A stretch of DNA of 58,359 nucleotides, filler included, from Jimgerdemannia flammicorona (lineage: Eukaryota): assembly GCA_003990765.1 (NCBI GenBank). It is 3 parts of 3 records of this genome, joined end to end, with 100 filler letters (N's around TTAATTAATTAA, not from the genome) between each part and the next. Parts side by side here need not be neighbours in the genome. Positions count along the whole stretch, not along the records: positions 1 to 19,398 come from RBNJ01001951.1; 2 more parts are not named here. One strand, 5' to 3'. Positions 1-58,359 of this stretch are shown here, piece by piece. The notes under the pieces were generated by a model that ran no database searches, was not told where the DNA came from, and saw only the letters and a program-made list of their open reading frames with translations. The stretch's first letter is position 1. Each line of letters opens with the position of its first letter. Made by a program: the position numbers and the translations under genes.

Positions 1-12
1 AAAAAAAAAAAA

Positions 13-700
13 TATAGAGATAGCCACCCCTCCCACCATCACTCTTTTCTCCAATACTCCTAACATCAACTCCTAATATCAACTCCTCCTCCTCAAACCC
101 CACCTCTCTTCTTCTAACCCCTTCAAGAACTTCACTAAGGTAGCTCCTTTCACCTTCTGGGCCAAAGGCCCCAGAACTATTATTGCCATAACTATTAAGC
201 CTTAGAAGTACAATGTGATAGTAAATTTGGATACTGATTTCTTGAGTAATAGTGCTGCCACCAGGTCCATTACACCATCAGTCAAGTCTCCAGGTCTTGT
301 GCCCTGCTCCTGTCTAGTTCCACCATCAGCCATCATATCTGGATTTTTTTCTAAATTAGCAGTCCTCTCATCATTAGTAGTCCTACTCCCCCCAGCCACT
401 ACTCTCCCAGCCCTGCCACTATTACTCTCTGGAGCTGCCCTATCAGTCTCTACAGCCCTTCCCTTCCCCTTATCTCCCTGCAGCCAGGTCTTTAAGCCTG
501 TTAATGAGTGTCCAGCATTGACCTTATCAGCAAAGCTCACTCTTCCAGTCCTCTATTTCTCTACACCACTTCCTCTCCTTCCATATCCACCAGCCAGCAA
601 GTCCAACAGACTTCCCCCCAAGCAATGACTCCTCTCTACATGCTGTCAGTCAAATGTATTAGAGCTGCTCTACCCAGTGTACTCCTCCAAATACTCATTA
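13..700 (-). mobile_element. Probable 5' part (ORF1/gag-like N-terminus) of a non-LTR retrotransposon
   Basis: CpG-free sequence that is purine-rich on the minus strand, like the LINE at 39.3-43.2 kb. ORF 202-540 is low-complexity and basic (SFADKV...GDKGKGRAVE). No diagnostic domain is visible. Confidence 0.4.
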
Positions 701-2086
701 GTTGCTATTTTATTATTATCTTTGTACCAAAATCTGTATCAAAAGTATTGCCTGAAGTTTGTATAATATGAATTATAGTAGAGAGAGGTGTGCTTAATAT
801 TTCTCCTCTTATATAATAATTAAGTATATTATAAGAATATCTTATAAATAGAATTTTTTTCTTTATATATCTACTAATAGTATTAATATTTGTATAATTA
901 ACTAGTCTTAATTCTACTGTATATATTAAATAAAATCTTATGGTCAAGGAGCTATCAAGATTACTTACAGAGTATAGCAAATAGTAAAGTAATATTGCTA
1001 TAGAGTCAAAATCACTAACAGTTTATAATAGTAGTTCTATTATAGATAACAATTGAATTTATATAGCAGTTAATTTTCACAGAACACTATACTTTTCTGA
1101 TATTATGATACTTGTCTCACCAACTGATCTAAATGCTGATTGTAAAGAAGGAGTAGTCTGTATATATAATTATATAAAAATTCTGATACTTTTAAATTTT
1201 TGCAATAATTCTTTTGCACTCATTCACTAGTATTAATTTGTTTATCACAAACTCATTCAATAACATCTTCTTAATTATCCTTATCTCAAGTTTCATAACT
1301 CTCATCATTTTGATTTAATTCCACTATAGTGTATAAAAAATATAGTCTATATTATTCTTGATTTTAAAGCAGAGAGAAAGAGTAATAATTATTTCTTTGT
1401 CAAAATACTGATTTGGTTATATAGTGTATATAGTTCTTCATATTTTTTATCTAATATATGTTCACTATATTGGCTAGCACTCTTAGTTATTTTTAAAATA
1501 TTTGTACAATATTCTCTCATTAGTAGGATAATTCTTATAAGGCATTTTAACAATCAGTTATTTCAGGAATAAATTAAATAATACCAGGTCTGTTCTGTGT
1601 AACTCAGTAATCATATGAATAATAGTCAGTCTTAAATTATCACTTTTGTATTACTTAGCAGCTATACAAATATCAGTCACTTGTTCTAAATTGAGTACTA
1701 TTCTAATGATAACTATGACTTACTGCAGCAGATTTCTTATTCAGTATACACATAGTCCCCAGAACTTTAAAATCTGTAGCTTTAATGTCTTTAGAAAATC
1801 TTCACTGAATCTAGATAAATTATATAGTAGAATACTATATATAGAATTTTCTACAATATTTAACATTATATTTAAATTCTTTATAAAACTTTATACTGAT
1901 TATGTGTAGCATTCTCTTATATATAATATGTATATATAATTATTTAGTACTAATTTAGTATAAAATAATTCTTTACTAAATCTATATTGAATTTTGTACT
2001 ATATTTAAGTCAGTACAGAATCTGATACTAGATCTTGTATCCAATATTTTCTGCACACATTTTCTATAAAGCTCTATACTGAGTAT
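701..2086. mobile_element. Highly degenerate AT-rich repeat remnant; host of the Ty3/gypsy insertion, apparently resuming at 10889-10947
   Basis: CpG-free and TpA-rich. The 4-bp TSD GTAT shows that 2086 and 10889 were once contiguous. The family is not identifiable. Confidence 0.35.
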
Positions 2087-3647
2087 TGTCACATAGTGGT
2101 TACTGAGTCCTTCAAATACATCAGATTCTCTTCAAGGTGTATCTCTTAGACTAACTTAAGTTTGTTATAAGCAAGTTCTTATTGGAGTACCTTCTTAAGG
2201 TCTTATAATCCTCAAACTTCTTATCTTTAAACTGTCTTGTTATCTCTTCAATTGCTTGCAAGAAATTGTGTATATTGCACTAAGTAGACTGACTTTATTT
2301 CAGAGGAAATAAGAGGGATAATTATACAAAATATAATTCAATGGTTGCAAAGATATAAAGCTAAATATAAATTCCAATAACTAAAATAAAATACCAGGAT
2401 ATAAAAAACTGATAAGTTCCAGTATCAGCACTGATGGTTGCACAGATTCAGAATGCTAGTATAATTTTGGTAATATAGAAAAATAGTGCTGGAATAATTC
2501 TGAGTCACATCAGAATACCAGTGGAGGAACAGCTATTATATGGGAAAAGAGTGCTGACATAATTCAGTATAACCAAGGGTCTTAGAGTAGAATGTTCAAG
2601 ACTATAGAGGCTTCATCCTCATCAGAGGTCAGGATGTCTTTGAAGGAGATGAGTCTGTAAAGGTTTTGTCCATCCTGTCATCATTGCATAGGTTGTGTAT
2701 TTCACATATATTGTATGGAATGATGTCATTGCTGATGACATCATCACATTTGGTGGGGAAATCAGAGGCTCTCCAATCTATGAGATTCTCTTCCATAAAA
2801 TAGGAGACAAATGTGCAGTCTTGGAGAGGTCTAACTTGGATACTTGGGCCTTGGAATACTGAGATCAATCCTTGCAGGAATTTGTCTGGGTTATTCTGGA
2901 GGATGGGATGCCAGTAGTCTTCTACTTCATTACTATTGAGGGTGATAGTGGACTGGGCTTCTGTAGCCACCCTGGCTTCTAGTGCATTGATACAGCAGGC
3001 AGACAGGTCTCTGAAGTCTGAGACTCTAACATACTCCAAGTTGGGAATCAACTATGGTACATGCCTGAAGATCTGATGGATCTTCTTAGCTATTCTTGTT
3101 TTGTATATATTCATGAGAGTAGTATCTTGTAACTGTTGAGGGCTGGCCTGTGGGAACTCCCAGCAGAGGAGGTTTCCTATTTTGTACTCCTGCCACATTT
3201 GGAGGTATTCAGTAGCAATGCTGATCCTTGTTTCCATTTCATAGCAGTAGAGGATATAGTGATAAGAGTCTGCAGTACTCAGGTTGACACTAGGAGTCCT
3301 TCTAGTGTGGGTCCTCATGGCTCTTCTGATGTCTTGGAACATCCTTTCCTTGACTGAGGTGTCTTGGTGGTTCCTTGACCTTGAGGTTTGGCAAGCAGCA
3401 GACATTTTATTTGTGGTAAGTCTTTGAGCTATTTTGGAATTAGTGAGTCTTGTTGGTTGCTACTACTACAGTTCCTTGATTCTTCTTTTATATTCCTCAA
3501 GATATCTGGACTGTGGTCACAATGACTCACAGTTGGTCATCATTACTCATCTTGTATACCATATAATCTTCTTATACTCCAATCTGGTGGCTTGTAAGAA
3601 AATGCTGTCTCCTGTGCTAATGTTATCATTCTGGGGTCACCATTACA
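2087..3647 (-). repeat. 3' LTR of gypsy copy 1 (1561 bp)
   Basis: tgtcacatag...caccattaca; aligns end to end with 9343-10888 and 47572-49114. Confidence 0.95.
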
Positions 3648-3715
3648 TCTTCCTCCTGAATAAGGATCTTCTTGAATATCCTTATTCATTGGTCTAGTCA
3701 TGAAAAATTTGCTAA
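2629..3715 (-). pseudogene. Accessory ORF crossing the PPT into U3 of the 3' LTR (about 350 aa when reconstructed; function unknown)
   Basis: One frame reads ...MTRPMNKDIQEDPYSGGR|CNGDPQ...RYLEEYKRRIKEL...MSAACQTSR...YKIGNLL...IAKKIHQIFRH...TS. The stops are TGA/TAG, explicable as single C>T or G>A changes; TAG at 3052 is TGG (W) in the other LTR. Confidence 0.75.
3648..3657 (-). promoter_or_regulatory. Polypurine tract
   Basis: AGGAGGAAGA on the minus strand immediately before the TG of the 3' LTR. Confidence 0.85.
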
Positions 3716-4009
3716 TCCCATAACCTCTGGCAAGGGGTCAAAAAGTGGTATTTTTGGGCTGGCATCTTCTCTATATATTTTGGCATGATGGTGAAGGGTC
3801 GCTCTCTTTATATAGAGCAAGGGCCTGATTCGGATCTTGACCAATCAGTTGACAGTTCAAACTCCTCTGACTTTGAAAGTCTTATTAATGAGTAGTTGCT
3901 GGTACCATATTCCTTAGAGAATGGTTCAGATAGATAGTCTGCTGGTCATGGGACATGCTGTTATGATTTGCAGACTAGAATCTCATGGACAGTCATCATG
4001 TTTTGCTTC

Positions 4010-7000
4010 TCTTATATAGGTTCATAGTATTTCTTGAGTCTGTTTCTGTGTACCATAGTAGGCAGTATGGTCCCTGCGATTTTTCTAAGCCAGTAGGTAG
4101 TTCCCTTGATATCTTGCATATAGAAGGGTCCTTCCCATTTGGGCTCCAGTTTTCACAACCATGAGGCTTCTACCATATTTCAATATAGTAGGACCTTTTC
4201 TCCAATTTGGATGGGTTCTAGGGTCTTGTGATTCTTTTCTACATTCTTTCTTGTCAGTACTTGTGACTTGATGATGTAATATTCAGCCTTCTCTCTGATT
4301 TAATATAGTCTCTGGATTTCTGCATTGACCTATCTCCAAGTTAGGTCTAGATTTGTAGCTGAGGTTCCATCAGAATCTTCTTCTCCGAAGAGCAGTTCTC
4401 TTGGGGTAAAGTGTGTGCTCTGTGATCATATGTCTCATAGAACTGAGAGGGCAGTTGGGAGGTAGTTATCCCAATTCTCATATGTCTCTGAGATTTTCAC
4501 CTGGATGTTCTTAAGAGTCTTGTTGGTTCTTTCTGTCTGTATTTTCTTGAGGGTGGTATGCCATGGTCTTGATGTGTAGGATCTTATATTTCTGATATAT
4601 TATCTTGTGGAATCTATTGACAAATTCTGTGCCATAGTCTGTTGTGATTTGCTTCAGTATCTTGTAGTGGCAGATGATTTCTCAGTACAGGAAGTCAGCT
4701 ATAGAGAGAGCATTGGTTTCTTGTAATGCTCCTGCATCTATCCATTTGGTAAAGAGGTCTACAATAACTATAATATAGTGGTTTCCTGATATTGTTACTG
4801 GTAGTGGCCCAATGATATCAATTGCAATGTGATGGAAGGAGATAGGCTCAATTCTTGATGACCCAGATATCTGGTCTTGCTGATCTTGTTTCTGTTTTTG
4901 GTACTTATCACACCCTTTGACAAATTGGTGCAGGTCTTCTTCTATCTTGGGCCACTACATGGTTCTTCTTGCCTTGTCATATGTGTTGGTTCTTCCTAGG
5001 TATCCTTGCTCATGTACTTCCTTCATTACTTGATACTTCTTGTATTCAGATATTACTAGCTTTCCTCTTTTTCTGAGTATAGTGTTGTCTAGTTCAAACT
5101 GTTTCCTAGTCAGGTTGATAATGGTGATTGTCCAGGATTCAAGATAGTTGGATATCTTCCACTGCTCAAGATAGCTGATTAATTCATAGTATAACTCCTT
5201 ATTCATATTGAATAGTCTTGATGGGGGTGTTTTGAAGTGTCCTTGAGAGTGCATCAGCATTTGTGTTAGTTCTTTCTGAGCAGTGCTTGACAGTATAGTC
5301 ATACTCTTACAGTCTGTAGATTCATCTGGCATATATTCCTTTGGAGTTCAGAGTGTGGAATAGCCAGGCAAGAGCAGAATGATCTGTTTGAATGGTGAAG
5401 TGTTTCTCAGCTAGGTAGTAGTGGAACTTGTCTACTGTCCAAACTACTGCTAAGCATTCAAGCTTGCATGACTTGTAGTTTTGTTCTGCCCCATGGGTAC
5501 CTCAGCTTGCATAGGAGATGACATATTCATATCCATCTTTCTTCTGAGCTAGGACTGTTCCAAGTTCAATAGCATATGCATCTGTCTGCAGGATGAATTC
5601 TAGGTTCCAATTTGGTCTTCTGAGGCTGAGTGCTTGGGTCAATCTGGTCTTGAGTTTATTGAAGGTTTCTTGGTGTTCCTTGGTCCATTCGAATTTGGTC
5701 TCCTTCTTCAGTAGCTCATAAATAAGTGTTGCAATATTGGAGTATCCTTTAATAAATCTTCTATAGTAGAGGCCAGTCTAAGGAAGGCATGGACTTCTGT
5801 AGTTGTTCTGGGTCTCAGATAGGCTACAACAGCCTTGATCTTCATAAGGTCTGTGTAGATTTCAGTCTGGTTGATGAGGTGTCCTAGGTAGGCAATTTCC
5901 TGAGCTGCAAACTTGTATTTCTTGGGCTTAATTTAGAGGCCATGCTCCTTGAGCTTCTTGAGGGCTAGCTGTATGTGATTGATATGTTCTCATGCAGTGT
6001 TACTGAAGATGATCATATCATCAATATAGACAAAGAGCCATTTTCCAATCTCATTACCGAAAACTCTGTTCATTATTTGCTGAAAACTTACTGGGGTATT
6101 GCACATTCCAAATAGTATTTGTAGGTAGATTTAGGTAGCATCAGGTGTGATGAAGGCTGATTTCTCACTGACATCTTGAGTGAGACAAATCTGATGGAGG
6201 TCTGAGAACAGATTCAAGGTGGTGTAGTATTTGGCTTTACTTCTAAGAGTGGTAAGGATTTTTTGAATATTTGGCAAGGGCTGCCTATCCTTCTTAGTGA
6301 TTGCATTGAGCTTCCTGTAGTCAATGCAGAGTCTTGACACAAACTCTCCAGGCTTGCTTTCTTTCTTCAGAGGAAGAACAATGGGTGAAGCCCAGGGACT
6401 GATAGCTTGCTTGATGATTCTAGCTTCTTCCATTTCCTTGAGTTCTGCTTGCAGCCATTCTCTGTAGGCAGGTGGTATAGGTCTGGCTTTCTGGTAGATG
6501 GGTTTGGTATCAATAGTGTCAACTTCATGGTAGTACTTGAGTTCTTGATTATGGATATCTCTAAAGTCTGTAGCCAGTACTCCTTTGTTCTGATACAGGA
6601 TCTTGAGAAGTTGTTCTTCCAGAGGAAAGTTTTCTCCAATAGTATATGTGTGCTTGTTCTGGTCCCTGCCTTTCTTGTGCTCAAGTTTGGTGATCTTGGT
6701 GGTAGCATAGACTCCTCTTCCAGTAGATCCAAAGCCTTTTTCTCCTCTCTTGGTCTTGATGAGTTCAATGGCTTCAGTGATCTTGGACTTCTTGATTTTG
6801 TAGATCAGCATCTGGCCAATCCTGTCATGCTTCTTGACTTCAAATGGGGTAGTGGGGTTGTGATTCCTGAATATGAGGAAGATCTCACCAGTATAATCAG
6901 AGTCAATTCTCCTTCAACTGAGATTTCACTTTTGGCCAGACTGCTCCTGGTCTTGATAATTCTGGCATGGTTCTCTGGCAACTTGACTCCAATTCTAGTG

Positions 7001-9221
7001 CCAAGTAGGGTGGTGGTCTGTGGTTCAAGGGTAGTATCTGAATACTGGCAAGGTCCATTCCTATGGCTCCTTCAGTCTTGTATTCTGGGATTTAGGCTTC
7101 AGGGTGGAATTTCTTGATCTTGAGAGTGATATCTGGTTCTTGTTCCTCCTCATCATCACTGTCAGCTTGAAGCTCTGGGGGCTGGTCATCTTCTTCAGCT
7201 TTCCTTTTTGCTTAAGCAGCTTCTTACTCATGCTTCTGTTGGCAGATTTTCCTGACTTCACTGATATAGAACCAGCAGTCATTCAGGTGTTCAGAGCAGT
7301 ATATCCTAGTACCATGGGGGCATCTTCCTTGAGGGGCATAGCCATTGATGATCTTGTTGTACCACTGCTCATCTGTGAGCTTGGGTGTCTTGTTCTTATT
7401 CTTGTTCACTGAGTACATGAAGACTTCTGTGTCCTCCTCATCTCCTTCCTCAATGTCTGGTAGAACTCCTTTGTAGACATTGATAGAGACTTGTACCTTT
7501 CTTCCTCTATAGTTGATCTGTATCTTCTAGGAATTGAGGTCAATGATGGCCTTGGCCTTGTGACACCATTGGTTGCCAATAAGGATGTCATAGTTGGTGG
7601 CACTTGTAACAATTATATCTACTGGGATAGTAGCTCCTCTTATCTTGATGGGGACTTCTCAGATCTTATCAAGTGGGGTAGCTCATATACCATCTGCTGT
7701 GACATAGACCATCTTGGTAGACTCTTCAATGTCCCAACCTAGGCAGTCAATTGTCATCTTGCTCATGAGGCATCCTCCAGCACTAGTATCAATGATGGCA
7801 TTAAAGATACAATCTTCAATCTAACATTGAGTATAGGCTGATGTCTTGCACTGATCTTTAGATTCTTCACCTGAGTCTTCTTGATCATCTTCTTATGTAT
7901 TGTGAGCTTCTACAATCTTGTACTCTTGATTCTTAGCAGTAGTTACAAGTTCTACTCTCAACTACTATCTGAAGGCAGAGACTTCAGCTAGCTATCCAAA
8001 AGTAGCATTGACCTTCTGTTCTTTGAGATTCTTGTAGATATCATACTGGTGGATCTTGGTCTTGTACAGCTTCTGTTCCTTCTTGCTTTTGCTTTCTCCT
8101 GTGACTAGAGTAGTGCCTTCAATGATTTGGCAGACAGCTTCATCTAACTTCATGTCTTGATCAATCTCCTTGGGTTGGGTCTTGCTTTGGATAGTAACAG
8201 CTGGAGTCTTCTTTGGTCTTCCAACTGACTTGCTGTTGCTCTTCTTGTTATAGAGCTTGGACCAGGTTCTGGTATCTTCAGTAGCAGGGTAGAATTCGAG
8301 CTCCTCATAGTATTCTTCATTATCAGTATCACCAATCTCCTCAATGACTACTGCATTGGTTTGTTCTCTGGTTCTGCTAGCATTGCTTGGTTGGGCTTTA
8401 TGTCTTGTTTCAGTCATGCAGCTCTTTGCATAGTGGTCTTCTTCTCTACATCTGAAGTATGTGATATTGTATTCTTCTGTAGCAGCTGCAAATCTCTGTA
8501 CTGGTCTCCTGTTGGCACTTCAGACTTCTCTAACAACATCACCAAGGTGTGCAGTCATCTCAGTGAATTGCTTTGTGAGTTCCTCCACTGGGTCAGCTTT
8601 GGCTGTCTTGGGGATAGGTGGAGATGGTTGTCTGTTTATAACTGTGGTGGGTATGATTCTAGTTGGCTTTGATGGCTCTATCTTGATGTCAGTTATTTTC
8701 TCCATTGAGTGTTCAGCAGGGTGTCTGGCAGTCCAATATCTTTGTGCAAAGATCACTTTCTGATCAAGGGTCAGTGTAGCTGGAGTAGACTGGATTGCTA
8801 GGGCAATTTCAGGATGAACTCCTTTGAGAAAGGTTGAATCTGCTATTTGTTCCTTAAGGTGGTCATCATAGCTAGCCAAGACAATCTGGTAGTAGATTTG
8901 GGTATAGAATGAGTTGGGATATTCACTGAGTCTCTGGTATATAGTATTGAGTTGATCTTTGAGAGCTTGCTTGATCTTTTTAGTATAGTATATTGTTCTG
9001 AGGAAGGCCTTTATGTTGGCAAGTTTGGCTGCACCATTATCAGCAATAGTGACTACTTTGAACTTATCTCTGGCAGGTCCTCTGAGGCTGATAGATAGAA
9101 GAGCCAATTGTGCATCCACATTAAGGGCTTGTACAGTGATGAATTGTTCAAAGTCTTCAATGAAGGTCAGGATTGACTCTTCAGTAGTATATTTATAGAA
9201 TATGGGGAGATGTATTTCCAT
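4010..9221 (-). pseudogene. gag-pol of gypsy copy 1 (capsid, Zn knuckle, protease, dUTPase, RT, RNase H, integrase), disrupted
   Basis: Gag ORF 8520-9221. Decayed knuckle YFRCREEDHYAKSC. Protease AIIDTSAG near 7790. dUTPase RGEKGFGSTG near 6740. RT motifs SPWASPIV, RLCIDYRKLN and YIDD near 6020. RNase H ILQTDA. Integrase with WEGPF motif near 4135. Confidence 0.93.
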
Positions 9222-9322
9222 CTTATACTTGAATTCTTGCAGGGGTGACTCTTGTAGTCGGGGTAGTTATTGTGGTGGTTGTTTATTTTTCAGCTTGAAA
9301 GTGAGGGATTCATCTTGAATCA

Positions 9323-9339
9323 CCAGTCAATGGGCACCA
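9323..9339 (-). promoter_or_regulatory. Primer-binding site
   Basis: TGGTGCCCATTGACTGG begins 3 nt after the 5' LTR end. The priming tRNA cannot be assigned because of mutation. Confidence 0.7.
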
Positions 9340-9342
9340 AGT

Positions 9343-10888
9343 TGTCACATAGTGGTCGCTGAGTCCTTCAAATACATCAAATTCTCTTTAAGGTATATCT
9401 CTTAGACTAACTCAAGTTTGTTATAAGCAAGTTCTTATTGGAGTGTCTTCCTAAGATCTTATAATCCTCAAACTTCTTATCTTTAAACTGTCTTGTTATC
9501 TCTTAGATTGCTTGTAAGGAATTGTGTATATTACACTAAGTAGACTGACTTTATTTCAGAGGAAATAAGAGGGGTATTTATACAAAATATAATTCAATGG
9601 TTGCTAAGATATAAAGCTAAATATAAATTTCAATAACTAAAATAAAATGCCAGGATATGGAAAACTGCTAAGTTTCAGTGTTGACACTAGATTCAGAATA
9701 CTGGTATAATTTCAGTGATACAGGAAAATGGTGCTGGAATAATTCTGAGTTACATCAGAATGCTGGTGGAGGAACAGCTGTTATATGGAAAAAGAGTGCT
9801 GGCATAATTCAGTATAACCAAGGGACTTATAGTAGAATGTTCACGACTATAGGGGCTTCATCCTCATCAGAGGTCAGGATGGCTACAAAGGAGATAAGGT
9901 CTGTGAATGTTTTGTCTGTTCTGTCATCATCATGTAGATCATGCATTTTACATATGTCATGTGGGATGATAATCACCAATGACATCATCACATTCAGTAG
10001 GGAAATTGGGGACTCTCCAATCTATGAGGTTCTCTTTCATGAAATAGGGGACAAATGTGGGGTCTTGGGAAAGTCTAACCTAGATGCTTGGGTCTTAGAA
10101 TACTGAGATCAATCCTTGCAGAAATTGGTCTGGGTTGTCCTGGAGGATGGGATGCCAGTAGTCTTCTACTTCATTACTATTGAGAGTGATAGTGGACTGG
10201 GCTTCTGTAGCCACCCTGGCTTCTAGTACATTGATATGGCAGGCTGACAGGTCTCTGAAGTCTGAGACTTTAATATACTCCAAGTTGGAGATAGACCATG
10301 GTGTATGTCTGAAGATCTGATAGATCTTCTTAACTGTTCTTATTTCACATATATCCATAGAAGTGGCATCTTGTAACTCTTGAGGGCTGGCCAGTGAAAA
10401 CTCCCAGCAGAGGAGGTTTCCTATTTTGTACTCCTGCCACATTTGGAGGTATTTGGTAGCAATGGTGATCCTTGTTTCCATTTCACAGCAGTAGAGAATA
10501 TAGTGATAAGGGTCCAGAGTACTCAGGTTGACACTAGGAGTCCTTCTTGTATGGATCCTCATAGCTCTTCTGATGTCTTAGAACATCCTTTTCTCAACTG
10601 AGGTGCCTTGGTGGTTCCTTGACCTTGAGGTTTGATGAGCAGCAGGCATTTCATTTGTGGTAAGTCTTTGAGCAATTTTGGGATTGGTGAGTCTTATTGG
10701 TTACTGCTACTGCAGTTCTTGATTCTTCTTTTAAATTTCTCAAGATATCTGAACTGCGGTCACAATAACTCACAGTTGGTCATCATTACTCATCTTGTAT
10801 GCCATATGATCTTCTTGTGCTCCGATCTGGTGGCTTGCAAGGAAAGACTGTCTTCTGTACTGATGTTATCATTGGAGTCACCATTACA
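9343..10888 (-). repeat. 5' LTR of gypsy copy 1 (1546 bp)
   Basis: Direct repeat of 2087-3647; contains the same ORF (10095-10562). Confidence 0.95.
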
Positions 10889-10947
10889 GTATATACTGAA
10901 TACAGATTCCATACATACTATATATAAGAATATTTTTCAGATGATGT

Positions 10948-13854
10948 TACTCATACTTAGGAGGTAGAGTTATTGATTCTATCTCAAGAGATATCTGGAG
11001 GTATAGATTGTATACTCTGGTTTCTTTATTATAGTTGAAGTAGTTAGGTATAAATGTAGATTGATACTTATACTAGTAATCATTATTCCAATAGGTCTTA
11101 TAGATAGTTATAAACTATTATACGTCTATTAGTATGATTAGTAGAGTGATCAAAATTGGTAGAGATTCTTAGCTTATAAGAGAATACTTTATTAGAGTAC
11201 TGTTATATAGTTCTGGAAGGTTTTCAGGAAGTTCTGGATATTCTGAAAGATTATTATTTTGAGATCAGGTTTAATTTCATATAGAGTATATCCTCTACAC
11301 TTATTGATTTCAAGATTAGTTAACATCTCAACTAAAGTCCCTTTTACAGACTTATTCTAGATATTTAGAATTTTCTATATTTCAAGAAGTTTAAGAAATT
11401 AAGACCAGCTTAGTGGAATTAGTATATTACTGTAGATAATACCCAATTAGGAAATTTTGGAATCTAGTTTGAAGTTGGATCAAATAGAGTAAGAAGTTAC
11501 TTAAGAGTAGTTTGTAGATTATTAAATAGGTTTAATTGCTATTCATATTACTGCTATACTAAGAGTAGTGTGTAAAGGAGTATTTGTGTAGAGAAGTATT
11601 CTTGACTTACTTGTCTGTTCTGATCTGTTCTTGTCTATATTCTTGTCTATATTTCTGAAATCTGGTGGAGTAGTTATTTATACTAAAAGAAGACTATCTT
11701 GATATCCTTTGATGAGATCACTATTGACAATATCATCTCTGATAAAGTAGTCATCAAGGAAGAGTAGTTCTTGGATTACATCTCTCTATTTATTCATATA
11801 GTAATATATTGGAACTATATCACTATTCTACAGAATGGCATCATTTGTCTCATATACTAAATATAGTATTGGTGAGTGAAGAAGGGGTGTATTGTCTTCA
11901 CTTTCATTAGATTTGCCATCTGTATATCTTTAGTAGATTATAGTGCTATGAGTTGTAGAGTTGTAGTAAGCTAACAGCTGTGGTTTATTTTACTCATAGT
12001 TGAGAGGTGGAGTTGTCAGTTCAATCTCAAGAGTAGTCTAGAGGTACAGATTATGTTCCCTTGTCTCTTCATTGTAGTTGAAGTAGTTAGGCATAAATGC
12101 AGATTGTTATGCATGCTAGTGATCATTATCCCAAAGTAATTATAAACTATTATAAGTTTATCAACAAGACTAGTGGGGTGATCAGGGCTAGCAGAGATCT
12201 ATGACTGGAGGTCATATTAGTATCAGAGAGATTGTTGTCTTCTGCTTCATCATTGTCAAACTAGATTATATTTTAAATATTCTTTATAATATATCTAACT
12301 TAGAGCATTTGCAGGATATAGTTGTTAGGGTGCAGTAAGGTCTGTCTGTGGTTTGAGTATACTCAATATACTTATGGTTGAGTTCTTATACTATATTATT
12401 GATTTGGACATAGGTCAGAGTGACAATCATTTCAGTAGTAGTAGCTTAGAGAATAAGATACTGTACTTATAAACAAGTTCTTAGTATTTGTGGGTGATGA
12501 GTTTCTGGTGTTGCAACATTTTAGTAATATTTGTATCATAATAATGATTTACCATATCTTCTTGGAGGTGACCAATCTGATAGTAGCTTGAGATTTGTCT
12601 GATAGGGTAGGTCTTACTAAGTATATTCAGGACATTTTGTCAGGCTTCAACAAAATAGAGAGATGCTTGGCTATAGATATTTATGAGAGATAGAGGGGCT
12701 GTAGCTTCATTGATAATAGTATTCTAAATATCAGCATGAATGCAGTTATAGATTTTAGTTGTCATATCTGAGTATATATTTGAGAGTTGTGATTATTTGT
12801 CTGATTAGTTGTGGTTCTCTATTTTGATTTATAGGATAGTTGGTATATATTCTTCTAGGTCTGATTAGTAAGATCTTGTTTTTGTATAAATCTTATTCTA
12901 TGACTTTGAGTTGACTCAGTTTCATGATCTGTAACTTCAGTTTGACTTAGCTTTATAATCCTATATAGGATTTCTAGATTGTTCTGAGAGGGACATGTAA
13001 TTTAAATAGCTTAAAGATTGTGCACTTATATACTTAGAGGTTATCTCAGTATCAGAGGGGTTATTGTCTTCTACTTAATTATTATTAAGCTGAATTATAT
13101 CATAGATATTCTTTATAGTATATCTAATTTGAGATATTAATAAGATATGATCATCTGTACAGAAAGGGTCTGTCTGTTGTTTGGATATATCTGATATATT
13201 TCTAATTGAGTTTTTACATCATATCATTGATTTAACCATAGGTCAGAGTGATAACTATTTCAGTAATAGGGAATTAGAGATAGAGAATAAAGATACTATA
13301 CTTATAAAGAGTTGATAGTATTTGAAAGCAATAAGCTTCTAGTGTTGAGATATTTTGGTAATATCTATATTATAGTAGTAATTAACTATATCTTTCAGAA
13401 TATGGTCAATCTGATAATAGCTTATGATTTGTCTAACTTAATAGGTCTTGTTAAGTATGTTCATCAGGCTTTCATGAAATAGAGTAGTACTAGACTATTG
13501 ATATTCATTAGGAGTAAGGATTCTGTAGTCTAATTGACAATAGTATTCCAAATGTCAGTATGGATGTAATTGTAGACTTCAGTGGTTATGGCTGAGTATA
13601 TTTTTGAGAGTTATAGTTATTGTTTAGTTTGTTATAGTTCTCTGTTTTAGTATATTATATATCTGGTATATATACTTTCAATCTTGATTAGTAAGGTTCT
13701 ATTTTCATATATCATATATTCTATAACTTCAAGTTAACTTAGCCTCATAATATATGACTTTAGTTTGACTCAGCTTTGTAATCTTATATTTGATTTCTGA
13801 ATTTGTTCTATGGGTGATATATGATTTTGGTGACTTAGAGATTGTATACTTATA
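10948..13854 (-). mobile_element. Truncated LTR of family X (copy A), split by copy B
   Basis: 10948-11174 joined to 13036-13854 aligns continuously with 17231-18289 (gattcttagct|agaggttat). It ends in cttata. Confidence 0.75.
11175..13030 (-). mobile_element. Solo LTR of family X (copy B, about 1.86 kb) nested in copy A
   Basis: Ends TATAAG...CTTATA, read as mutated TGTAAG...CTTACA. Collinear with 16224-18289. Imperfect 5-bp TSD TAGCT/TACTT. Confidence 0.8.
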
Positions 13855-16753
13855 ATCAGACACACCTATACTTACAGATATACCTATGTCTAGTAGATAT
13901 ACCTGGTCACTCTCTTCTCTAAATAGCATTACTATATATTCTATAGTTAGCTACATAGTAACCCGATAGCAACTACAACTGGTTAAAATATTCTAGAGAT
14001 AAAAGTGAATAAACCTCAGTCTGAAAATTAAAGTAAAAGCTAATTTTTTAATATACTTAGAAGGAGAAATCTATCAATGAGCCACTGTTAAGAAGTTGTA
14101 AACTATTTTTTACTCTAGTTTACTTTCTAATAGAAAGTTTGATTTGCTGCCAATTTTGAGTAAAAAACTTCTCTATCATTTTTCAGAAGAAACCCACCAC
14201 TCAAAACCAGTCTAGTATAAGATACACCTTTGTAGTAAATCTATTTGTACAAATGAAGTAGTCTTTAATATAACTTTGTAAAGTCTATTATATTTTAGTA
14301 TACTTGCCAGACTAAGTCTGAAGAATATTGCCAAGTAACCTGCTATAAAAGAAAAGACCACTATTTTCAAGTAAACTACTGATTCAGGAAGAATTTACAT
14401 TATATACTAAATTACCAACTCACTGCCTAATAAGGAAGTCTTCCAGATTGCACACATAATGTCAGATCATCATATAGAAATTATATATATAAGAAACTGC
14501 TCTTATTACACAACTCACTCAAGAAGAAAACTGCTAAAATTACCAAAATATCATTACACCCAAGAATCTGCTCTAATAAGAAATTACTTCACTAGGTATT
14601 ACTTGGTTTTGGATCATTTCAGAGTTGTTTTATACTATCCTGAAAATGTTGGCATGCTTTATTTGTCTTAAATATAGTGGTTTTATATCTATGAATTCAT
14701 CTGTCTAAGACATACATATGTATTATATAAAACATAGTAATAAAATGTCCTAGCTCCCACAGAGGCCATCTCTTAGCAATTTTGAAAGCTTTGACAGTTT
14801 GCTGTTTTTTTCTCTATATCTTCCTTTACTAGTGTGATTATGAATGATGACCAAATCTAACAATAATTTTACCAGACTACTTGGGCTGAGTGCACTGAAT
14901 ACTTATAACAGATTACCAAAGCTATTGTAGTCAGCCTTTGCCCTCCTCTAGTGGATCTAAAGATCATAAACAGTAGGGAATACTGATGTATCATTGACTT
15001 CCTTTTTCTCTATCAGCAGGCTGACAAATCCCCCAACCTCAGAAATACTATCAATGTAATAGACCTCTATGATAAGGATAGTGGAGACAAGGGATTCCTC
15101 ATCACTATCAAGACAAAGGCCATTGAGTGATATCATTTCCCTTTTATATTTATAGATATAGTACCTCAGGATAGAATTGAAGTCTATCTTACCTCTGCCA
15201 ACTTCCAAAAACTCCTCTGCCATAACCCTAAGCCAAGGTGGGGTATTTTCTACACCCTCAACATCAATGAAGTCTTTGCTGATGATTTTTCCAAGATAGC
15301 TTAGAAAGCAGACAAGGTTCTTGCTGATACTCAATGAGCAATCTATAATACCCTCTGCTCAATTGCCATTATCCTCCATGCCCTCAAGTCCTGCTTAGAT
15401 GAGACTAATATCTACCATAGACTGGTCAATGATACTATCATTCCCCCCTTGGTGGAAAAACTTCAGGACTCACTCTAGATCAGTTTTTATAAGGCTGAAC
15501 ACATCTAGATCTGCTGCTACACAGACTTTACCAAGGCCACTGACTGGTCTCCTGCCCTTCTCTCTGCTTGTCATACCATGACCTCAGACTCTAAATTTGA
15601 TGGTAATCTCTTTGGCACCAACTTTATCTACTATTTTTATAATGATGCCAAACATCAGAAGTACTGCATCCTTATTTGCAATGTGGCCAAACTTAGCCAT
15701 TATATAGATACTTCTTACTATAGTTCAACTCTCTCTGGGGACTAAGGCCAGGGAAATAGGACATGGGGCAACTACTGTCCTAACTACCACCAACAATCAT
15801 CCAGCTCTCAAACCCACACTCTGAATGTCAATAGCTATAGAGGGTTCTGTGCTCCATACTCAAGATACAGTATGTCTCAATCAACCACCCAACCCTGAGC
15901 CCTTCTCTCTATCACATAATTACCCCTAAGTCACTAAATGGCATATTTAAAATAGAAGTGCGACTTACTCAGATTCCAGAGCCTACTAGGACAGCTTAGA
16001 TATAGACTGCTGGGCTATCAATATAGTCTACAGTAAGACCAGGATTAAATAGAGGAGTCTCCCAAAACCTGTCTGGACTAAACCCTGGTTTTCTTATAAG
16101 TGGGGTATATTCCAGATAGAAAAGGCCTTAGTGGATATAGCCATCACTGAATTCTAGAATAAGGATGCTATCTACACTATCTCTCTCAGAAAGCCACTTC
16201 TTTTCTAACATCTTTACCATCCCTATAAGAGGGTTACTTATAAAAGTACTATTATATAATTCTAGAGGGGTTTTCTGGAAGTTCTAGATATTCTGGAAAA
16301 CCATTTTCTTTAGGTCAAGATCAATTTCATATAGAGTACATCCTCTATGCTTATTAATTTCAAGATTAAATTAACATCTCAACCAAAGTCCTTTTTTGGA
16401 CTTGTTCTGGATGTTCAGGATTTTCTGTATTTCAGGAAGTTCAAAAAACTAAGACCAGCTTAGTTGAATTGGCATATCACTGCAGATAATACTCAATTAA
16501 GAAATTTCATAATATGGTTAGGAGTGGGATTTAACAGGATGAGAATTTACTTAAGAGTGATTGGTGGGTTATTAAATAGATTTATTTGCTATTCATAATA
16601 TTACTATACTAGGAGTAGTTGTGAAGAGATATTATGGGGAAGTGTTCAGGAGTTCTTGTGTATTTGAATTGTTCAAGTCTGTTCAAGTTTATTCAAGTCC
16701 AAGATTCTGAGATCTGGGGGAGGGAGTATTTATATCAATGAGAGACTATCTGG

Positions 16754-16931
16754 ACTATGCTAAATATAGATATAGCACTTAGTGTCTTGTTGAGTCAGAA
16801 TGCAGTCACAAAGTACAAGTGTGAACTGATATGTCAAGAGATCATCTAACTACTGAGTCAGTATATAGTTACATCATATGAGGCTAATCTAACTATATTA
16901 ATGACTGCTAAGCTATCTATAAATTTAGATG
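16754..16931. mobile_element. Small MITE-like insertion inside LTR X copy C
   Basis: Absent from copy B. Flanked by the 8-bp direct repeat CTATCTGG. Imperfect terminal inverted repeats (ctaaatatagatatagc / gctatctataaatttag). Confidence 0.6.
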
Positions 16932-17029
16932 CTATCTGGGTAGTCTTAAATGACATTATCATCAATGACCTTATCTCTGATGAAGTAGTCATTTAGAAAG
17001 AGTGGTTCTTAGATTACTTCTCTCTATTT

Positions 17030-18289
17030 ACTCAGATAATAATATATTGGGACCATGTTACTGTCTCACAGAATAGTATCATCTGTCTTATATGCTAGGT
17101 ATAGAGTTGGTAGGCAAAGGAGAGGTATATCATCTTTGCTTTCATCAGATTTGCTATCTGTGTACCTTTTATAGGTTATGGTACTATGTGTTGCTGGATT
17201 GTAATAAACTAGTGGCTGTTCTTCATATTGCTCATACTTGGGTGGTAGAGTTGTCAGTTTGATCTCAAGGGTAGTCTGGATATATAGGTTGTGTTCTTCA
17301 GTCTCTTTATTGTAGTTGAAGTAATCAGACAAGAATGTAGGTTAGTACTTATACTAGTGGTTGTTATCCCAATAGGTCTTGTAGGTGATTATGAACTATT
17401 ATAAGTTCATTGGTAAGATTGGTGGAGTAATCAGGGCTGGCAGGAATCCTTAGCTAGAGGTTATATTGGTATTAGAGGGATTGTTATCTTCTGCTTCATC
17501 ATCATCAAATCAGATTATATTATAGATATTCTTTAGAGCATATCCAACTTGGGGTATTTGCAGGATGTGGTCATTGGGGTACAGAAAGGTTCTGTCTGTA
17601 GTTTGAACATACTCAATATACTTGTAGTTGAGTTCTTATACCATATCATTGATCTGGCCATAGGACAGAATGATAACCATTTTGCTACTAGTAACTTAGA
17701 GATGGGAAATAAAGGTGCTGTACTTGTAAAAGAGTTCTTGATATTTGAAAGCAATGAGTTTCTAGTGTTGAGACATCTGGGTAATGTCTGTATCATGATA
17801 GTATTTGACTATATCTTCTAGGAGGTGGTTGATCTGGTAGTAGCTTGAGATTTGTCTGATTCAGTGGGCTTCAATGAGCATTTTCAGGGCATTTCATTGG
17901 GCTTCTACAAAGTAGAGAGTTGCCAGACTATGGATATTCATGAGGGGCAGGAGAGGTGTGACTCAGTTAACAATGGAATTCTAAATATCAGCATAGATGT
18001 AGTTATAGATCTCAGTGGTCATATTTGTGTATATGTTTAAAAGTTACAATTATTTGATTGATTTATTACAGTTCTCCATTTCAATACATCTGAGTACTCA
18101 GTATATATATGTTTGGTCATGATTGGTAAGATTCCATTTGTATAAATCTTATATTCTATAACTTCAAGTTAACTCAGCTTTGTGCTCTGTGACTTTGGTT
18201 TGACTTAGCTTTGTGATCTTACATGTGATTTCTGGATTTGTTCTGAGGGTGATATGTGATTTTGGTGACTTAGAGGTTGTATACTTATA
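17030..18289 (-). pseudogene. LTR-encoded ORF of family X, apparently homologous to the gypsy U3 ORF
   Basis: The frame runs from the first LTR base: YKYTTSKSPKSH...IYADI*NSI...SSYYQINHLL...KLIAFKYQELF...LSYGQINDM. Stops are TAA/TAG/TGA consistent with C>T or G>A changes. ORF 17066-17332 is a likely downstream part after a frameshift. Confidence 0.65.
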
Positions 18290-19398
18290 ATTCTATCAAT
18301 AAGGTCTGTGCTTACCTTGATATATGATCTCTAAACAAATTTGTATAATGACTATATCATAAGATTGAGTGCATTCAGACCCTATGCTATATGGTTTGTC
18401 TGAATGACCACCTAGTCAAGATCAACATCAAAGATGCCTATCTCTACATTACTCTTCAATCCAATGGTCAATGTTTTCTGGCATTCTGTTAATGACTGAT
18501 CAAACTGGAAGTTCTAGGCCATACTATTTGGACTATCATCTGTCTCTTAGATATAGGCAAAGATGATGGCAGCCATTCTGAAATCTCTCTGATAGCAGGG
18601 CATCTAGCTAACCTACTATATTGATGATATCTGTCTCCTGGCCTCATTCTGAGAGGAGACTCTTTGCTATGAGACTATTGTCCACTACCACCTAGAGGCA
18701 CTGAGATTTCCCCTGTACCCTATAAATTGCACTTAGGAATCCAGCCAACAATAGACCTTCTTATGGTTCCTGATTGATATTATCAAGATAGAACTACATT
18801 TACCCCTGGATAAGGTCTATAAGATTTACAAAGAAACCTCCTATTTTCTATACTGTACTGCCTTGATCTCTATATGAAGGTTGCCTCACTGGTGGGCCTA
18901 TGCAACTCTATCTCCCAGGTAGTTTTTCTGGCCAACTTCTGGATCTAGTCTCTCATCCAGAATATTCAAGAGATCCTATAGACCAATAATGATAACTAGA
19001 ATGGCCTGATATCTATCTCTCCAACTTTCCATGATGATCTACAATAGTGGTCCCTCAAATTGGCCAGGTGGAATAGCAGATCCCTTCTCTCTGAATACTC
19101 TGAAGTTATAATTGATACTAATGCAAGTAACTAAAGGTGGGGTTTCAACATTACTGCCAGCACCCCCTGGGCCATATATCAGGCAACTGGCTCCTAGACC
19201 CCTTGGAAATAGAGCCAATCAATCAACTACTGTGAGCTCAAGATAGTTCTCTTTATCTTACAGATCAATGACTATCATTGAGAGAGTCATATAGTCCTTA
19301 TCTAGACAGACAATATGATTATGAAGACTTTCATCAATAAGCAGGAGGGACTCTCTCCACCATCTGAATGATGTGGCAGCCCAGATCTATTACCTTTT

Positions 19399-19498
19399 NN
19401 NNNNNNNNNNNNNNNNNNNNNNNNNNNNNNNNNNNNNNNNNNTTAATTAATTAANNNNNNNNNNNNNNNNNNNNNNNNNNNNNNNNNNNNNNNNNNNN
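19399..19498. other. Assembly gap with artificial linker
   Basis: N-run, TTAATTAATTAA (19443-19454, stops in all six frames), N-run. Confidence 0.97.
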
Positions 19499-22400
19499 CT
19501 CGGTCAAGGTCGTGTTCTGCTTCAGAGACTCGGCTAGGGCGCGTGCCCCCTCGACGCCGATGCCGTTTTCTGAACATGAACAGGGGATGGATGAGCAAAA
19601 ATGCACAGATCGTTAGCTTGATTCCATCACGCAGCCGCACACAATGCTTCACACAGTTCCGACATACTTCTGAGATTCAGTTCGGTCAAGGTCGTGTTCT
19701 GCTTCAGAGACTCGGCTATGGCGCATGCCCCCTCGTCGCCGATGCTGTTGTCTGAACATGAACATGGGATGGATGAGCAAACATGCACACCCACTCACCA
19801 GCCTGGCCCAAAAGAATGCCAATATCAAAAATGAATGAACCTCAGTGTGCACTGTAGCAGATCGTTAACTCGATTCCATCACGCAGCCGCACACAACGCT
19901 TCACACAGTTCCGACATACCTCCGAGATTCAGCTTGGTCAAGGTCGTGTTCTGCTTCAGAAACTCGGCTAGGGCACGTGCCCCCTCTTCGCCAATCTCAT
20001 TCACTATAAAATGAACAAGGATGAGCGAACACCCACAGATCGTTAACACAGTTCCATCATGCGGCTGCACACACAGTTCTGACATACCTTCGAGATTCAG
20101 CTTGGTCATGGTCATGGTCTCCTTTAGAGACTCGGCTAAGGCGCGTGCTCCATTCTCGCGAATCTTATTCACTTTGAAACGGAGAGGAGGTGCGTGAACA
20201 CACTAATATCTTTAGCTTAATTCCATCACATAGCTATACACAATGTTTCACACAGTTATGGCATACTAGACAAACTCAGCTCGATCAAGGTCTTGTTCTG
20301 CTTCAGAAACTCGGCAAGGGCTCTGGCCTCCTCATCACCGAAGTCAGTCTCTGAAGTTGAATGATAAATGAGAAACACATGCAATATACTAAGGATTTTT
20401 TCAGGAAGCTCTCTTACATACCACTGAGATTCAGTTCTGTCAATATTGTGTTCTGTTTCAGAGACTCAGCTAAAGTACGAATAAATAGAATGCCAACAAT
20501 ATTTTCTGATATTATCAAAAATAAAAATAAAATAAAATAAAATAAACGAGTACAATTAGATATCAAGCTTGCTCCGATGTACATATTAACTTCATATAAT
20601 ATTGATAGAAATATTAACATACTGGAGAGATTGAGCTTGATCAGCTTTGTGTTCTGCTTCAGAAATGGAATGAGAATATTCACTTCTCTATCATTAATAT
20701 TTTTTCCTAAATATAACAGAATATCAGTAGATAGATATATAACATAATTAATTTCCTGCTAATATTAATTTATAATTTTTTTAATATACCAGATAAATTC
20801 AGCTCATGTGAGGTCATATTCTTTTTGAGAATTTCTGCTAAAATATCAGTCCTTTCACTACCAGTTGTACTTCCTTAAGATAAATAGATAGTTAATAAAC
20901 CATGAGCTTGATTAAATAACTTGTCTGCAAAACAATTATTCACGCAATTCTGACATACGAAATGTGTTTTGCTGAAGCTCAGTGAAGGTGCTGAACTCGT
21001 CCAAGCTAGCATATCTCTCTAAATATAAATAAACAATTAATAAATAGTTAGCTGTAAGTAATTGTGATATTCCACCATACAGTTGGCTGTCTCTCGCACC
21101 TGAATAATGCAGCATATAACAAGAACGTAAATGCCAACCAGTTGGAAATGTGAATACTGAAGTACCTAGATTTGGCTGATGACTGAGACTTTCAAGCACT
21201 GCTTTCACGTGATGTTCTGCAATTTCCTGAAGATGTTTGTTTGTATAGAATTTGCTCCTGGAATGTAAGGCGCTCTGTCCTTCGCAGAATGTGAACTTAT
21301 TGCTGGTGCTGCTGATCAGCTCTTGCTGATTGATGGCCCGTCGATTATTGATGAACGATTGCATCTCCAGCGAAAATGGGACCCTCGTAATTGCAAGTGC
21401 TCTTAATACTTGACATTCTATATCTGATGGTGAGACAGGTGGAATCGCAGCTAAACTGGTGAAATTTGCTAAACCAGCTGCATATTCGATCAACTGATTG
21501 TATACTTCATGGGCACTCGGTCGCTGGTTAGGGTCGAGTTTCCAGCAGCTCCGAAGGATATCGTTGAATGCCGCATGTGCACCAGGGATCAGTTCTTCGC
21601 GAAGGCCATCTTGTTTGGTTGATGCGATGCCATGGGGTGGAACGCCGACGACCAGCTGCCACAGCAGAGTTCCCAAACAATAGACGTCAGATTCTTTGGT
21701 ATACTTCTTGATCTTGAACATCTCTGGAGGGAGGTATTCAATCCGGCCATAGACTCCTTCTTCTGAATGGTCTTGTTCCACAGAACGGCTAAGTCCCACA
21801 TCAATCAAGAGTGTGGTTTGAGATTTGTGGAATACTACATTGCCCGCATGAAGATCCCGATGACAGAAGCCCATATCATGGAGGCTGGTCAAGCGACTGG
21901 CAAGTTTTATGGCATATGTCAAAGCAGTATACCAATCACCATCTTGTGTGCAAGGCTGCTTCTCGAGAGTGCCAATGTCAGCAAAATGCATGATCATCAG
22001 ATACTCTTTAGTAATAGGGTGTTTTGACAAAGCAACAATATTCATTGTTGGTACATTGCTGATATTATCTCCACAGTAACTCAAATAGACATTCAGCACT
22101 AACTGTGAAGGTGGAGTAAAGACAGAGCAAGGTTACTGGAAAGAAGTTGTCTGAAAAATATTATATAATTATATTACATAAACGGGAACTTGCCTCTTCA
22201 ACCATTGGCAATTTCAACTCTTTGGCAGCCACCTTGTAGTGACTGTTAGAAACCGAAACATTTGCCTGGTAAACTTTGGCAAACCCGCCTTGCGCAAGCA
22301 GTTTCAAATTTAGGAGATGCTGGGGCTGAATCCAGGCAAGGTATGGCTCCAGCTGTAACATGCTCAAGGCGGCGAGGCAGGCACGGAGTTGTAGGCCATC

Positions 22401-22657
22401 ACGGAGTTGGTCGTTAAAATCATTACGATTCTTCCATGCCGAGATTTCTGTTTGGTGGTCTCTGTGCAGTTGGTCCCAGGGCTTGAGTCGGTCCAACAGG
22501 TTCTTTCGGTGTGTGTGGGCTGACATATTCTTAGGGATATTTTTGACGTAAAAACGATTTCGGTATTTAGTCAAGACAGATCAGAGGACGCCACCGATTC
22601 TGGAGGACAGCGGTGATTGGAGGCAGGTGTTTTCTTTTGGCCAATGGAATTACCCAT
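19499..22657 (-). CDS. Multi-exon TKL-type protein kinase fused to C-terminal RNI/NLRC3-like leucine-rich repeats (3' end lost at the gap; 5' end uncertain)
   Basis: Kinase motifs LAQGGFAKVY, VAAKEL, HRDLHAGNVV, DVG, YLPPE, SDVYCLG and QRPSA. LRR exons of exactly 84 bp with AG/GT borders at 20790-20873, 20623-20706, 20422-20505, 20267-20350, 20088-20171, 19920-20003 and 19668-19751, plus a partial one at 19499-19569. Repeat unit NEIGEEGARALAEFLKQNTTLTKLNL. Confidence 0.88.
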
Positions 22658-22744
22658 TCCGAGCCTTCGGAATTAAATAACCATGAGCAGAGCACTATGC
22701 CGTGATGCCAAAACCTTAGGAGGCAGTGTGACAACTGAGATAGA

Positions 22745-24540
22745 ATGGTCGTCTTCAAGACCATTCTCCAAGGAAGGATTCCTACGCATACTCTCTCTAC
22801 TTCTCCAAAGTCTCCCTGAACCACCCATCCTCGACACGATCCTCGCCCACATCGTCAACAAGATCGCCAAATCCGAGAGCCTTAAGTGCGAGCTTCGTAC
22901 GTATCCCATTCCACCATTATTCGTTCATCCAACCCTTTGCTTTTGTATCCTCACGTTATCCATTCCCATCCCAGGGGCCAAGTGCGAGCACTTCAATGCC
23001 GGCGGTTCCGTAAAACACCCCAACGGTCGTCGCATGGTCAAGGAGGCCAAGAAAGCCGACACTGTCACCCCGGGCGTAGGCACCATCATTGAACCGACTT
23101 CGGATAACATTGGTATGTGTTCGTGGTGATTTGGGTTGAGACAGAAAAATAATTATTGTGAAGGAACGCGAGGAAAGGGTGGGAAGGGAAATGTCGAGGA
23201 GCAGTACTATAAATTACGTTCAAATCTTATGGAATTTTCTCATAACGGTCATGTTAACAATTACACGACATAACACCGATCTCCACTTCAACCCATTTCC
23301 TTTTCTCCACCCACCTACCACAGGTATCGGCCTCTCTCTCGCCGCGGCCGTGAAAGGCTGCCAGGCGATCATCACTTTACTAGTCACCGAGATTATCTGC
23401 ATGCCGACAGAGGCAGCATGGGATGCGCCCGAGTCGTACATCGGCGTGGCCTGGCGGCTTCAGAAGGAGAACTCCAACTCCGTCATCTTCAATCAATACG
23501 ATAACCCCTACAACCCCATCGCCTACGACACCACTGCAGAGGAGATTCTCAGGCAGGACGGTGGGAAGGTCGATATGTTCGTCGCTGACGTGGGGACTAT
23601 CACCGACGTGGTGAGAAAGCCGAAGGAGAAGTGCCCGAATGTTATTGTGAGTGCAGTTTAGGGTTTATTCTTGGGCGAGGATGAGGTGGGGCATCAGGAT
23701 AGGCAAATGCTGATGATTTGTGATGTTCGTCATCAAAGCTCACACAATCTCACCGACTTTAACCGAAAATCTGCTCCCCTCCCCTCCCAGATCATCGGCG
23801 TGGACCAGCATGGCTCTATCCTTGCTGAGCCCGCGGTGCCCAACACGAACAATGAATCCTATAAGATGGAGGGGATCAGGTATGACTTCACCTCGAGGGC
23901 AGCTGATTGATGGTTGGATCAAGTCCTCTGACAAGGAGTCTTTCCTCATTCGCGAGTAAGGTATCCTCTGCGGTGGCTCCTCCGACACCGCCATGTGGGC
24001 CAGCGTACGGCCATCAAGAAGCACGGCTTGGGTTAGGGAAAGCGTGTCGCGTACTGTTACCTGCTTCCGTGCCCAATTATATGACAAAGTTCTTGAACGA
24101 TGATTGGATGAGGAGTAATAGGTTTACTGATAAGAGGTGTTGTGATTTTGTTGTTTCAATTTCAAAATATATACAACTTATTCAACTCGCCCACCCGACT
24201 CTCGCATCCCACCAGACTCCTGTCAACCAAGCCATCACTTCGATCAGCTTCCCGTGGTGTTGCACGGCATGCATGCACCTCTGTGGTCTGGTTACCCTTG
24301 GCTATATCCTGTCACGCGTCGCCTCGGGCAGCGCCACGTCCTCCACCACACCGGTCTCGGATTTGATGTTCCATTTCCAGACCGGAAAGCACTCATTCTA
24401 GGAAATCACGGTCGAAACACCTACTGACAACCTCACCCGGTTCTTTGAGATCAACTCGAGCGCCGCCATCACCGAGCGGGAGAAGACCACCGGCGAGCTT
24501 AGGGTCAGGTATGTTGTCACTAAGGTCAATCTGTTGGCAT
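22745..24540 (+). pseudogene. CYS4: Cystathionine beta-synthase pseudogene (introns retained)
   Basis: Motifs [65 protein letters not shown] and NYMTKFLNDDWM. It lacks GNTPLV and the PEKMS segment, the GTGGT loop is eroded, and there is an in-frame TAA near 23957 plus frameshifts. Confidence 0.88.
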
Positions 24541-25742
24541 ATTTGGTCGGAAGGCTTAAATGGGGTGAGATGAAGAGTGGTCGGGTTGAATGTATTATAG
24601 AGTAGATGAGAGAAATTTTTAAAGGTTTTTTTTCGGATTTTCAGATAGAACGTTTTTTTTTTTTTTTTTTTTTTTTTTGAACTCTTTGAAGACACTGCAT
24701 CCGATTTTGTCTGCTTTATGTTCGTAACGCAGGTAATGGGACAATAAAAGTCATTGTGTGGTTGCAGATTTCTGTTTGCCATTATTGATCTTCAAGTACG
24801 GAATGATTAAAGAACAATGAAAAAAAATAGGCGCAGGTTCACACGGTTATTACCGTCATGTTCTCGTACTTCACCATGATGACATTGAATCATGGATCTG
24901 GCCGTCCCTTTGCGCTTCAACAAAATCCATTTCGATCTTAGGAATAATTTGACCCGGCCGATTCCCCAGCATGGAAGACGACAAGCTTGTGGAATTCGTC
25001 ACTGAGGCTGCGTTGTACATAGGGCCGCACTCATGGGATTTCGAAGAAATTTACTACATAATTATATATATATTGCGTTTCCGGGATGGGGCTTGGGTTG
25101 ACACATTGATCCTCACTGATAATCTACTCATTATGCACACACCTCAGATCAACCCCAATGTCTCGATCGGCCTCATGTTATGGTCAGCACGGATGTACGT
25201 ATAAGGTGCCATTGTCCTTGACAACGGCTCAATGTATGTACGTGCATTTCTCGTTCTTGGTCGAATATTTAATCCCTCGGCTAAAACTATTTTCCCCCAC
25301 TTCCCAAAAAGAACGGCACCTGCAGGTTCCACGCGAGGGAAATCCTATTTTTCGGGCGCCAGAGTACTATTGCTAGGAAGAGCCAGTCTGTAGGTTCGAC
25401 GGTAAATGCGCCTTCGATACTGCTATTTCTTGAATTTGTGAAACAAAGCTGTGAAACCGGTGTTTCGACCACTGTTCCGCAATTCACCTCCATGCAACAA
25501 GAACGTGACGCGTCGTTAAAGGTCAAAACTTAAATTCCCTTCCCTCTGGCAACTTCAAATATCATGCCCGATAACAAATTACTCCTGAGGACGCTCCCAA
25601 CCCGAAGCGCGCTTGGCGCCTTGATGAGCGACGTCGACTGCCTCAACCCCAGCCATTGATCCACCCGTTGGCCTACCTACCCCTTGACCCATCCATTGAC
25701 CTCAACCCATTTACCCACACGTTGACCCGCCATCCAAGTCTC

Positions 25743-27100
25743 ATGAAGCTTGTTTGCTTCTGCTTCAGTCAAATACCTTATGAACGAGCCCGACAAGGTG
25801 AGACAAAAGCTCCCCCTATTATCTTTTGAGGCAGTGAACGAGATATGGCGTTCACATTGCCGAGTGCGTCGAATCTTTTAAGAGCTTATGCTACGCTGAC
25901 CCTGGGATGACTCTGTTGGAAAATGGCGAAATCGCCTAAAAGCTAGTGGCGTGATTGGGGATTAGTCGGACGGCCCTTATATCTACAACAGGCATCATGT
26001 TACGTGCATAAACCTTGACTGCTACCCTCCCCCTCCCTATTAGGCAGCACCGGCCACGAGCCTGCCTATGCGACTTTTGTTGGCCCTTTGACGCTCACTG
26101 CTGCTGTGACCGCGCACATCTCGCCAGATCCTGGCTGCACTTCGTCCCGCTCGTCCCCCGTGTGGCACCTTGAATCATCAAGAAACTATACGGACGATTT
26201 CCCTGCACTTTGGCATGGCCGCGGGTATGAAGGTAGAGATAGTCATCTTGAGCGAGGACATGGCAGTCCAGGGAAAAAGGCAAGTTGATGGGAAGGAGGG
26301 GACTATCGGGACGACACTAGTGCATAAGGTGGCGGGGGCTTTGGCGACTAAAGAGTAAGATTTCTTGGCGTAATCAAGTAAGAAGGTTCGCGACGCGGCT
26401 CAGTACGTTGCGTCTAACACCGCGACCATCGGCATTTATCTGGACCATTGCCACATCCCTGGTTCCAGCAGTTTTTGCGAGCCTGGCTAATTCTGAGCAG
26501 GAGAACCTACTTGACACTACGCTCGGCATCACACTCGATTCAACTGACTCACACCGCGTGCTCGATACAACTGACTCACATCGCTTTGACTTTACCGAGT
26601 CATACTACTTGTCAACAACGCTGTCAAATGCCTGGCGTCCCGTAAAGGAATTATCGCCGAGCACGTTATCTCCAGCTACTTTGTGATAGCCTGAATATGC
26701 TGAGGCTGCCGAGCGAGGGCGGGTTGGATCTGGTACCGTTGCCGGACGAGTCGGCACGCTGGCGTGGACGAACGAAACAATAGGTCTACGACAGGTGTAA
26801 TCTATGCGAGAAAGTTTGGATAAGGCGACGGCGGAGGGAAATGAAATTGGCGTGGGTTCGCGTAAGTATTGGGACGTTTTGTCAATAATGTATAATTTTG
26901 ATCGATTGGAGGGCGCTACAATGATGTTCGGTTTCGGGTTTCTTGCTCTTATTCCTCTTTTGGATTGAACTCTTTTTGTCTAACCTCAGTTCCAAGCCGC
27001 GAAGGCCATCTTCGTATGCTGTGGCTGAACACATTATCGCTGCAGAACCGGATACCGCTTTCTATGATACCGTGGCGACTGGAGGCATGTACTCAAGCAA
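25743..27100 (+). pseudogene. DAK1: Dihydroxyacetone kinase (Dak1 domain plus start of Dak2) pseudogene
   Basis: Motifs GHEPAYATFVG, LTAAV, LHFGMAA, GTTLVHKVAGALA, ASNTATIGIYLDHCHIPG and IIAAEPD..FYDTV. Multiple deletions and frameshifts. Confidence 0.8.
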
Positions 27101-29798
27101 GGTGTAATGCTCTGCATCTCTCCCTCCCCCGTTCCTTTTTATCCTGCCACATAATGAACCCTAGTTGGATTGCGCTCGATCTCACGTTCCACAATTTTAA
27201 TCCCACCTCCTCTTCACAGCGCCTCTCAGTCTCTTCCACATTGTTTATGATAACTTTTATGGCGTCATCACGTCATTCGAGGGACTGGATGTCATTGACT
27301 CCATCTGATCGATCAGGTTATCACCGTAAGTAATATCAAGCACGCGCCATACGAGGCTTCGTCTCTATAATCTACATGCTCGCTTTGTTTAATTTTCATG
27401 TACGTATGCAAACCTTTCTTAAGTGTGCCCTCAGGTAAGCTTGCTTGGTTTTTGTTCTGTTGACTACCCATTTCCAAGTCCTGGTTGCCGATGTGAGCAT
27501 TTGGCACACTTTTGCCTGCAATAACTCTTCGACCCTTCTTTGGATCGTTTTTCGCTTTGCAATCTTCTTGGAATTTTTGTACTTCCCGTTTTCCTGCCAC
27601 TTTTTTTTATTTATTTATTACGCGCAAACTTCACACCACGCCATTGTTAATTGAATTCATCGGTAAGTTCCTCCTCTTCTCCCCTGCAGGAATACGATTT
27701 CGGTAGAAACCTTAAGCGCAGATCCAACACATTGAAGCCTAACTCGCACCCCACTCAGTCAGGTGATTCTTAATAGATATAGGCAAGCGAGTATAGGCTT
27801 TTTTTAAAAGATTTGTAGGTGGGGAAATTAATGGCGTGATCAAGATCTCGGTGTTGGTGAGTGGGTCGAAGGCGAGCTGGAGGCATGATGAGGTCGAGTG
27901 GTTGTTGGATGTGATATCCTCGTGGCGATAATGGTAAAGGGACTGAGACGGGGGGGGGGAAGGCGGGGAAGATATGTTAACTTCAACAAGTGTGCGTGTT
28001 TGGATGAGTTTAAGCCATCCAATCATCATCGTGTTAACCTGTTGCCATAATACCTATGATGATATACCCTAGTTACTTGAACATGAAATAAAAAAAATAC
28101 CTCTCTGTCAGCGCAAACGCGCAAACGCGCAAACACCAGCTTTCCTACCGCCGAAAATAAATAAATAAAATACTAGCTTGTTCAGCCCACACCGCCCAAT
28201 TAGCTGGATACCCCACCAACCCTTCCCAGCCTGGTACAGTTCACTCAACATCAGTACGTTATTCAAAGTGACATTTCCCATTTGCACCAGGCCATTTGTT
28301 CTTTGAATCGATATCTGTATCACAAGTTTAAGGACGTGGCACATCCGAAGCTGTTTATTTTTTCAATATGGTTCTCAAATAATACAGTCATGTGGAACAA
28401 TGCAACGGCGTTTTTTTTATTTTATCTACTGGGAACACAGATAGTGGTCGGGAGACAATGTTAATTCCACGATGGCAAAGATCGATCATCGTATCGCTCA
28501 TTGACCAAATGAATAAAAATAAAAAATAAAAAAAAATACCTCGCTGCATTCCACCACTGTCCCGCGTCAAACCGCATTTTCAATCCAACAAACAAGCTGA
28601 GAATGGGTGGAGACCGCCTTTGTCATTCACAATGTCGCGACCGAGGTTGTCGAGAACTATGAATGCGAAAGAAATGACGGTGGGACTGCTCAGTTATAAC
28701 GTCACTGTCTCCTCCAAACATGGACTCGAAGGATGTTGACGCGAATAGGTACACGATATTCTTGACGAGAACAAACCTGCCAATAGGCCCCATTTTAAAG
28801 GCCACTTTATTCTTTGAAATAGTTTTATTTCCAAATATATATTATATATTACAATATCGTCCAATCGAAAAACCAGTCGGAAAAGAGATGGTTTCGCCCT
28901 TGTTTAAGGGGCTCGTCAGTTGGCTTAAAAGTAACCAAGACCCCATCAACGTGGCCGGGGCCTCGTCTATTCTCTCGCCCATTACATTCAGCGAACTCCC
29001 ACTCACCAAACACTAAGAACTCGAGCGTGGCAACAATTTATTATATTATCATTTGCTAACACGCTGAAATATAGGTAGCCCTAGCAATTGCTCATTCCTT
29101 TTTAACCGGACTTTTCTAGCCTGTCCCTTTACTTATTAGCATTTTTATTTTATTATTTCATTTTATTATTTTATTTATAATAAAAACATAATTAGGAAAC
29201 CAGCTGTATTTTATAGCGCCCGCCGTCCCTATCCCACCCCGGCGCTTTTTGCCCTGGTGACCTAGTGTGAAGGAAATTGGAGTTTCATTGTTAGTGAAGG
29301 AAATGGGAGTTTCAGCATAAGTTGTCAAGCAGTTGGGTCGGTCGACGGATTTGTAGCTTAACCACATGTCAGCAGCAGCGGGATGCATCGCAAGGAGTTG
29401 GAATAGTATATCAACAAGTAACGTGAGTAGACCAACGACTGCCTGAGCAACCGCCGATACAAAAGCCCACCAAGTGCAGGCAACGGAGGGCCAAAGGCTC
29501 AACCGCGCAGAAGACAATTACTAGGAAACAGATAAAGGTTGAGGATGTGGAGATACTAGTTAACGACGGGGGGAAAAGGGTGACGGCCGCAAGACTACAC
29601 CTCTCATTCGAGGGCAATTCAATACGACACAGGTCCCACCGACTTGCAGGGTTCAATGGGCCTGGAGGCATCAACCATCCACCTGACCAACAACTTGTCC
29701 CCCGTGCCCCAGAGGAGCAAAGGGTAAGGCGAATTGCTTCACCTGAAGTGGGGGCGATAGGAACGCCATGCATCAAACCTCGGATCTGCCCCCAAGAA

Positions 29799-29885
29799 GC
29801 CGTAGCTTTGCCATAGCTTGCCGTAGCTTGCTGTAGCTTTGCCATAGCTTGCCGTAGCTTGCTGTAGCTTTGCCGTAGCTTTGCC
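29799..29885. repeat. Tandem repeat of a 10-11 bp unit GC(C/T)(G/A)TAGCTT(T), about 8 copies, with a 31-bp higher-order period
   Basis: gccgtagctttgccatagcttgccgtagcttgctgtagcttt... is read directly. Confidence 0.9.
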
Positions 29886-31332
29886 CACCCCTCTTTCTCT
29901 CTCCCTCGCCGTGGGAGTCTAGATGCATGACAGACCGCGCGCACACGCTTCCACCAAGTGGTAGTGGGACGCGTAGCCTGGGAAATAAAAGGGGGGTGTA
30001 GGAGTGGAAAGGAATCGTAAAAAGCGCTATTGCTTGTCGCGTCGTGGTGGCGTTTTTTTTTTATTAAGCAGAATTGCTGACGTCGTCAGCTATGTCGTCA
30101 GAGTTTCAGCCATCAGAATACGTAGGCAGTAAAACATCGAGATACATAACTATTAAAATGAAATAATAAATTCCATAGGCTAAAAATTACATTTGCAAAA
30201 TATAATTTAATTTAAAATAAAATTTATAATATTATTAATCAAATTATTATAAATAATATTTTCTTTAATATAATAATTTGATAAATTAAATAATATAATT
30301 ACAAAATATAATGAATATATATAATAAGAGTATAAATTTTCTCTTTTATAATATTTTTATATAAAAATTAACAGTATATATATTATTAATAAATATTTAT
30401 ATATCTAATTATTATATAATTTCAGTATATGTAGAATAAAAGAAAAGTAGACAAAGAGAATATTAATAAAGAAATAGAATAACAGAGATAAAAAAGAATA
30501 AAAAAAAATAAAAATAAAAACTATATACTATGTATATAGTATATGTATAATATATTAATATTCTATATCAATATATATAGAAAATGATACTATATGACTA
30601 GAATCAGCCAATTCAATAACAAAGCCCCTCCTGAAGGCTTAGTATATTTCTCTTTTTATTTCTAGGTACAATATCATTCTAAGTACTGCAAGTGACTTTT
30701 AGACTACAAAAAGCCACCAGATATAGGGCCTCATATTTATTTGTTTTTGTCTGCATTTCCTACTTATCAGTTATTTGGGTTATTCGTTGAGCGGAAACAT
30801 TCTAGTAATTGTGGCTTACGTATCAACGTCATTAGTGGCTACGTCACTAATAATCAGTTACACATAAGTGGCCTCTGATCTAAATGAAAATGGCGTTGTC
30901 ACCTTATTGTACTGGGAATAAAGAATGACGAATGTTGACGATAGCCGTGAGGAAAATACCCATGGTACTACAATTAATATGTTGGGATATTGAAATAATT
31001 ATTGTTATTGTTGGAAAGATTGTCCGTCGAGTTGACAGGTTGCAACACCATTTCAACGTATTCAACTCTAAGGACGTAAATATCGTTCCCATCAAGCTTC
31101 TGGAGAAAACTGTTCCGGTTTGAGGCCCCACTTCTATAAATGTGTCCCATCTATTCTCCGTCTTCTACGGAGTCGTGTCGTAGCTCCTCCAGTCTCAAAA
31201 TGCATCGATACAATGATGACGTAATGATTTTGAAAAGGCACGTGGCCACTTCGGCTTGTAAATCTGCCTTTATCCCTTCAAGAACCACCAAGAACCACCT
31301 CGTCAAGTAACGTGGATACACCCTTTGAAAGA

Positions 31333-31706
31333 GCACCGGTTTGCCCAGTATTCCTGTAGCCCAGTCCCGCTCCCCAGCTTCATCGCATATCGACTACCCT
31401 CCATGGGGCCAAGCACTACGAGCGAAACGTCATTGTGCGTGGGTGTATGCAGGCAAACAAGGTGTGTCGGACCTCCCCGACATTTTAAATATTTGGGGTG
31501 CACAAGCACAAGGGGTGTTCCATGGCACCAGTTTGCCCAGTGTCTGCTATAGCTCCCAGCTTCATTGAATATCGACTACCCTCCATGGGGCCAAGCACTA
31601 CGAGCGAAATGTCGCAGGCAAACAAGGTGCGTCGGACCTCCCCGACATTCGAAATATTTGGAGTGCCCAAGCGCAAGAGGGGTTTCATGGCACTGGCTTG
31701 CCCAGC
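31333..31706. repeat. Tandem duplication with a unit of about 165-190 bp (2 copies plus the start of a third)
   Basis: gcacc(g/a)gtttgcccag...atatcgactaccctccatggggccaagcactacgagcgaaa...gtcggacctccccgacatt occurs twice. Confidence 0.9.
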
Positions 31707-32004
31707 ATGGCATATCTATGAGGTCAAGCCATTCAGGTGAATGTCATCCACACAGGGATGTGTAAGCCGTGTGCGTCGGAATTTTTCGGCATTTTAATTA
31801 TTTTGTTATGTTTGTGGTTGGGGGTGGGGGATGGAGGGAGGGAGGGAGGGAAGGGGTTTGGAGTTTGCAAATCGTTCACCATTCTCACAATATGCTTTCT
31901 CGAGTTCCTTTCTTCGTATTCTTGAAGGTGGCGCAGGGTACAAGGCCGTCGCCAAGTTGGGTAGTGGCTAAGGCGGAAGGTTGGGATGATGTAGATTGTA
32001 ATGG

Positions 32005-32190
32005 AAAGGTGGCGCGGGACACTAGATCCTGATATAGTTACAATGTAAATAGGATTGGGAGGATGACGCGGGACACTGTTATTGTTATGATGTAAATAGA
32101 ATGGGAGGGTGGCGTGGGACACCGGACACTGGTATTGTTATATGTAAATAGTGCTGGGAGGGTGGCACGGTACTTTGGACACTGGACATT
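32005..32190. repeat. Degenerate minisatellite of about 46-55 bp, about 4 copies
   Basis: Recurring ggtggcgcgggacac...atgtaaatag...ggga. Confidence 0.75.
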
Positions 32191-32599
32191 AGGGTAGCTA
32201 ATTTGAATACAAATATGGTTTGAATTTGGTCATAGATGTCAATGAAACTTGTTGGTATCTTATTTTGAATTAATGAAAACCTGAGCATGACACCGTTTCA
32301 CATGGTTGATTTGGCAAAATAACAGTCAGCGTTTTCGAATAACGTTTTCTGCTTCCAACATTCGAGCTCAGGTAAATATTTTTTTGATCACATCGTACTC
32401 ACTTGTCATTTTCAAAGCGGACGAATGTATCATAAACGATTTGTCGCTTACTTCTCTAATTTAAATATGATGGAATTTCTCAGGACACTCTCGACCTCCC
32501 CTCTCCCCTCTTTTTTTATTTTTATTTTATTTTTATTGTTACAAATCCAGCTCAATAATATGGTGCAAATTCGTTAAAAGATTCAAGGAACAGTGACCT

Positions 32600-32990
32600 C
32601 CGTGCCAAGATTGGACGTAACTATCTCATGTCCAGGCAAACGGAGTTCCTCAACATCCTCAGCGCGATTGAGGACGATCATCGGATCATGCTTGTTATGG
32701 ACCGTGTGTCCGAAGATCTGCGCTCGACCCTGCATCAACTTAGTGATGACGGCTCTTGGCTCTACATGAGCACGGAAATACTTTCCGACGAGCCTGAAAA
32801 CTGGATAGCGTTTTTCCACTGACGTATGGGCTCTCGGAATAGTATTTTTCGAGTTGGCTACTGGGTCCGGGCCTTGGAAGGAGCCGCGCGACGATGACCC
32901 AAATTACAAGGCATACCTGCATTGTCGAACAAATATAAGGCTATGGACATAATCTTTCAATCCGTCCAAGATGAGAAGGAATGTCGTTCG
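32600..32990 (+). pseudogene. Ser/Thr protein kinase fragment (RAN1/SKS1-like by eye) with the catalytic core deleted
   Basis: IMLVMDRVSEDL is joined almost directly to GSWLYMSTE, then a frameshift to TDVWALGIVFFELATGSGPWKEPRDDDPNY. There is no HRD or DFG. Confidence 0.7.
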
Positions 32991-33559
32991 GCACGAGGTC
33001 GAAAAATCGACAAATCTCTCGGATCTCCAATGCACAAGGTAATTTTAAATTAGGGGATTGACTTGTACATTGGTTTCTGAGTGTATTCTGAATAACGCTC
33101 ATAAGTAACCCTGATTTACGTATTTTCAGGGTCATGTTGTCCTCGGTGGCGAAAGGACACTATATAACCGGTATCTCGACGCAATACCTGCTCCGATTAC
33201 AATCATTTTTCCTCCCCCCAACCTCACACTTGCCAACAGAAAGTCAGGAAATACCACCGAGGACGGATATCGCTGCCCCTTTGCACTAGGTAGTTTTAAA
33301 ATTAGAGGATGGTCTCGCATTAATGCTTCTGATGTATCCTGTATCCTATATAGTTCGTAATGTATAAATTTGCCTTAACTGTTTCATATTAAATACCAGG
33401 GGCCTCTCCTCGTAGAAGCTAAGCGGAAAGGATGGAAGGTTGTACGCCAGTCAAAGGTGGTCCAAATGGAAAATGCGGCCAAAGTGCACAAATTTCTACC
33501 ACATCATTGTCCATTCACTTATTATTCTTCTCCTCAACCCCACTCATATAAAAAGCATA

Positions 33560-34500
33560 CAGTGAGGGTCATAAGTATACTAATGTTATACTATTTTTAT
33601 TTCTTAAATTTATTATAGCTTAAATAAAAATGCTATTAAAGCCATTTTTTAACCAGTAATAAAATAAGTTTAGAGCTTCTAACTATATTAATTTTACCTT
33701 ATTTGAATAATTATATAAACAGTTATTACTGTTTAAATTTAAATTGATTATTGGTACACTTATGACCCTAATGGTATCTGAATCAACTTTATTAATATTA
33801 ATTAATATTTTATATATTTTCTCTTAGCTTTAATTACTATAGTAATATATTTTAATATACTCTCCACTAAATCAGTATAAAATTTTATAGAATATAATTC
33901 CACTTATTCTTCACTTACTTCTATAACTTCTTTATCTCTTTCAGTATTGTTTCATATATATTATACTTTCTTTTAAAGTAGTATCATAAATGCTCAATTG
34001 GGTTTATATCAGAGAATTATATAGACCAATCTAACATATAAATTTTACAGTCTATAAACAATTTTATAACAGCTTTAAATATATGTTTTAGATTATTATC
34101 TTTGAGCTTTTTTTGGTGTATCTTAAAAAAAAAAAAACTATATGAATTTTTGCAGCTTATTATCAAAAAATACTTATATAGAGTACTGCATTCATTCTAC
34201 TATCAATTTGATATATGTTTAATATTATAATAATTTATATAATGTGTTTCAAAACTGAATCAATGTTTTATTAAATTTTATATTTTAATTATTTAAATAA
34301 AAATACTCTATATAAATATATTTTATATTATAATATATTATAGTTTTATATAAGAGGTATTTAAAAATATTAAATTTATTATTTTTAAATTTTATTTTAT
34401 CTTTAAAAAAAAATTCTAAAAAAAAAAAAATTATTAGTTCAGTTTTGGAATAAAATTATTTATAAATATTCTTTATTTAATAGATAGATAATAAATTGAG
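33560..34500 (-). mobile_element. Tc1/mariner DNA transposon remnant
   Basis: Minus-strand IDSRMNAVLY, KDNNLKH and LDWSI*FSDINPIEHL (the WPxxSPDLNPIEHLW motif). Terminus TA-CAGTGAGGGTCATAAGT at 33558, with an inverted copy of the motif at 33751-33774. The right boundary is approximate. Confidence 0.75.
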
Positions 34501-34829
34501 ATATATATTTAAAACTTATTATAGTCATTTTTTAACATTTCTTTATAATTTCATATACATAATTTATTTTTTAAATATATATAAATATATATAATATATT
34601 ATTAATATACTGAATTTAAATATTAAAGTAATGATATTTTGTCCAAAGAAGGCTATTTAAGTATACTTTCTACTCATAATAAATTATAATTTATTTATTA
34701 AATAAATTAGTTATAGTTTGAGATTATATAAATTATTATAAAATTGAATCAAAGATATTAAATATCATATAATATAAGTTATATGATATCAGTTGACTAA
34801 AATTCAAAGATAATGAAAAAAGGCATATA

Positions 34830-35237
34830 TAGTGCTCCCAATAAATCAAATTGAATTGAATTGGACCCAAATTCAATTCAATTTGAAACCTTTGAATCAA
34901 ATTGAGGCCAATTCAATTTAAATTTCAATTTGAATCTAAATTTTTAAAATTCAATAACTTGACGAAAGAATGTCCAAATTTAATGATCTTTGTTATACTG
35001 GATTTACCTTATCAAGACAAATCCAACAAGCTAAAATTCATCAAATTTGAACATGTATTCATCAAGTTATTATATTTCAAAGTTTGACTTTCAATTTTAA
35101 ATCAAATCAGACCTCAATTCAATTTGAACAATTCAAATTAGATCTTGATTCAAATTGAAAAATCCCCAATTTGATTCAATTTGAATCACTCTCAATTCAA
35201 TTTAATTTGAATTGATTTGATTTATTTGGGAGTACTA
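34830..35237. mobile_element. hAT-type MITE, copy A (408 bp)
   Basis: TIR TAGTGCTCCCAA / TTGGGAGTACTA. 8-bp TSD GGCATATA/GGTATATA. Subterminal GAATT/GAATC pentamer arrays. Confidence 0.9.
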
Positions 35238-35245
35238 GGTATATA

Positions 35246-38200
35246 TTATATATAGAATCTAAAATAATTGATTTTTGTTTTATTAGAGGATACTATATAC
35301 TTCTAATCACCTAATATTAGTCTGTTCTATATAGTATCTATTAATTCTCCTATTATTCTTATATATATTTTTAATACTATAATAATTTATATAATGTGAT
35401 GATTGATCCAAATTAGTAATATAAATCAGGAGAATAGATATTTCATCATAGTACCTGAATCTGATTCCCAAATATAGTATAGTCTTATAAATAGAGTTAT
35501 AGTATTTTGCAAATGTTAAAGTTTTTATGAATATTAAACTCTTTGCAAATATTAAAGATCTTATAGATATTTAAGTTTAGTAATCATCAAAGCTTTAGCA
35601 GATATCAAGGATTTAATACTTGTAAAAAGTAACTTATAACTTAGCCACTCTATAGCTAGCAAACTTGTATAAATATCTCCAGTATTTAGAGTAAATAAAA
35701 CCTCAGATTGAAATAGTTCAAAGTAAGAAAAAAGCAAGAAAACTAATAAGCTTGTAAACAGATACACTTTGAACTCACCCACTTCTGTATCTTGAGGACT
35801 CTGCAGAGTCAAAGAAGATCAAGTTTTCAAGATACAGAAATTCAACATACTTACAAAGTTATATATCTGCTATATTATAACTTAGTATCCATTAGCTAGT
35901 AATTTAAGATAAATTCCTCACTTTCAAACTGAATAATGAACAACTGCTACCACTTAAATAATTATATAAATCAAATCAAGATATCTAGACAAGATGAATA
36001 TGAGACTATCAGTATTTCATAGATATACTTTAGATGAATTTATCATTATATTCATTGATAATTTCAAATAGTATACTACTATAAGAACTCTAATAGTAAG
36101 ACAGCAAGTAATCCTTATGTTCTTTAGTCTCTAAGAACTAGTAAGAGTAGTATTCATAAATGCAACTCATGTAAGAAATGATGATGATACTATGCTAGCA
36201 GTATAGAAGGCCTGGCTTCAAACCACCTACTATATAGATGAGATTAAGTAAGCTCTAAAGGATCAGCTCAATATAATATACTAAGAAATAAGTGAAGATC
36301 TAAATATATTCTATACTAGAATCTGATATTAGATAATTCTTACTAATTATACTGATGCTATCTGAGATTAAGTAGCTGAAGTAACCTTTATGAAAGAAGT
36401 TTATCTAGAGATAATCATAACTATCTGCTTATTACCAGTAGTCCTAGATCTAGTATAAAAGCTCACCTATGTATGCCTAGTGATATTAGATAGTCAGATA
36501 TCTATAAGATTACATAATAGAAAGAGTTACTAGAGTCAGAATCAAAGCATTTAAGATAATTAGCATAATTCCTATCACAGTAATCAATTGAAATACATCT
36601 CAGCTAAGAGCTACTGAGTAGCAGAGAAATAGTGACCCTATGGAGGATCTTATCAAGAAGTTTGCAAAAATGACTACCTATCTCAGAGATATGATAAAGA
36701 AAATTAGAGAAAGAGACTGTCACCCAGTTTAGAAGTTTGTCACCACCTCAGATAAGAAGAGAGATACCTACTATACTTGTGGAAAAGAAGGCCACTACTT
36801 ATATAAATATATGAGTAAGATAAAGTACAAAGCTCAGCTAAGCAATACTATAAGAAATAAGGAATAGACTAATATTATTACCTTCAAAGAAATTGGAGAA
36901 TTGGATGAGGAAGCCTATCCAGCTGAGACTGTCAAGAAGAATATTTACAAGCAACCCTATAAGAGATCATCAGGGAGACCCAAAAAGAACTCTGTGGAAA
37001 AACAGATAAAAACTGCTATAGAAAGCCAAGATAAAGAAATGGATCAAGATATAGAGCTAGATCAGACTGTTCAAGATATCATTTAAGAAACTACTCTGGC
37101 CAGTAAAGGAGAAAAGAAGAAGAAGCTTTACAAGATCAGAACCTTCAAGTATGACATCTTCAAGGACCTCAGTCAATAAAAGGTCAATACAACCTTTGGC
37201 CAGTTGGTAGAAATACTCATATTTAGACAGCAAATAAGATATGAACTTGCTGAGACAACTAAGAAATAAAGATAGATGATAACTGAGGCCAATAATGTTC
37301 AGAAGAACTCTGAAAAAGAGAGTAAAGATAATTGCAAAATATCTGTCTATGCAATCTGTCCAATTGAAGATAGAATCTTTGAAGCCATCATTGATACTGA
37401 AGCAGGAGGATACCTTCTCAGCAAGAAAGCAGCAGACTGCCTAGATTGAGAGATTGAAGATGCAACCAAATTAGTATTCATTACAGTAGATAGTATAAGA
37501 GCCATATCTCTAGAAAAGATCTGAGATATCTCTATTAAGTTTGGAGGAGCAACTATCCCAGTAGATATAATTGTAATCAATACTATCAACTATGATATCC
37601 TCATCAGCAACTAGTGGCTTCATAAAGCCAGAATAATAATTGACCTTAATGTCCAGAAGATACAGATTATCTATCAAGATTAAAAGATGTAAATTTCCAT
37701 CAATATTAATAAAGAAGTGCTGTCTGAGATAGAGAAAGAAGAAAGTGAGCAAGAAGAAGTCTATATAGTGATTACTCAGATAAAGAAAAAGAAAGTCAGA
37801 TAAATTAGTAAAGAAGAATATTATAAAAGAATTATTAAAGGATATGTATCACAAGAAGTCTGCCCTCACAGAATTAAGATGTACTATATGAAACATATTG
37901 ATAATTGCTATCAGTATATTAATGGAATTAAGAAATCTACCAGAAAAGAAGACAGAAGGTACTTGAAAAACAGACAAGGCAAGAAAAGAAGTAGGAAGAG
38001 AATGATAAACCACTAGCCCTCTTAGAGAACAGTGATGATGAAGAAGAAATTGAGGTCAGGATTTGAAAAATCTACTCTAATACAGTTCTACTGAAATATA
38101 AGTTAGAGAATACAGCTGGAATAGATATTACCACAGTAGAGAAGACCATACTTGAGCCTCAGACAACTACCCTACTTGCAATCAGTCTGGAGATGACCAT

Positions 38201-38677
38201 CTCAAAAGATCATATCAGAATCCTCAAGACAAGAAGTAGTCTGACCAAGAGTGAGATTACTATTAAAGGAGACATTATTGATTTAGATTATATTGGAGAA
38301 ATACTACTTATTGTTAGGAACTACAACCCTATACTTTTATTTCTAATTAAGAAGTAGGACTGATTGGTACAGATATTGATCTTTCTAGTTCTTCAGCCAA
38401 AGATCATAGAAGTCAAGAAGTTGGAGGAAACAGAAAGAGAAAAGAAAGAATTTAGATCTATAGAAAGAAGAGTATTTGTCAGTATCAAGATTACTAAACT
38501 GGATCACAAGAAGGAGGAAACTACAAACAAGTACAGCTATACTATTAAAAATGAATTTTTACTCAAGAAGGAACTCAAGAAGATACTCTATGAATTTGAG
38601 AATATACTGGTCACAGACTTCAAGAATATTAAGGAAAAGACTCTATACTACTATCATAATATAGACATGAGAGACAC
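35246..38677 (+). mobile_element. Diverged relative of the dUTPase gypsy family (copy 3): probable end of 5' LTR, PBS region, gag, PR and dUTPase; truncated before RT
   Basis: 35880-35945 matches the PBS/leader of copy 1. Motifs ALKDQLNII, YTCGKEGH, AIIDTEAGG, CPHRIKMY, AGIDI and TRSSL are present. Heavily mutated; the left boundary is uncertain. Confidence 0.85.
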
Positions 38678-38881
38678 CTGAGGTCTTGGGGGAATATTGG
38701 GCTGAGATAGGGGATAGATTGGGTATTGGGCGTAGGCGGGTGGGGGAGGGGGGTCACTGGGAGGACTTCCAATCTCGGCTTGTGGGTGGGGTTGGGGACA
38801 GTTGGCTCACTGTAGGATGGGTGTTAGCAGTGTGGGTGGGGTTGGCGGGACATTGGCTATTCATATTTGAGGAGGGGCAGC
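38678..38881 (+). mobile_element. 5'-truncated LINE fragment (ORF2 C-terminus), same family as 39300-43192
   Basis: WEDFQSRLVGGVGDSWLTVGWVLAVWVGLAGHWLF closely matches ORF 39594-39890 on the opposite strand. Confidence 0.85.
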
Positions 38882-38981
38882 NNNNNNNNNNNNNNNNNNN
38901 NNNNNNNNNNNNNNNNNNNNNNNNNTTAATTAATTAANNNNNNNNNNNNNNNNNNNNNNNNNNNNNNNNNNNNNNNNNNNN
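38882..38981. other. Assembly gap with artificial linker
   Basis: N-run, TTAATTAATTAA (38926-38937), N-run. Confidence 0.97.
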
Positions 38982-39299
38982 CGGGTTGAGCGGGTTGACT
39001 TACAATTTCTTTTTAAAGCCAGATTTTGATTTTTTGGCTTTGAAAAGTATGTCACAATACTATAGATTTAAGGCCAAAAGTATATGGATTTAAGGCCGAA
39101 ATTGTGACAGGCCTTAATATAAATATAAAAAATAGCGATAATTGATATAAAAAACTAATTTACTAAAATTTATAAACAATATCAAAAAAAAACTCTCTAT
39201 TTGATTAAACTCAATAGGATTTTCTATTAATTTATAATTTTTATTATTTTTTTATTAAGTACAATATAAAGTTATAATCAAAAGGTTGAGTATAAGTGT

Positions 39300-42200
39300 G
39301 GTGCACTATATACCTATCTATCCTCTATATAATACACAATGCCCCACCCCTACCTAATATCCCTAGGGACCCCCCTCCCCCCCCCTCTCCCCCCTACCCT
39401 CACTCCCTACCCTCTCTCAATAAAAGACCACTTTGTCAAACACTATTTCCACCCACCCACTACTCTGTCTACAGATCCCTTCTACCAAATGGCAATGTCA
39501 TCTACCTTGGAGACCCCAGCCCACTCACCACCCAGTCAATAGATCCCCCACCAACTCCTCTCATCTCAACAACTTCTTTTATATCTCTATCCATTACTCC
39601 TCCTCAAAAACAAAGAGCCAATGTCCAGCCAACCCCACCCACACTGCTATAACCCAACCTATAGTGAGCCACTCATTGCTGACACCTCCCACAAGTCTAG
39701 ATTCCAAATCCTCCCAGTGATCTCTCTCCCCATCTGGTCTCCTTTTGACACCTAGCTGGTCTTCTATAGCTATCCAAAAGTCCTCCAGAACCTTATACTC
39801 TCCCAGCCAATATTCCAGCATCTGTACAAATCCTCCCACCTGCTCTACATTATAACACTCCTCACAATCCAGGTGACCACCAGCCACCAAATGCCCAGCA
39901 TGGAAATTTAATATAATATTCCTCTACAGTATATACTACCATACTACCTAGAACTTGGGAGGAAGCCACCTCTGCACCTCAGCACTCTAAGTCCAGATAT
40001 CTGCCCAGTCCCACTCCTCTCCAATTCTCACTAGTGCTCCCAAATGAGTCGAATCAATTTGAATCGAATCAAAAGTTGAATCGAATTGAGGGTCTGATTT
40101 GAACCCTAATTTTCAAAATGAAATAACTCAGCGTAAACTCATCCAAATCTAACATACTTTAGCTTGTTATAATCACATTAATATGGTGAATCTAACAAGC
40201 TAAAATATATTAAATTTGGATGAGTTTTTGTCGAGTTATTACATTTTGAAAATTAAGGTTCGAATCGAACTTTGAATTGAATTGGACCTTTGATTCAATT
40301 CGAATCAAATTGAATTGGACCCTTGATTTGATTCATTGGGAGCACTAATCCTCACCACCTGCCAACTCCTTGGCCAAAGATCCTGGCCAAGTCCCTGCTG
40401 ATACTCCACTCTATCACCAATATTAAACTCAGTAAGTAGAACTCTCCCTAGAAGCAGATGGTCCCACCACCACATAGCAGGGCCCCACACTGCCTCCCCC
40501 TTATTGCCTTGCCAGCGCAGGCCTATCTGGTGTACTCCATCCACCACTCCCCACTAGAAGCCCTTATACCATAGCTGTTGGCTTCCATTTAGACCCACTA
40601 AAGATAGTAGATCTCCTGAGACCCCCCAGAGGGAGAATCTCATCTCTCATACCTTCTGCATCAGCAGCACCCAATCTCTGCCCTGTAGATCCATAGCTCT
40701 TTTCAACCACCAAGCTTGTAGGCAGTGTAGTTACTTAGGGAAATCAATAAGGCCTAGGCCCCCCCTAAGCACCAGCTCTACAAGGGTATCCCAACTGATC
40801 TGGGCCCTTCTTCCTGCCCAAATCCAATCCCTAGCCAGTTTTGTCAGCCTCTTCATCACCTAGGCTGAAAAGTCCAAGTGATATACCACATACCACAGTT
40901 GGGAAACTAGTAAATATTCAGAATCACTACCTGCCCTGTCAGAGAGATGTAATGATCTCTCTAACCTTTTAGAGCCTCCCTCCAAATGACCACTCTCCTC
41001 TCCCACCATATCTATGGCAGGACTGATCCATATACCGAAAGAAAAATATCTAAATACTGCACCACCTCTCCTGCTAGAACAATTGTTCTAATGACATCCC
41101 CTCCTACTAGTCCATTCCTCAACACCATCATCTCACACTTATGCCAGTTGAGTTTCACCCCAGAGTGAGCCTCATACCATTCTACTATTTCCTAAAGAGT
41201 CTCTACATCTGCTACTAATCCAAGTCTAACTACCATATTATTAGCAAAGGCCCCCACCTTCTACTCCACACCATATACAGAGAGCCTGACCACCTTCTGA
41301 TGGATTCTATCCATCAAAGGTTCTAGGAAGAGAGCATAAAGGATAGGAGATAGTGGGTCTCCTTGAGGAACTCCTCTTCTCAAGAGAAATGCCAAACCTC
41401 TATGACTATTACACATAATTGCCACCCTACTCCCCTCTAACAAATTCAGTATAGAAGTCTGAAACTGAGTAGGAACACCAATCCTGTCTAGTACCTTGCT
41501 CAGCCAAACCTGCCAAACATGGTCATAGACCTTCTCTTGGTCCAAAAAAACCAGTCTACCATCTAGTCTGCAAGCCTGGGCCCCTTCAATAATGTCATGC
41601 ACCCAGACAGTCCCATCTCTGATAAGTTTACCTCCTACAAAGCCCCACTGCTCCTCACCTAGCACCTGTTGAGCGACCCTCTGTAGCCTTGCAACAATCA
41701 CCTTAGTCACTAACTTCCAGTCTATATCCAGAAGCATGATCAGCCTCCAGTTCTTCCAATCCTCATGCCTGCCCTTATCTTTATACAATAGGGCCACCAG
41801 CCCTAAGTCCTGCTCTCCAACCCACACACCATATAGAAGGATATGGTCACAGAGGGCAGCCATCTCTCCCAGCACTCCAGGGACCTTTGCCATCTTCTTC
41901 CAGAAGTCCCATGGTAATCCATCCTCCCCTGGTGCTGTTCCAAGCTTAGTTGCTACCAGGACTCCTTGGATCTCCTCCTCTTGGACCAGTAGGATCAAGT
42001 CACCAAGTCTCTCCACCTGCAGTGGCTCCCACTCCTCCAGCATGTCACCAATTGCCTCTGCACCAGCACCCTCTTCTTCCTCACTCCACAGACCCCACCA
42101 TTTCTCCTTCAATACCTCCAAGATCTATTGCATGCTATGCACCAAATCCCCTTTATTATTAAAGACCCCATCCCACTGATACCTCACCCTCCTAGCTTTG

Positions 42201-43192
42201 AGGAGTCTAGACAAGTACCTAGTAGGCCACTCTCTCTCCTCAAGCCTCTACTATCTGAGCCTGGCAGCCATCTCTTGCATATGAGTCTTCTCCTCTCTTA
42301 GTACCTGTTGCAGTTCTACTACTTCCAATTTCGCCCACTCTAACCTCCAATCCTCAACCTCATCAGAAGTAAGCAAATCAGCCTATTCCATCTGCAATCT
42401 CCTCAGCTGATTTGAAGCACACTATACTTGCTTCCTCCTCTATCTCCCAACCTCTCTATCAGCTTCTCTCCAATAAACCCTCACAGCTTCCTTCAACTTC
42501 ATCCAACAAATACCCACAGACAAACCCTCCTGCCCCCAGAGAGGAACCTTCACCTGGATGTCCTCCACCTATGAGTCCCACAACTCCTTCTCATCCAGCA
42601 GAGAGGAGTTAAGGTGCCAATATCCAGGTCTATCTCCACTCCCCCCAAACTGCCCCTGCCCTAACAGTCTCTAGTGATCAGACCATAGGCACTACTCTAC
42701 CTCCAAAGTCTTCCAAACATCAGCCCCCCAACATTTGGCTGTCAGAATCCAGTCAATCCTTGTCCCTAAACCATTCACCCAGTGTGTGTAAACCCTGGTG
42801 TCACCCCACCATATTCTGCCCATATCCCCTAAGGATTCAAGATTCTCTATCTCCTCCCATATATCCAAACCACTACTTCTCCCACCAGCATTCCTCTCTC
42901 CATCAGTTCTGTCTAGTTGTGGATCCTGAACCATATTAAATCACTACTCAGAATATCAACACCTTTCTCCAAGAAAATACCCTCCTCTAGCAGCTTCTTA
43001 ATCCATGCAATTCTCTTACCTCTAACTGTCAGGTAGTAGCAGGAGCCAACTTTCACTGATTCCCACCCTGGCCAATGCTATTCTCCCCAGACCAGGCAGT
43101 CACCCCAGTTTCTGATTCCCTCTAAGTCTCCTCTACTACCCTTCTTTACCAAAATTGCCACTTTGCCAAACTAAGCCATAGCCCCACCCCAA
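39300..43192 (-). mobile_element. L1/Tx1-type LINE, 5'-truncated within the endonuclease, disrupted
   Basis: Endonuclease motifs DFN, TRIDWIL and SDH near 42680. RT motifs TAPGEDGLP, NWRLIMLL, QWGFV, LDQEKVYDHV and GVPQGDPLSP. C-terminal CxxC zinc-finger remnant near 39860. Confidence 0.92.
40032..40347. mobile_element. hAT-type MITE, copy B (316 bp), inserted in the LINE in opposite orientation to copy A
   Basis: TIR TAGTGCTCCCAA / TTGGGAGCACTA. 8-bp TSD ATTCTCAC/ATCCTCAC. Confidence 0.92.
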
Positions 43193-46100
43193 TGGTTCTT
43201 CTTACCTTACTATATGTATTGGTTCCTCCTAGGTATCCTTGCTCATATACTTCCTTCATTACTTGATACTTCTTGTGTTCAGATATTACTAGCTTTCCTC
43301 CTTTTCTGAGTATAGTGTTGTCTAGTTCAAACTTTTTTCAAGTCTGGTTGATGATGGTAATTGTCCAGGGTTTGAGGTGGTTGGGCATCTTCTGCTGTCC
43401 AAGATAGCTGATTAATCCATAGTATAGCTCCTTATTCATGTTGAATAGTCTTAATGGGGGTGTTTCAGAGTGTCCTTGAGAGTACATCGGCATTGGTATT
43501 GGTTTTTTCTAAGTAGTATTTGACAGTACAGTCATACTCTTGCAGCCTGTAGATCTATCTGGTATATATTCCTTTGGGGTTCAGAGTGTAGAATAGCCAG
43601 GTAAGAGTGGAATGGTCTGTTTGAATGGTGAAGTGTTTCCTGGCTAGGTAGTAGTGAAACTTGTCTACTGCCCAAACTACTGCTAAGTATTCAAGCTTGT
43701 ATGACTCATAGTTCTGTTCTGCTCTATAGGTATCTCAGCTTGCATAGGAGATAACATATTTATGTCCATCTTTCTTCTGGGCTAGGACTGCTCTAAGTTC
43801 TATAGTACTTACATCTATCTGTAGGATGAATTCTAGATTCCAATCTGGTCTTCTGAGGATAGGTGCTTGGGTCAATCTGGTCTTGAGTTTATTGAAGGTT
43901 TCTTGACATTTCTTGGTCCATATGAATTTGGTTTCTTTCTTCAGTAGCTCATAGATAGGTACTGCAATATTGGAATATCCTTTGATGAATCTTCTGTAGT
44001 AGCTGGTCAGTCCAAGGAAGGCATGGACTTCTGTGGTTGTTCTGGGTCTTAGGTAGGCTGTAATAGCCTCAATCTTCATAGAGTCTATGTGGATTCCAGT
44101 CTGATTGATGAGGTGTCCTAGATAGGTAATTTTCTGAGCTACAAACTTGCATTTCTTGGGCTTGATATAAAGGCCATGCTCCTTGAGCTTCTTGAGAGCT
44201 AGCTGTATATGATTGATATGTTTCCATGCAGTATTGCTGAAGATAATCACATCATAAATATAGACAAAGAACTATTTTCCAATCTCATTGCTGAAGACTC
44301 TGTTCATTATTTACTGGAAACTTGCTGGGGCATTGCATATTCCAAATGGCATTCGCAGGTAGATATAGGTGGCATCAGGTGTGATGAAGGCTGATTTCTC
44401 ACTGGCATCTTGAGTGAGACCAATCTGATGGAAGCCTGAGAACAGATCCAAGGTGGTGTAGTATTTGGCTTTGCTTCCAAGAGTGGTAAGGATTTCTTGA
44501 ATATTTGGCAAGGGCTGCCTATCCTTCTTGGTGATGGCATTGAGCTTCCTGTAGTCAATGCAGAGTCTTGGTGCAAACTCTCCAGGCTTGCTTCCTTTCT
44601 TTGGGGTGAGGATAATGAGTGAAGCCCAGAGACTGATAGCTTGCTTGATGATTTTAGCTTCTTCCATTTCCTTGAGTTCTGCTTACAGCCATTCTCTGTA
44701 GGTAGATAGTATAGGTCTGGCTTTCTGGTAGATGGGCTTGGTATCACCAGTATCAACTTTATGATAGTACTTGGGTTCTTGATTGTAGATATCTCTGAAG
44801 TCTGTAGCAAGTACTCCTTTGTTCTGGTGCAGGATCTTGAGAAGTTGTTCCTCTAGGGGAAAGTTTTCTCCAATAGTATATGTGTGCTTGTTCTGGTCCT
44901 TATCTTTCTTGTGTTCTAGTTCAGTAATCTTGGTAGCAGTATAGGCTCCTCTTCCAGTAGATCCAAAGCCTTATTCTCCTCTCTTGATCTTGATAAGTTT
45001 GATGGCTTTAGTGATTTTGGGTTTCTTGATTTCATGGATCAGTATCTGGCCAATTCTATCATACTTCTTGACTTCAAATAGGGTGGTGGGGTTGATTCCT
45101 GACTATGAGGAAGATCTCACCAGTGTAATCAGGGTCAATTACTCCTCCTTCAACTGAGATTTTACTTTTGGCCAGACTGCTCCTGGTCTTAATAATTCTG
45201 GTATAGTTCTCTAGTAGTTTGACTCCAATTCCAGTATTAAGTAGGGTGATGGTCTGTGGTTTGAGGGTAGTATCTTGAATGCTGGCAAAGTCCATTCCTA
45301 GCTCCTTCAGTCTTGTATTCTGAGATCTTGACTTTGGGGTAGAACTTCTTGGCCTTGAGGGTGATATCTGGTTCTTGTTCCTCCTCATCATCACTATCAG
45401 CTTGAAGCTCGGGGGGCTAGTCATCTTCTTCAGCTTTCCTTTTTGCTTCAGTGACTTCTTGCTCATGTTTCTGTTGGTGGATTTTCCTGACTTTACTGAT
45501 ACAGGACCAGTAGTTATTCAGGTATTCAGAGCAGTACATCCTAGTACTATGGGGGCATCTTTCTTGAGGGGCATAGCCATCAATGATCTTGTTGTACCAC
45601 TGCTCATCTGTGAGCTTGGGTGTCTTATTCTTGTTCTTGTTCACCAAGTACATGAAGACCTCTGTGTCCTCTTCATCTCCTTCCTCTATGTCTGATAGGA
45701 CTCCTTTATGGATATTAATAAAGACTCATACCTTTCTTCCTCTATAGTTGATCTGCATCTTCTGGGCATTGAGGTCAATGATGGCCTTGGCCTTGTGAAG
45801 CCATTGATTGCCAATGAGAATGTCATAGTTGGTGGTACTTATAACAATCACATCTACTGGGATGGTAGCTCCTCCTATCTTGATGGGGACTTCTTGGATT
45901 TTGCCAAGGGGGGTAGCTCATGTACCATCTGCTGTGACATAGACTATTTTGATGGACTCTTCAATATCCCAACCTAGGTGGTCAATTGTCTTCTTGCTCA
46001 TAAGGCATTCTTCAGCACTAGTATCAATAATGGCATCAAAGATATAGTCTTCAATCTAATATAGGGTATAGGCTGATGTCTTGTGCTGGTCTTTGGATTC

Positions 46101-49100
46101 TTCACCTGAGTTTTCAGATTCTTTCTGTATATTGTAAGCTTCTACAATCTTATACTCTTGATTCTTAGCAGTAGTTGTAAGTCCTACTCTCAACTGCTGT
46201 CTAAAGGTAGAGACTTTGGCTAGCTGTCCAAAAGTAGTATTGACCTTCTGTTCCTTGAGGTCCTTATAGATATCATACTGGTGGATCTTGGTCTTGCATA
46301 GCTTCTGTTCCTTCTTGCTTTTGCTTTCTTCTGAGACTAGAGTAGTGCCTTCAATAATTTGGTAGACAGCTTCATCTAACTCTATATCTTGATCAATCTC
46401 TTCAGATTGGATCTTGCTTTAAATAGTAACAGCTGGGGTCTCTTTGGTCTTCCAACTGGCTTTCTGTTGCTCTTCTTGTCATAGGGCTTGGACTGGGTTC
46501 TGGTACCTTCAGTAGCAGGGTAGAATTCAAGCTCTTCATAGTATTCTTTATCATCAGTATCACCAATCTCCTCAATGACTACTGCATTGATTTGTTCTCT
46601 GGTTCTACTAGCATTGCTTAGTTGGGCTTTGCATCTTGTTTTGGTCATACAATTCTTTACATAGTGGCCTTCTTCTCTGCATCTGAAGTTTGTGATATTG
46701 TGTTCTTCTGTAGCAGCTACAAATCTCTACACTGGTCTCCTATTGGTGCTTCAGACTTCTCTAATAACATCACCAAGGTGTGCAGTCATTTCAGTGAACT
46801 GCTTGACAAGTTCCTCCACTGGGTCAGCTTTGGCTATCTTGGAGATAGGTGGGGATAGTTGTCTGTTTACAACTATGGCAGGTATGATACTGGTTGGCTT
46901 TGATGACTTCATCTTGATGCTAGTTATTTTCTCTATTGAGTATTTGGTAGAGTATCTGATAGTTTAATATCTCTGTGCAAAGACCACTTTCTGATCAAAG
47001 GTCAGTGCAGCTAGAGTAGACCAGATTGCTAGGGCAATTTCAGAGTGAACTCCTTTGAGGAAGGTTGAATCTGCTATTTGTTCCTTGAGATGATCATCAT
47101 AGCCAGCCAAGACAATCTGGTGGCAGATTTGGGTATAGAATGAATTGGGATCTTCACTAAGTTCCTGGCAGATAGTATTGAGTTGATCCTTGAGAGCTTG
47201 CTTGATCTCTTCAGTATAGTATGTTGTTCTGAGGAAGGCCTTCATATTGGCAAGTTTGGCTGCACCATTATCAGCAATAGTAACTGCATTGAACTTATCT
47301 CTGGTAGGTCCTCTGAGGCTGACTGGTAGGAGGGCCAATTGTGCATCTACACCAAGGGCTTGTACCACAGCGAATTGTTCAAAGTCTTCAATGAAGGTCA
47401 GGATTGACTCTTCAGTAGTATATCCATAGAATGTGGGGGGATGCATTTCCATCTTGTCTTAAATTCTTGTAGGGGTGACTCTTGTAGTCAGAGTAGTTGT
47501 TGTAGGGTTGTTCATTTTTCAGCTTGAAAGTGAGGGATTCATCTTGAATCACCAGCCAATAGATATCAAGTTGTCATATAGTGGTCACTGAGTCCTTCAA
47601 ATATGCCAGATTCTCTTTGAGATATATCTCTTAGACTAACTCAAGTTTGTTATAAGCAAGTTCTTATTGGAGTGCCTTCCCAAGGTCTTATAGTTCTCAA
47701 ACTTCTTATCTTTAACTGTCTTGTTATCTTTTAGATTGCTTGCAAGGAAGTGTGTGTATTGTACTAAGTAGACTGACTTTATTTCAGAGGAAATAAGAGG
47801 GATATTTATATAAAATATAATTCAATGATTGCTAAGATATAAAGCTAAATATAAATTTCAATAACTAAAATAAAATGCCAGGATAGAAAAAACAGCTAAG
47901 TTCCAGGGTTGATACTGATGGTTGTACAGGTTCAGGATGTTAGTATAATTCAGTGTTACCTCAGAATGCTAGTGCTGGTATTATCTAGTATTACCTCAGA
48001 ATACTGGTGCTGGCATTATTCAGTATAACAAGAAACTTAGAGCAGAATGTTCAGGATCATGGGGGCTTCATCCTTGTCATCAGAGGTCAGGATGTCTTCA
48101 AAGGAGATGAGGTCTGCAAATGTTTTGTCAAGGTCATGTAGGTCATACATTTCATGTGCTTCGATGTCATGCAGGATGACATCATTGCCAATGATGTCAT
48201 CACATTTGGCAGTGGTGAGAACAAGGAGATCTGGAGCTCTCCAGTCTATGAGGTTCTCTTCTACAAAATAGAGGATAAATATGGGGTCTTAGAGAGGTCT
48301 AATTTAGATACTTGGGCCTTGGAATACTGAGATCAATCCTTGTAGAAATTGGTCTGGGTTGTCCTGAAGGATGGGATGCCAGAAGTCTTTTACTTCATCA
48401 CTGTCAAGAGTAATAGTGGACTGGGCTTCTGTAGCCACTCTGGCTTCTAGTACATTGATATAGCAGACTGACAGATCTCTGAAGTCTGAGACTCTAACAT
48501 ACTCTAAGTTGGGGATTGACCATGGTGCATGCCTAAAGATCTGATGGATCTTCTTAGCTATCCTTGTTTTGTGTATATCTATAAGAGTGGTATTTTGTAG
48601 CTCTTGAGTGCTGGCCTGTGGGAACTCCTAGCAGAGAAGGTTTTCTATTTCATACTCCTGCCACATTTGGAGGTATTTGGTAGTAATAGTGATCCTTGTT
48701 TCTATTTTATGGCAGTAGAGGATAAAGTAATAAGGGTCTATAGTACCAAGGTTGACACTAGGAGTTCTTCTTGAGTGGGTCCTCATGACTTTTCTGATAT
48801 CTTAGAACATTCTTTCTTTGACTGAGATGCCTTGGTGGTTTCTTGACCTTGAGGTTTGGTGGACAGCAAGTATTTTATTTATAGTAAGTCTTTGAGCTAT
48901 TTTGGGATTGGTGGGTCTTGTTGATTGCTACTACTGTAGTTCCTTGATTCTTCTTTTATATTCCTCGAGATACTCATACTATGGTTACAATGACTCACAG
49001 TCAGTCATTATTACTCATCTCATATATTATATAATCTTCTTGTGCTCCAATCTGGTAGCTTGCAAGGAAAGGCTATCTCCTGTACTAATGTCATCTTCTG

Positions 49101-49114
49101 GGGTCACTGTTATA
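43193..49114 (-). mobile_element. Gypsy-dUTPase copy 2: 5' LTR through RNase H, truncated at the start of integrase
   Basis: Collinear with 4960-10888. dUTPase GGVIDPDYTGEI (45074-45466). RT LDLFSGFHQI and RMPFG. Confidence 0.95.
47572..49114 (-). repeat. 5' LTR of gypsy copy 2
   Basis: tgtcatatagtggtcactgag...gggtcactgttata, with the terminal CA mutated to TA. Confidence 0.9.
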
Positions 49115-49492
49115 ATATCTTATAAATATATACTATATAATATATATTAGAAATATCAGATGATCAATCTAGCAATATAAGCAATATAGATATACCAACC
49201 ATGAGTATTCCAGCAATAAGAGTAGTTCCTATTATAAGTATAAAAATAGCTAGAGGGTCTATCTTGATCTTTGATGGAAAAGATTATACCATTTGGGTAT
49301 TCCATATGATGAATCTTCTAGATAAATGTGGCTTAGCTAAGTATATGAAGTCACAAGTACAGATTCAAGACTATAACTTTATAAATAATTACCAAGTATT
49401 ATATAAGATTATATTCATATTGTCAAACTTACAAATGAAGCTTGTAATATATACAGATATAGTCAACAAAGTATGAGAAGCTCTATGCAATC

Positions 49493-49498
<6 letters not shown>

Positions 49499-49523
<25 letters not shown>

Positions 49524-50694
49524 AACAGACTTATATCCTGTGGATTTTTATTGGAAGGGATCTTAGACTATATAGGCCAAAACCCTCTCCCACCACCTAC
49601 CAAGCACTGCCCCCCCATTAACCTAGGCTAGCTATTGTCCAGTAGCTCAACCATGCTAGGCGCAGCAGGGCCGATTAGGCCCACACCTCATTCTGCATAC
49701 CATGCTCTCCCTACCACCAGGGGAAATCCAACCATATGCCAATGACTGAAAGTGCATGCCTGAGAACCCAACGTATGTATAAGGCCATGTTCAAGCTAAA
49801 TAGAATAGCCCCTACCACCTCAAAGAGAATGACAGGTAAAGAAAAAACCCTCATCAAAGCGCAATACAGTGGGTAAGGCCTGGTTCTCCCAGTCGAGGTG
49901 AGTAAAGGACTTATATGTGAGGCAGGAGGAAACTCCCAATACCCCACTACTCAAGCCTATGGGCCTCAATTACATTGCTGTATCAGCTCCTAGTTCTAGT
50001 TGAGTGCAGCCAAGATACCTGAAATGGGTAGCCTCAGGCCTCCTGATCCCCCTTGATAACTGGGGCCCAACCCTGCTGACTGTCAAAAGAAGCCGATAGT
50101 GACACCTATCACCTAACCATGCTGTACCAATCAAAAGGCCCTACTGAAGCAGTACCTGCCCCAGCCCTGATGATTGCCCCCAGTCTAGCACTCTACTGAT
50201 TCACCATTATCACCCTTCCTCCTATCTGTGATGGCCATCTCTCCTCCCATCCAGACAACACCTGAAAAACAGTCACCTATGCCAGAACTGCACTTGCTGG
50301 GAAGCTCGCCAAAGCCAGAGGGCCCCACCACAGACACCGAGGACCTGCAGGTAACCTATACTGAGTACTTAATGCCCAAGGTCAGCCGACTCCCTACGTA
50401 GCCCAAGATATACCAAGACAATAACTTGTTGGCAATGGCAAAAGGAAGAAGGTGCCACACCAAAATGGGTATACCCCAGACACAGCTGAAGGTACCAGAA
50501 TCCACAAAAAAGTGGAGAAAGCACTGATCCAACACTGATAAAGGGGCAACTCATTACCATTGCCCTCCTCCCACTATGCCTCTACAGATACAGCAAACCA
50601 ACCCAAGGTAGAGGGGGTAATAATAGGGGAAAGGGGACTTGGAAGGTCACCTACCAAACTATGTGACTGGTAAGATAGTGGAGAAAGGAGCATG
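49499..50694 (-). mobile_element. 1.2-kb poly(A)-tailed retroposed insertion in copia gag
   Basis: T25 at 49499-49523 and a 17-bp TSD TCTATGCAATCATTATA (49482-49498, 50695-50711). These are hallmarks of target-primed reverse transcription. Confidence 0.9.
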
Positions 50695-53600
50695 TCTATG
50701 CAATCATTATATATAAGTATCTATATCAAATCAATTTTATCTGAAATCTCAACTATTCAATCTTTAAATAAAGCCTAAGAAGAGCATTTGTAAATATACT
50801 AGTTATATTGATGATTTGGTAAATTAAGTAAATTCTCTCAGTATATCTACAGATTGCATTAGTAATAAAGATAAAGTTATAATACTTATAAAGAGACTTT
50901 CAGACATATATAATGTCATCATTACAGCCATACATGAGTATAGTACTCTTATAGACTATGTCTATATAATAATGAGCCTCATGAATGAGGAAATACATTA
51001 AGGAAATAGTACTGAAGACAATAATAATGAAAGGACATTCTATAGGTTCTATGAATGTGGTATCAAATGAGATCAAAGGCATGGTCAACAAAGTCAACAA
51101 ATCCAAACTCAAACTCAATAATATAACTATCAATCAACTAAGTATAATAGCTACTATAAATACTATAATAAGTATGAATATAAAAAACACTAATATTATT
51201 ATTAAAAAAATAAAAAAAAGTATAGAAATCAGTATTGGTAATATGGGAGCAACAGTGGGAACTATTGAGGAAAGTATAGAAATATAAACACTACTGAAAC
51301 TAATGAAAGCAGTAATCTATTTTTTGTATAAGCCACTAGTTCTACTAGTTCTATAGCCTCTATATTTATGAAATCTAGTTGGAAGGATGATAATTTTAAA
51401 CTAAAAAGTCTCACCAAATCTACTACTAGTTTCACCAGTATGAGATCTATAAGTAATTCCACTACTATCAAATTCACCAACTTATTATCTATAAGTACTA
51501 ATTAGTAAAATACTTTTGGACTGACAGAAAGTAATGATGTAAACACCACTAGCAATGTAGATAGAAAAACTGCCAACTATATGCCTAGTCATATATCTGG
51601 CAAATATACCAATATAGCTAATGATAATGATATATAGTTAATAGATTCTGGAGCCATGCAATACATGATGCTATATAGAGAATAGTTCTCTATATATCAA
51701 CTATTCAAACACCCTGTACCTATTAAGTTGGGAGATAATAATGTCATATATACTCAAGAAAAGAGAAATGTCAGTATATATCTCTACAGAAATATTATCA
51801 AGCCCACCACTACTCTTGCAGATATACTATATACTCTGGAGATAAGAAAGAACCTATGTATTCTCTATAGACAAAATGATGACCCATAGTAATAAAGAGA
51901 TATATATATTCAAAGAGTGTAATAGTATATGATTTACATGACAACAAGAGGTTAATGATAGCCTCAAAATATGATAATCTCTATATAATTAATAGTATAC
52001 TGAATAGTGTGAAAGTCTCTATATATATAATAACTATATCCAATATATTCAATATATGACATCAATACTTAGAACATATCAGTAAGATGAGCCTTAAATA
52101 AATGATAAGAGATAGATTCACCAATAGATTGCTGATACATATATATTTATATGATAACTTCTTCTATAAAGATTGTATAGTAAATAAAGCATCCTAGTAA
52201 TCATTTAAAGAATGATTAAAGTACATATTCAGAATCCTCAATCTTGTACATATGTACATATAGATATATATAGGCTAATGTATACTTTATTACACTCTGA
52301 TAAAAGGTATTTCCTTATATTTATTAATAATAATATATATAAAACATATGTATACTTTCTATCAGTGAAGAGTGAAGCTTTAGATAAATTTAAAGAATTC
52401 AAAGCAATTATTGAGAATAAGACAGGATATAGAATATATACTATATAATCAGATAATAGATATAAATATATCAATTATATATTTAAGTAGTTATTGATGA
52501 AATATGGCATAACTCATCAAATGATAGCTCTCTATATATCTCAGCAGAATGATATGGTCAAGTGATTTAACCATATGGCTATAGAAATAGTATATATAAT
52601 GATCAATGCTACTGGATTATTATATTCTTATTAAGCTAAAGCTATAAATACTATAGTATATATCTGCAACTAGTGCATATCTCAATTTTTAAGTAAGGAT
52701 TCCAGTAATAATAAGCATTCCAGAAATGATGATCTTATTTCTGAAGAATTATGGAGTGAATCCAAGCTGGACATATCTCATATATATATATTCAGATCTG
52801 ATATATATGTCTTCAATAAAGGTAATACTATTTAGGATAAATTTGAACTCAAGGCAGACAAACATATATTTCTTAAGTATTCTAGCAAAGCATACTGACT
52901 ATAGGATCTATGTAAGTAGCATATAGTCATTTTGTATAATATATAGTTCAGAGAAAAAGACTTAGAAATCTATATGGAAGTACTAGTCAAAACCTCTATA
53001 TCCCAGTCAGTGCAAATACAGAAACCAGCACAACTGTCATCTACCTCTCTAGTAGTCAATCAGAACTATTTTCAACTACTATATATACCTGAGCCTAAGT
53101 CAGAGATATCTAAGTCAAGAATAATGAAAATCAAAGATGATGACAGTAAATCCTTCAATGATGAGAGATTCTTTATAAAGAATAAATAAATTCAAAAGTA
53201 CTCCAATATTTGCTATGAAACTTGTTCTGATTTAAGAAGTTATTAGGATATACCAGTAAGTTCTAAATGACAGCAATAACAAAAGAACTATATGAGCTAT
53301 ACCAAAGTATATAAATGCATATATATCATGATATCTTCTGATGAGCCAAATACATACAATAAAGCCATAATCAATCCTGACAGTAAGAAATAGAAACAAG
53401 TAATAGATGAGGAATATGATTTACTTATTGAGAATAGTATATAAGATCTCATATCTCTTCTATCTAATTATTAGGCAATTAAATCCAAGTGGATATATAG
53501 GATAAAGTACAATATCAATGGTAATATAGAATAGTATAAAGCTCACTTCATTACCAAGAGTTATTTGTAAGATTACAGTATTGATTATAATAAAATATAT

Positions 53601-55246
53601 TTGCTAATATTTAAGCTTACTTCACTTAGAATACTCCTTGTGATTGGTATACTATATAATCTAGAAATTCATCAGATAGATGTTAAGACAGTCTTCCTGA
53701 ATAGTGATATAGATACTGAACTATATATTCATCAACTACAAGAATATGAACTATATAATAACTAGAATAGCAAGCTCATATATAGACTATATAAGGGATT
53801 ATATATATGATATCAAGTAAGCAGTATACTTATGGAATAAAGGAATTGATAAATATCTTAACAATGGATTCAAGTATTATAGTAGATAATTATATATATA
53901 TCTAGTATTGTAACAATAGTATAGTATTTATTAGTATATGGATTAATAATATCATTATTATAGCTAGTAAGAATAGACTTAACAGAGTAAAGAAAACTCT
54001 ATGCTGAGAATTCAAGATGACCAATATGGGTGATGTATTTTTTCTTCTGGAAATATCCATCATATATAATAGGAATACATATGCTATATATCTCTTATAA
54101 GCAATATATACTTAAATAATTCTTGAACACTTCAATATAAGTAATTGCAAGTCTATTAATACTCTAATGGAGACTTTTATGAAGTTAAGAAGACCAAACA
54201 CTATGCCCAAGGATGACAATAATATACCTACCAAAAACAGTACTAAAGAGAAAGATAATATTCCCTATTAATAAGTAGTCAGCTCTCTCATATATCTTAT
54301 ATTAGGAATGAGGCCTGATATATTCTATACCATCAATAAAGTGGTGCAGTATTGCTCATACTATAATAACTTGTATTAGATGACAATTAAGAGGATATTC
54401 AGATACTTAAAGGGATCAGCATATTATATACTTACATTGAGTGGTAGTGATATTAGATTAAGCAAGAGTAATGACAAAAATAATAGCATTTTGCTATCTG
54501 GTACATGTGATGTCAACTGGACTAGAGACTTAGATAACTGCTGGTCTATAACTAGATATCTCTTTTACATTGGTAAAGGATCTGTTATTTTATGATAAAT
54601 ATGCAAGTAGAGTTCTATAGTAATATTCTCAATATAGATAGAGTACTAGATATTGTCATTGGCAATAAAGAAAGCCATATATGTAGCTCTACAAACTACT
54701 AAAGGAGCTTGACTTCACTCAGAAAAACTCTATACTGATTAAGTAAGATAACTAATTAACAATAGTATTTGCTAAGAATCTGGTATACTATAGCAGAATG
54801 AAACATATTAATATACAGTATTATTTCATTTATAAATATATAGAAAACAGTACTATATATCTGGAATATATTTCTATATAATATATGATCACTGATTTAC
54901 TTACTAAAGCTCTTCCAAAGCTAAAGTTTGAATAATGTATTAAAGGAATAAGTCTTATATCAGTACTTGATTGATCATGGAATACTTTTTAGACTATTAA
55001 AAGCTTTATACTACATATATATCTATATGCATTAGTTATATCTCTTATCTATAAGTAAATAATATTATATTGCATTCTTCACATATAAGTGAGTTATGAT
55101 ACATTTCTACAGATATTACTGTGAATATTTCAGATATTTTGGAATACTTTTTGATCTGTAAAAATCTCTTAAATATAGAATTTTATATTTTAGTATTTGG
55201 GTTACATGTAGTTCTAGTTCTGCATTCTTTTTTTTAAATACATTTC

Positions 55247-55247
<1 letters not shown>

Positions 55248-55277
<30 letters not shown>
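55248..55277. repeat. (TA)n microsatellite
   Basis: Run of TA dinucleotides read directly. Confidence 0.9.
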
Positions 55278-57250
55278 CTCATTGAGCAGGAGTATTGGAA
55301 TGACAACTCAATATATCAATATATAATTGATGATTTCATTAGTCTTATATCATCCATCAGTAATACATGAAATATACATCCTATGTAAGTTTAATAAAAA
55401 TACTCCTCTTTCTAACAGTTATCTCTAATTATCTATAATGTATTAATTCTATTAGTATATAGTTTTATTACATCTAGAGATAGTATTGAACTCATCAAAA
55501 ATTAGATAAAGTAGAAGAATTTGTTACTACATTTAGTAGAAGATATTAAAGAGAAGTAAAGCTATCTCCATAATAGCTGTTTTATATTCTTTCTATTTAT
55601 CTTGATCAATTTTTGATTTAAAATTATTGAGAGAAATAATACAGTAATATATTATATCAGTATAAGTTAATATATAGTCAGCTGATATATAAGATCTAGT
55701 TTCAGCTTGAGCCTTGCCATATAATTTAGCTCACTGAACTTTGAATACCTTATTGAAAATATCTGTCAAAATATAACTTGTCTGATTTCTTAACATTTCT
55801 CTCTGGATTTCTAGAATGTTGTCCTGAATTTTGGTCAGGGGTTTCAATTGGTTCGGTTTTAGATGAACCCCATTTTCTTTGACATGATGAATGATGAATT
55901 TGCCCTGGTGCAGATCAGCACCAATGCTGGGGGGTAATGGGTTTTGACCTGGTGTCTTTCCTAGATAATAAGTGGCGGAAGTTGTCATTGTGACAAGTCA
56001 CATGGCTTTTTGCGAGAAGTTGGATAAATTTGGCCATTGTTGAGAGATCAAGTGCTCTATAAATATTATTTCTATTCACAACTAACCTAACTGTAACATT
56101 ATCTCTCATGACTTCGGATGGCTGAGTCGAGAACGAATTCAATGTAATCGAACGCGTCGCCGAGACTCAATTTGTGACTCCAAGGATAATATATAAAATC
56201 GCTCACCCCTGAATCAAGTATACCCAGTCAAGTGAATAATGGACCCCGAGACCGTGACCGCGACCAGGACCGAAACCACCACCAGCATCAGCACCGTGAG
56301 GATAAACGGAACGACGGAGATATTTTAGACCTACATTCGAAAGATACCCATGGGCCCGCAGAAAAAAGCCAAGGCGCGCGTTACCAAAGTCAACAGTTGA
56401 CATATTCATACCAACCATGAAATTTGAAAAGTAATATAACTGAGCATTGTTATATAGTCATTGCACCAACCTATACGAGTGCATCCAAACCCGTTCCGGA
56501 CAGCATGGCAGAGTATTTCAGAATCAATATATTTTACAGTTTTATCGGAGGCGATCATTACGTAGTTGAGCTATGTAACTACCTAATGGTATATACCAAG
56601 ATCGTAGTTAGGTTCTCTATACATATTTGTTGTACTGTAGAGAATATACAATCCCGAACTAAGTAGAAGAAGAAAACCTCCCGCAACCAACAATAGAGCC
56701 ATCATTGTCATGCAAGGTGACTGTTGTCGGCTCTTGATCATTATTATGCATTTCGATAATGTGGCTTATATGTAACTACGTCATCTTTTGAGCTACGTCA
56801 CTCGACGCGTAAAAACGCGAGCAATCAATAAACAACGCTCGTCCCTCTACTCCCCACTCCATATTCCCAACTAAGTTCACAACATGCTTATATTGTATTG
56901 CCTTAGGTGTAAGGATAGTTGCTTGCCGAGGATCGTGGCGCCGGGCCGCAGCACATGCATATGAGATTGCATGCCTCGATCCAAACCACCGAGTTTTGGG
57001 GGCTGGGGAATGAATATGCTTTCCCCGCGGGCCCCATTGTGGTCCCCGCATTGGCGTGGAGGCGCTTCGCACACAGTCCGGGCATTGTTTATATATGTTC
57101 TTAGGAGTTAAGGTACTTTCGACGGATGGCTGTGATGCGTCATTCGTACGGGTATTAGGCTACGATGCTTTGAAGGCATAGGGAGAGAAACCGCTCCTAT
57201 GTAGTGTTGTCCGATCGATGAAATCGTCCGCTACTGCCATAGGCTCTGGG

Positions 57251-57442
57251 TCAATGGGCCGTAGCACATGCATATGGTTGCATGCCTTGATCCAAACCAC
57301 CGGGTCTTGGAGGCTGCGAAGCTTGAATATCCAACAATTGACCAGTTTCGGTAATTGTGTCATGTTCCAACTTGAGGTGGCGAGAAAGAATGTCAAAGCT
57401 GGCGAAGAGCTGTGGGCAAGATGGGAATGGGCATTGATCCAT
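57251..57442 (-). CDS. Small C2H2 zinc-finger ORF or gene fragment
   Basis: CPFPSCPQLFASFDILSRHLKLEH fits C-x4-C-x3-F-x5-L-x2-H-x4-H. It may be a pseudogene. Confidence 0.55.
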   Translation of the reverse strand: MDQCPFPSCPQLFASFDILSRHLKLEHDTITETGQLLDIQASQPPRPGGLDQGMQPYACATAH

Positions 57443-58359
57443 AGAACACGCGAATCTATATTCTCAGACTTAAAGTTTCGGTGACGTCTATTTGCGTCCA
57501 AAGGGAGTTTTTTTTTTCAACGTATATTTCTGAAGCGAAGCCGACCTTTATCGCTTGCACATTAATCTCCTTGTTCTACTCCTATTGCTCTTCGTGCAAG
57601 TCCCCCTCTAGTTGAGGTGAATAGACCTCAATCATTTGGACAGGAGGTTCCTACATGCGAACTTGGCTCAAGGGATCTTTGAATGACGCTGACTGCTGGA
57701 CCCGCCTGATTGCAAACCAGCTTCAGGCCCCACTCACCGAGCTTGATTCTTCTTTTGGGGGGTATTTTGTATTTGTATTTGGTCTGGTGAGCCAGCTCAT
57801 TTAACATGTCGTAGGAATACCGGCTGCGTTAAAATTAATCAAAAAGTTAATATCTACTCCTTTGGTACAAAACCCATCTACATAATTACCTCACAAAGGT
57901 TTGATTGATCAAACAGCCGGTATGGATGGTTTCGATGAACAATGATCTGACTGAAGGTGTGGTGAATTTGTAACCCATACAAGACAGGAAAGGCATTAAG
58001 AACGAATACCTTTGCCCGGGGACCCAGGGATTGCATTTACGAACCGATCTCCGAAACCGCGGTAAGAATGACATCAAGCCATTAACGATGGCAGCTGGCA
58101 ATAAATTTTGTAACAATAAATGAGAAAATAAACAAAGTGATCCACTTTGTCAAAAGCCCTATCATCACATCGCAACCCCCACAAACTGCTCCTGTAAAAA
58201 CGCCCACTCGTCTAGCTCAACTTCGCATTATGTCATCCAGCACCTATGTCCTCTCTGTCGCCGTCGCCCGCGGTACAACCCTGTATGCGTATCCACCCCT
58301 GAACGTGTCGAATTGCGGCAACAACTGTTCTTCTTTTGGCATATCGACCCCTCCCCCCC

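Follow-up and report, generated by a model that had tools for sequence, protein, structure and literature searches.

Element A, element B and the ORF in their LTRs

The window analysed here, a stretch of 58,359 nucleotides (filler included) from the Jimgerdemannia flammicorona assembly GCA_003990765.1, carries on its minus strand a complete Ty3/gypsy retrotransposon, element A, and a truncated sister, element B (Table 1). Element A shows the features by which Ty3/gypsy elements are recognised, namely direct LTRs with TG..CA termini, a target-site duplication, a polypurine tract, and the gene order reverse transcriptase, RNase H, integrase. Its LTR ends read TGTAATGG....GTGACA at both 3647-2087 and 10888-9343, with the ATAC duplication on both sides. 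The three LTR copies of the window align from end to end and, together with the polypurine tract and a PBS-like stretch, bear out the original prediction that these are real LTRs. Pfam matches of element A were, in sense order, dUTPase and RVT_1 (6913-6131), RT_RNaseH_2 (5777-5502), and Integrase_H2C2/rve (5347-4682), the scores for RVT_1, integrase and rve falling below the Pfam cut-offs because this copy is degraded. Element A is a decayed, probably fungal, retrotransposon.

Each of the three LTRs contains a conserved orphan ORF of about 275 codons (273-278), wholly within the LTR and with its own ATG. It lies on the sense strand of the element, and therefore occurs in two copies per insertion. 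In the 3' LTR of element A (copy A3) the ATG at 3405 lies 243 nt inside the LTR, counted from the 5' end of the latter, and the ORF fills more than half of the LTR. An accessory gene on the sense strand had been proposed as the reason for the unusual length of this LTR, and the presence of the ORF does account for it. The minus-strand interval 3459..2629 of the same LTR comprises 276 codons with a single stop, at 3054-3052, which is TGG in both sister LTRs, as the tryptophan expected there requires. Because of a 1-nt deletion near 2654, the C-terminus of A3 (..DEDEASIVLNILL) is read in another frame, which ends at 2585 and is followed by a stop at 2584-2582. A tblastn search of the window found the ORF nowhere outside the three LTRs, and no related or comparable ORF was present in its other repeats (11340-18011).

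Table 1. Features of the two elements and of the LTR-borne ORF, in window coordinates
Feature	Position	Strand	Remarks
Element A 3' LTR	2087..3647	minus	1561 bp; TG..CA termini
Element A 5' LTR	9343..10888	minus	1546 bp; about 87% identity to 3' LTR
Element A internal region	3658..9342	minus	degraded gag-pol: dUTPase, RT, RNase H, integrase; Ty3/gypsy order
Target-site duplication ATAC	2086-2083; partner 10892-10889	minus	4 bp; flanks element A
Polypurine tract AGGAGGAAGA	3657-3648	minus	adjoins LTR start TGTAAT
PBS-like stretch ACTTGGTGCCCATTGAC	9342-9326	minus	contains TGG; directly after element A 5' LTR
Element B	43192-49114	minus	without 3' part and 3' LTR
Element B 5' LTR	47572..49114	minus	truncated sister element
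ORF copy A3	2582..3405	minus	ATG 3405-3403; one stop, TAG 3054-3052; frameshift near 2654
ORF copy A5	9827..10649	minus	ATG intact; 3 stops in 209-codon core; 2-nt deletion in tail
ORF copy B5	48037..48873	minus	one 278-codon frame without frameshift; start ATG changed to ATA; 4 internal stops (TAA x3, TAG x1)
Conserved non-coding leader AAAGACTTACCACAAATAAA	3406..3425	minus	directly before ATG
Perfect TATA box TATAAAAG	3485..3492	minus	87 nt upstream of ORF ATG
Originally predicted frame, MTRPMNKDIQ..SGGR..GIQDE	3537..3737	minus	3 terminal stops at 3545-3537; not the ORF frame
Putative TATA-like TATATTTAGCTTTATATC (2369-2352) and AATAAA (2299-2294)	2294..2369	minus	downstream of ORF

Coding character, decay and homologues

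In 2000 dinucleotide shuffles of the LTR, read in six frames, no frame containing one stop or none exceeded 207 codons, compared to the 276 observed, and the long sense frame reported originally is thereby upheld. Between elements A and B, all four indels within the ORF (12, 6, 9 and 3 nt) are multiples of three, versus one of the four outside it (1, 30, 2 and 1 nt); frame-preserving indels were a check that the original prediction had named beforehand. The frame is broken by just two indels, of 1 nt in A3 and 2 nt in A5, each confined to a single LTR of element A and hence later than the insertion. Codon positions were compared with L001, the sole homologue with DNA context for this purpose. 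Over 208 aligned codons, identity at positions 1, 2 and 3 was 0.49-0.53, 0.65-0.67 and 0.35-0.43, respectively, with pN of 0.40-0.42 and pS of 0.68-0.79, and the two gaps in the alignment were both in-frame. Set against this, the Nei-Gojobori omega of A versus B was 0.36-0.41, with the neutral control, the two LTRs of A, only slightly higher (0.52). Judged by its homologues (below), its codon positions, its indels and the single 278-codon frame of B5, the LTR ORF is a real coding sequence, and it is fairly probable that a complete accessory gene is contained in the LTR of this Ty3/gypsy family.

All three copies in the window are dead, probably through CpG deamination, and through two small deletions besides. 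Differences between copies are mostly transitions (ts:tv about 7-10:1), in keeping with the transition sites noticed before. The CpG observed/expected ratio is 0-0.07 in all parts of the elements, versus 0.6-0.95 in host genes, and the majority sequence of the three LTRs retains one CpG. The signature of RIP is C-to-T change in a CpA-biased (ascomycete) context, not plain CpG loss, and the apparent CpA-to-TpA and TpG-to-TpA changes are also expected from independent decay of CpG sites. CpG-specific deamination is sufficient to explain the decay. That stops in the frame revert by a single transition, as noted originally, does not discriminate, since in the standard genetic code each stop codon is one transition away from some sense codon.

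About 15 intact homologues (138-342 aa) were recovered from metagenome protein sets. Among 1.84 billion cluster representatives, a profile search found seven matches at E<=0.001, consisting of five clear relatives, one borderline case and one spurious repeat protein, and a word-based search, run on 5.8 billion sequences, found 12 at the same threshold among 8000 candidates scored. The homologues from both searches have open frames, 87-342 aa in length and either intact or limited by their contigs, with 27-79% identity to the query; none of the matches came from NCBI or UniRef proteomes, and neither sequence set yielded a homologue beyond this small family. The close intact relatives measure 247-291 aa, a length in line with the window copies and at odds with the protein of about 350 aa first envisaged. 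Every homologue lies on a short metagenome contig of 567-4848 bp (4848 bp for P0008), and its context is visible for L001 alone. Metagenome contigs scanned with the family alignment A2 gave no match, and with P0008 gave L001 only, the 4848-bp contig of P0008 itself not being among the matches, while viral contigs (queries A2, P0008 and P0014) and genome contigs (queries A2 and P0014) gave none. The gene has been kept through a divergence of subfamilies to about 30% identity. The sequence was present in four soil-metagenome DNA runs, at shares of 0.01-0.15, and in none of the RNA runs; the soil runs contained many short, transition-rich DNA contigs, numbering thousands in one run, so that certain soil metagenomes are rich in the family.

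The protein is acidic (pI 4.5-4.9) and has a basic N-terminal patch and an acidic tail with the motifs DLIxF and P..LNFL, between which a conserved, helical core is predicted. Hydropathy maxima in 19-residue Kyte-Doolittle windows were 0.59-1.07, with none above 1.07, and no hydrophobic segment, signal peptide or transmembrane anchor was found, the N-terminus being basic and polar. A Pfam search with P0001 gave no family at E<=1, and eight family members gave no relevant family, the single match being to ATG5_HBR (E 0.13, one of the eight members). The expectation that the product is not an env protein agrees with the absence of a hydrophobic segment and of a Pfam match. A PDB sequence profile search returned no match at E<=10, and hhalign of the protein family against the element's own gag gave a probability of 0.1. 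Both AlphaFold2 models were of low confidence (mean pLDDT 35.4 from a 5-row and 43.1 from an 8-row alignment), and therefore lend no support to any fold or function, including the mostly helical build and the regulator or anti-silencing role of the original prediction. The protein atlas model of P0003 had a pLDDT of 0.35, and the atlas matches of this protein (feature scores <=0.83, structure TM <=0.33 by query) were discarded as noise. The protein is an orphan with no Pfam, PDB or fold match, and is predicted to be soluble and acidic. It might be a nuclear regulator or adaptor in the service of the element, acting as a transactivator or in RNA export, but this reading of its sequence is speculative and rather doubtful.

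Putative promoter, leader and possible expression of the ORF

The TATA box upstream of the ORF in A3 is also present in B5 (48953-48960), while A5 has TTTAAAAG at 10728-10735; in L001 it lies 80 nt upstream of the ATG. The base rate of TATAAAAG is 10 matches in the 58-kb window, both strands counted. Directly before the ATG, which in the window ORF has A at -3, is a leader stretch that is about 90% identical between the window and L001 over 29 nt, with the remaining flanks unalignable. It is the sole significant flank similarity to L001 (local score 37; the best of 200 shuffles reached 30). The length of the leader differs by one nucleotide (18 nt in L001, 17 nt in the window), and it is therefore conserved as DNA rather than as codons. 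The occurrence of both TATA box and leader in the window and in L001 suggests a self-contained gene cassette, a reading towards which the balance leans slightly. Transcripts of such a cassette would end at the AATAAA of the LTR, giving an mRNA of about 1.1-1.3 kb that both LTRs of an element, and solo LTRs too, could produce. The downstream TATA-like sequence and AATAAA may represent the main LTR promoter and polyadenylation signal, in which case the ORF would lie in U3, upstream of the second TATA-like box that would drive the genomic RNA. Matches to TATA and AATAAA are weak predictors, and the seeming conservation of this block may merely reflect its lack of CpG, so that we infer the position in U3 rather than observe it.

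The layout in L001 is different. The pattern GGAGGRAGRN{0,2}TGTAAT has a single match in the window, at the true junction of polypurine tract and LTR, and a single match in L001, starting at the base right after the stop codon of the ORF; shuffles of the window or of L001 gave none. In L001 the cassette thus seems to sit outside the LTR, immediately before the polypurine tract, the LTR of L001 being recognised by the 17-nt junction motif alone. The 270 nt past this junction, the putative L001 LTR, gave no significant alignment to the window LTR. A 28-nt motif is shared between positions 170-197 and 1481-1508 of L001. Going by L001, the one relative available, the U3 border would have shifted past the gene as sister lineages diverged.

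The original prediction held that a nef-like ORF of about 350 aa begins in the internal region, near 3700, and runs through the polypurine tract into U3; its stops and any frameshifts would then have to be recent decay. There is indeed a short frame (3701 to 3546) in which the polypurine tract reads S-G-G-R, and all copies are heavily mutated by transitions, but this is frame 0, whereas the long ORF is in frame 2, and the short frame ends in TAA TGA TGA at 3545-3537, with stops at this point in each of the three LTRs (the third has TAA TAA TGA). The poly-Q run expected near 3465 is likewise not borne out. Of the TAG triplet (about 3465-3457), two codons are CAG in one sister LTR (CAG TAG CAG) and one in the other (CAG TAG TAG), but no copy is open across the triplet because a TAG remains in all of them. 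Intact homologues of four diverged subfamilies start with MPAAR, MPALR, MPPIR or MPPTR (pattern MP..R), placing the translation start at the internal ATG (3405), and in L001 the frame is closed by a stop 17 codons before the ATG, besides the 1-nt difference in leader length. The lack of longer or fused forms among proteins of 600-2000 aa counts weakly in the same direction, and the nef-like arrangement is highly improbable. Scarcely less improbable is that the ORF is a passenger, either a captured host gene or a gene of another mobile element, and useless to the retrotransposon. In its favour, no function has been assigned to the ORF, and LTR retrotransposons do take up foreign ORFs (PMC5408684). 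Against this, the family has no homologue outside itself among the 5.8 billion and 1.84 billion sequences searched, and none in NCBI or UniRef proteomes; it has persisted through its divergence with indels that preserve the frame; and in the two contexts that are visible the gene is linked with the junction of a retroelement.

Two further explanations accept the gene but differ from the cassette in how it is expressed. In one, the upstream TATAAAAG is the sole promoter of the LTR, and the ORF lies in an R region of about 1.1 kb, as a leader ORF and first cistron of the genomic RNA before gag, and not as a U3 gene. This box is the best TATA consensus of the LTR and its position is conserved, the ATG with A at -3 would be the first good AUG, and plant Ogre elements have ORFs upstream of gag. 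However, the TATA box and ORF of L001 appear to precede the polypurine tract/LTR junction, where the box cannot be an LTR promoter; an R of this length would far exceed any known to us; and the usual site of an LTR promoter is occupied by another TATA-like box, followed at about 55-70 nt by AATAAA. In the other, the ORF has no promoter of its own and is expressed from a spliced subgenomic RNA of the 5' LTR promoter, the route taken by nef, sag and most 3' genes of retroviruses. An acceptor exon could then include the conserved leader, but a conserved acceptor was not found (AG precedes the ATG in L001, not in the window), and the conserved TATA box would go unexplained. A candidate intron in A3 (GTGAGT..CTAAT..TAG, about 3531-3430) was rejected, as A5 lacks the branch and acceptor motifs and B5 the branch motif. 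Both of these explanations are considered unlikely, and to the same degree.

Comparison with known systems and implications

MMTV Sag is a type II membrane glycoprotein encoded in the U3 of a long betaretroviral LTR, and betaretroviruses also carry a dUTPase. The window ORF resembles sag in being a sense ORF inside a long LTR (>1.2 kb), occupying what would be most of U3 and hence present in both LTRs, and element A resembles betaretroviruses in its dUTPase. It differs from sag in having no Pfam match and no membrane anchor, so that neither the family sequence nor the type II transmembrane segment of Sag was found, and in belonging to an element that has no env and whose host is apparently a fungus. 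The wording 'LTR contains an ORF' occurs in one publication (PMC9412291). The likeness to HIV/SIV nef, the model drawn on originally, is that of a 3'-terminal accessory gene which would have DNA in common with U3. The nef gene begins before the polypurine tract and crosses it, unlike the window ORF, which starts well inside the LTR, and that of L001, which ends one base before the tract. Neither overlaps the tract, the proteins start with MP or MS rather than the MG of a myristoylation signal, and Pfam showed no match to Nef.

In foamy viruses the tas/bet genes reach into U3 and have a dedicated promoter apart from that of the LTR. A 3' accessory gene with a candidate dedicated promoter is found here too, and the TATA box of L001, internal to the element, suggests the same; the acidic tail and basic N-terminus would be compatible with a transactivator of the foamy type. 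The likeness comes with no match in sequence or fold, the promoter and transactivation are putative, and element A is, unlike a foamy virus, a retrotransposon with no env. A further publication has the phrase 'ORF in the U3' (PMC11362648). Extra ORFs of unknown or regulatory function are also carried by other Ty3/gypsy elements (Athila/Retand/Ogre of plants, bdelloid ORF3, Cer1 CERV and the 'add. ORF' of fungal gypsy elements), and the legend to Figure 3 of PMC2864245 names fungal elements with an 'add. ORF' and with a dUTPase between PR and RT. In the excerpts available those ORFs are described in the internal region and none inside the LTR, unlike the window ORF; L001 would have this ordinary, internal layout. 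In the open full-text literature searched, LTR-resident ORFs were found for retroviruses only.

What emerges is a conserved gene of an orphan family residing in the LTR of a retrotransposon, a layout otherwise known mainly from complex retroviruses. It is possible, though on the unlikely side, that a fungal Ty3/gypsy lineage independently evolved the organisation of a complex retrovirus, with an autonomous LTR gene, a TATA promoter, a leader, the poly(A) signal of the LTR and a nuclear regulator of a new protein family acting in trans. Retrotransposon LTRs are taken to be non-coding and are masked as a matter of routine, a possible reason why the family has been seen among metagenome gene calls only, and solo LTRs are usually counted as dead. 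If the proposal is true, each solo LTR would be a working gene copy that supplies the factor in trans, not a dead relic, and the position of the gene on either side of the polypurine tract in sister lineages would show the U3 border migrating over an accessory gene, a concrete case for the co-evolution of the two. A selectively maintained LTR gene would extend the sag/nef/bel layout to a retrotransposon of a probable fungus.

Anatomy of the elements and their surroundings

A repeat search and a three-way alignment of the window recovered a ~1.55 kb repeat in three copies on the minus strand, two of which flank a complete Ty3/gypsy element, A. The LTR termini are TGTAATGG...GTGACA. The third copy begins a sister element, B, which is ~86% identical to A and truncated at 43192. 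Between its LTRs, A carries a badly degraded gag-pol with Pfam matches, in sense order, to dUTPase (E 4.9e-10), RVT_1, RT_RNaseH_2 (E 4.3e-15), Integrase_H2C2, and rve, which is the order of Ty3/gypsy elements. The dUTPase domain (PF00692; 6131-6913, minus strand) lies just upstream of the reverse transcriptase. Betaretroviruses and non-primate lentiviruses typically show this arrangement too. The same placement is reported from some fungal gypsy elements (PosPlaTy3-5), and gypsy elements with a dUTPase are described from Basidiomycota and Ascomycota (PMC2864245).

Features of elements A and B and of their LTRs
Feature	Position	Strand	Basis
Element A 5' LTR	10888-9343	-	repeat alignment
Element A 3' LTR	3647-2087	-	repeat alignment
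Target duplication ATAC, 4 bp	10892-10889 and 2086-2083	-	flanks of element A
PPT (polypurine tract) AGGAGGAAGA	3657-3648	-	adjoins 3' LTR
ACTTGGTGCCCATTGAC, TGG-containing stretch	directly after 5' LTR of element A	-	follows 5' LTR
Third LTR, start of element B	49114-47572	-	repeat alignment
Second TATA-like box, downstream of ORF	2369-2352	-	motif
AATAAA, downstream of ORF	2299-2294	-	motif

A 287-aa ORF for a reverse transcriptase of non-LTR (LINE) type (41261-42124, minus strand; RVT_1 E 1.5e-20) sits in a strongly C-rich stretch (39000-43000) adjoining the truncation point of B. Two further long direct repeats (11340-12754 and 16390-18011), 74-80% identical, lie ~5.2 kb from each other within very AT-rich DNA and are probably LTRs left by an older element; nothing comparable to the LTR ORF was found in them. 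An inverted fragment (37033-37762, plus strand), 68% identical to 7421-8171 of element A, is left over from a more distantly related copy of the same element. The window also carries a tyrosine-kinase-like protein kinase gene (20936-22580, minus strand; PK_Tyr_Ser-Thr E 6e-26), whose nearest clusters, by language-model features only, are commonest in Mucoromycota; no other feature of the window hints at the host lineage.

An open reading frame within the LTR

The original prediction was right that the LTR holds a long sense frame: 3459..2629 on the minus strand spans 276 codons, interrupted by a single stop (TAG at 3054-3052, reading TGG, for W, in both sister LTRs). When the LTR was shuffled 2000 times with dinucleotides preserved, frames allowed up to one stop reached no more than 207 codons in all six frames. 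The single frame said to run from ~3700 through the PPT into the LTR does not exist: MTRPMNKDIQ..YSGGRCNG.. is in frame 0, which terminates at TAA TGA TGA (3545-3537), stops common to all three LTRs, and the long ORF is in frame 2. The supposed poly-Q run near 3465 is TAG TAG TAG here and CAG TAG CAG and CAG TAG TAG in the sisters, and it keeps a stop in every copy, so that none is open there. Reversion of each stop by a single transition has zero discriminating power as a criterion, since any stop codon is one transition away from some sense codon.

Four diverged subfamilies share a similar protein start: MPAAR in P0003, MPPIR in P0008, MPPTR in P0014 (all family proteins), and MPALR in L001, a 1535-bp metagenome DNA contig whose 291-codon ORF (376-1251) is intact. 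The copies in the 3' and 5' LTRs of A (A3 and A5) begin MSAAC and MPAAH. The start ATG is at 3405 (minus strand), 243 nt inside the LTR, and L001 has a stop in the same frame 17 codons before its start ATG, with no other ATG between. The C-terminus of the family is ..DEAPxxLNFLL; a 1-nt deletion has put that of A3 into another frame, as ..DEDEASIVLNILL ending at 2585. From the shared start and the mapped C-terminus, the gene is ~273-278 codons long in the window copies, instead of ~350, and lies wholly within the LTR (LTR positions 243-1066 of 1561). When only proteins of 600-2000 aa were searched, no fused longer form turned up, which is weak evidence.

The LTR ORF is coding, on four independent lines of evidence: homologues, codon periodicity, indels, and frame retention. 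With the window frame as query, a word-indexed search of 5.8 billion proteins gave three homologues, 71-77% identical, out of 107 candidates. A profile search reading all 1.84 billion cluster representatives gave seven matches at E<=0.001, clear relatives among them being P0002, P0006, P0007, P0008, and P0009, and a profile search of the 5.8-billion set gave 12 at the same threshold among 8000 candidates scored. P0011 was a borderline profile match (5e-4), and P0010 was rejected as a spurious repeat protein. The homologues are open frames of 87-342 aa, part of them cut by short-contig ends, and all lie on metagenome contigs (567-4848 bp) in JGI or ENA data; none of the family matches found in these searches was from NCBI or UniRef.

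Over 208 aligned codons, L001 and the three window copies are identical at fractions of 0.49-0.53, 0.65-0.67, and 0.35-0.43 of codon positions 1, 2, and 3 (pN 0.40-0.42, pS 0.68-0.79), with just two gaps, both in-frame. Between A and B, all four indels inside the ORF (12, 6, 9, and 3 nt) are multiples of three, the frame preservation that had been put forward as a check, versus one of four in the remaining LTR (1, 30, 2, and 1 nt). Frame-breaking indels (1 nt in A3 near 2654, 2 nt in A5) are each private to one LTR of A, and thus arose after insertion. The copy in the 5' LTR of B (B5) keeps one frame over 278 codons, with four internal stops and its ATG changed to ATA. Nei-Gojobori omega is 0.36-0.41 for A vs B and 0.52 for A's two LTRs, the neutral baseline under strong transition bias; the A-vs-B value alone is only a weak signal. 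Differences between A's two LTRs are spread evenly over codon positions 1, 2, and 3 (27, 22, and 23), as expected for post-insertion decay.

The window copies are dead. They differ chiefly by transitions (ts:tv ~7-10:1), and where intact relatives have arginine they show C, H, Y, W, or a stop. Across the LTRs and interior of A, CpG observed/expected is 0.00-0.07, compared with 0.60 for the kinase gene nearby, 0.95 for 23000-30000, and ~0.5 for L001. Deamination at CpG, presumably acting on methylated repeats, suffices to account for the decay, and RIP (repeat-induced point mutation) need not be invoked. The contrast between near-total CpG loss in the copies (2087-10888, 43192-49114) and 0.6-0.95 in the genes of 20936-30000 points to targeting of this genome's repeats by cytosine methylation and deamination. 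The same pattern of arginine loss separates P0017 from P0014; P0017 is apparently a CpG-decayed copy of the P0014 subfamily, with many R replaced by C, H, or W, and is still called open, so some metagenome 'proteins' of the family are already decaying copies.

The family occurs as short contigs in four soil-metagenome DNA runs (58 to 6139 per run, thousands in run X1 only), and its host is likely fungal. Summed depth of soil contigs of at least 80% likeness in X1 was 34 over the C-terminal third of the ORF (2514-2820, minus strand) versus 700-940 in the core, which fits a fast-evolving, indel-rich protein tail.

Putative promoters and position relative to the PPT

In A3 and B5 a perfect TATAAAAG precedes the ATG by 87 nt (the A5 counterpart is TTTAAAAG), and in L001 it does so by 80 nt; with only 10 occurrences on both strands of the 58-kb window, ~0.003 are expected in the sense orientation in a 30-nt interval at the same distance. 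The leader GACTTACCACAAAYAAAR, which makes up the 17-18 nt directly before the ATG, is the sole flank similarity between L001 and the window, within a 29-nt stretch ~90% identical (local alignment score 37 vs a maximum of 30 in 200 shuffles). It measures 18 nt in L001 and 17 nt in the window, so it is conserved as DNA or RNA, not protein.

The pattern GGAGGRAGRN{0,2}TGTAAT occurs just once in the window, where it marks the true PPT/LTR junction (3656-3642), and just once in L001 (1252-1268), starting at the base next to the ORF stop (1249-1251); shuffles of either source gave no match. The simplest reading is that the cassette of TATA box, leader, and ORF would be last in the internal region of the L001 lineage, flush with the PPT, and inside the LTR in the window lineage. 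L001 is the single context outside the window, and its putative LTR (270 nt), which has no significant alignment to the window LTR, was recognised by the junction pattern only. The cassette's position upstream of the PPT in L001 argues that TATAAAAG is the gene's own promoter, not the LTR promoter. We infer two promoters: the ORF would be transcribed from the upstream putative promoter and genomic RNA from the downstream TATA-like box, which would place the ORF in U3. L001 also contains a 28-nt motif (GTCAGGCGGAAC..TCAGAACA..) twice (170-197 and 1481-1508, 86% identical), ~200 nt upstream of the ORF ATG and ~217 nt into the putative LTR, which could be a regulatory element common to two promoters, or chance.

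The protein and related systems

Pfam gave no family at E<=1 for the family protein P0001, and the lone match among eight members (ATG5_HBR, E 0.13, one of eight) is at chance level. A PDB sequence search at E<=10 was empty, comparison with the element's own gag showed no similarity, and the protein Atlas search returned noise only. Mean pLDDT of the AlphaFold models was 35 and 43, and the helices in them are low-confidence predictions. The protein lacks any hydrophobic segment (maximum 19-residue hydropathy 1.07), and this, together with the lack of a family match (Pfam, PDB, Sag, and Nef), excludes it from the env proteins and from the Sag and Nef families, in agreement with the original prediction of a non-env product. 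Five intact members have a pI of 4.5-4.9; in four of them the first 50 residues carry a net charge of +3 to +7 and the last 70 of -15 to -17 (0 and -8 in P0008). Conserved core motifs are W.EYEI, AKK[IV]HQ[IV]FRH.P, NP[IL]LQDNPDQ[FW]LQG, and F[EQ]GP.I, and DLIxF and P..LNF[LT] are kept in the tail. By analogy only, the basic N-terminus and acidic, hydrophobic-studded tail resemble a nuclear transactivator or adaptor.

In functional terms the layout comes closest to MMTV sag, an ORF in U3, to the foamy-virus bel genes, which have an internal promoter, and to nef; the window protein was found to belong to neither the Sag nor the Nef family. Extra ORFs occur in LTR retrotransposons, such as the undescribed 'add. 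ORF' of fungal gypsy elements (PMC2864245, Figure 3 legend). As far as described in accessible text these are internal, whereas the window ORF is inside the LTR, and LTR-resident ORFs were found in the full-text literature only for retroviruses. We rate the product of the LTR-borne gene as a new orphan protein family.

Follow-up and report, generated by a model that had tools for sequence, protein, structure and literature searches.

A decayed LTR-like repeat of Jimgerdemannia flammicorona may carry a distant homolog of a protein encoded in the LTRs of a Ty3/gypsy element

Introduction

LTR retrotransposons are usually described as gag-pol genes placed between non-coding LTRs. Genes inside an LTR are known chiefly from complex retroviruses, MMTV (sag) and HIV (nef) among them. 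In retroviruses, the U3 region of the 3′ LTR contains or overlaps sag of MMTV (the 'LTR ORF'), nef of HIV and SIV, and bel/bet of the foamy viruses.

We analyzed a window of 58,359 nt from Jimgerdemannia flammicorona (GCA_003990765.1), in which three records are joined; positions 1–19,398 are RBNJ01001951.1. A first-pass annotation had proposed that the LTR of a Ty3/gypsy element and a second LTR of dissimilar DNA sequence, here called repeat X, encode homologous proteins. The gypsy LTR family resembles the retroviral U3 genes in that its coding sequence would lie inside U3, occur in each LTR of the DNA, and be found in the genomic RNA at the 3′ end only. Like them, it is presumably accessory and dispensable for the core gag-pol machinery. 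It differs from them in its fungal host and in its carrier, a Ty3/gypsy element without env, and it has no sequence relation to them. Pfam scans, run ORF-wise and on short read-through stretches, gave no match of any kind, MMTV Sag and other retroviral U3 proteins included, either for the three pieces of the gypsy LTR ORF (E up to 0.01) or for X on either strand (E up to 5).

Full-text literature searches brought up the MMTV 'LTR ORF' and studies of additional retrotransposon ORFs; the text portions they returned held no report of an LTR-resident ORF in any fungal retrotransposon. In bdelloid rotifers, additional ORFs of LTR retrotransposons are common to diverse element types (PMC5408684). 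As is proposed for X and the gypsy element, these are ORFs beyond gag-pol that recur across the retroelement families of one genome; they differ in that the accessible text of that paper does not describe them as LTR-internal (PMC5408684).

Repeat X and its copies

Comparison of the window with itself gave the following pieces of repeat X.

16224–18289, minus strand: copy C, the full unit of 2066 bp, with ends TATAAG...CTTATA and flanks ATCCC / ATTCT (blastn and nhmmer self-comparison)
11175–13030, minus strand: copy A, a full unit of 1856 bp nested in copy B and 75% identical to copy C along its full length
13035–13856, minus strand: 5′ part of copy B (unit offsets 1 to ~835), separated from the remainder by copy A
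10944–11174, minus strand: continuation of copy B (unit offsets ~835–1065), truncated thereafter

The unit had earlier been given as 17030–18289. It in fact spans 16224–18289, since copies A and C align end to end and share the same termini. Position 17030 is internal to the unit, because of this end-to-end alignment and because copy A sits in copy B as one block. The self-comparison showed copies A and C to be collinear throughout, save for one indel of 186–219 nt, and the copies diverge by ~25% pairwise. The 6-bp inverted repeat TATAAG...CTTATA, which gives TA...TA ends, is found in all three copies that retain an end. No further pieces of X were detected in the window by nhmmer, and the remainder of copy B was not found beyond the gypsy insertion (1140–2085).

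Five extra bases are present where copy A entered copy B. The two sequences at this site, TAGCT and TACTT, match at three of five positions. The flanks of copy C also match at three of five positions, and both mismatches are C/T. The first-pass annotation had contrasted target-site duplications of 5 bp for X and 4 bp for the gypsy element. The 4-bp duplication of the latter (ATAC) was found as described; for X, the evidence consists of the five extra bases with three of five matching.

Taken by its sequence, X is probably a solo LTR, now dead, left by an older, second family of LTR retrotransposons.

The gypsy element and the gene in its LTRs

The gypsy element occurs in two copies, g1 and g2.

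2086–3647, minus strand: 3′ LTR of g1, with termini TGTAATGG...GTGACA and the PPT AGGAGGAAGA immediately before it
2581–3405, minus strand: U3 ORF of the g1 3′ LTR, with ATG at LTR offset 243, one in-frame stop, and a frameshift before the ancestral ...LNILL(stop) end
9342–10888, minus strand: 5′ LTR of g1, with the same ORF carrying 3 stops, and GTATAAATACCCCTC at 9569–9583
47571–49115, minus strand: 5′ LTR of g2, with a more decayed version of the ORF (~5 stops)

Copy g1 is flanked by the ATAC duplication and encodes a dUTPase between the protease and the RT; fungal gypsy elements bearing a dUTPase are known. The second copy, g2, spans 43192–49115. The gypsy LTR copies diverge by 13–18% pairwise. 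In the g1 3′ LTR, the frame runs for 276 codons with a single stop, and all of the motifs that had been read in it are present (QDIRRAM, YKIGNLL, RIAKKIHQIF, PWSIPNL/PWSISNL, and LSACCIN).

A protein search yielded three intact relatives, which share 65–73% identity with the window copy when aligned (71–77% by BLASTP). A separate search for fused or longer versions of the protein gave no match. An exhaustive profile search yielded seven matches among 1.84 billion representatives. P0005, P0007, P0008, and P0010 are progressively more distant members, the last of which enters the family at E 1.6e-4. P0009 proved to be a spurious repeat protein and was dropped. A scan of metagenome DNA with P0001 detected one locus, L001, with an intact ORF of 323 codons; the same scan with the profile of the narrow family alignment (A3, see below) gave no match. 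The external family members are thus P0001–P0003, P0005–P0008, P0010, and the L001 ORF. Family lengths range from 247 to 342 codons. The start, at LTR offset 243, is conserved and reads MPAAR, MPALR, or MPPIR in the relatives and MSAAC in the window. Over 257 codons, L001 and the window copy differ with pN 0.30 and pS 0.75. Judged by these sequences, the gypsy LTR gene represents a real gene family.

An AlphaFold model of the family protein is poor (mean pLDDT 53), with a predicted helical core at residues 45–135. Foldseek found nothing in the PDB for this model at E ≤ 0.001, and the Protein Atlas placed the L001 ORF among unnamed clusters only.

L001 and the window LTRs share a conserved box, GTATAAATACCCCTC, which has AATAAA 26–28 nt after it. 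In both, it lies ~180–220 nt after the stop of the ORF and ~245 nt before the LTR end. Because this conserved TATA box is located 3′ of the ORF, we infer that the gene is placed in U3, upstream of the transcription start.

Homology between X and the gypsy U3 family

The frame proposed for X is read on the minus strand from 18289. The motifs reported for it, ADI(stop)NS, YQINHLL, LIAFKYQELF, YSTFISHL, and LSYGQIN, were found in that frame, and YQIGHL is present at 12582, in the copy at 11175–13030. The first-pass annotation had aligned this frame by eye with the gypsy U3 ORF, and had noted no nucleotide similarity between the two LTR families. The latter point was confirmed, the best nhmmer match between the families having E 0.64. 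The protein alignment fared differently in pairwise and in profile comparisons.

In pairwise form, the alignment is within chance. The Smith-Waterman shuffle p was 0.07–0.9 for X against the window or external members (P0001–P0003) and a non-significant 0.15–0.33 for X against P0010 alone. Under four scoring schemes, the proposed frame of X scored 35–41 versus up to 52 in other frames. HMMs built from the window gypsy copies or from the close alignment A3 found no match in X, and hhalign of X against A3 gave a score of 16.5 (E 0.24), no better than other frames. When a profile of X was run against the family proteins together with 500 shuffled decoys, the best match was P0007 at E 3.3. The X translation had no relatives in a search of 5.8 billion proteins.

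Three family alignments were tried before a signal appeared: A3 is narrow, and A4 and A6 are broadened with distant members, A6 being free of window sequence. With the broad profiles, the by-eye alignment was reproduced, extended, and raised above its controls. In hhalign, the alignment of the three X copies in the proposed frame scored 30.6 against A4 (E 0.0031), versus 8.9–13.5 for the five other frames, 13.9 for the reversed query, and a mean of 14.4 (sd 2.4, maximum 22.7) for 90 column shuffles. Against A6 it scored 28.4 (E 0.006), versus 10.5–15.1 for the other frames and maxima of 22.4 in 60 query shuffles and 17.5 in 60 template shuffles. The probability that hhalign itself assigned to X was only 6–10%. 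Taken singly, copy C scored 28.6, copy A 22.5, and copy B 10.9, that is, no signal for copy B.

The segments paired by hhalign are ADI with QDI, YYQINHLL with EYEIGNLL, LIAFKYQELF with TAKKIHQIF, ISHL with IPNL, and LSYGQIN with LSSRRIN. The pairing continues to the C-terminus of the family, where the acidic ...DDIPLLCLPTL of X is matched with ...DDEAPLILNFLL.

The window was also searched with hmmsearch as 588 six-frame chunks. The proposed frame of copy C was the top non-gypsy chunk, with E 0.017 for A4 and 0.006 for A6. The homologous frame of copy A (~12741–12525) came next, with E 0.19 and 0.044, respectively, and the best unrelated chunk had E 2.4–6.6. Copy C in the proposed frame held the top non-gypsy position in all five profile variants, including those without P0010 (E 0.006–0.74).

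Members were then left out of the profile one at a time. Without P0010, the hhalign score was 18.2 (E 0.17) and hmmsearch gave E 0.74; in the other eight of nine cases, hhalign scored 24.0–30.1. Such a drop on removal of a single sequence makes the homology signal fragile, and the signal depends largely on P0010. We conclude from these sequence comparisons that homology of the X ORF to the gypsy U3 protein is moderately supported, yet fragile: the broad profiles lift it above shuffles and other frames, and the pairwise tests and narrow profiles do not.

The strongest competing explanation is that X once encoded a protein unrelated to that of the gypsy LTR, and that the profile similarity arose by chance or from composition, helped by the use of several profiles. 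The non-significant pairwise tests, the negative narrow profile, the loss of signal on removal of P0010, and the three alignments tried all speak for it. However, the frame and the region had been fixed in advance by the first-pass annotation, and none of the 90, 60, and 60 shuffles reached the observed scores. X in the proposed frame also stands first among ~570 non-gypsy chunks in each of the five variants, and the position in the unit, the orientation to the TATA box, the length, and the acidic C-terminal end all agree between the two ORFs. We regard an unrelated X protein as unlikely.

Architecture of the two LTRs

Two further features of copy C are required for a comparison of the layouts.

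17102–18079, minus strand: decayed ORF remnant of X copy C, 326 codons with 15 stops, running from a Met codon near the family start to the acidic ...DDIPLLCLPTL
16729–16734, minus strand: TATAAA of X copy C, in the context TATAAATACTCCCTC at offset 1556, 3′ of the ORF remnant; it resembles GTATAAATACCCCTC

An AATAAA follows in copy C at offset 1597, 41 nt past the TATAAA, and copy A carries TATAAATAA at the aligned place. X therefore has its Met codon at offset 211, the end of the alignment at 1188, TATAAATACTCCCTC at 1556, and AATAAA at 1597. The gypsy LTR has its ATG at 243, the stop at ~1067, the TATA box at ~1306, and AATAAA at ~1334. The predicted layouts of the two units match. The resemblance of the TATA motif in X to that in the gypsy LTRs and L001 is not statistically special: a window scan with the ungapped IUPAC form GTATAAATAYCCCTC gave 8 matches versus 5.4 expected, and the X site was not recovered.

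X shares with the gypsy U3 family the collinear motifs (Q/A)DI, Y-x-I-x-x-L-L, (T/I)A-x-K-x-x-x-(I/L)F, I-x-(N/H)-L, and LS-x-x-x-IN, and an acidic tail followed by P-L-(I/L)-(L/C). In both, the ORF lies ~210–240 nt into a long LTR-like unit and before a putative TATAAATAC-type box, and the length is similar (~326 codons in X versus 247–342). The differences are also clear. The identity is just ~16–20%, and the X unit is longer (2066 versus ~1550 bp). X ends in TA...TA and the gypsy LTR in TG...CA, and the duplication at the target is a putative 5 bp (three of five matching) in X and 4 bp in the gypsy element. The X copies are far more decayed, with ~25% divergence versus 13–18%.

It could be argued that the ORFs are homologous but that X is not an LTR, being instead another mobile or duplicated unit of 2 kb, e.g. 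a non-autonomous element or an LTR fragment that had been captured. TG...CA termini are absent from the X copies that retain an end, where TATAAG...CTTATA is found instead. All three copies are solitary. No parent element was found within the window, whether as paired copies, an internal region, a PBS, a PPT, or a pol remnant, and neither a minus-strand Pfam match nor a convincing PBS or PPT was found in the 2.4 kb that separate copies B and C. Against this, X is a discrete unit that inserted as one block with five extra target bases, its short inverted ends are of a kind seen in LTRs, and it has the gypsy-like order of ~210 nt, ORF, putative TATA box, AATAAA, and tail. Moreover, old LTR families usually end as solo LTRs, as is well established. 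We consider this explanation still less likely than that of an unrelated protein.

Former coding state of X

As a present ORF, the frame proposed for X is closed. Across the whole unit of copy C, 43 of 688 codons are stops. The homologous stretch has 15 stops in 326 codons, near the ~20 expected by chance from composition, and copies A and B carry frameshifting indels. Nor does the frame begin at the first base of the LTR, as had been proposed: the first 150 nt lack codon periodicity, and the start codon of the family aligns near offset 210.

A record of past coding is found in the differences between the copies. In the proposed frame, copies C and A differ at 111, 70, and 128 of 413 sites at codon positions 1, 2, and 3, respectively. 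For the three pairs of copies (~1200 nt), the corresponding fractions are 0.27/0.17/0.31, 0.26/0.15/0.33, and 0.30/0.18/0.32. The phase of this period-3 pattern is constant in all eight 150-nt bins between offsets 150 and 1350, in each of which position 3 varies at least as much as position 1; no periodicity is found at offsets 1350–2066.

A dN/dS-like ratio of the Nei-Gojobori type among the X copies is 0.21–0.27 in the proposed frame, the lowest of the six frames, versus 0.46–0.58 in the antisense frame, 0.39–1.23 in the remaining frames, and 0.38–0.75 in the tail. Neither a majority reading of the three copies nor one preferring C/G at transition differences separated the proposed frame from the codon-aligned antisense frame, with 8 stops in each. 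The strand assignment rests on the dN/dS-like ratio and the variation at position 3, because stop counts cannot separate the antisense frame. It is moderately well supported that X formerly carried an ORF on the proposed strand and in the proposed frame. The earlier suggestion that the LTR-borne family had been under selection is borne out by this ratio in X, by the intact, diverged ORFs with a conserved start, and by the excess of pS over pN in L001.

That X was non-coding throughout, its periodicity and by-eye motifs being artefacts of skewed composition, would fit the near-chance number of stops, the A+C-rich minus strand, and the equal stop counts left in both strands of the de-mutated reading, but is very hard to reconcile with a phase that holds in eight of eight bins and ends abruptly at offset 1350, a chi-square of ~23 from the C–A codon-position counts, and a dN/dS-like ratio that singles out the proposed frame.

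Proposed origin and role of the U3 gene

On balance, we favor the reading of X as a decayed solo LTR from a second family, with a U3 gene distantly homologous to that of the gypsy element. The homology taken by itself is somewhat more probable than this full picture, because the architectures match.

On this favored reading, a gene of ~330 codons would begin ~210–240 nt inside the LTR of X, as in the 1.55-kb gypsy LTR. A TATA box ~200 nt past the gene would be followed by a short R/U5 tail, an arrangement that would place the gene wholly in U3. The X and gypsy genes would be distant homologs within one unnamed family of accessory proteins. Its members would begin with a basic region rich in Arg and Ser, continue with a helical core, and close with an acidic tail that has a hydrophobic motif of the P-L-[IL]-L type at its end. 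Selection would have kept the family while the elements were active. The protein may have been made from a 3′-terminal genomic or subgenomic transcript, as is the case for retroviral U3 genes.

The protein might conceivably act as a regulator of the expression of its own element or of RNA handling, a suggestion for which the charge pattern is the sole basis. The basic N-terminus and the acidic, hydrophobic C-terminus would suit a regulator of transcription or RNA export, but this is a guess. In a wider and rather doubtful scenario, LTR elements of the Mucoromycota type would carry an old, selected U3 gene, inherited by at least two families that cannot be aligned at the DNA level, and its product, made from a 3′-terminal subgenomic or read-through transcript, would regulate the transcription or RNA export of its own element in the manner of Tas/Tat or Rev. 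If this were true, the gene would be to retrotransposons what the U3 genes are to complex retroviruses.

The first-pass annotation had spoken of a protein family shared across retrotransposon lineages. The data are explained equally well if related gypsy families of a single clade inherited the gene vertically. The 4-bp and 5-bp duplications hint at different integrases, and common descent within one clade would suffice here as well.

The data point to the U3 gene as an undescribed accessory protein of fungal retroelements. The family has no Pfam entry, would lie wholly inside the U3 region of a fungal Ty3/gypsy element, and is represented in environmental data by intact relatives kept under selection. 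X suggests that the gene was also carried by a second LTR family beyond the reach of DNA comparison, which would make it an old gene and not a one-off capture. If confirmed, it would provide a tractable case of a regulatory or accessory gene in the LTR of a retrotransposon. For annotation, long "non-coding" LTRs and solo LTRs of early-diverging fungi may hide a gene that is now masked as repeat.

Composition of the window and decay of the repeats

The window consists of eukaryotic DNA with many transposable elements. In its repeats, CpG occurs 0–4 times per 2 kb versus 50–80 times for GpC, whereas the gene-bearing parts (~18–33 kb and ~56–58 kb) have normal CpG. The decay of the repeats is described as CpG-deamination-like because they are nearly free of CpG and the genes are CpG-normal. 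Classic RIP was dropped as the mode of decay, since CpG-specific decay fits the repeats instead. A ciliate-type genetic code (table 6) was also rejected as the cause of the stops: TGA matches TAA and TAG in frequency in every frame, and the ORFs stay closed. All copies of the U3 gene within the window have been ruined by decay of the CpG-deamination type. Elsewhere in the window, a kinase ORF at 20936–22132 has its closest clusters in Mucoromycota.

Decayed dUTPase-bearing elements and probable live carriers of the U3 gene

The dUTPase is an uncommon additional domain among Ty3/gypsy elements. In this window, it adjoins the reverse transcriptase in all three gypsy-type elements (Pfam PF00692, E values of 5e-10 to 7e-11). 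These are g1, its second copy g2, and a third, diverged copy with 66–68% identity to g1.

Third dUTPase-gypsy copy and the dUTPase domains (Pfam PF00692) of the gypsy-type elements
35870–38880, together with 33800–35870, plus strand: third dUTPase-gypsy copy, diverged
6131–6913, minus strand: dUTPase domain
45074–45517, minus strand: dUTPase domain
38067–38354, plus strand: dUTPase domain

The presumed 5′ LTR of the third copy lies within a stretch of 16–25% GC, and the family profile, which was built from members of the ORF family inside gypsy LTRs (the U3 gene), no longer detects a U3 gene in it. A GTATAAATATCTCCA motif is located at 35667–35681, approximately 200 nt before the end of this presumed LTR.

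All of the repeats (1–18000 and 34000–56000) are nearly free of CpG, with 0–4 per 2 kb, whereas the gene parts (18000–33000 and 56000–58359) have a normal content of 50–118 per 2 kb. This distribution implies that the transposable elements here underwent CpG-targeted methylation and deamination and disfavors CpA-type RIP as the cause of the decay.

The metagenome contig L001 carries an intact family ORF and the TATA/AATAAA portion of an LTR at positions 1–1345, and CpG is still present in it. Therefore, elements bearing the U3 gene are probably live, or recently were, in some environmental fungus.

Flanks and a possible insertion

The alignment of g1 and g2 runs approximately 57 bp past the start of the 5′ LTR (10889–10945 versus 49108–49164) in AT-rich sequence. 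This extended match may be coincidental, may stem from an insertion context common to both copies, or may be due to a segmental duplication.

In X, a decayed repeat, copy C contains approximately 200 bases (16755–16972) that are missing from copy A. Part of this segment (16853–16894) matches the start of X (13732–13773) in inverted orientation with 76% identity, so the segment may have arisen when a short piece of X inserted secondarily.

Other features of the window

Two pairs of 44-base N runs (19399–19442/19455–19498 and 38882–38925/38938–38981) have 12 bases between their members; they represent sequence that was masked or withheld, and anything across them is unreadable. At 19500–20400, there are direct repeats of approximately 108–138 nt, spaced 168–347 nt apart, with four copies each and 62–94% identity; they adjoin a minus-strand ORF (19882–20202) with a weak leucine-rich-repeat match. 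The remnant of a LINE-type (non-LTR) retrotransposon on the minus strand (39100–43000) has an RVT_1 match (E value of 1.5e-20), a weak endonuclease/exonuclease/phosphatase match, and a strongly negative GC skew on its strand.
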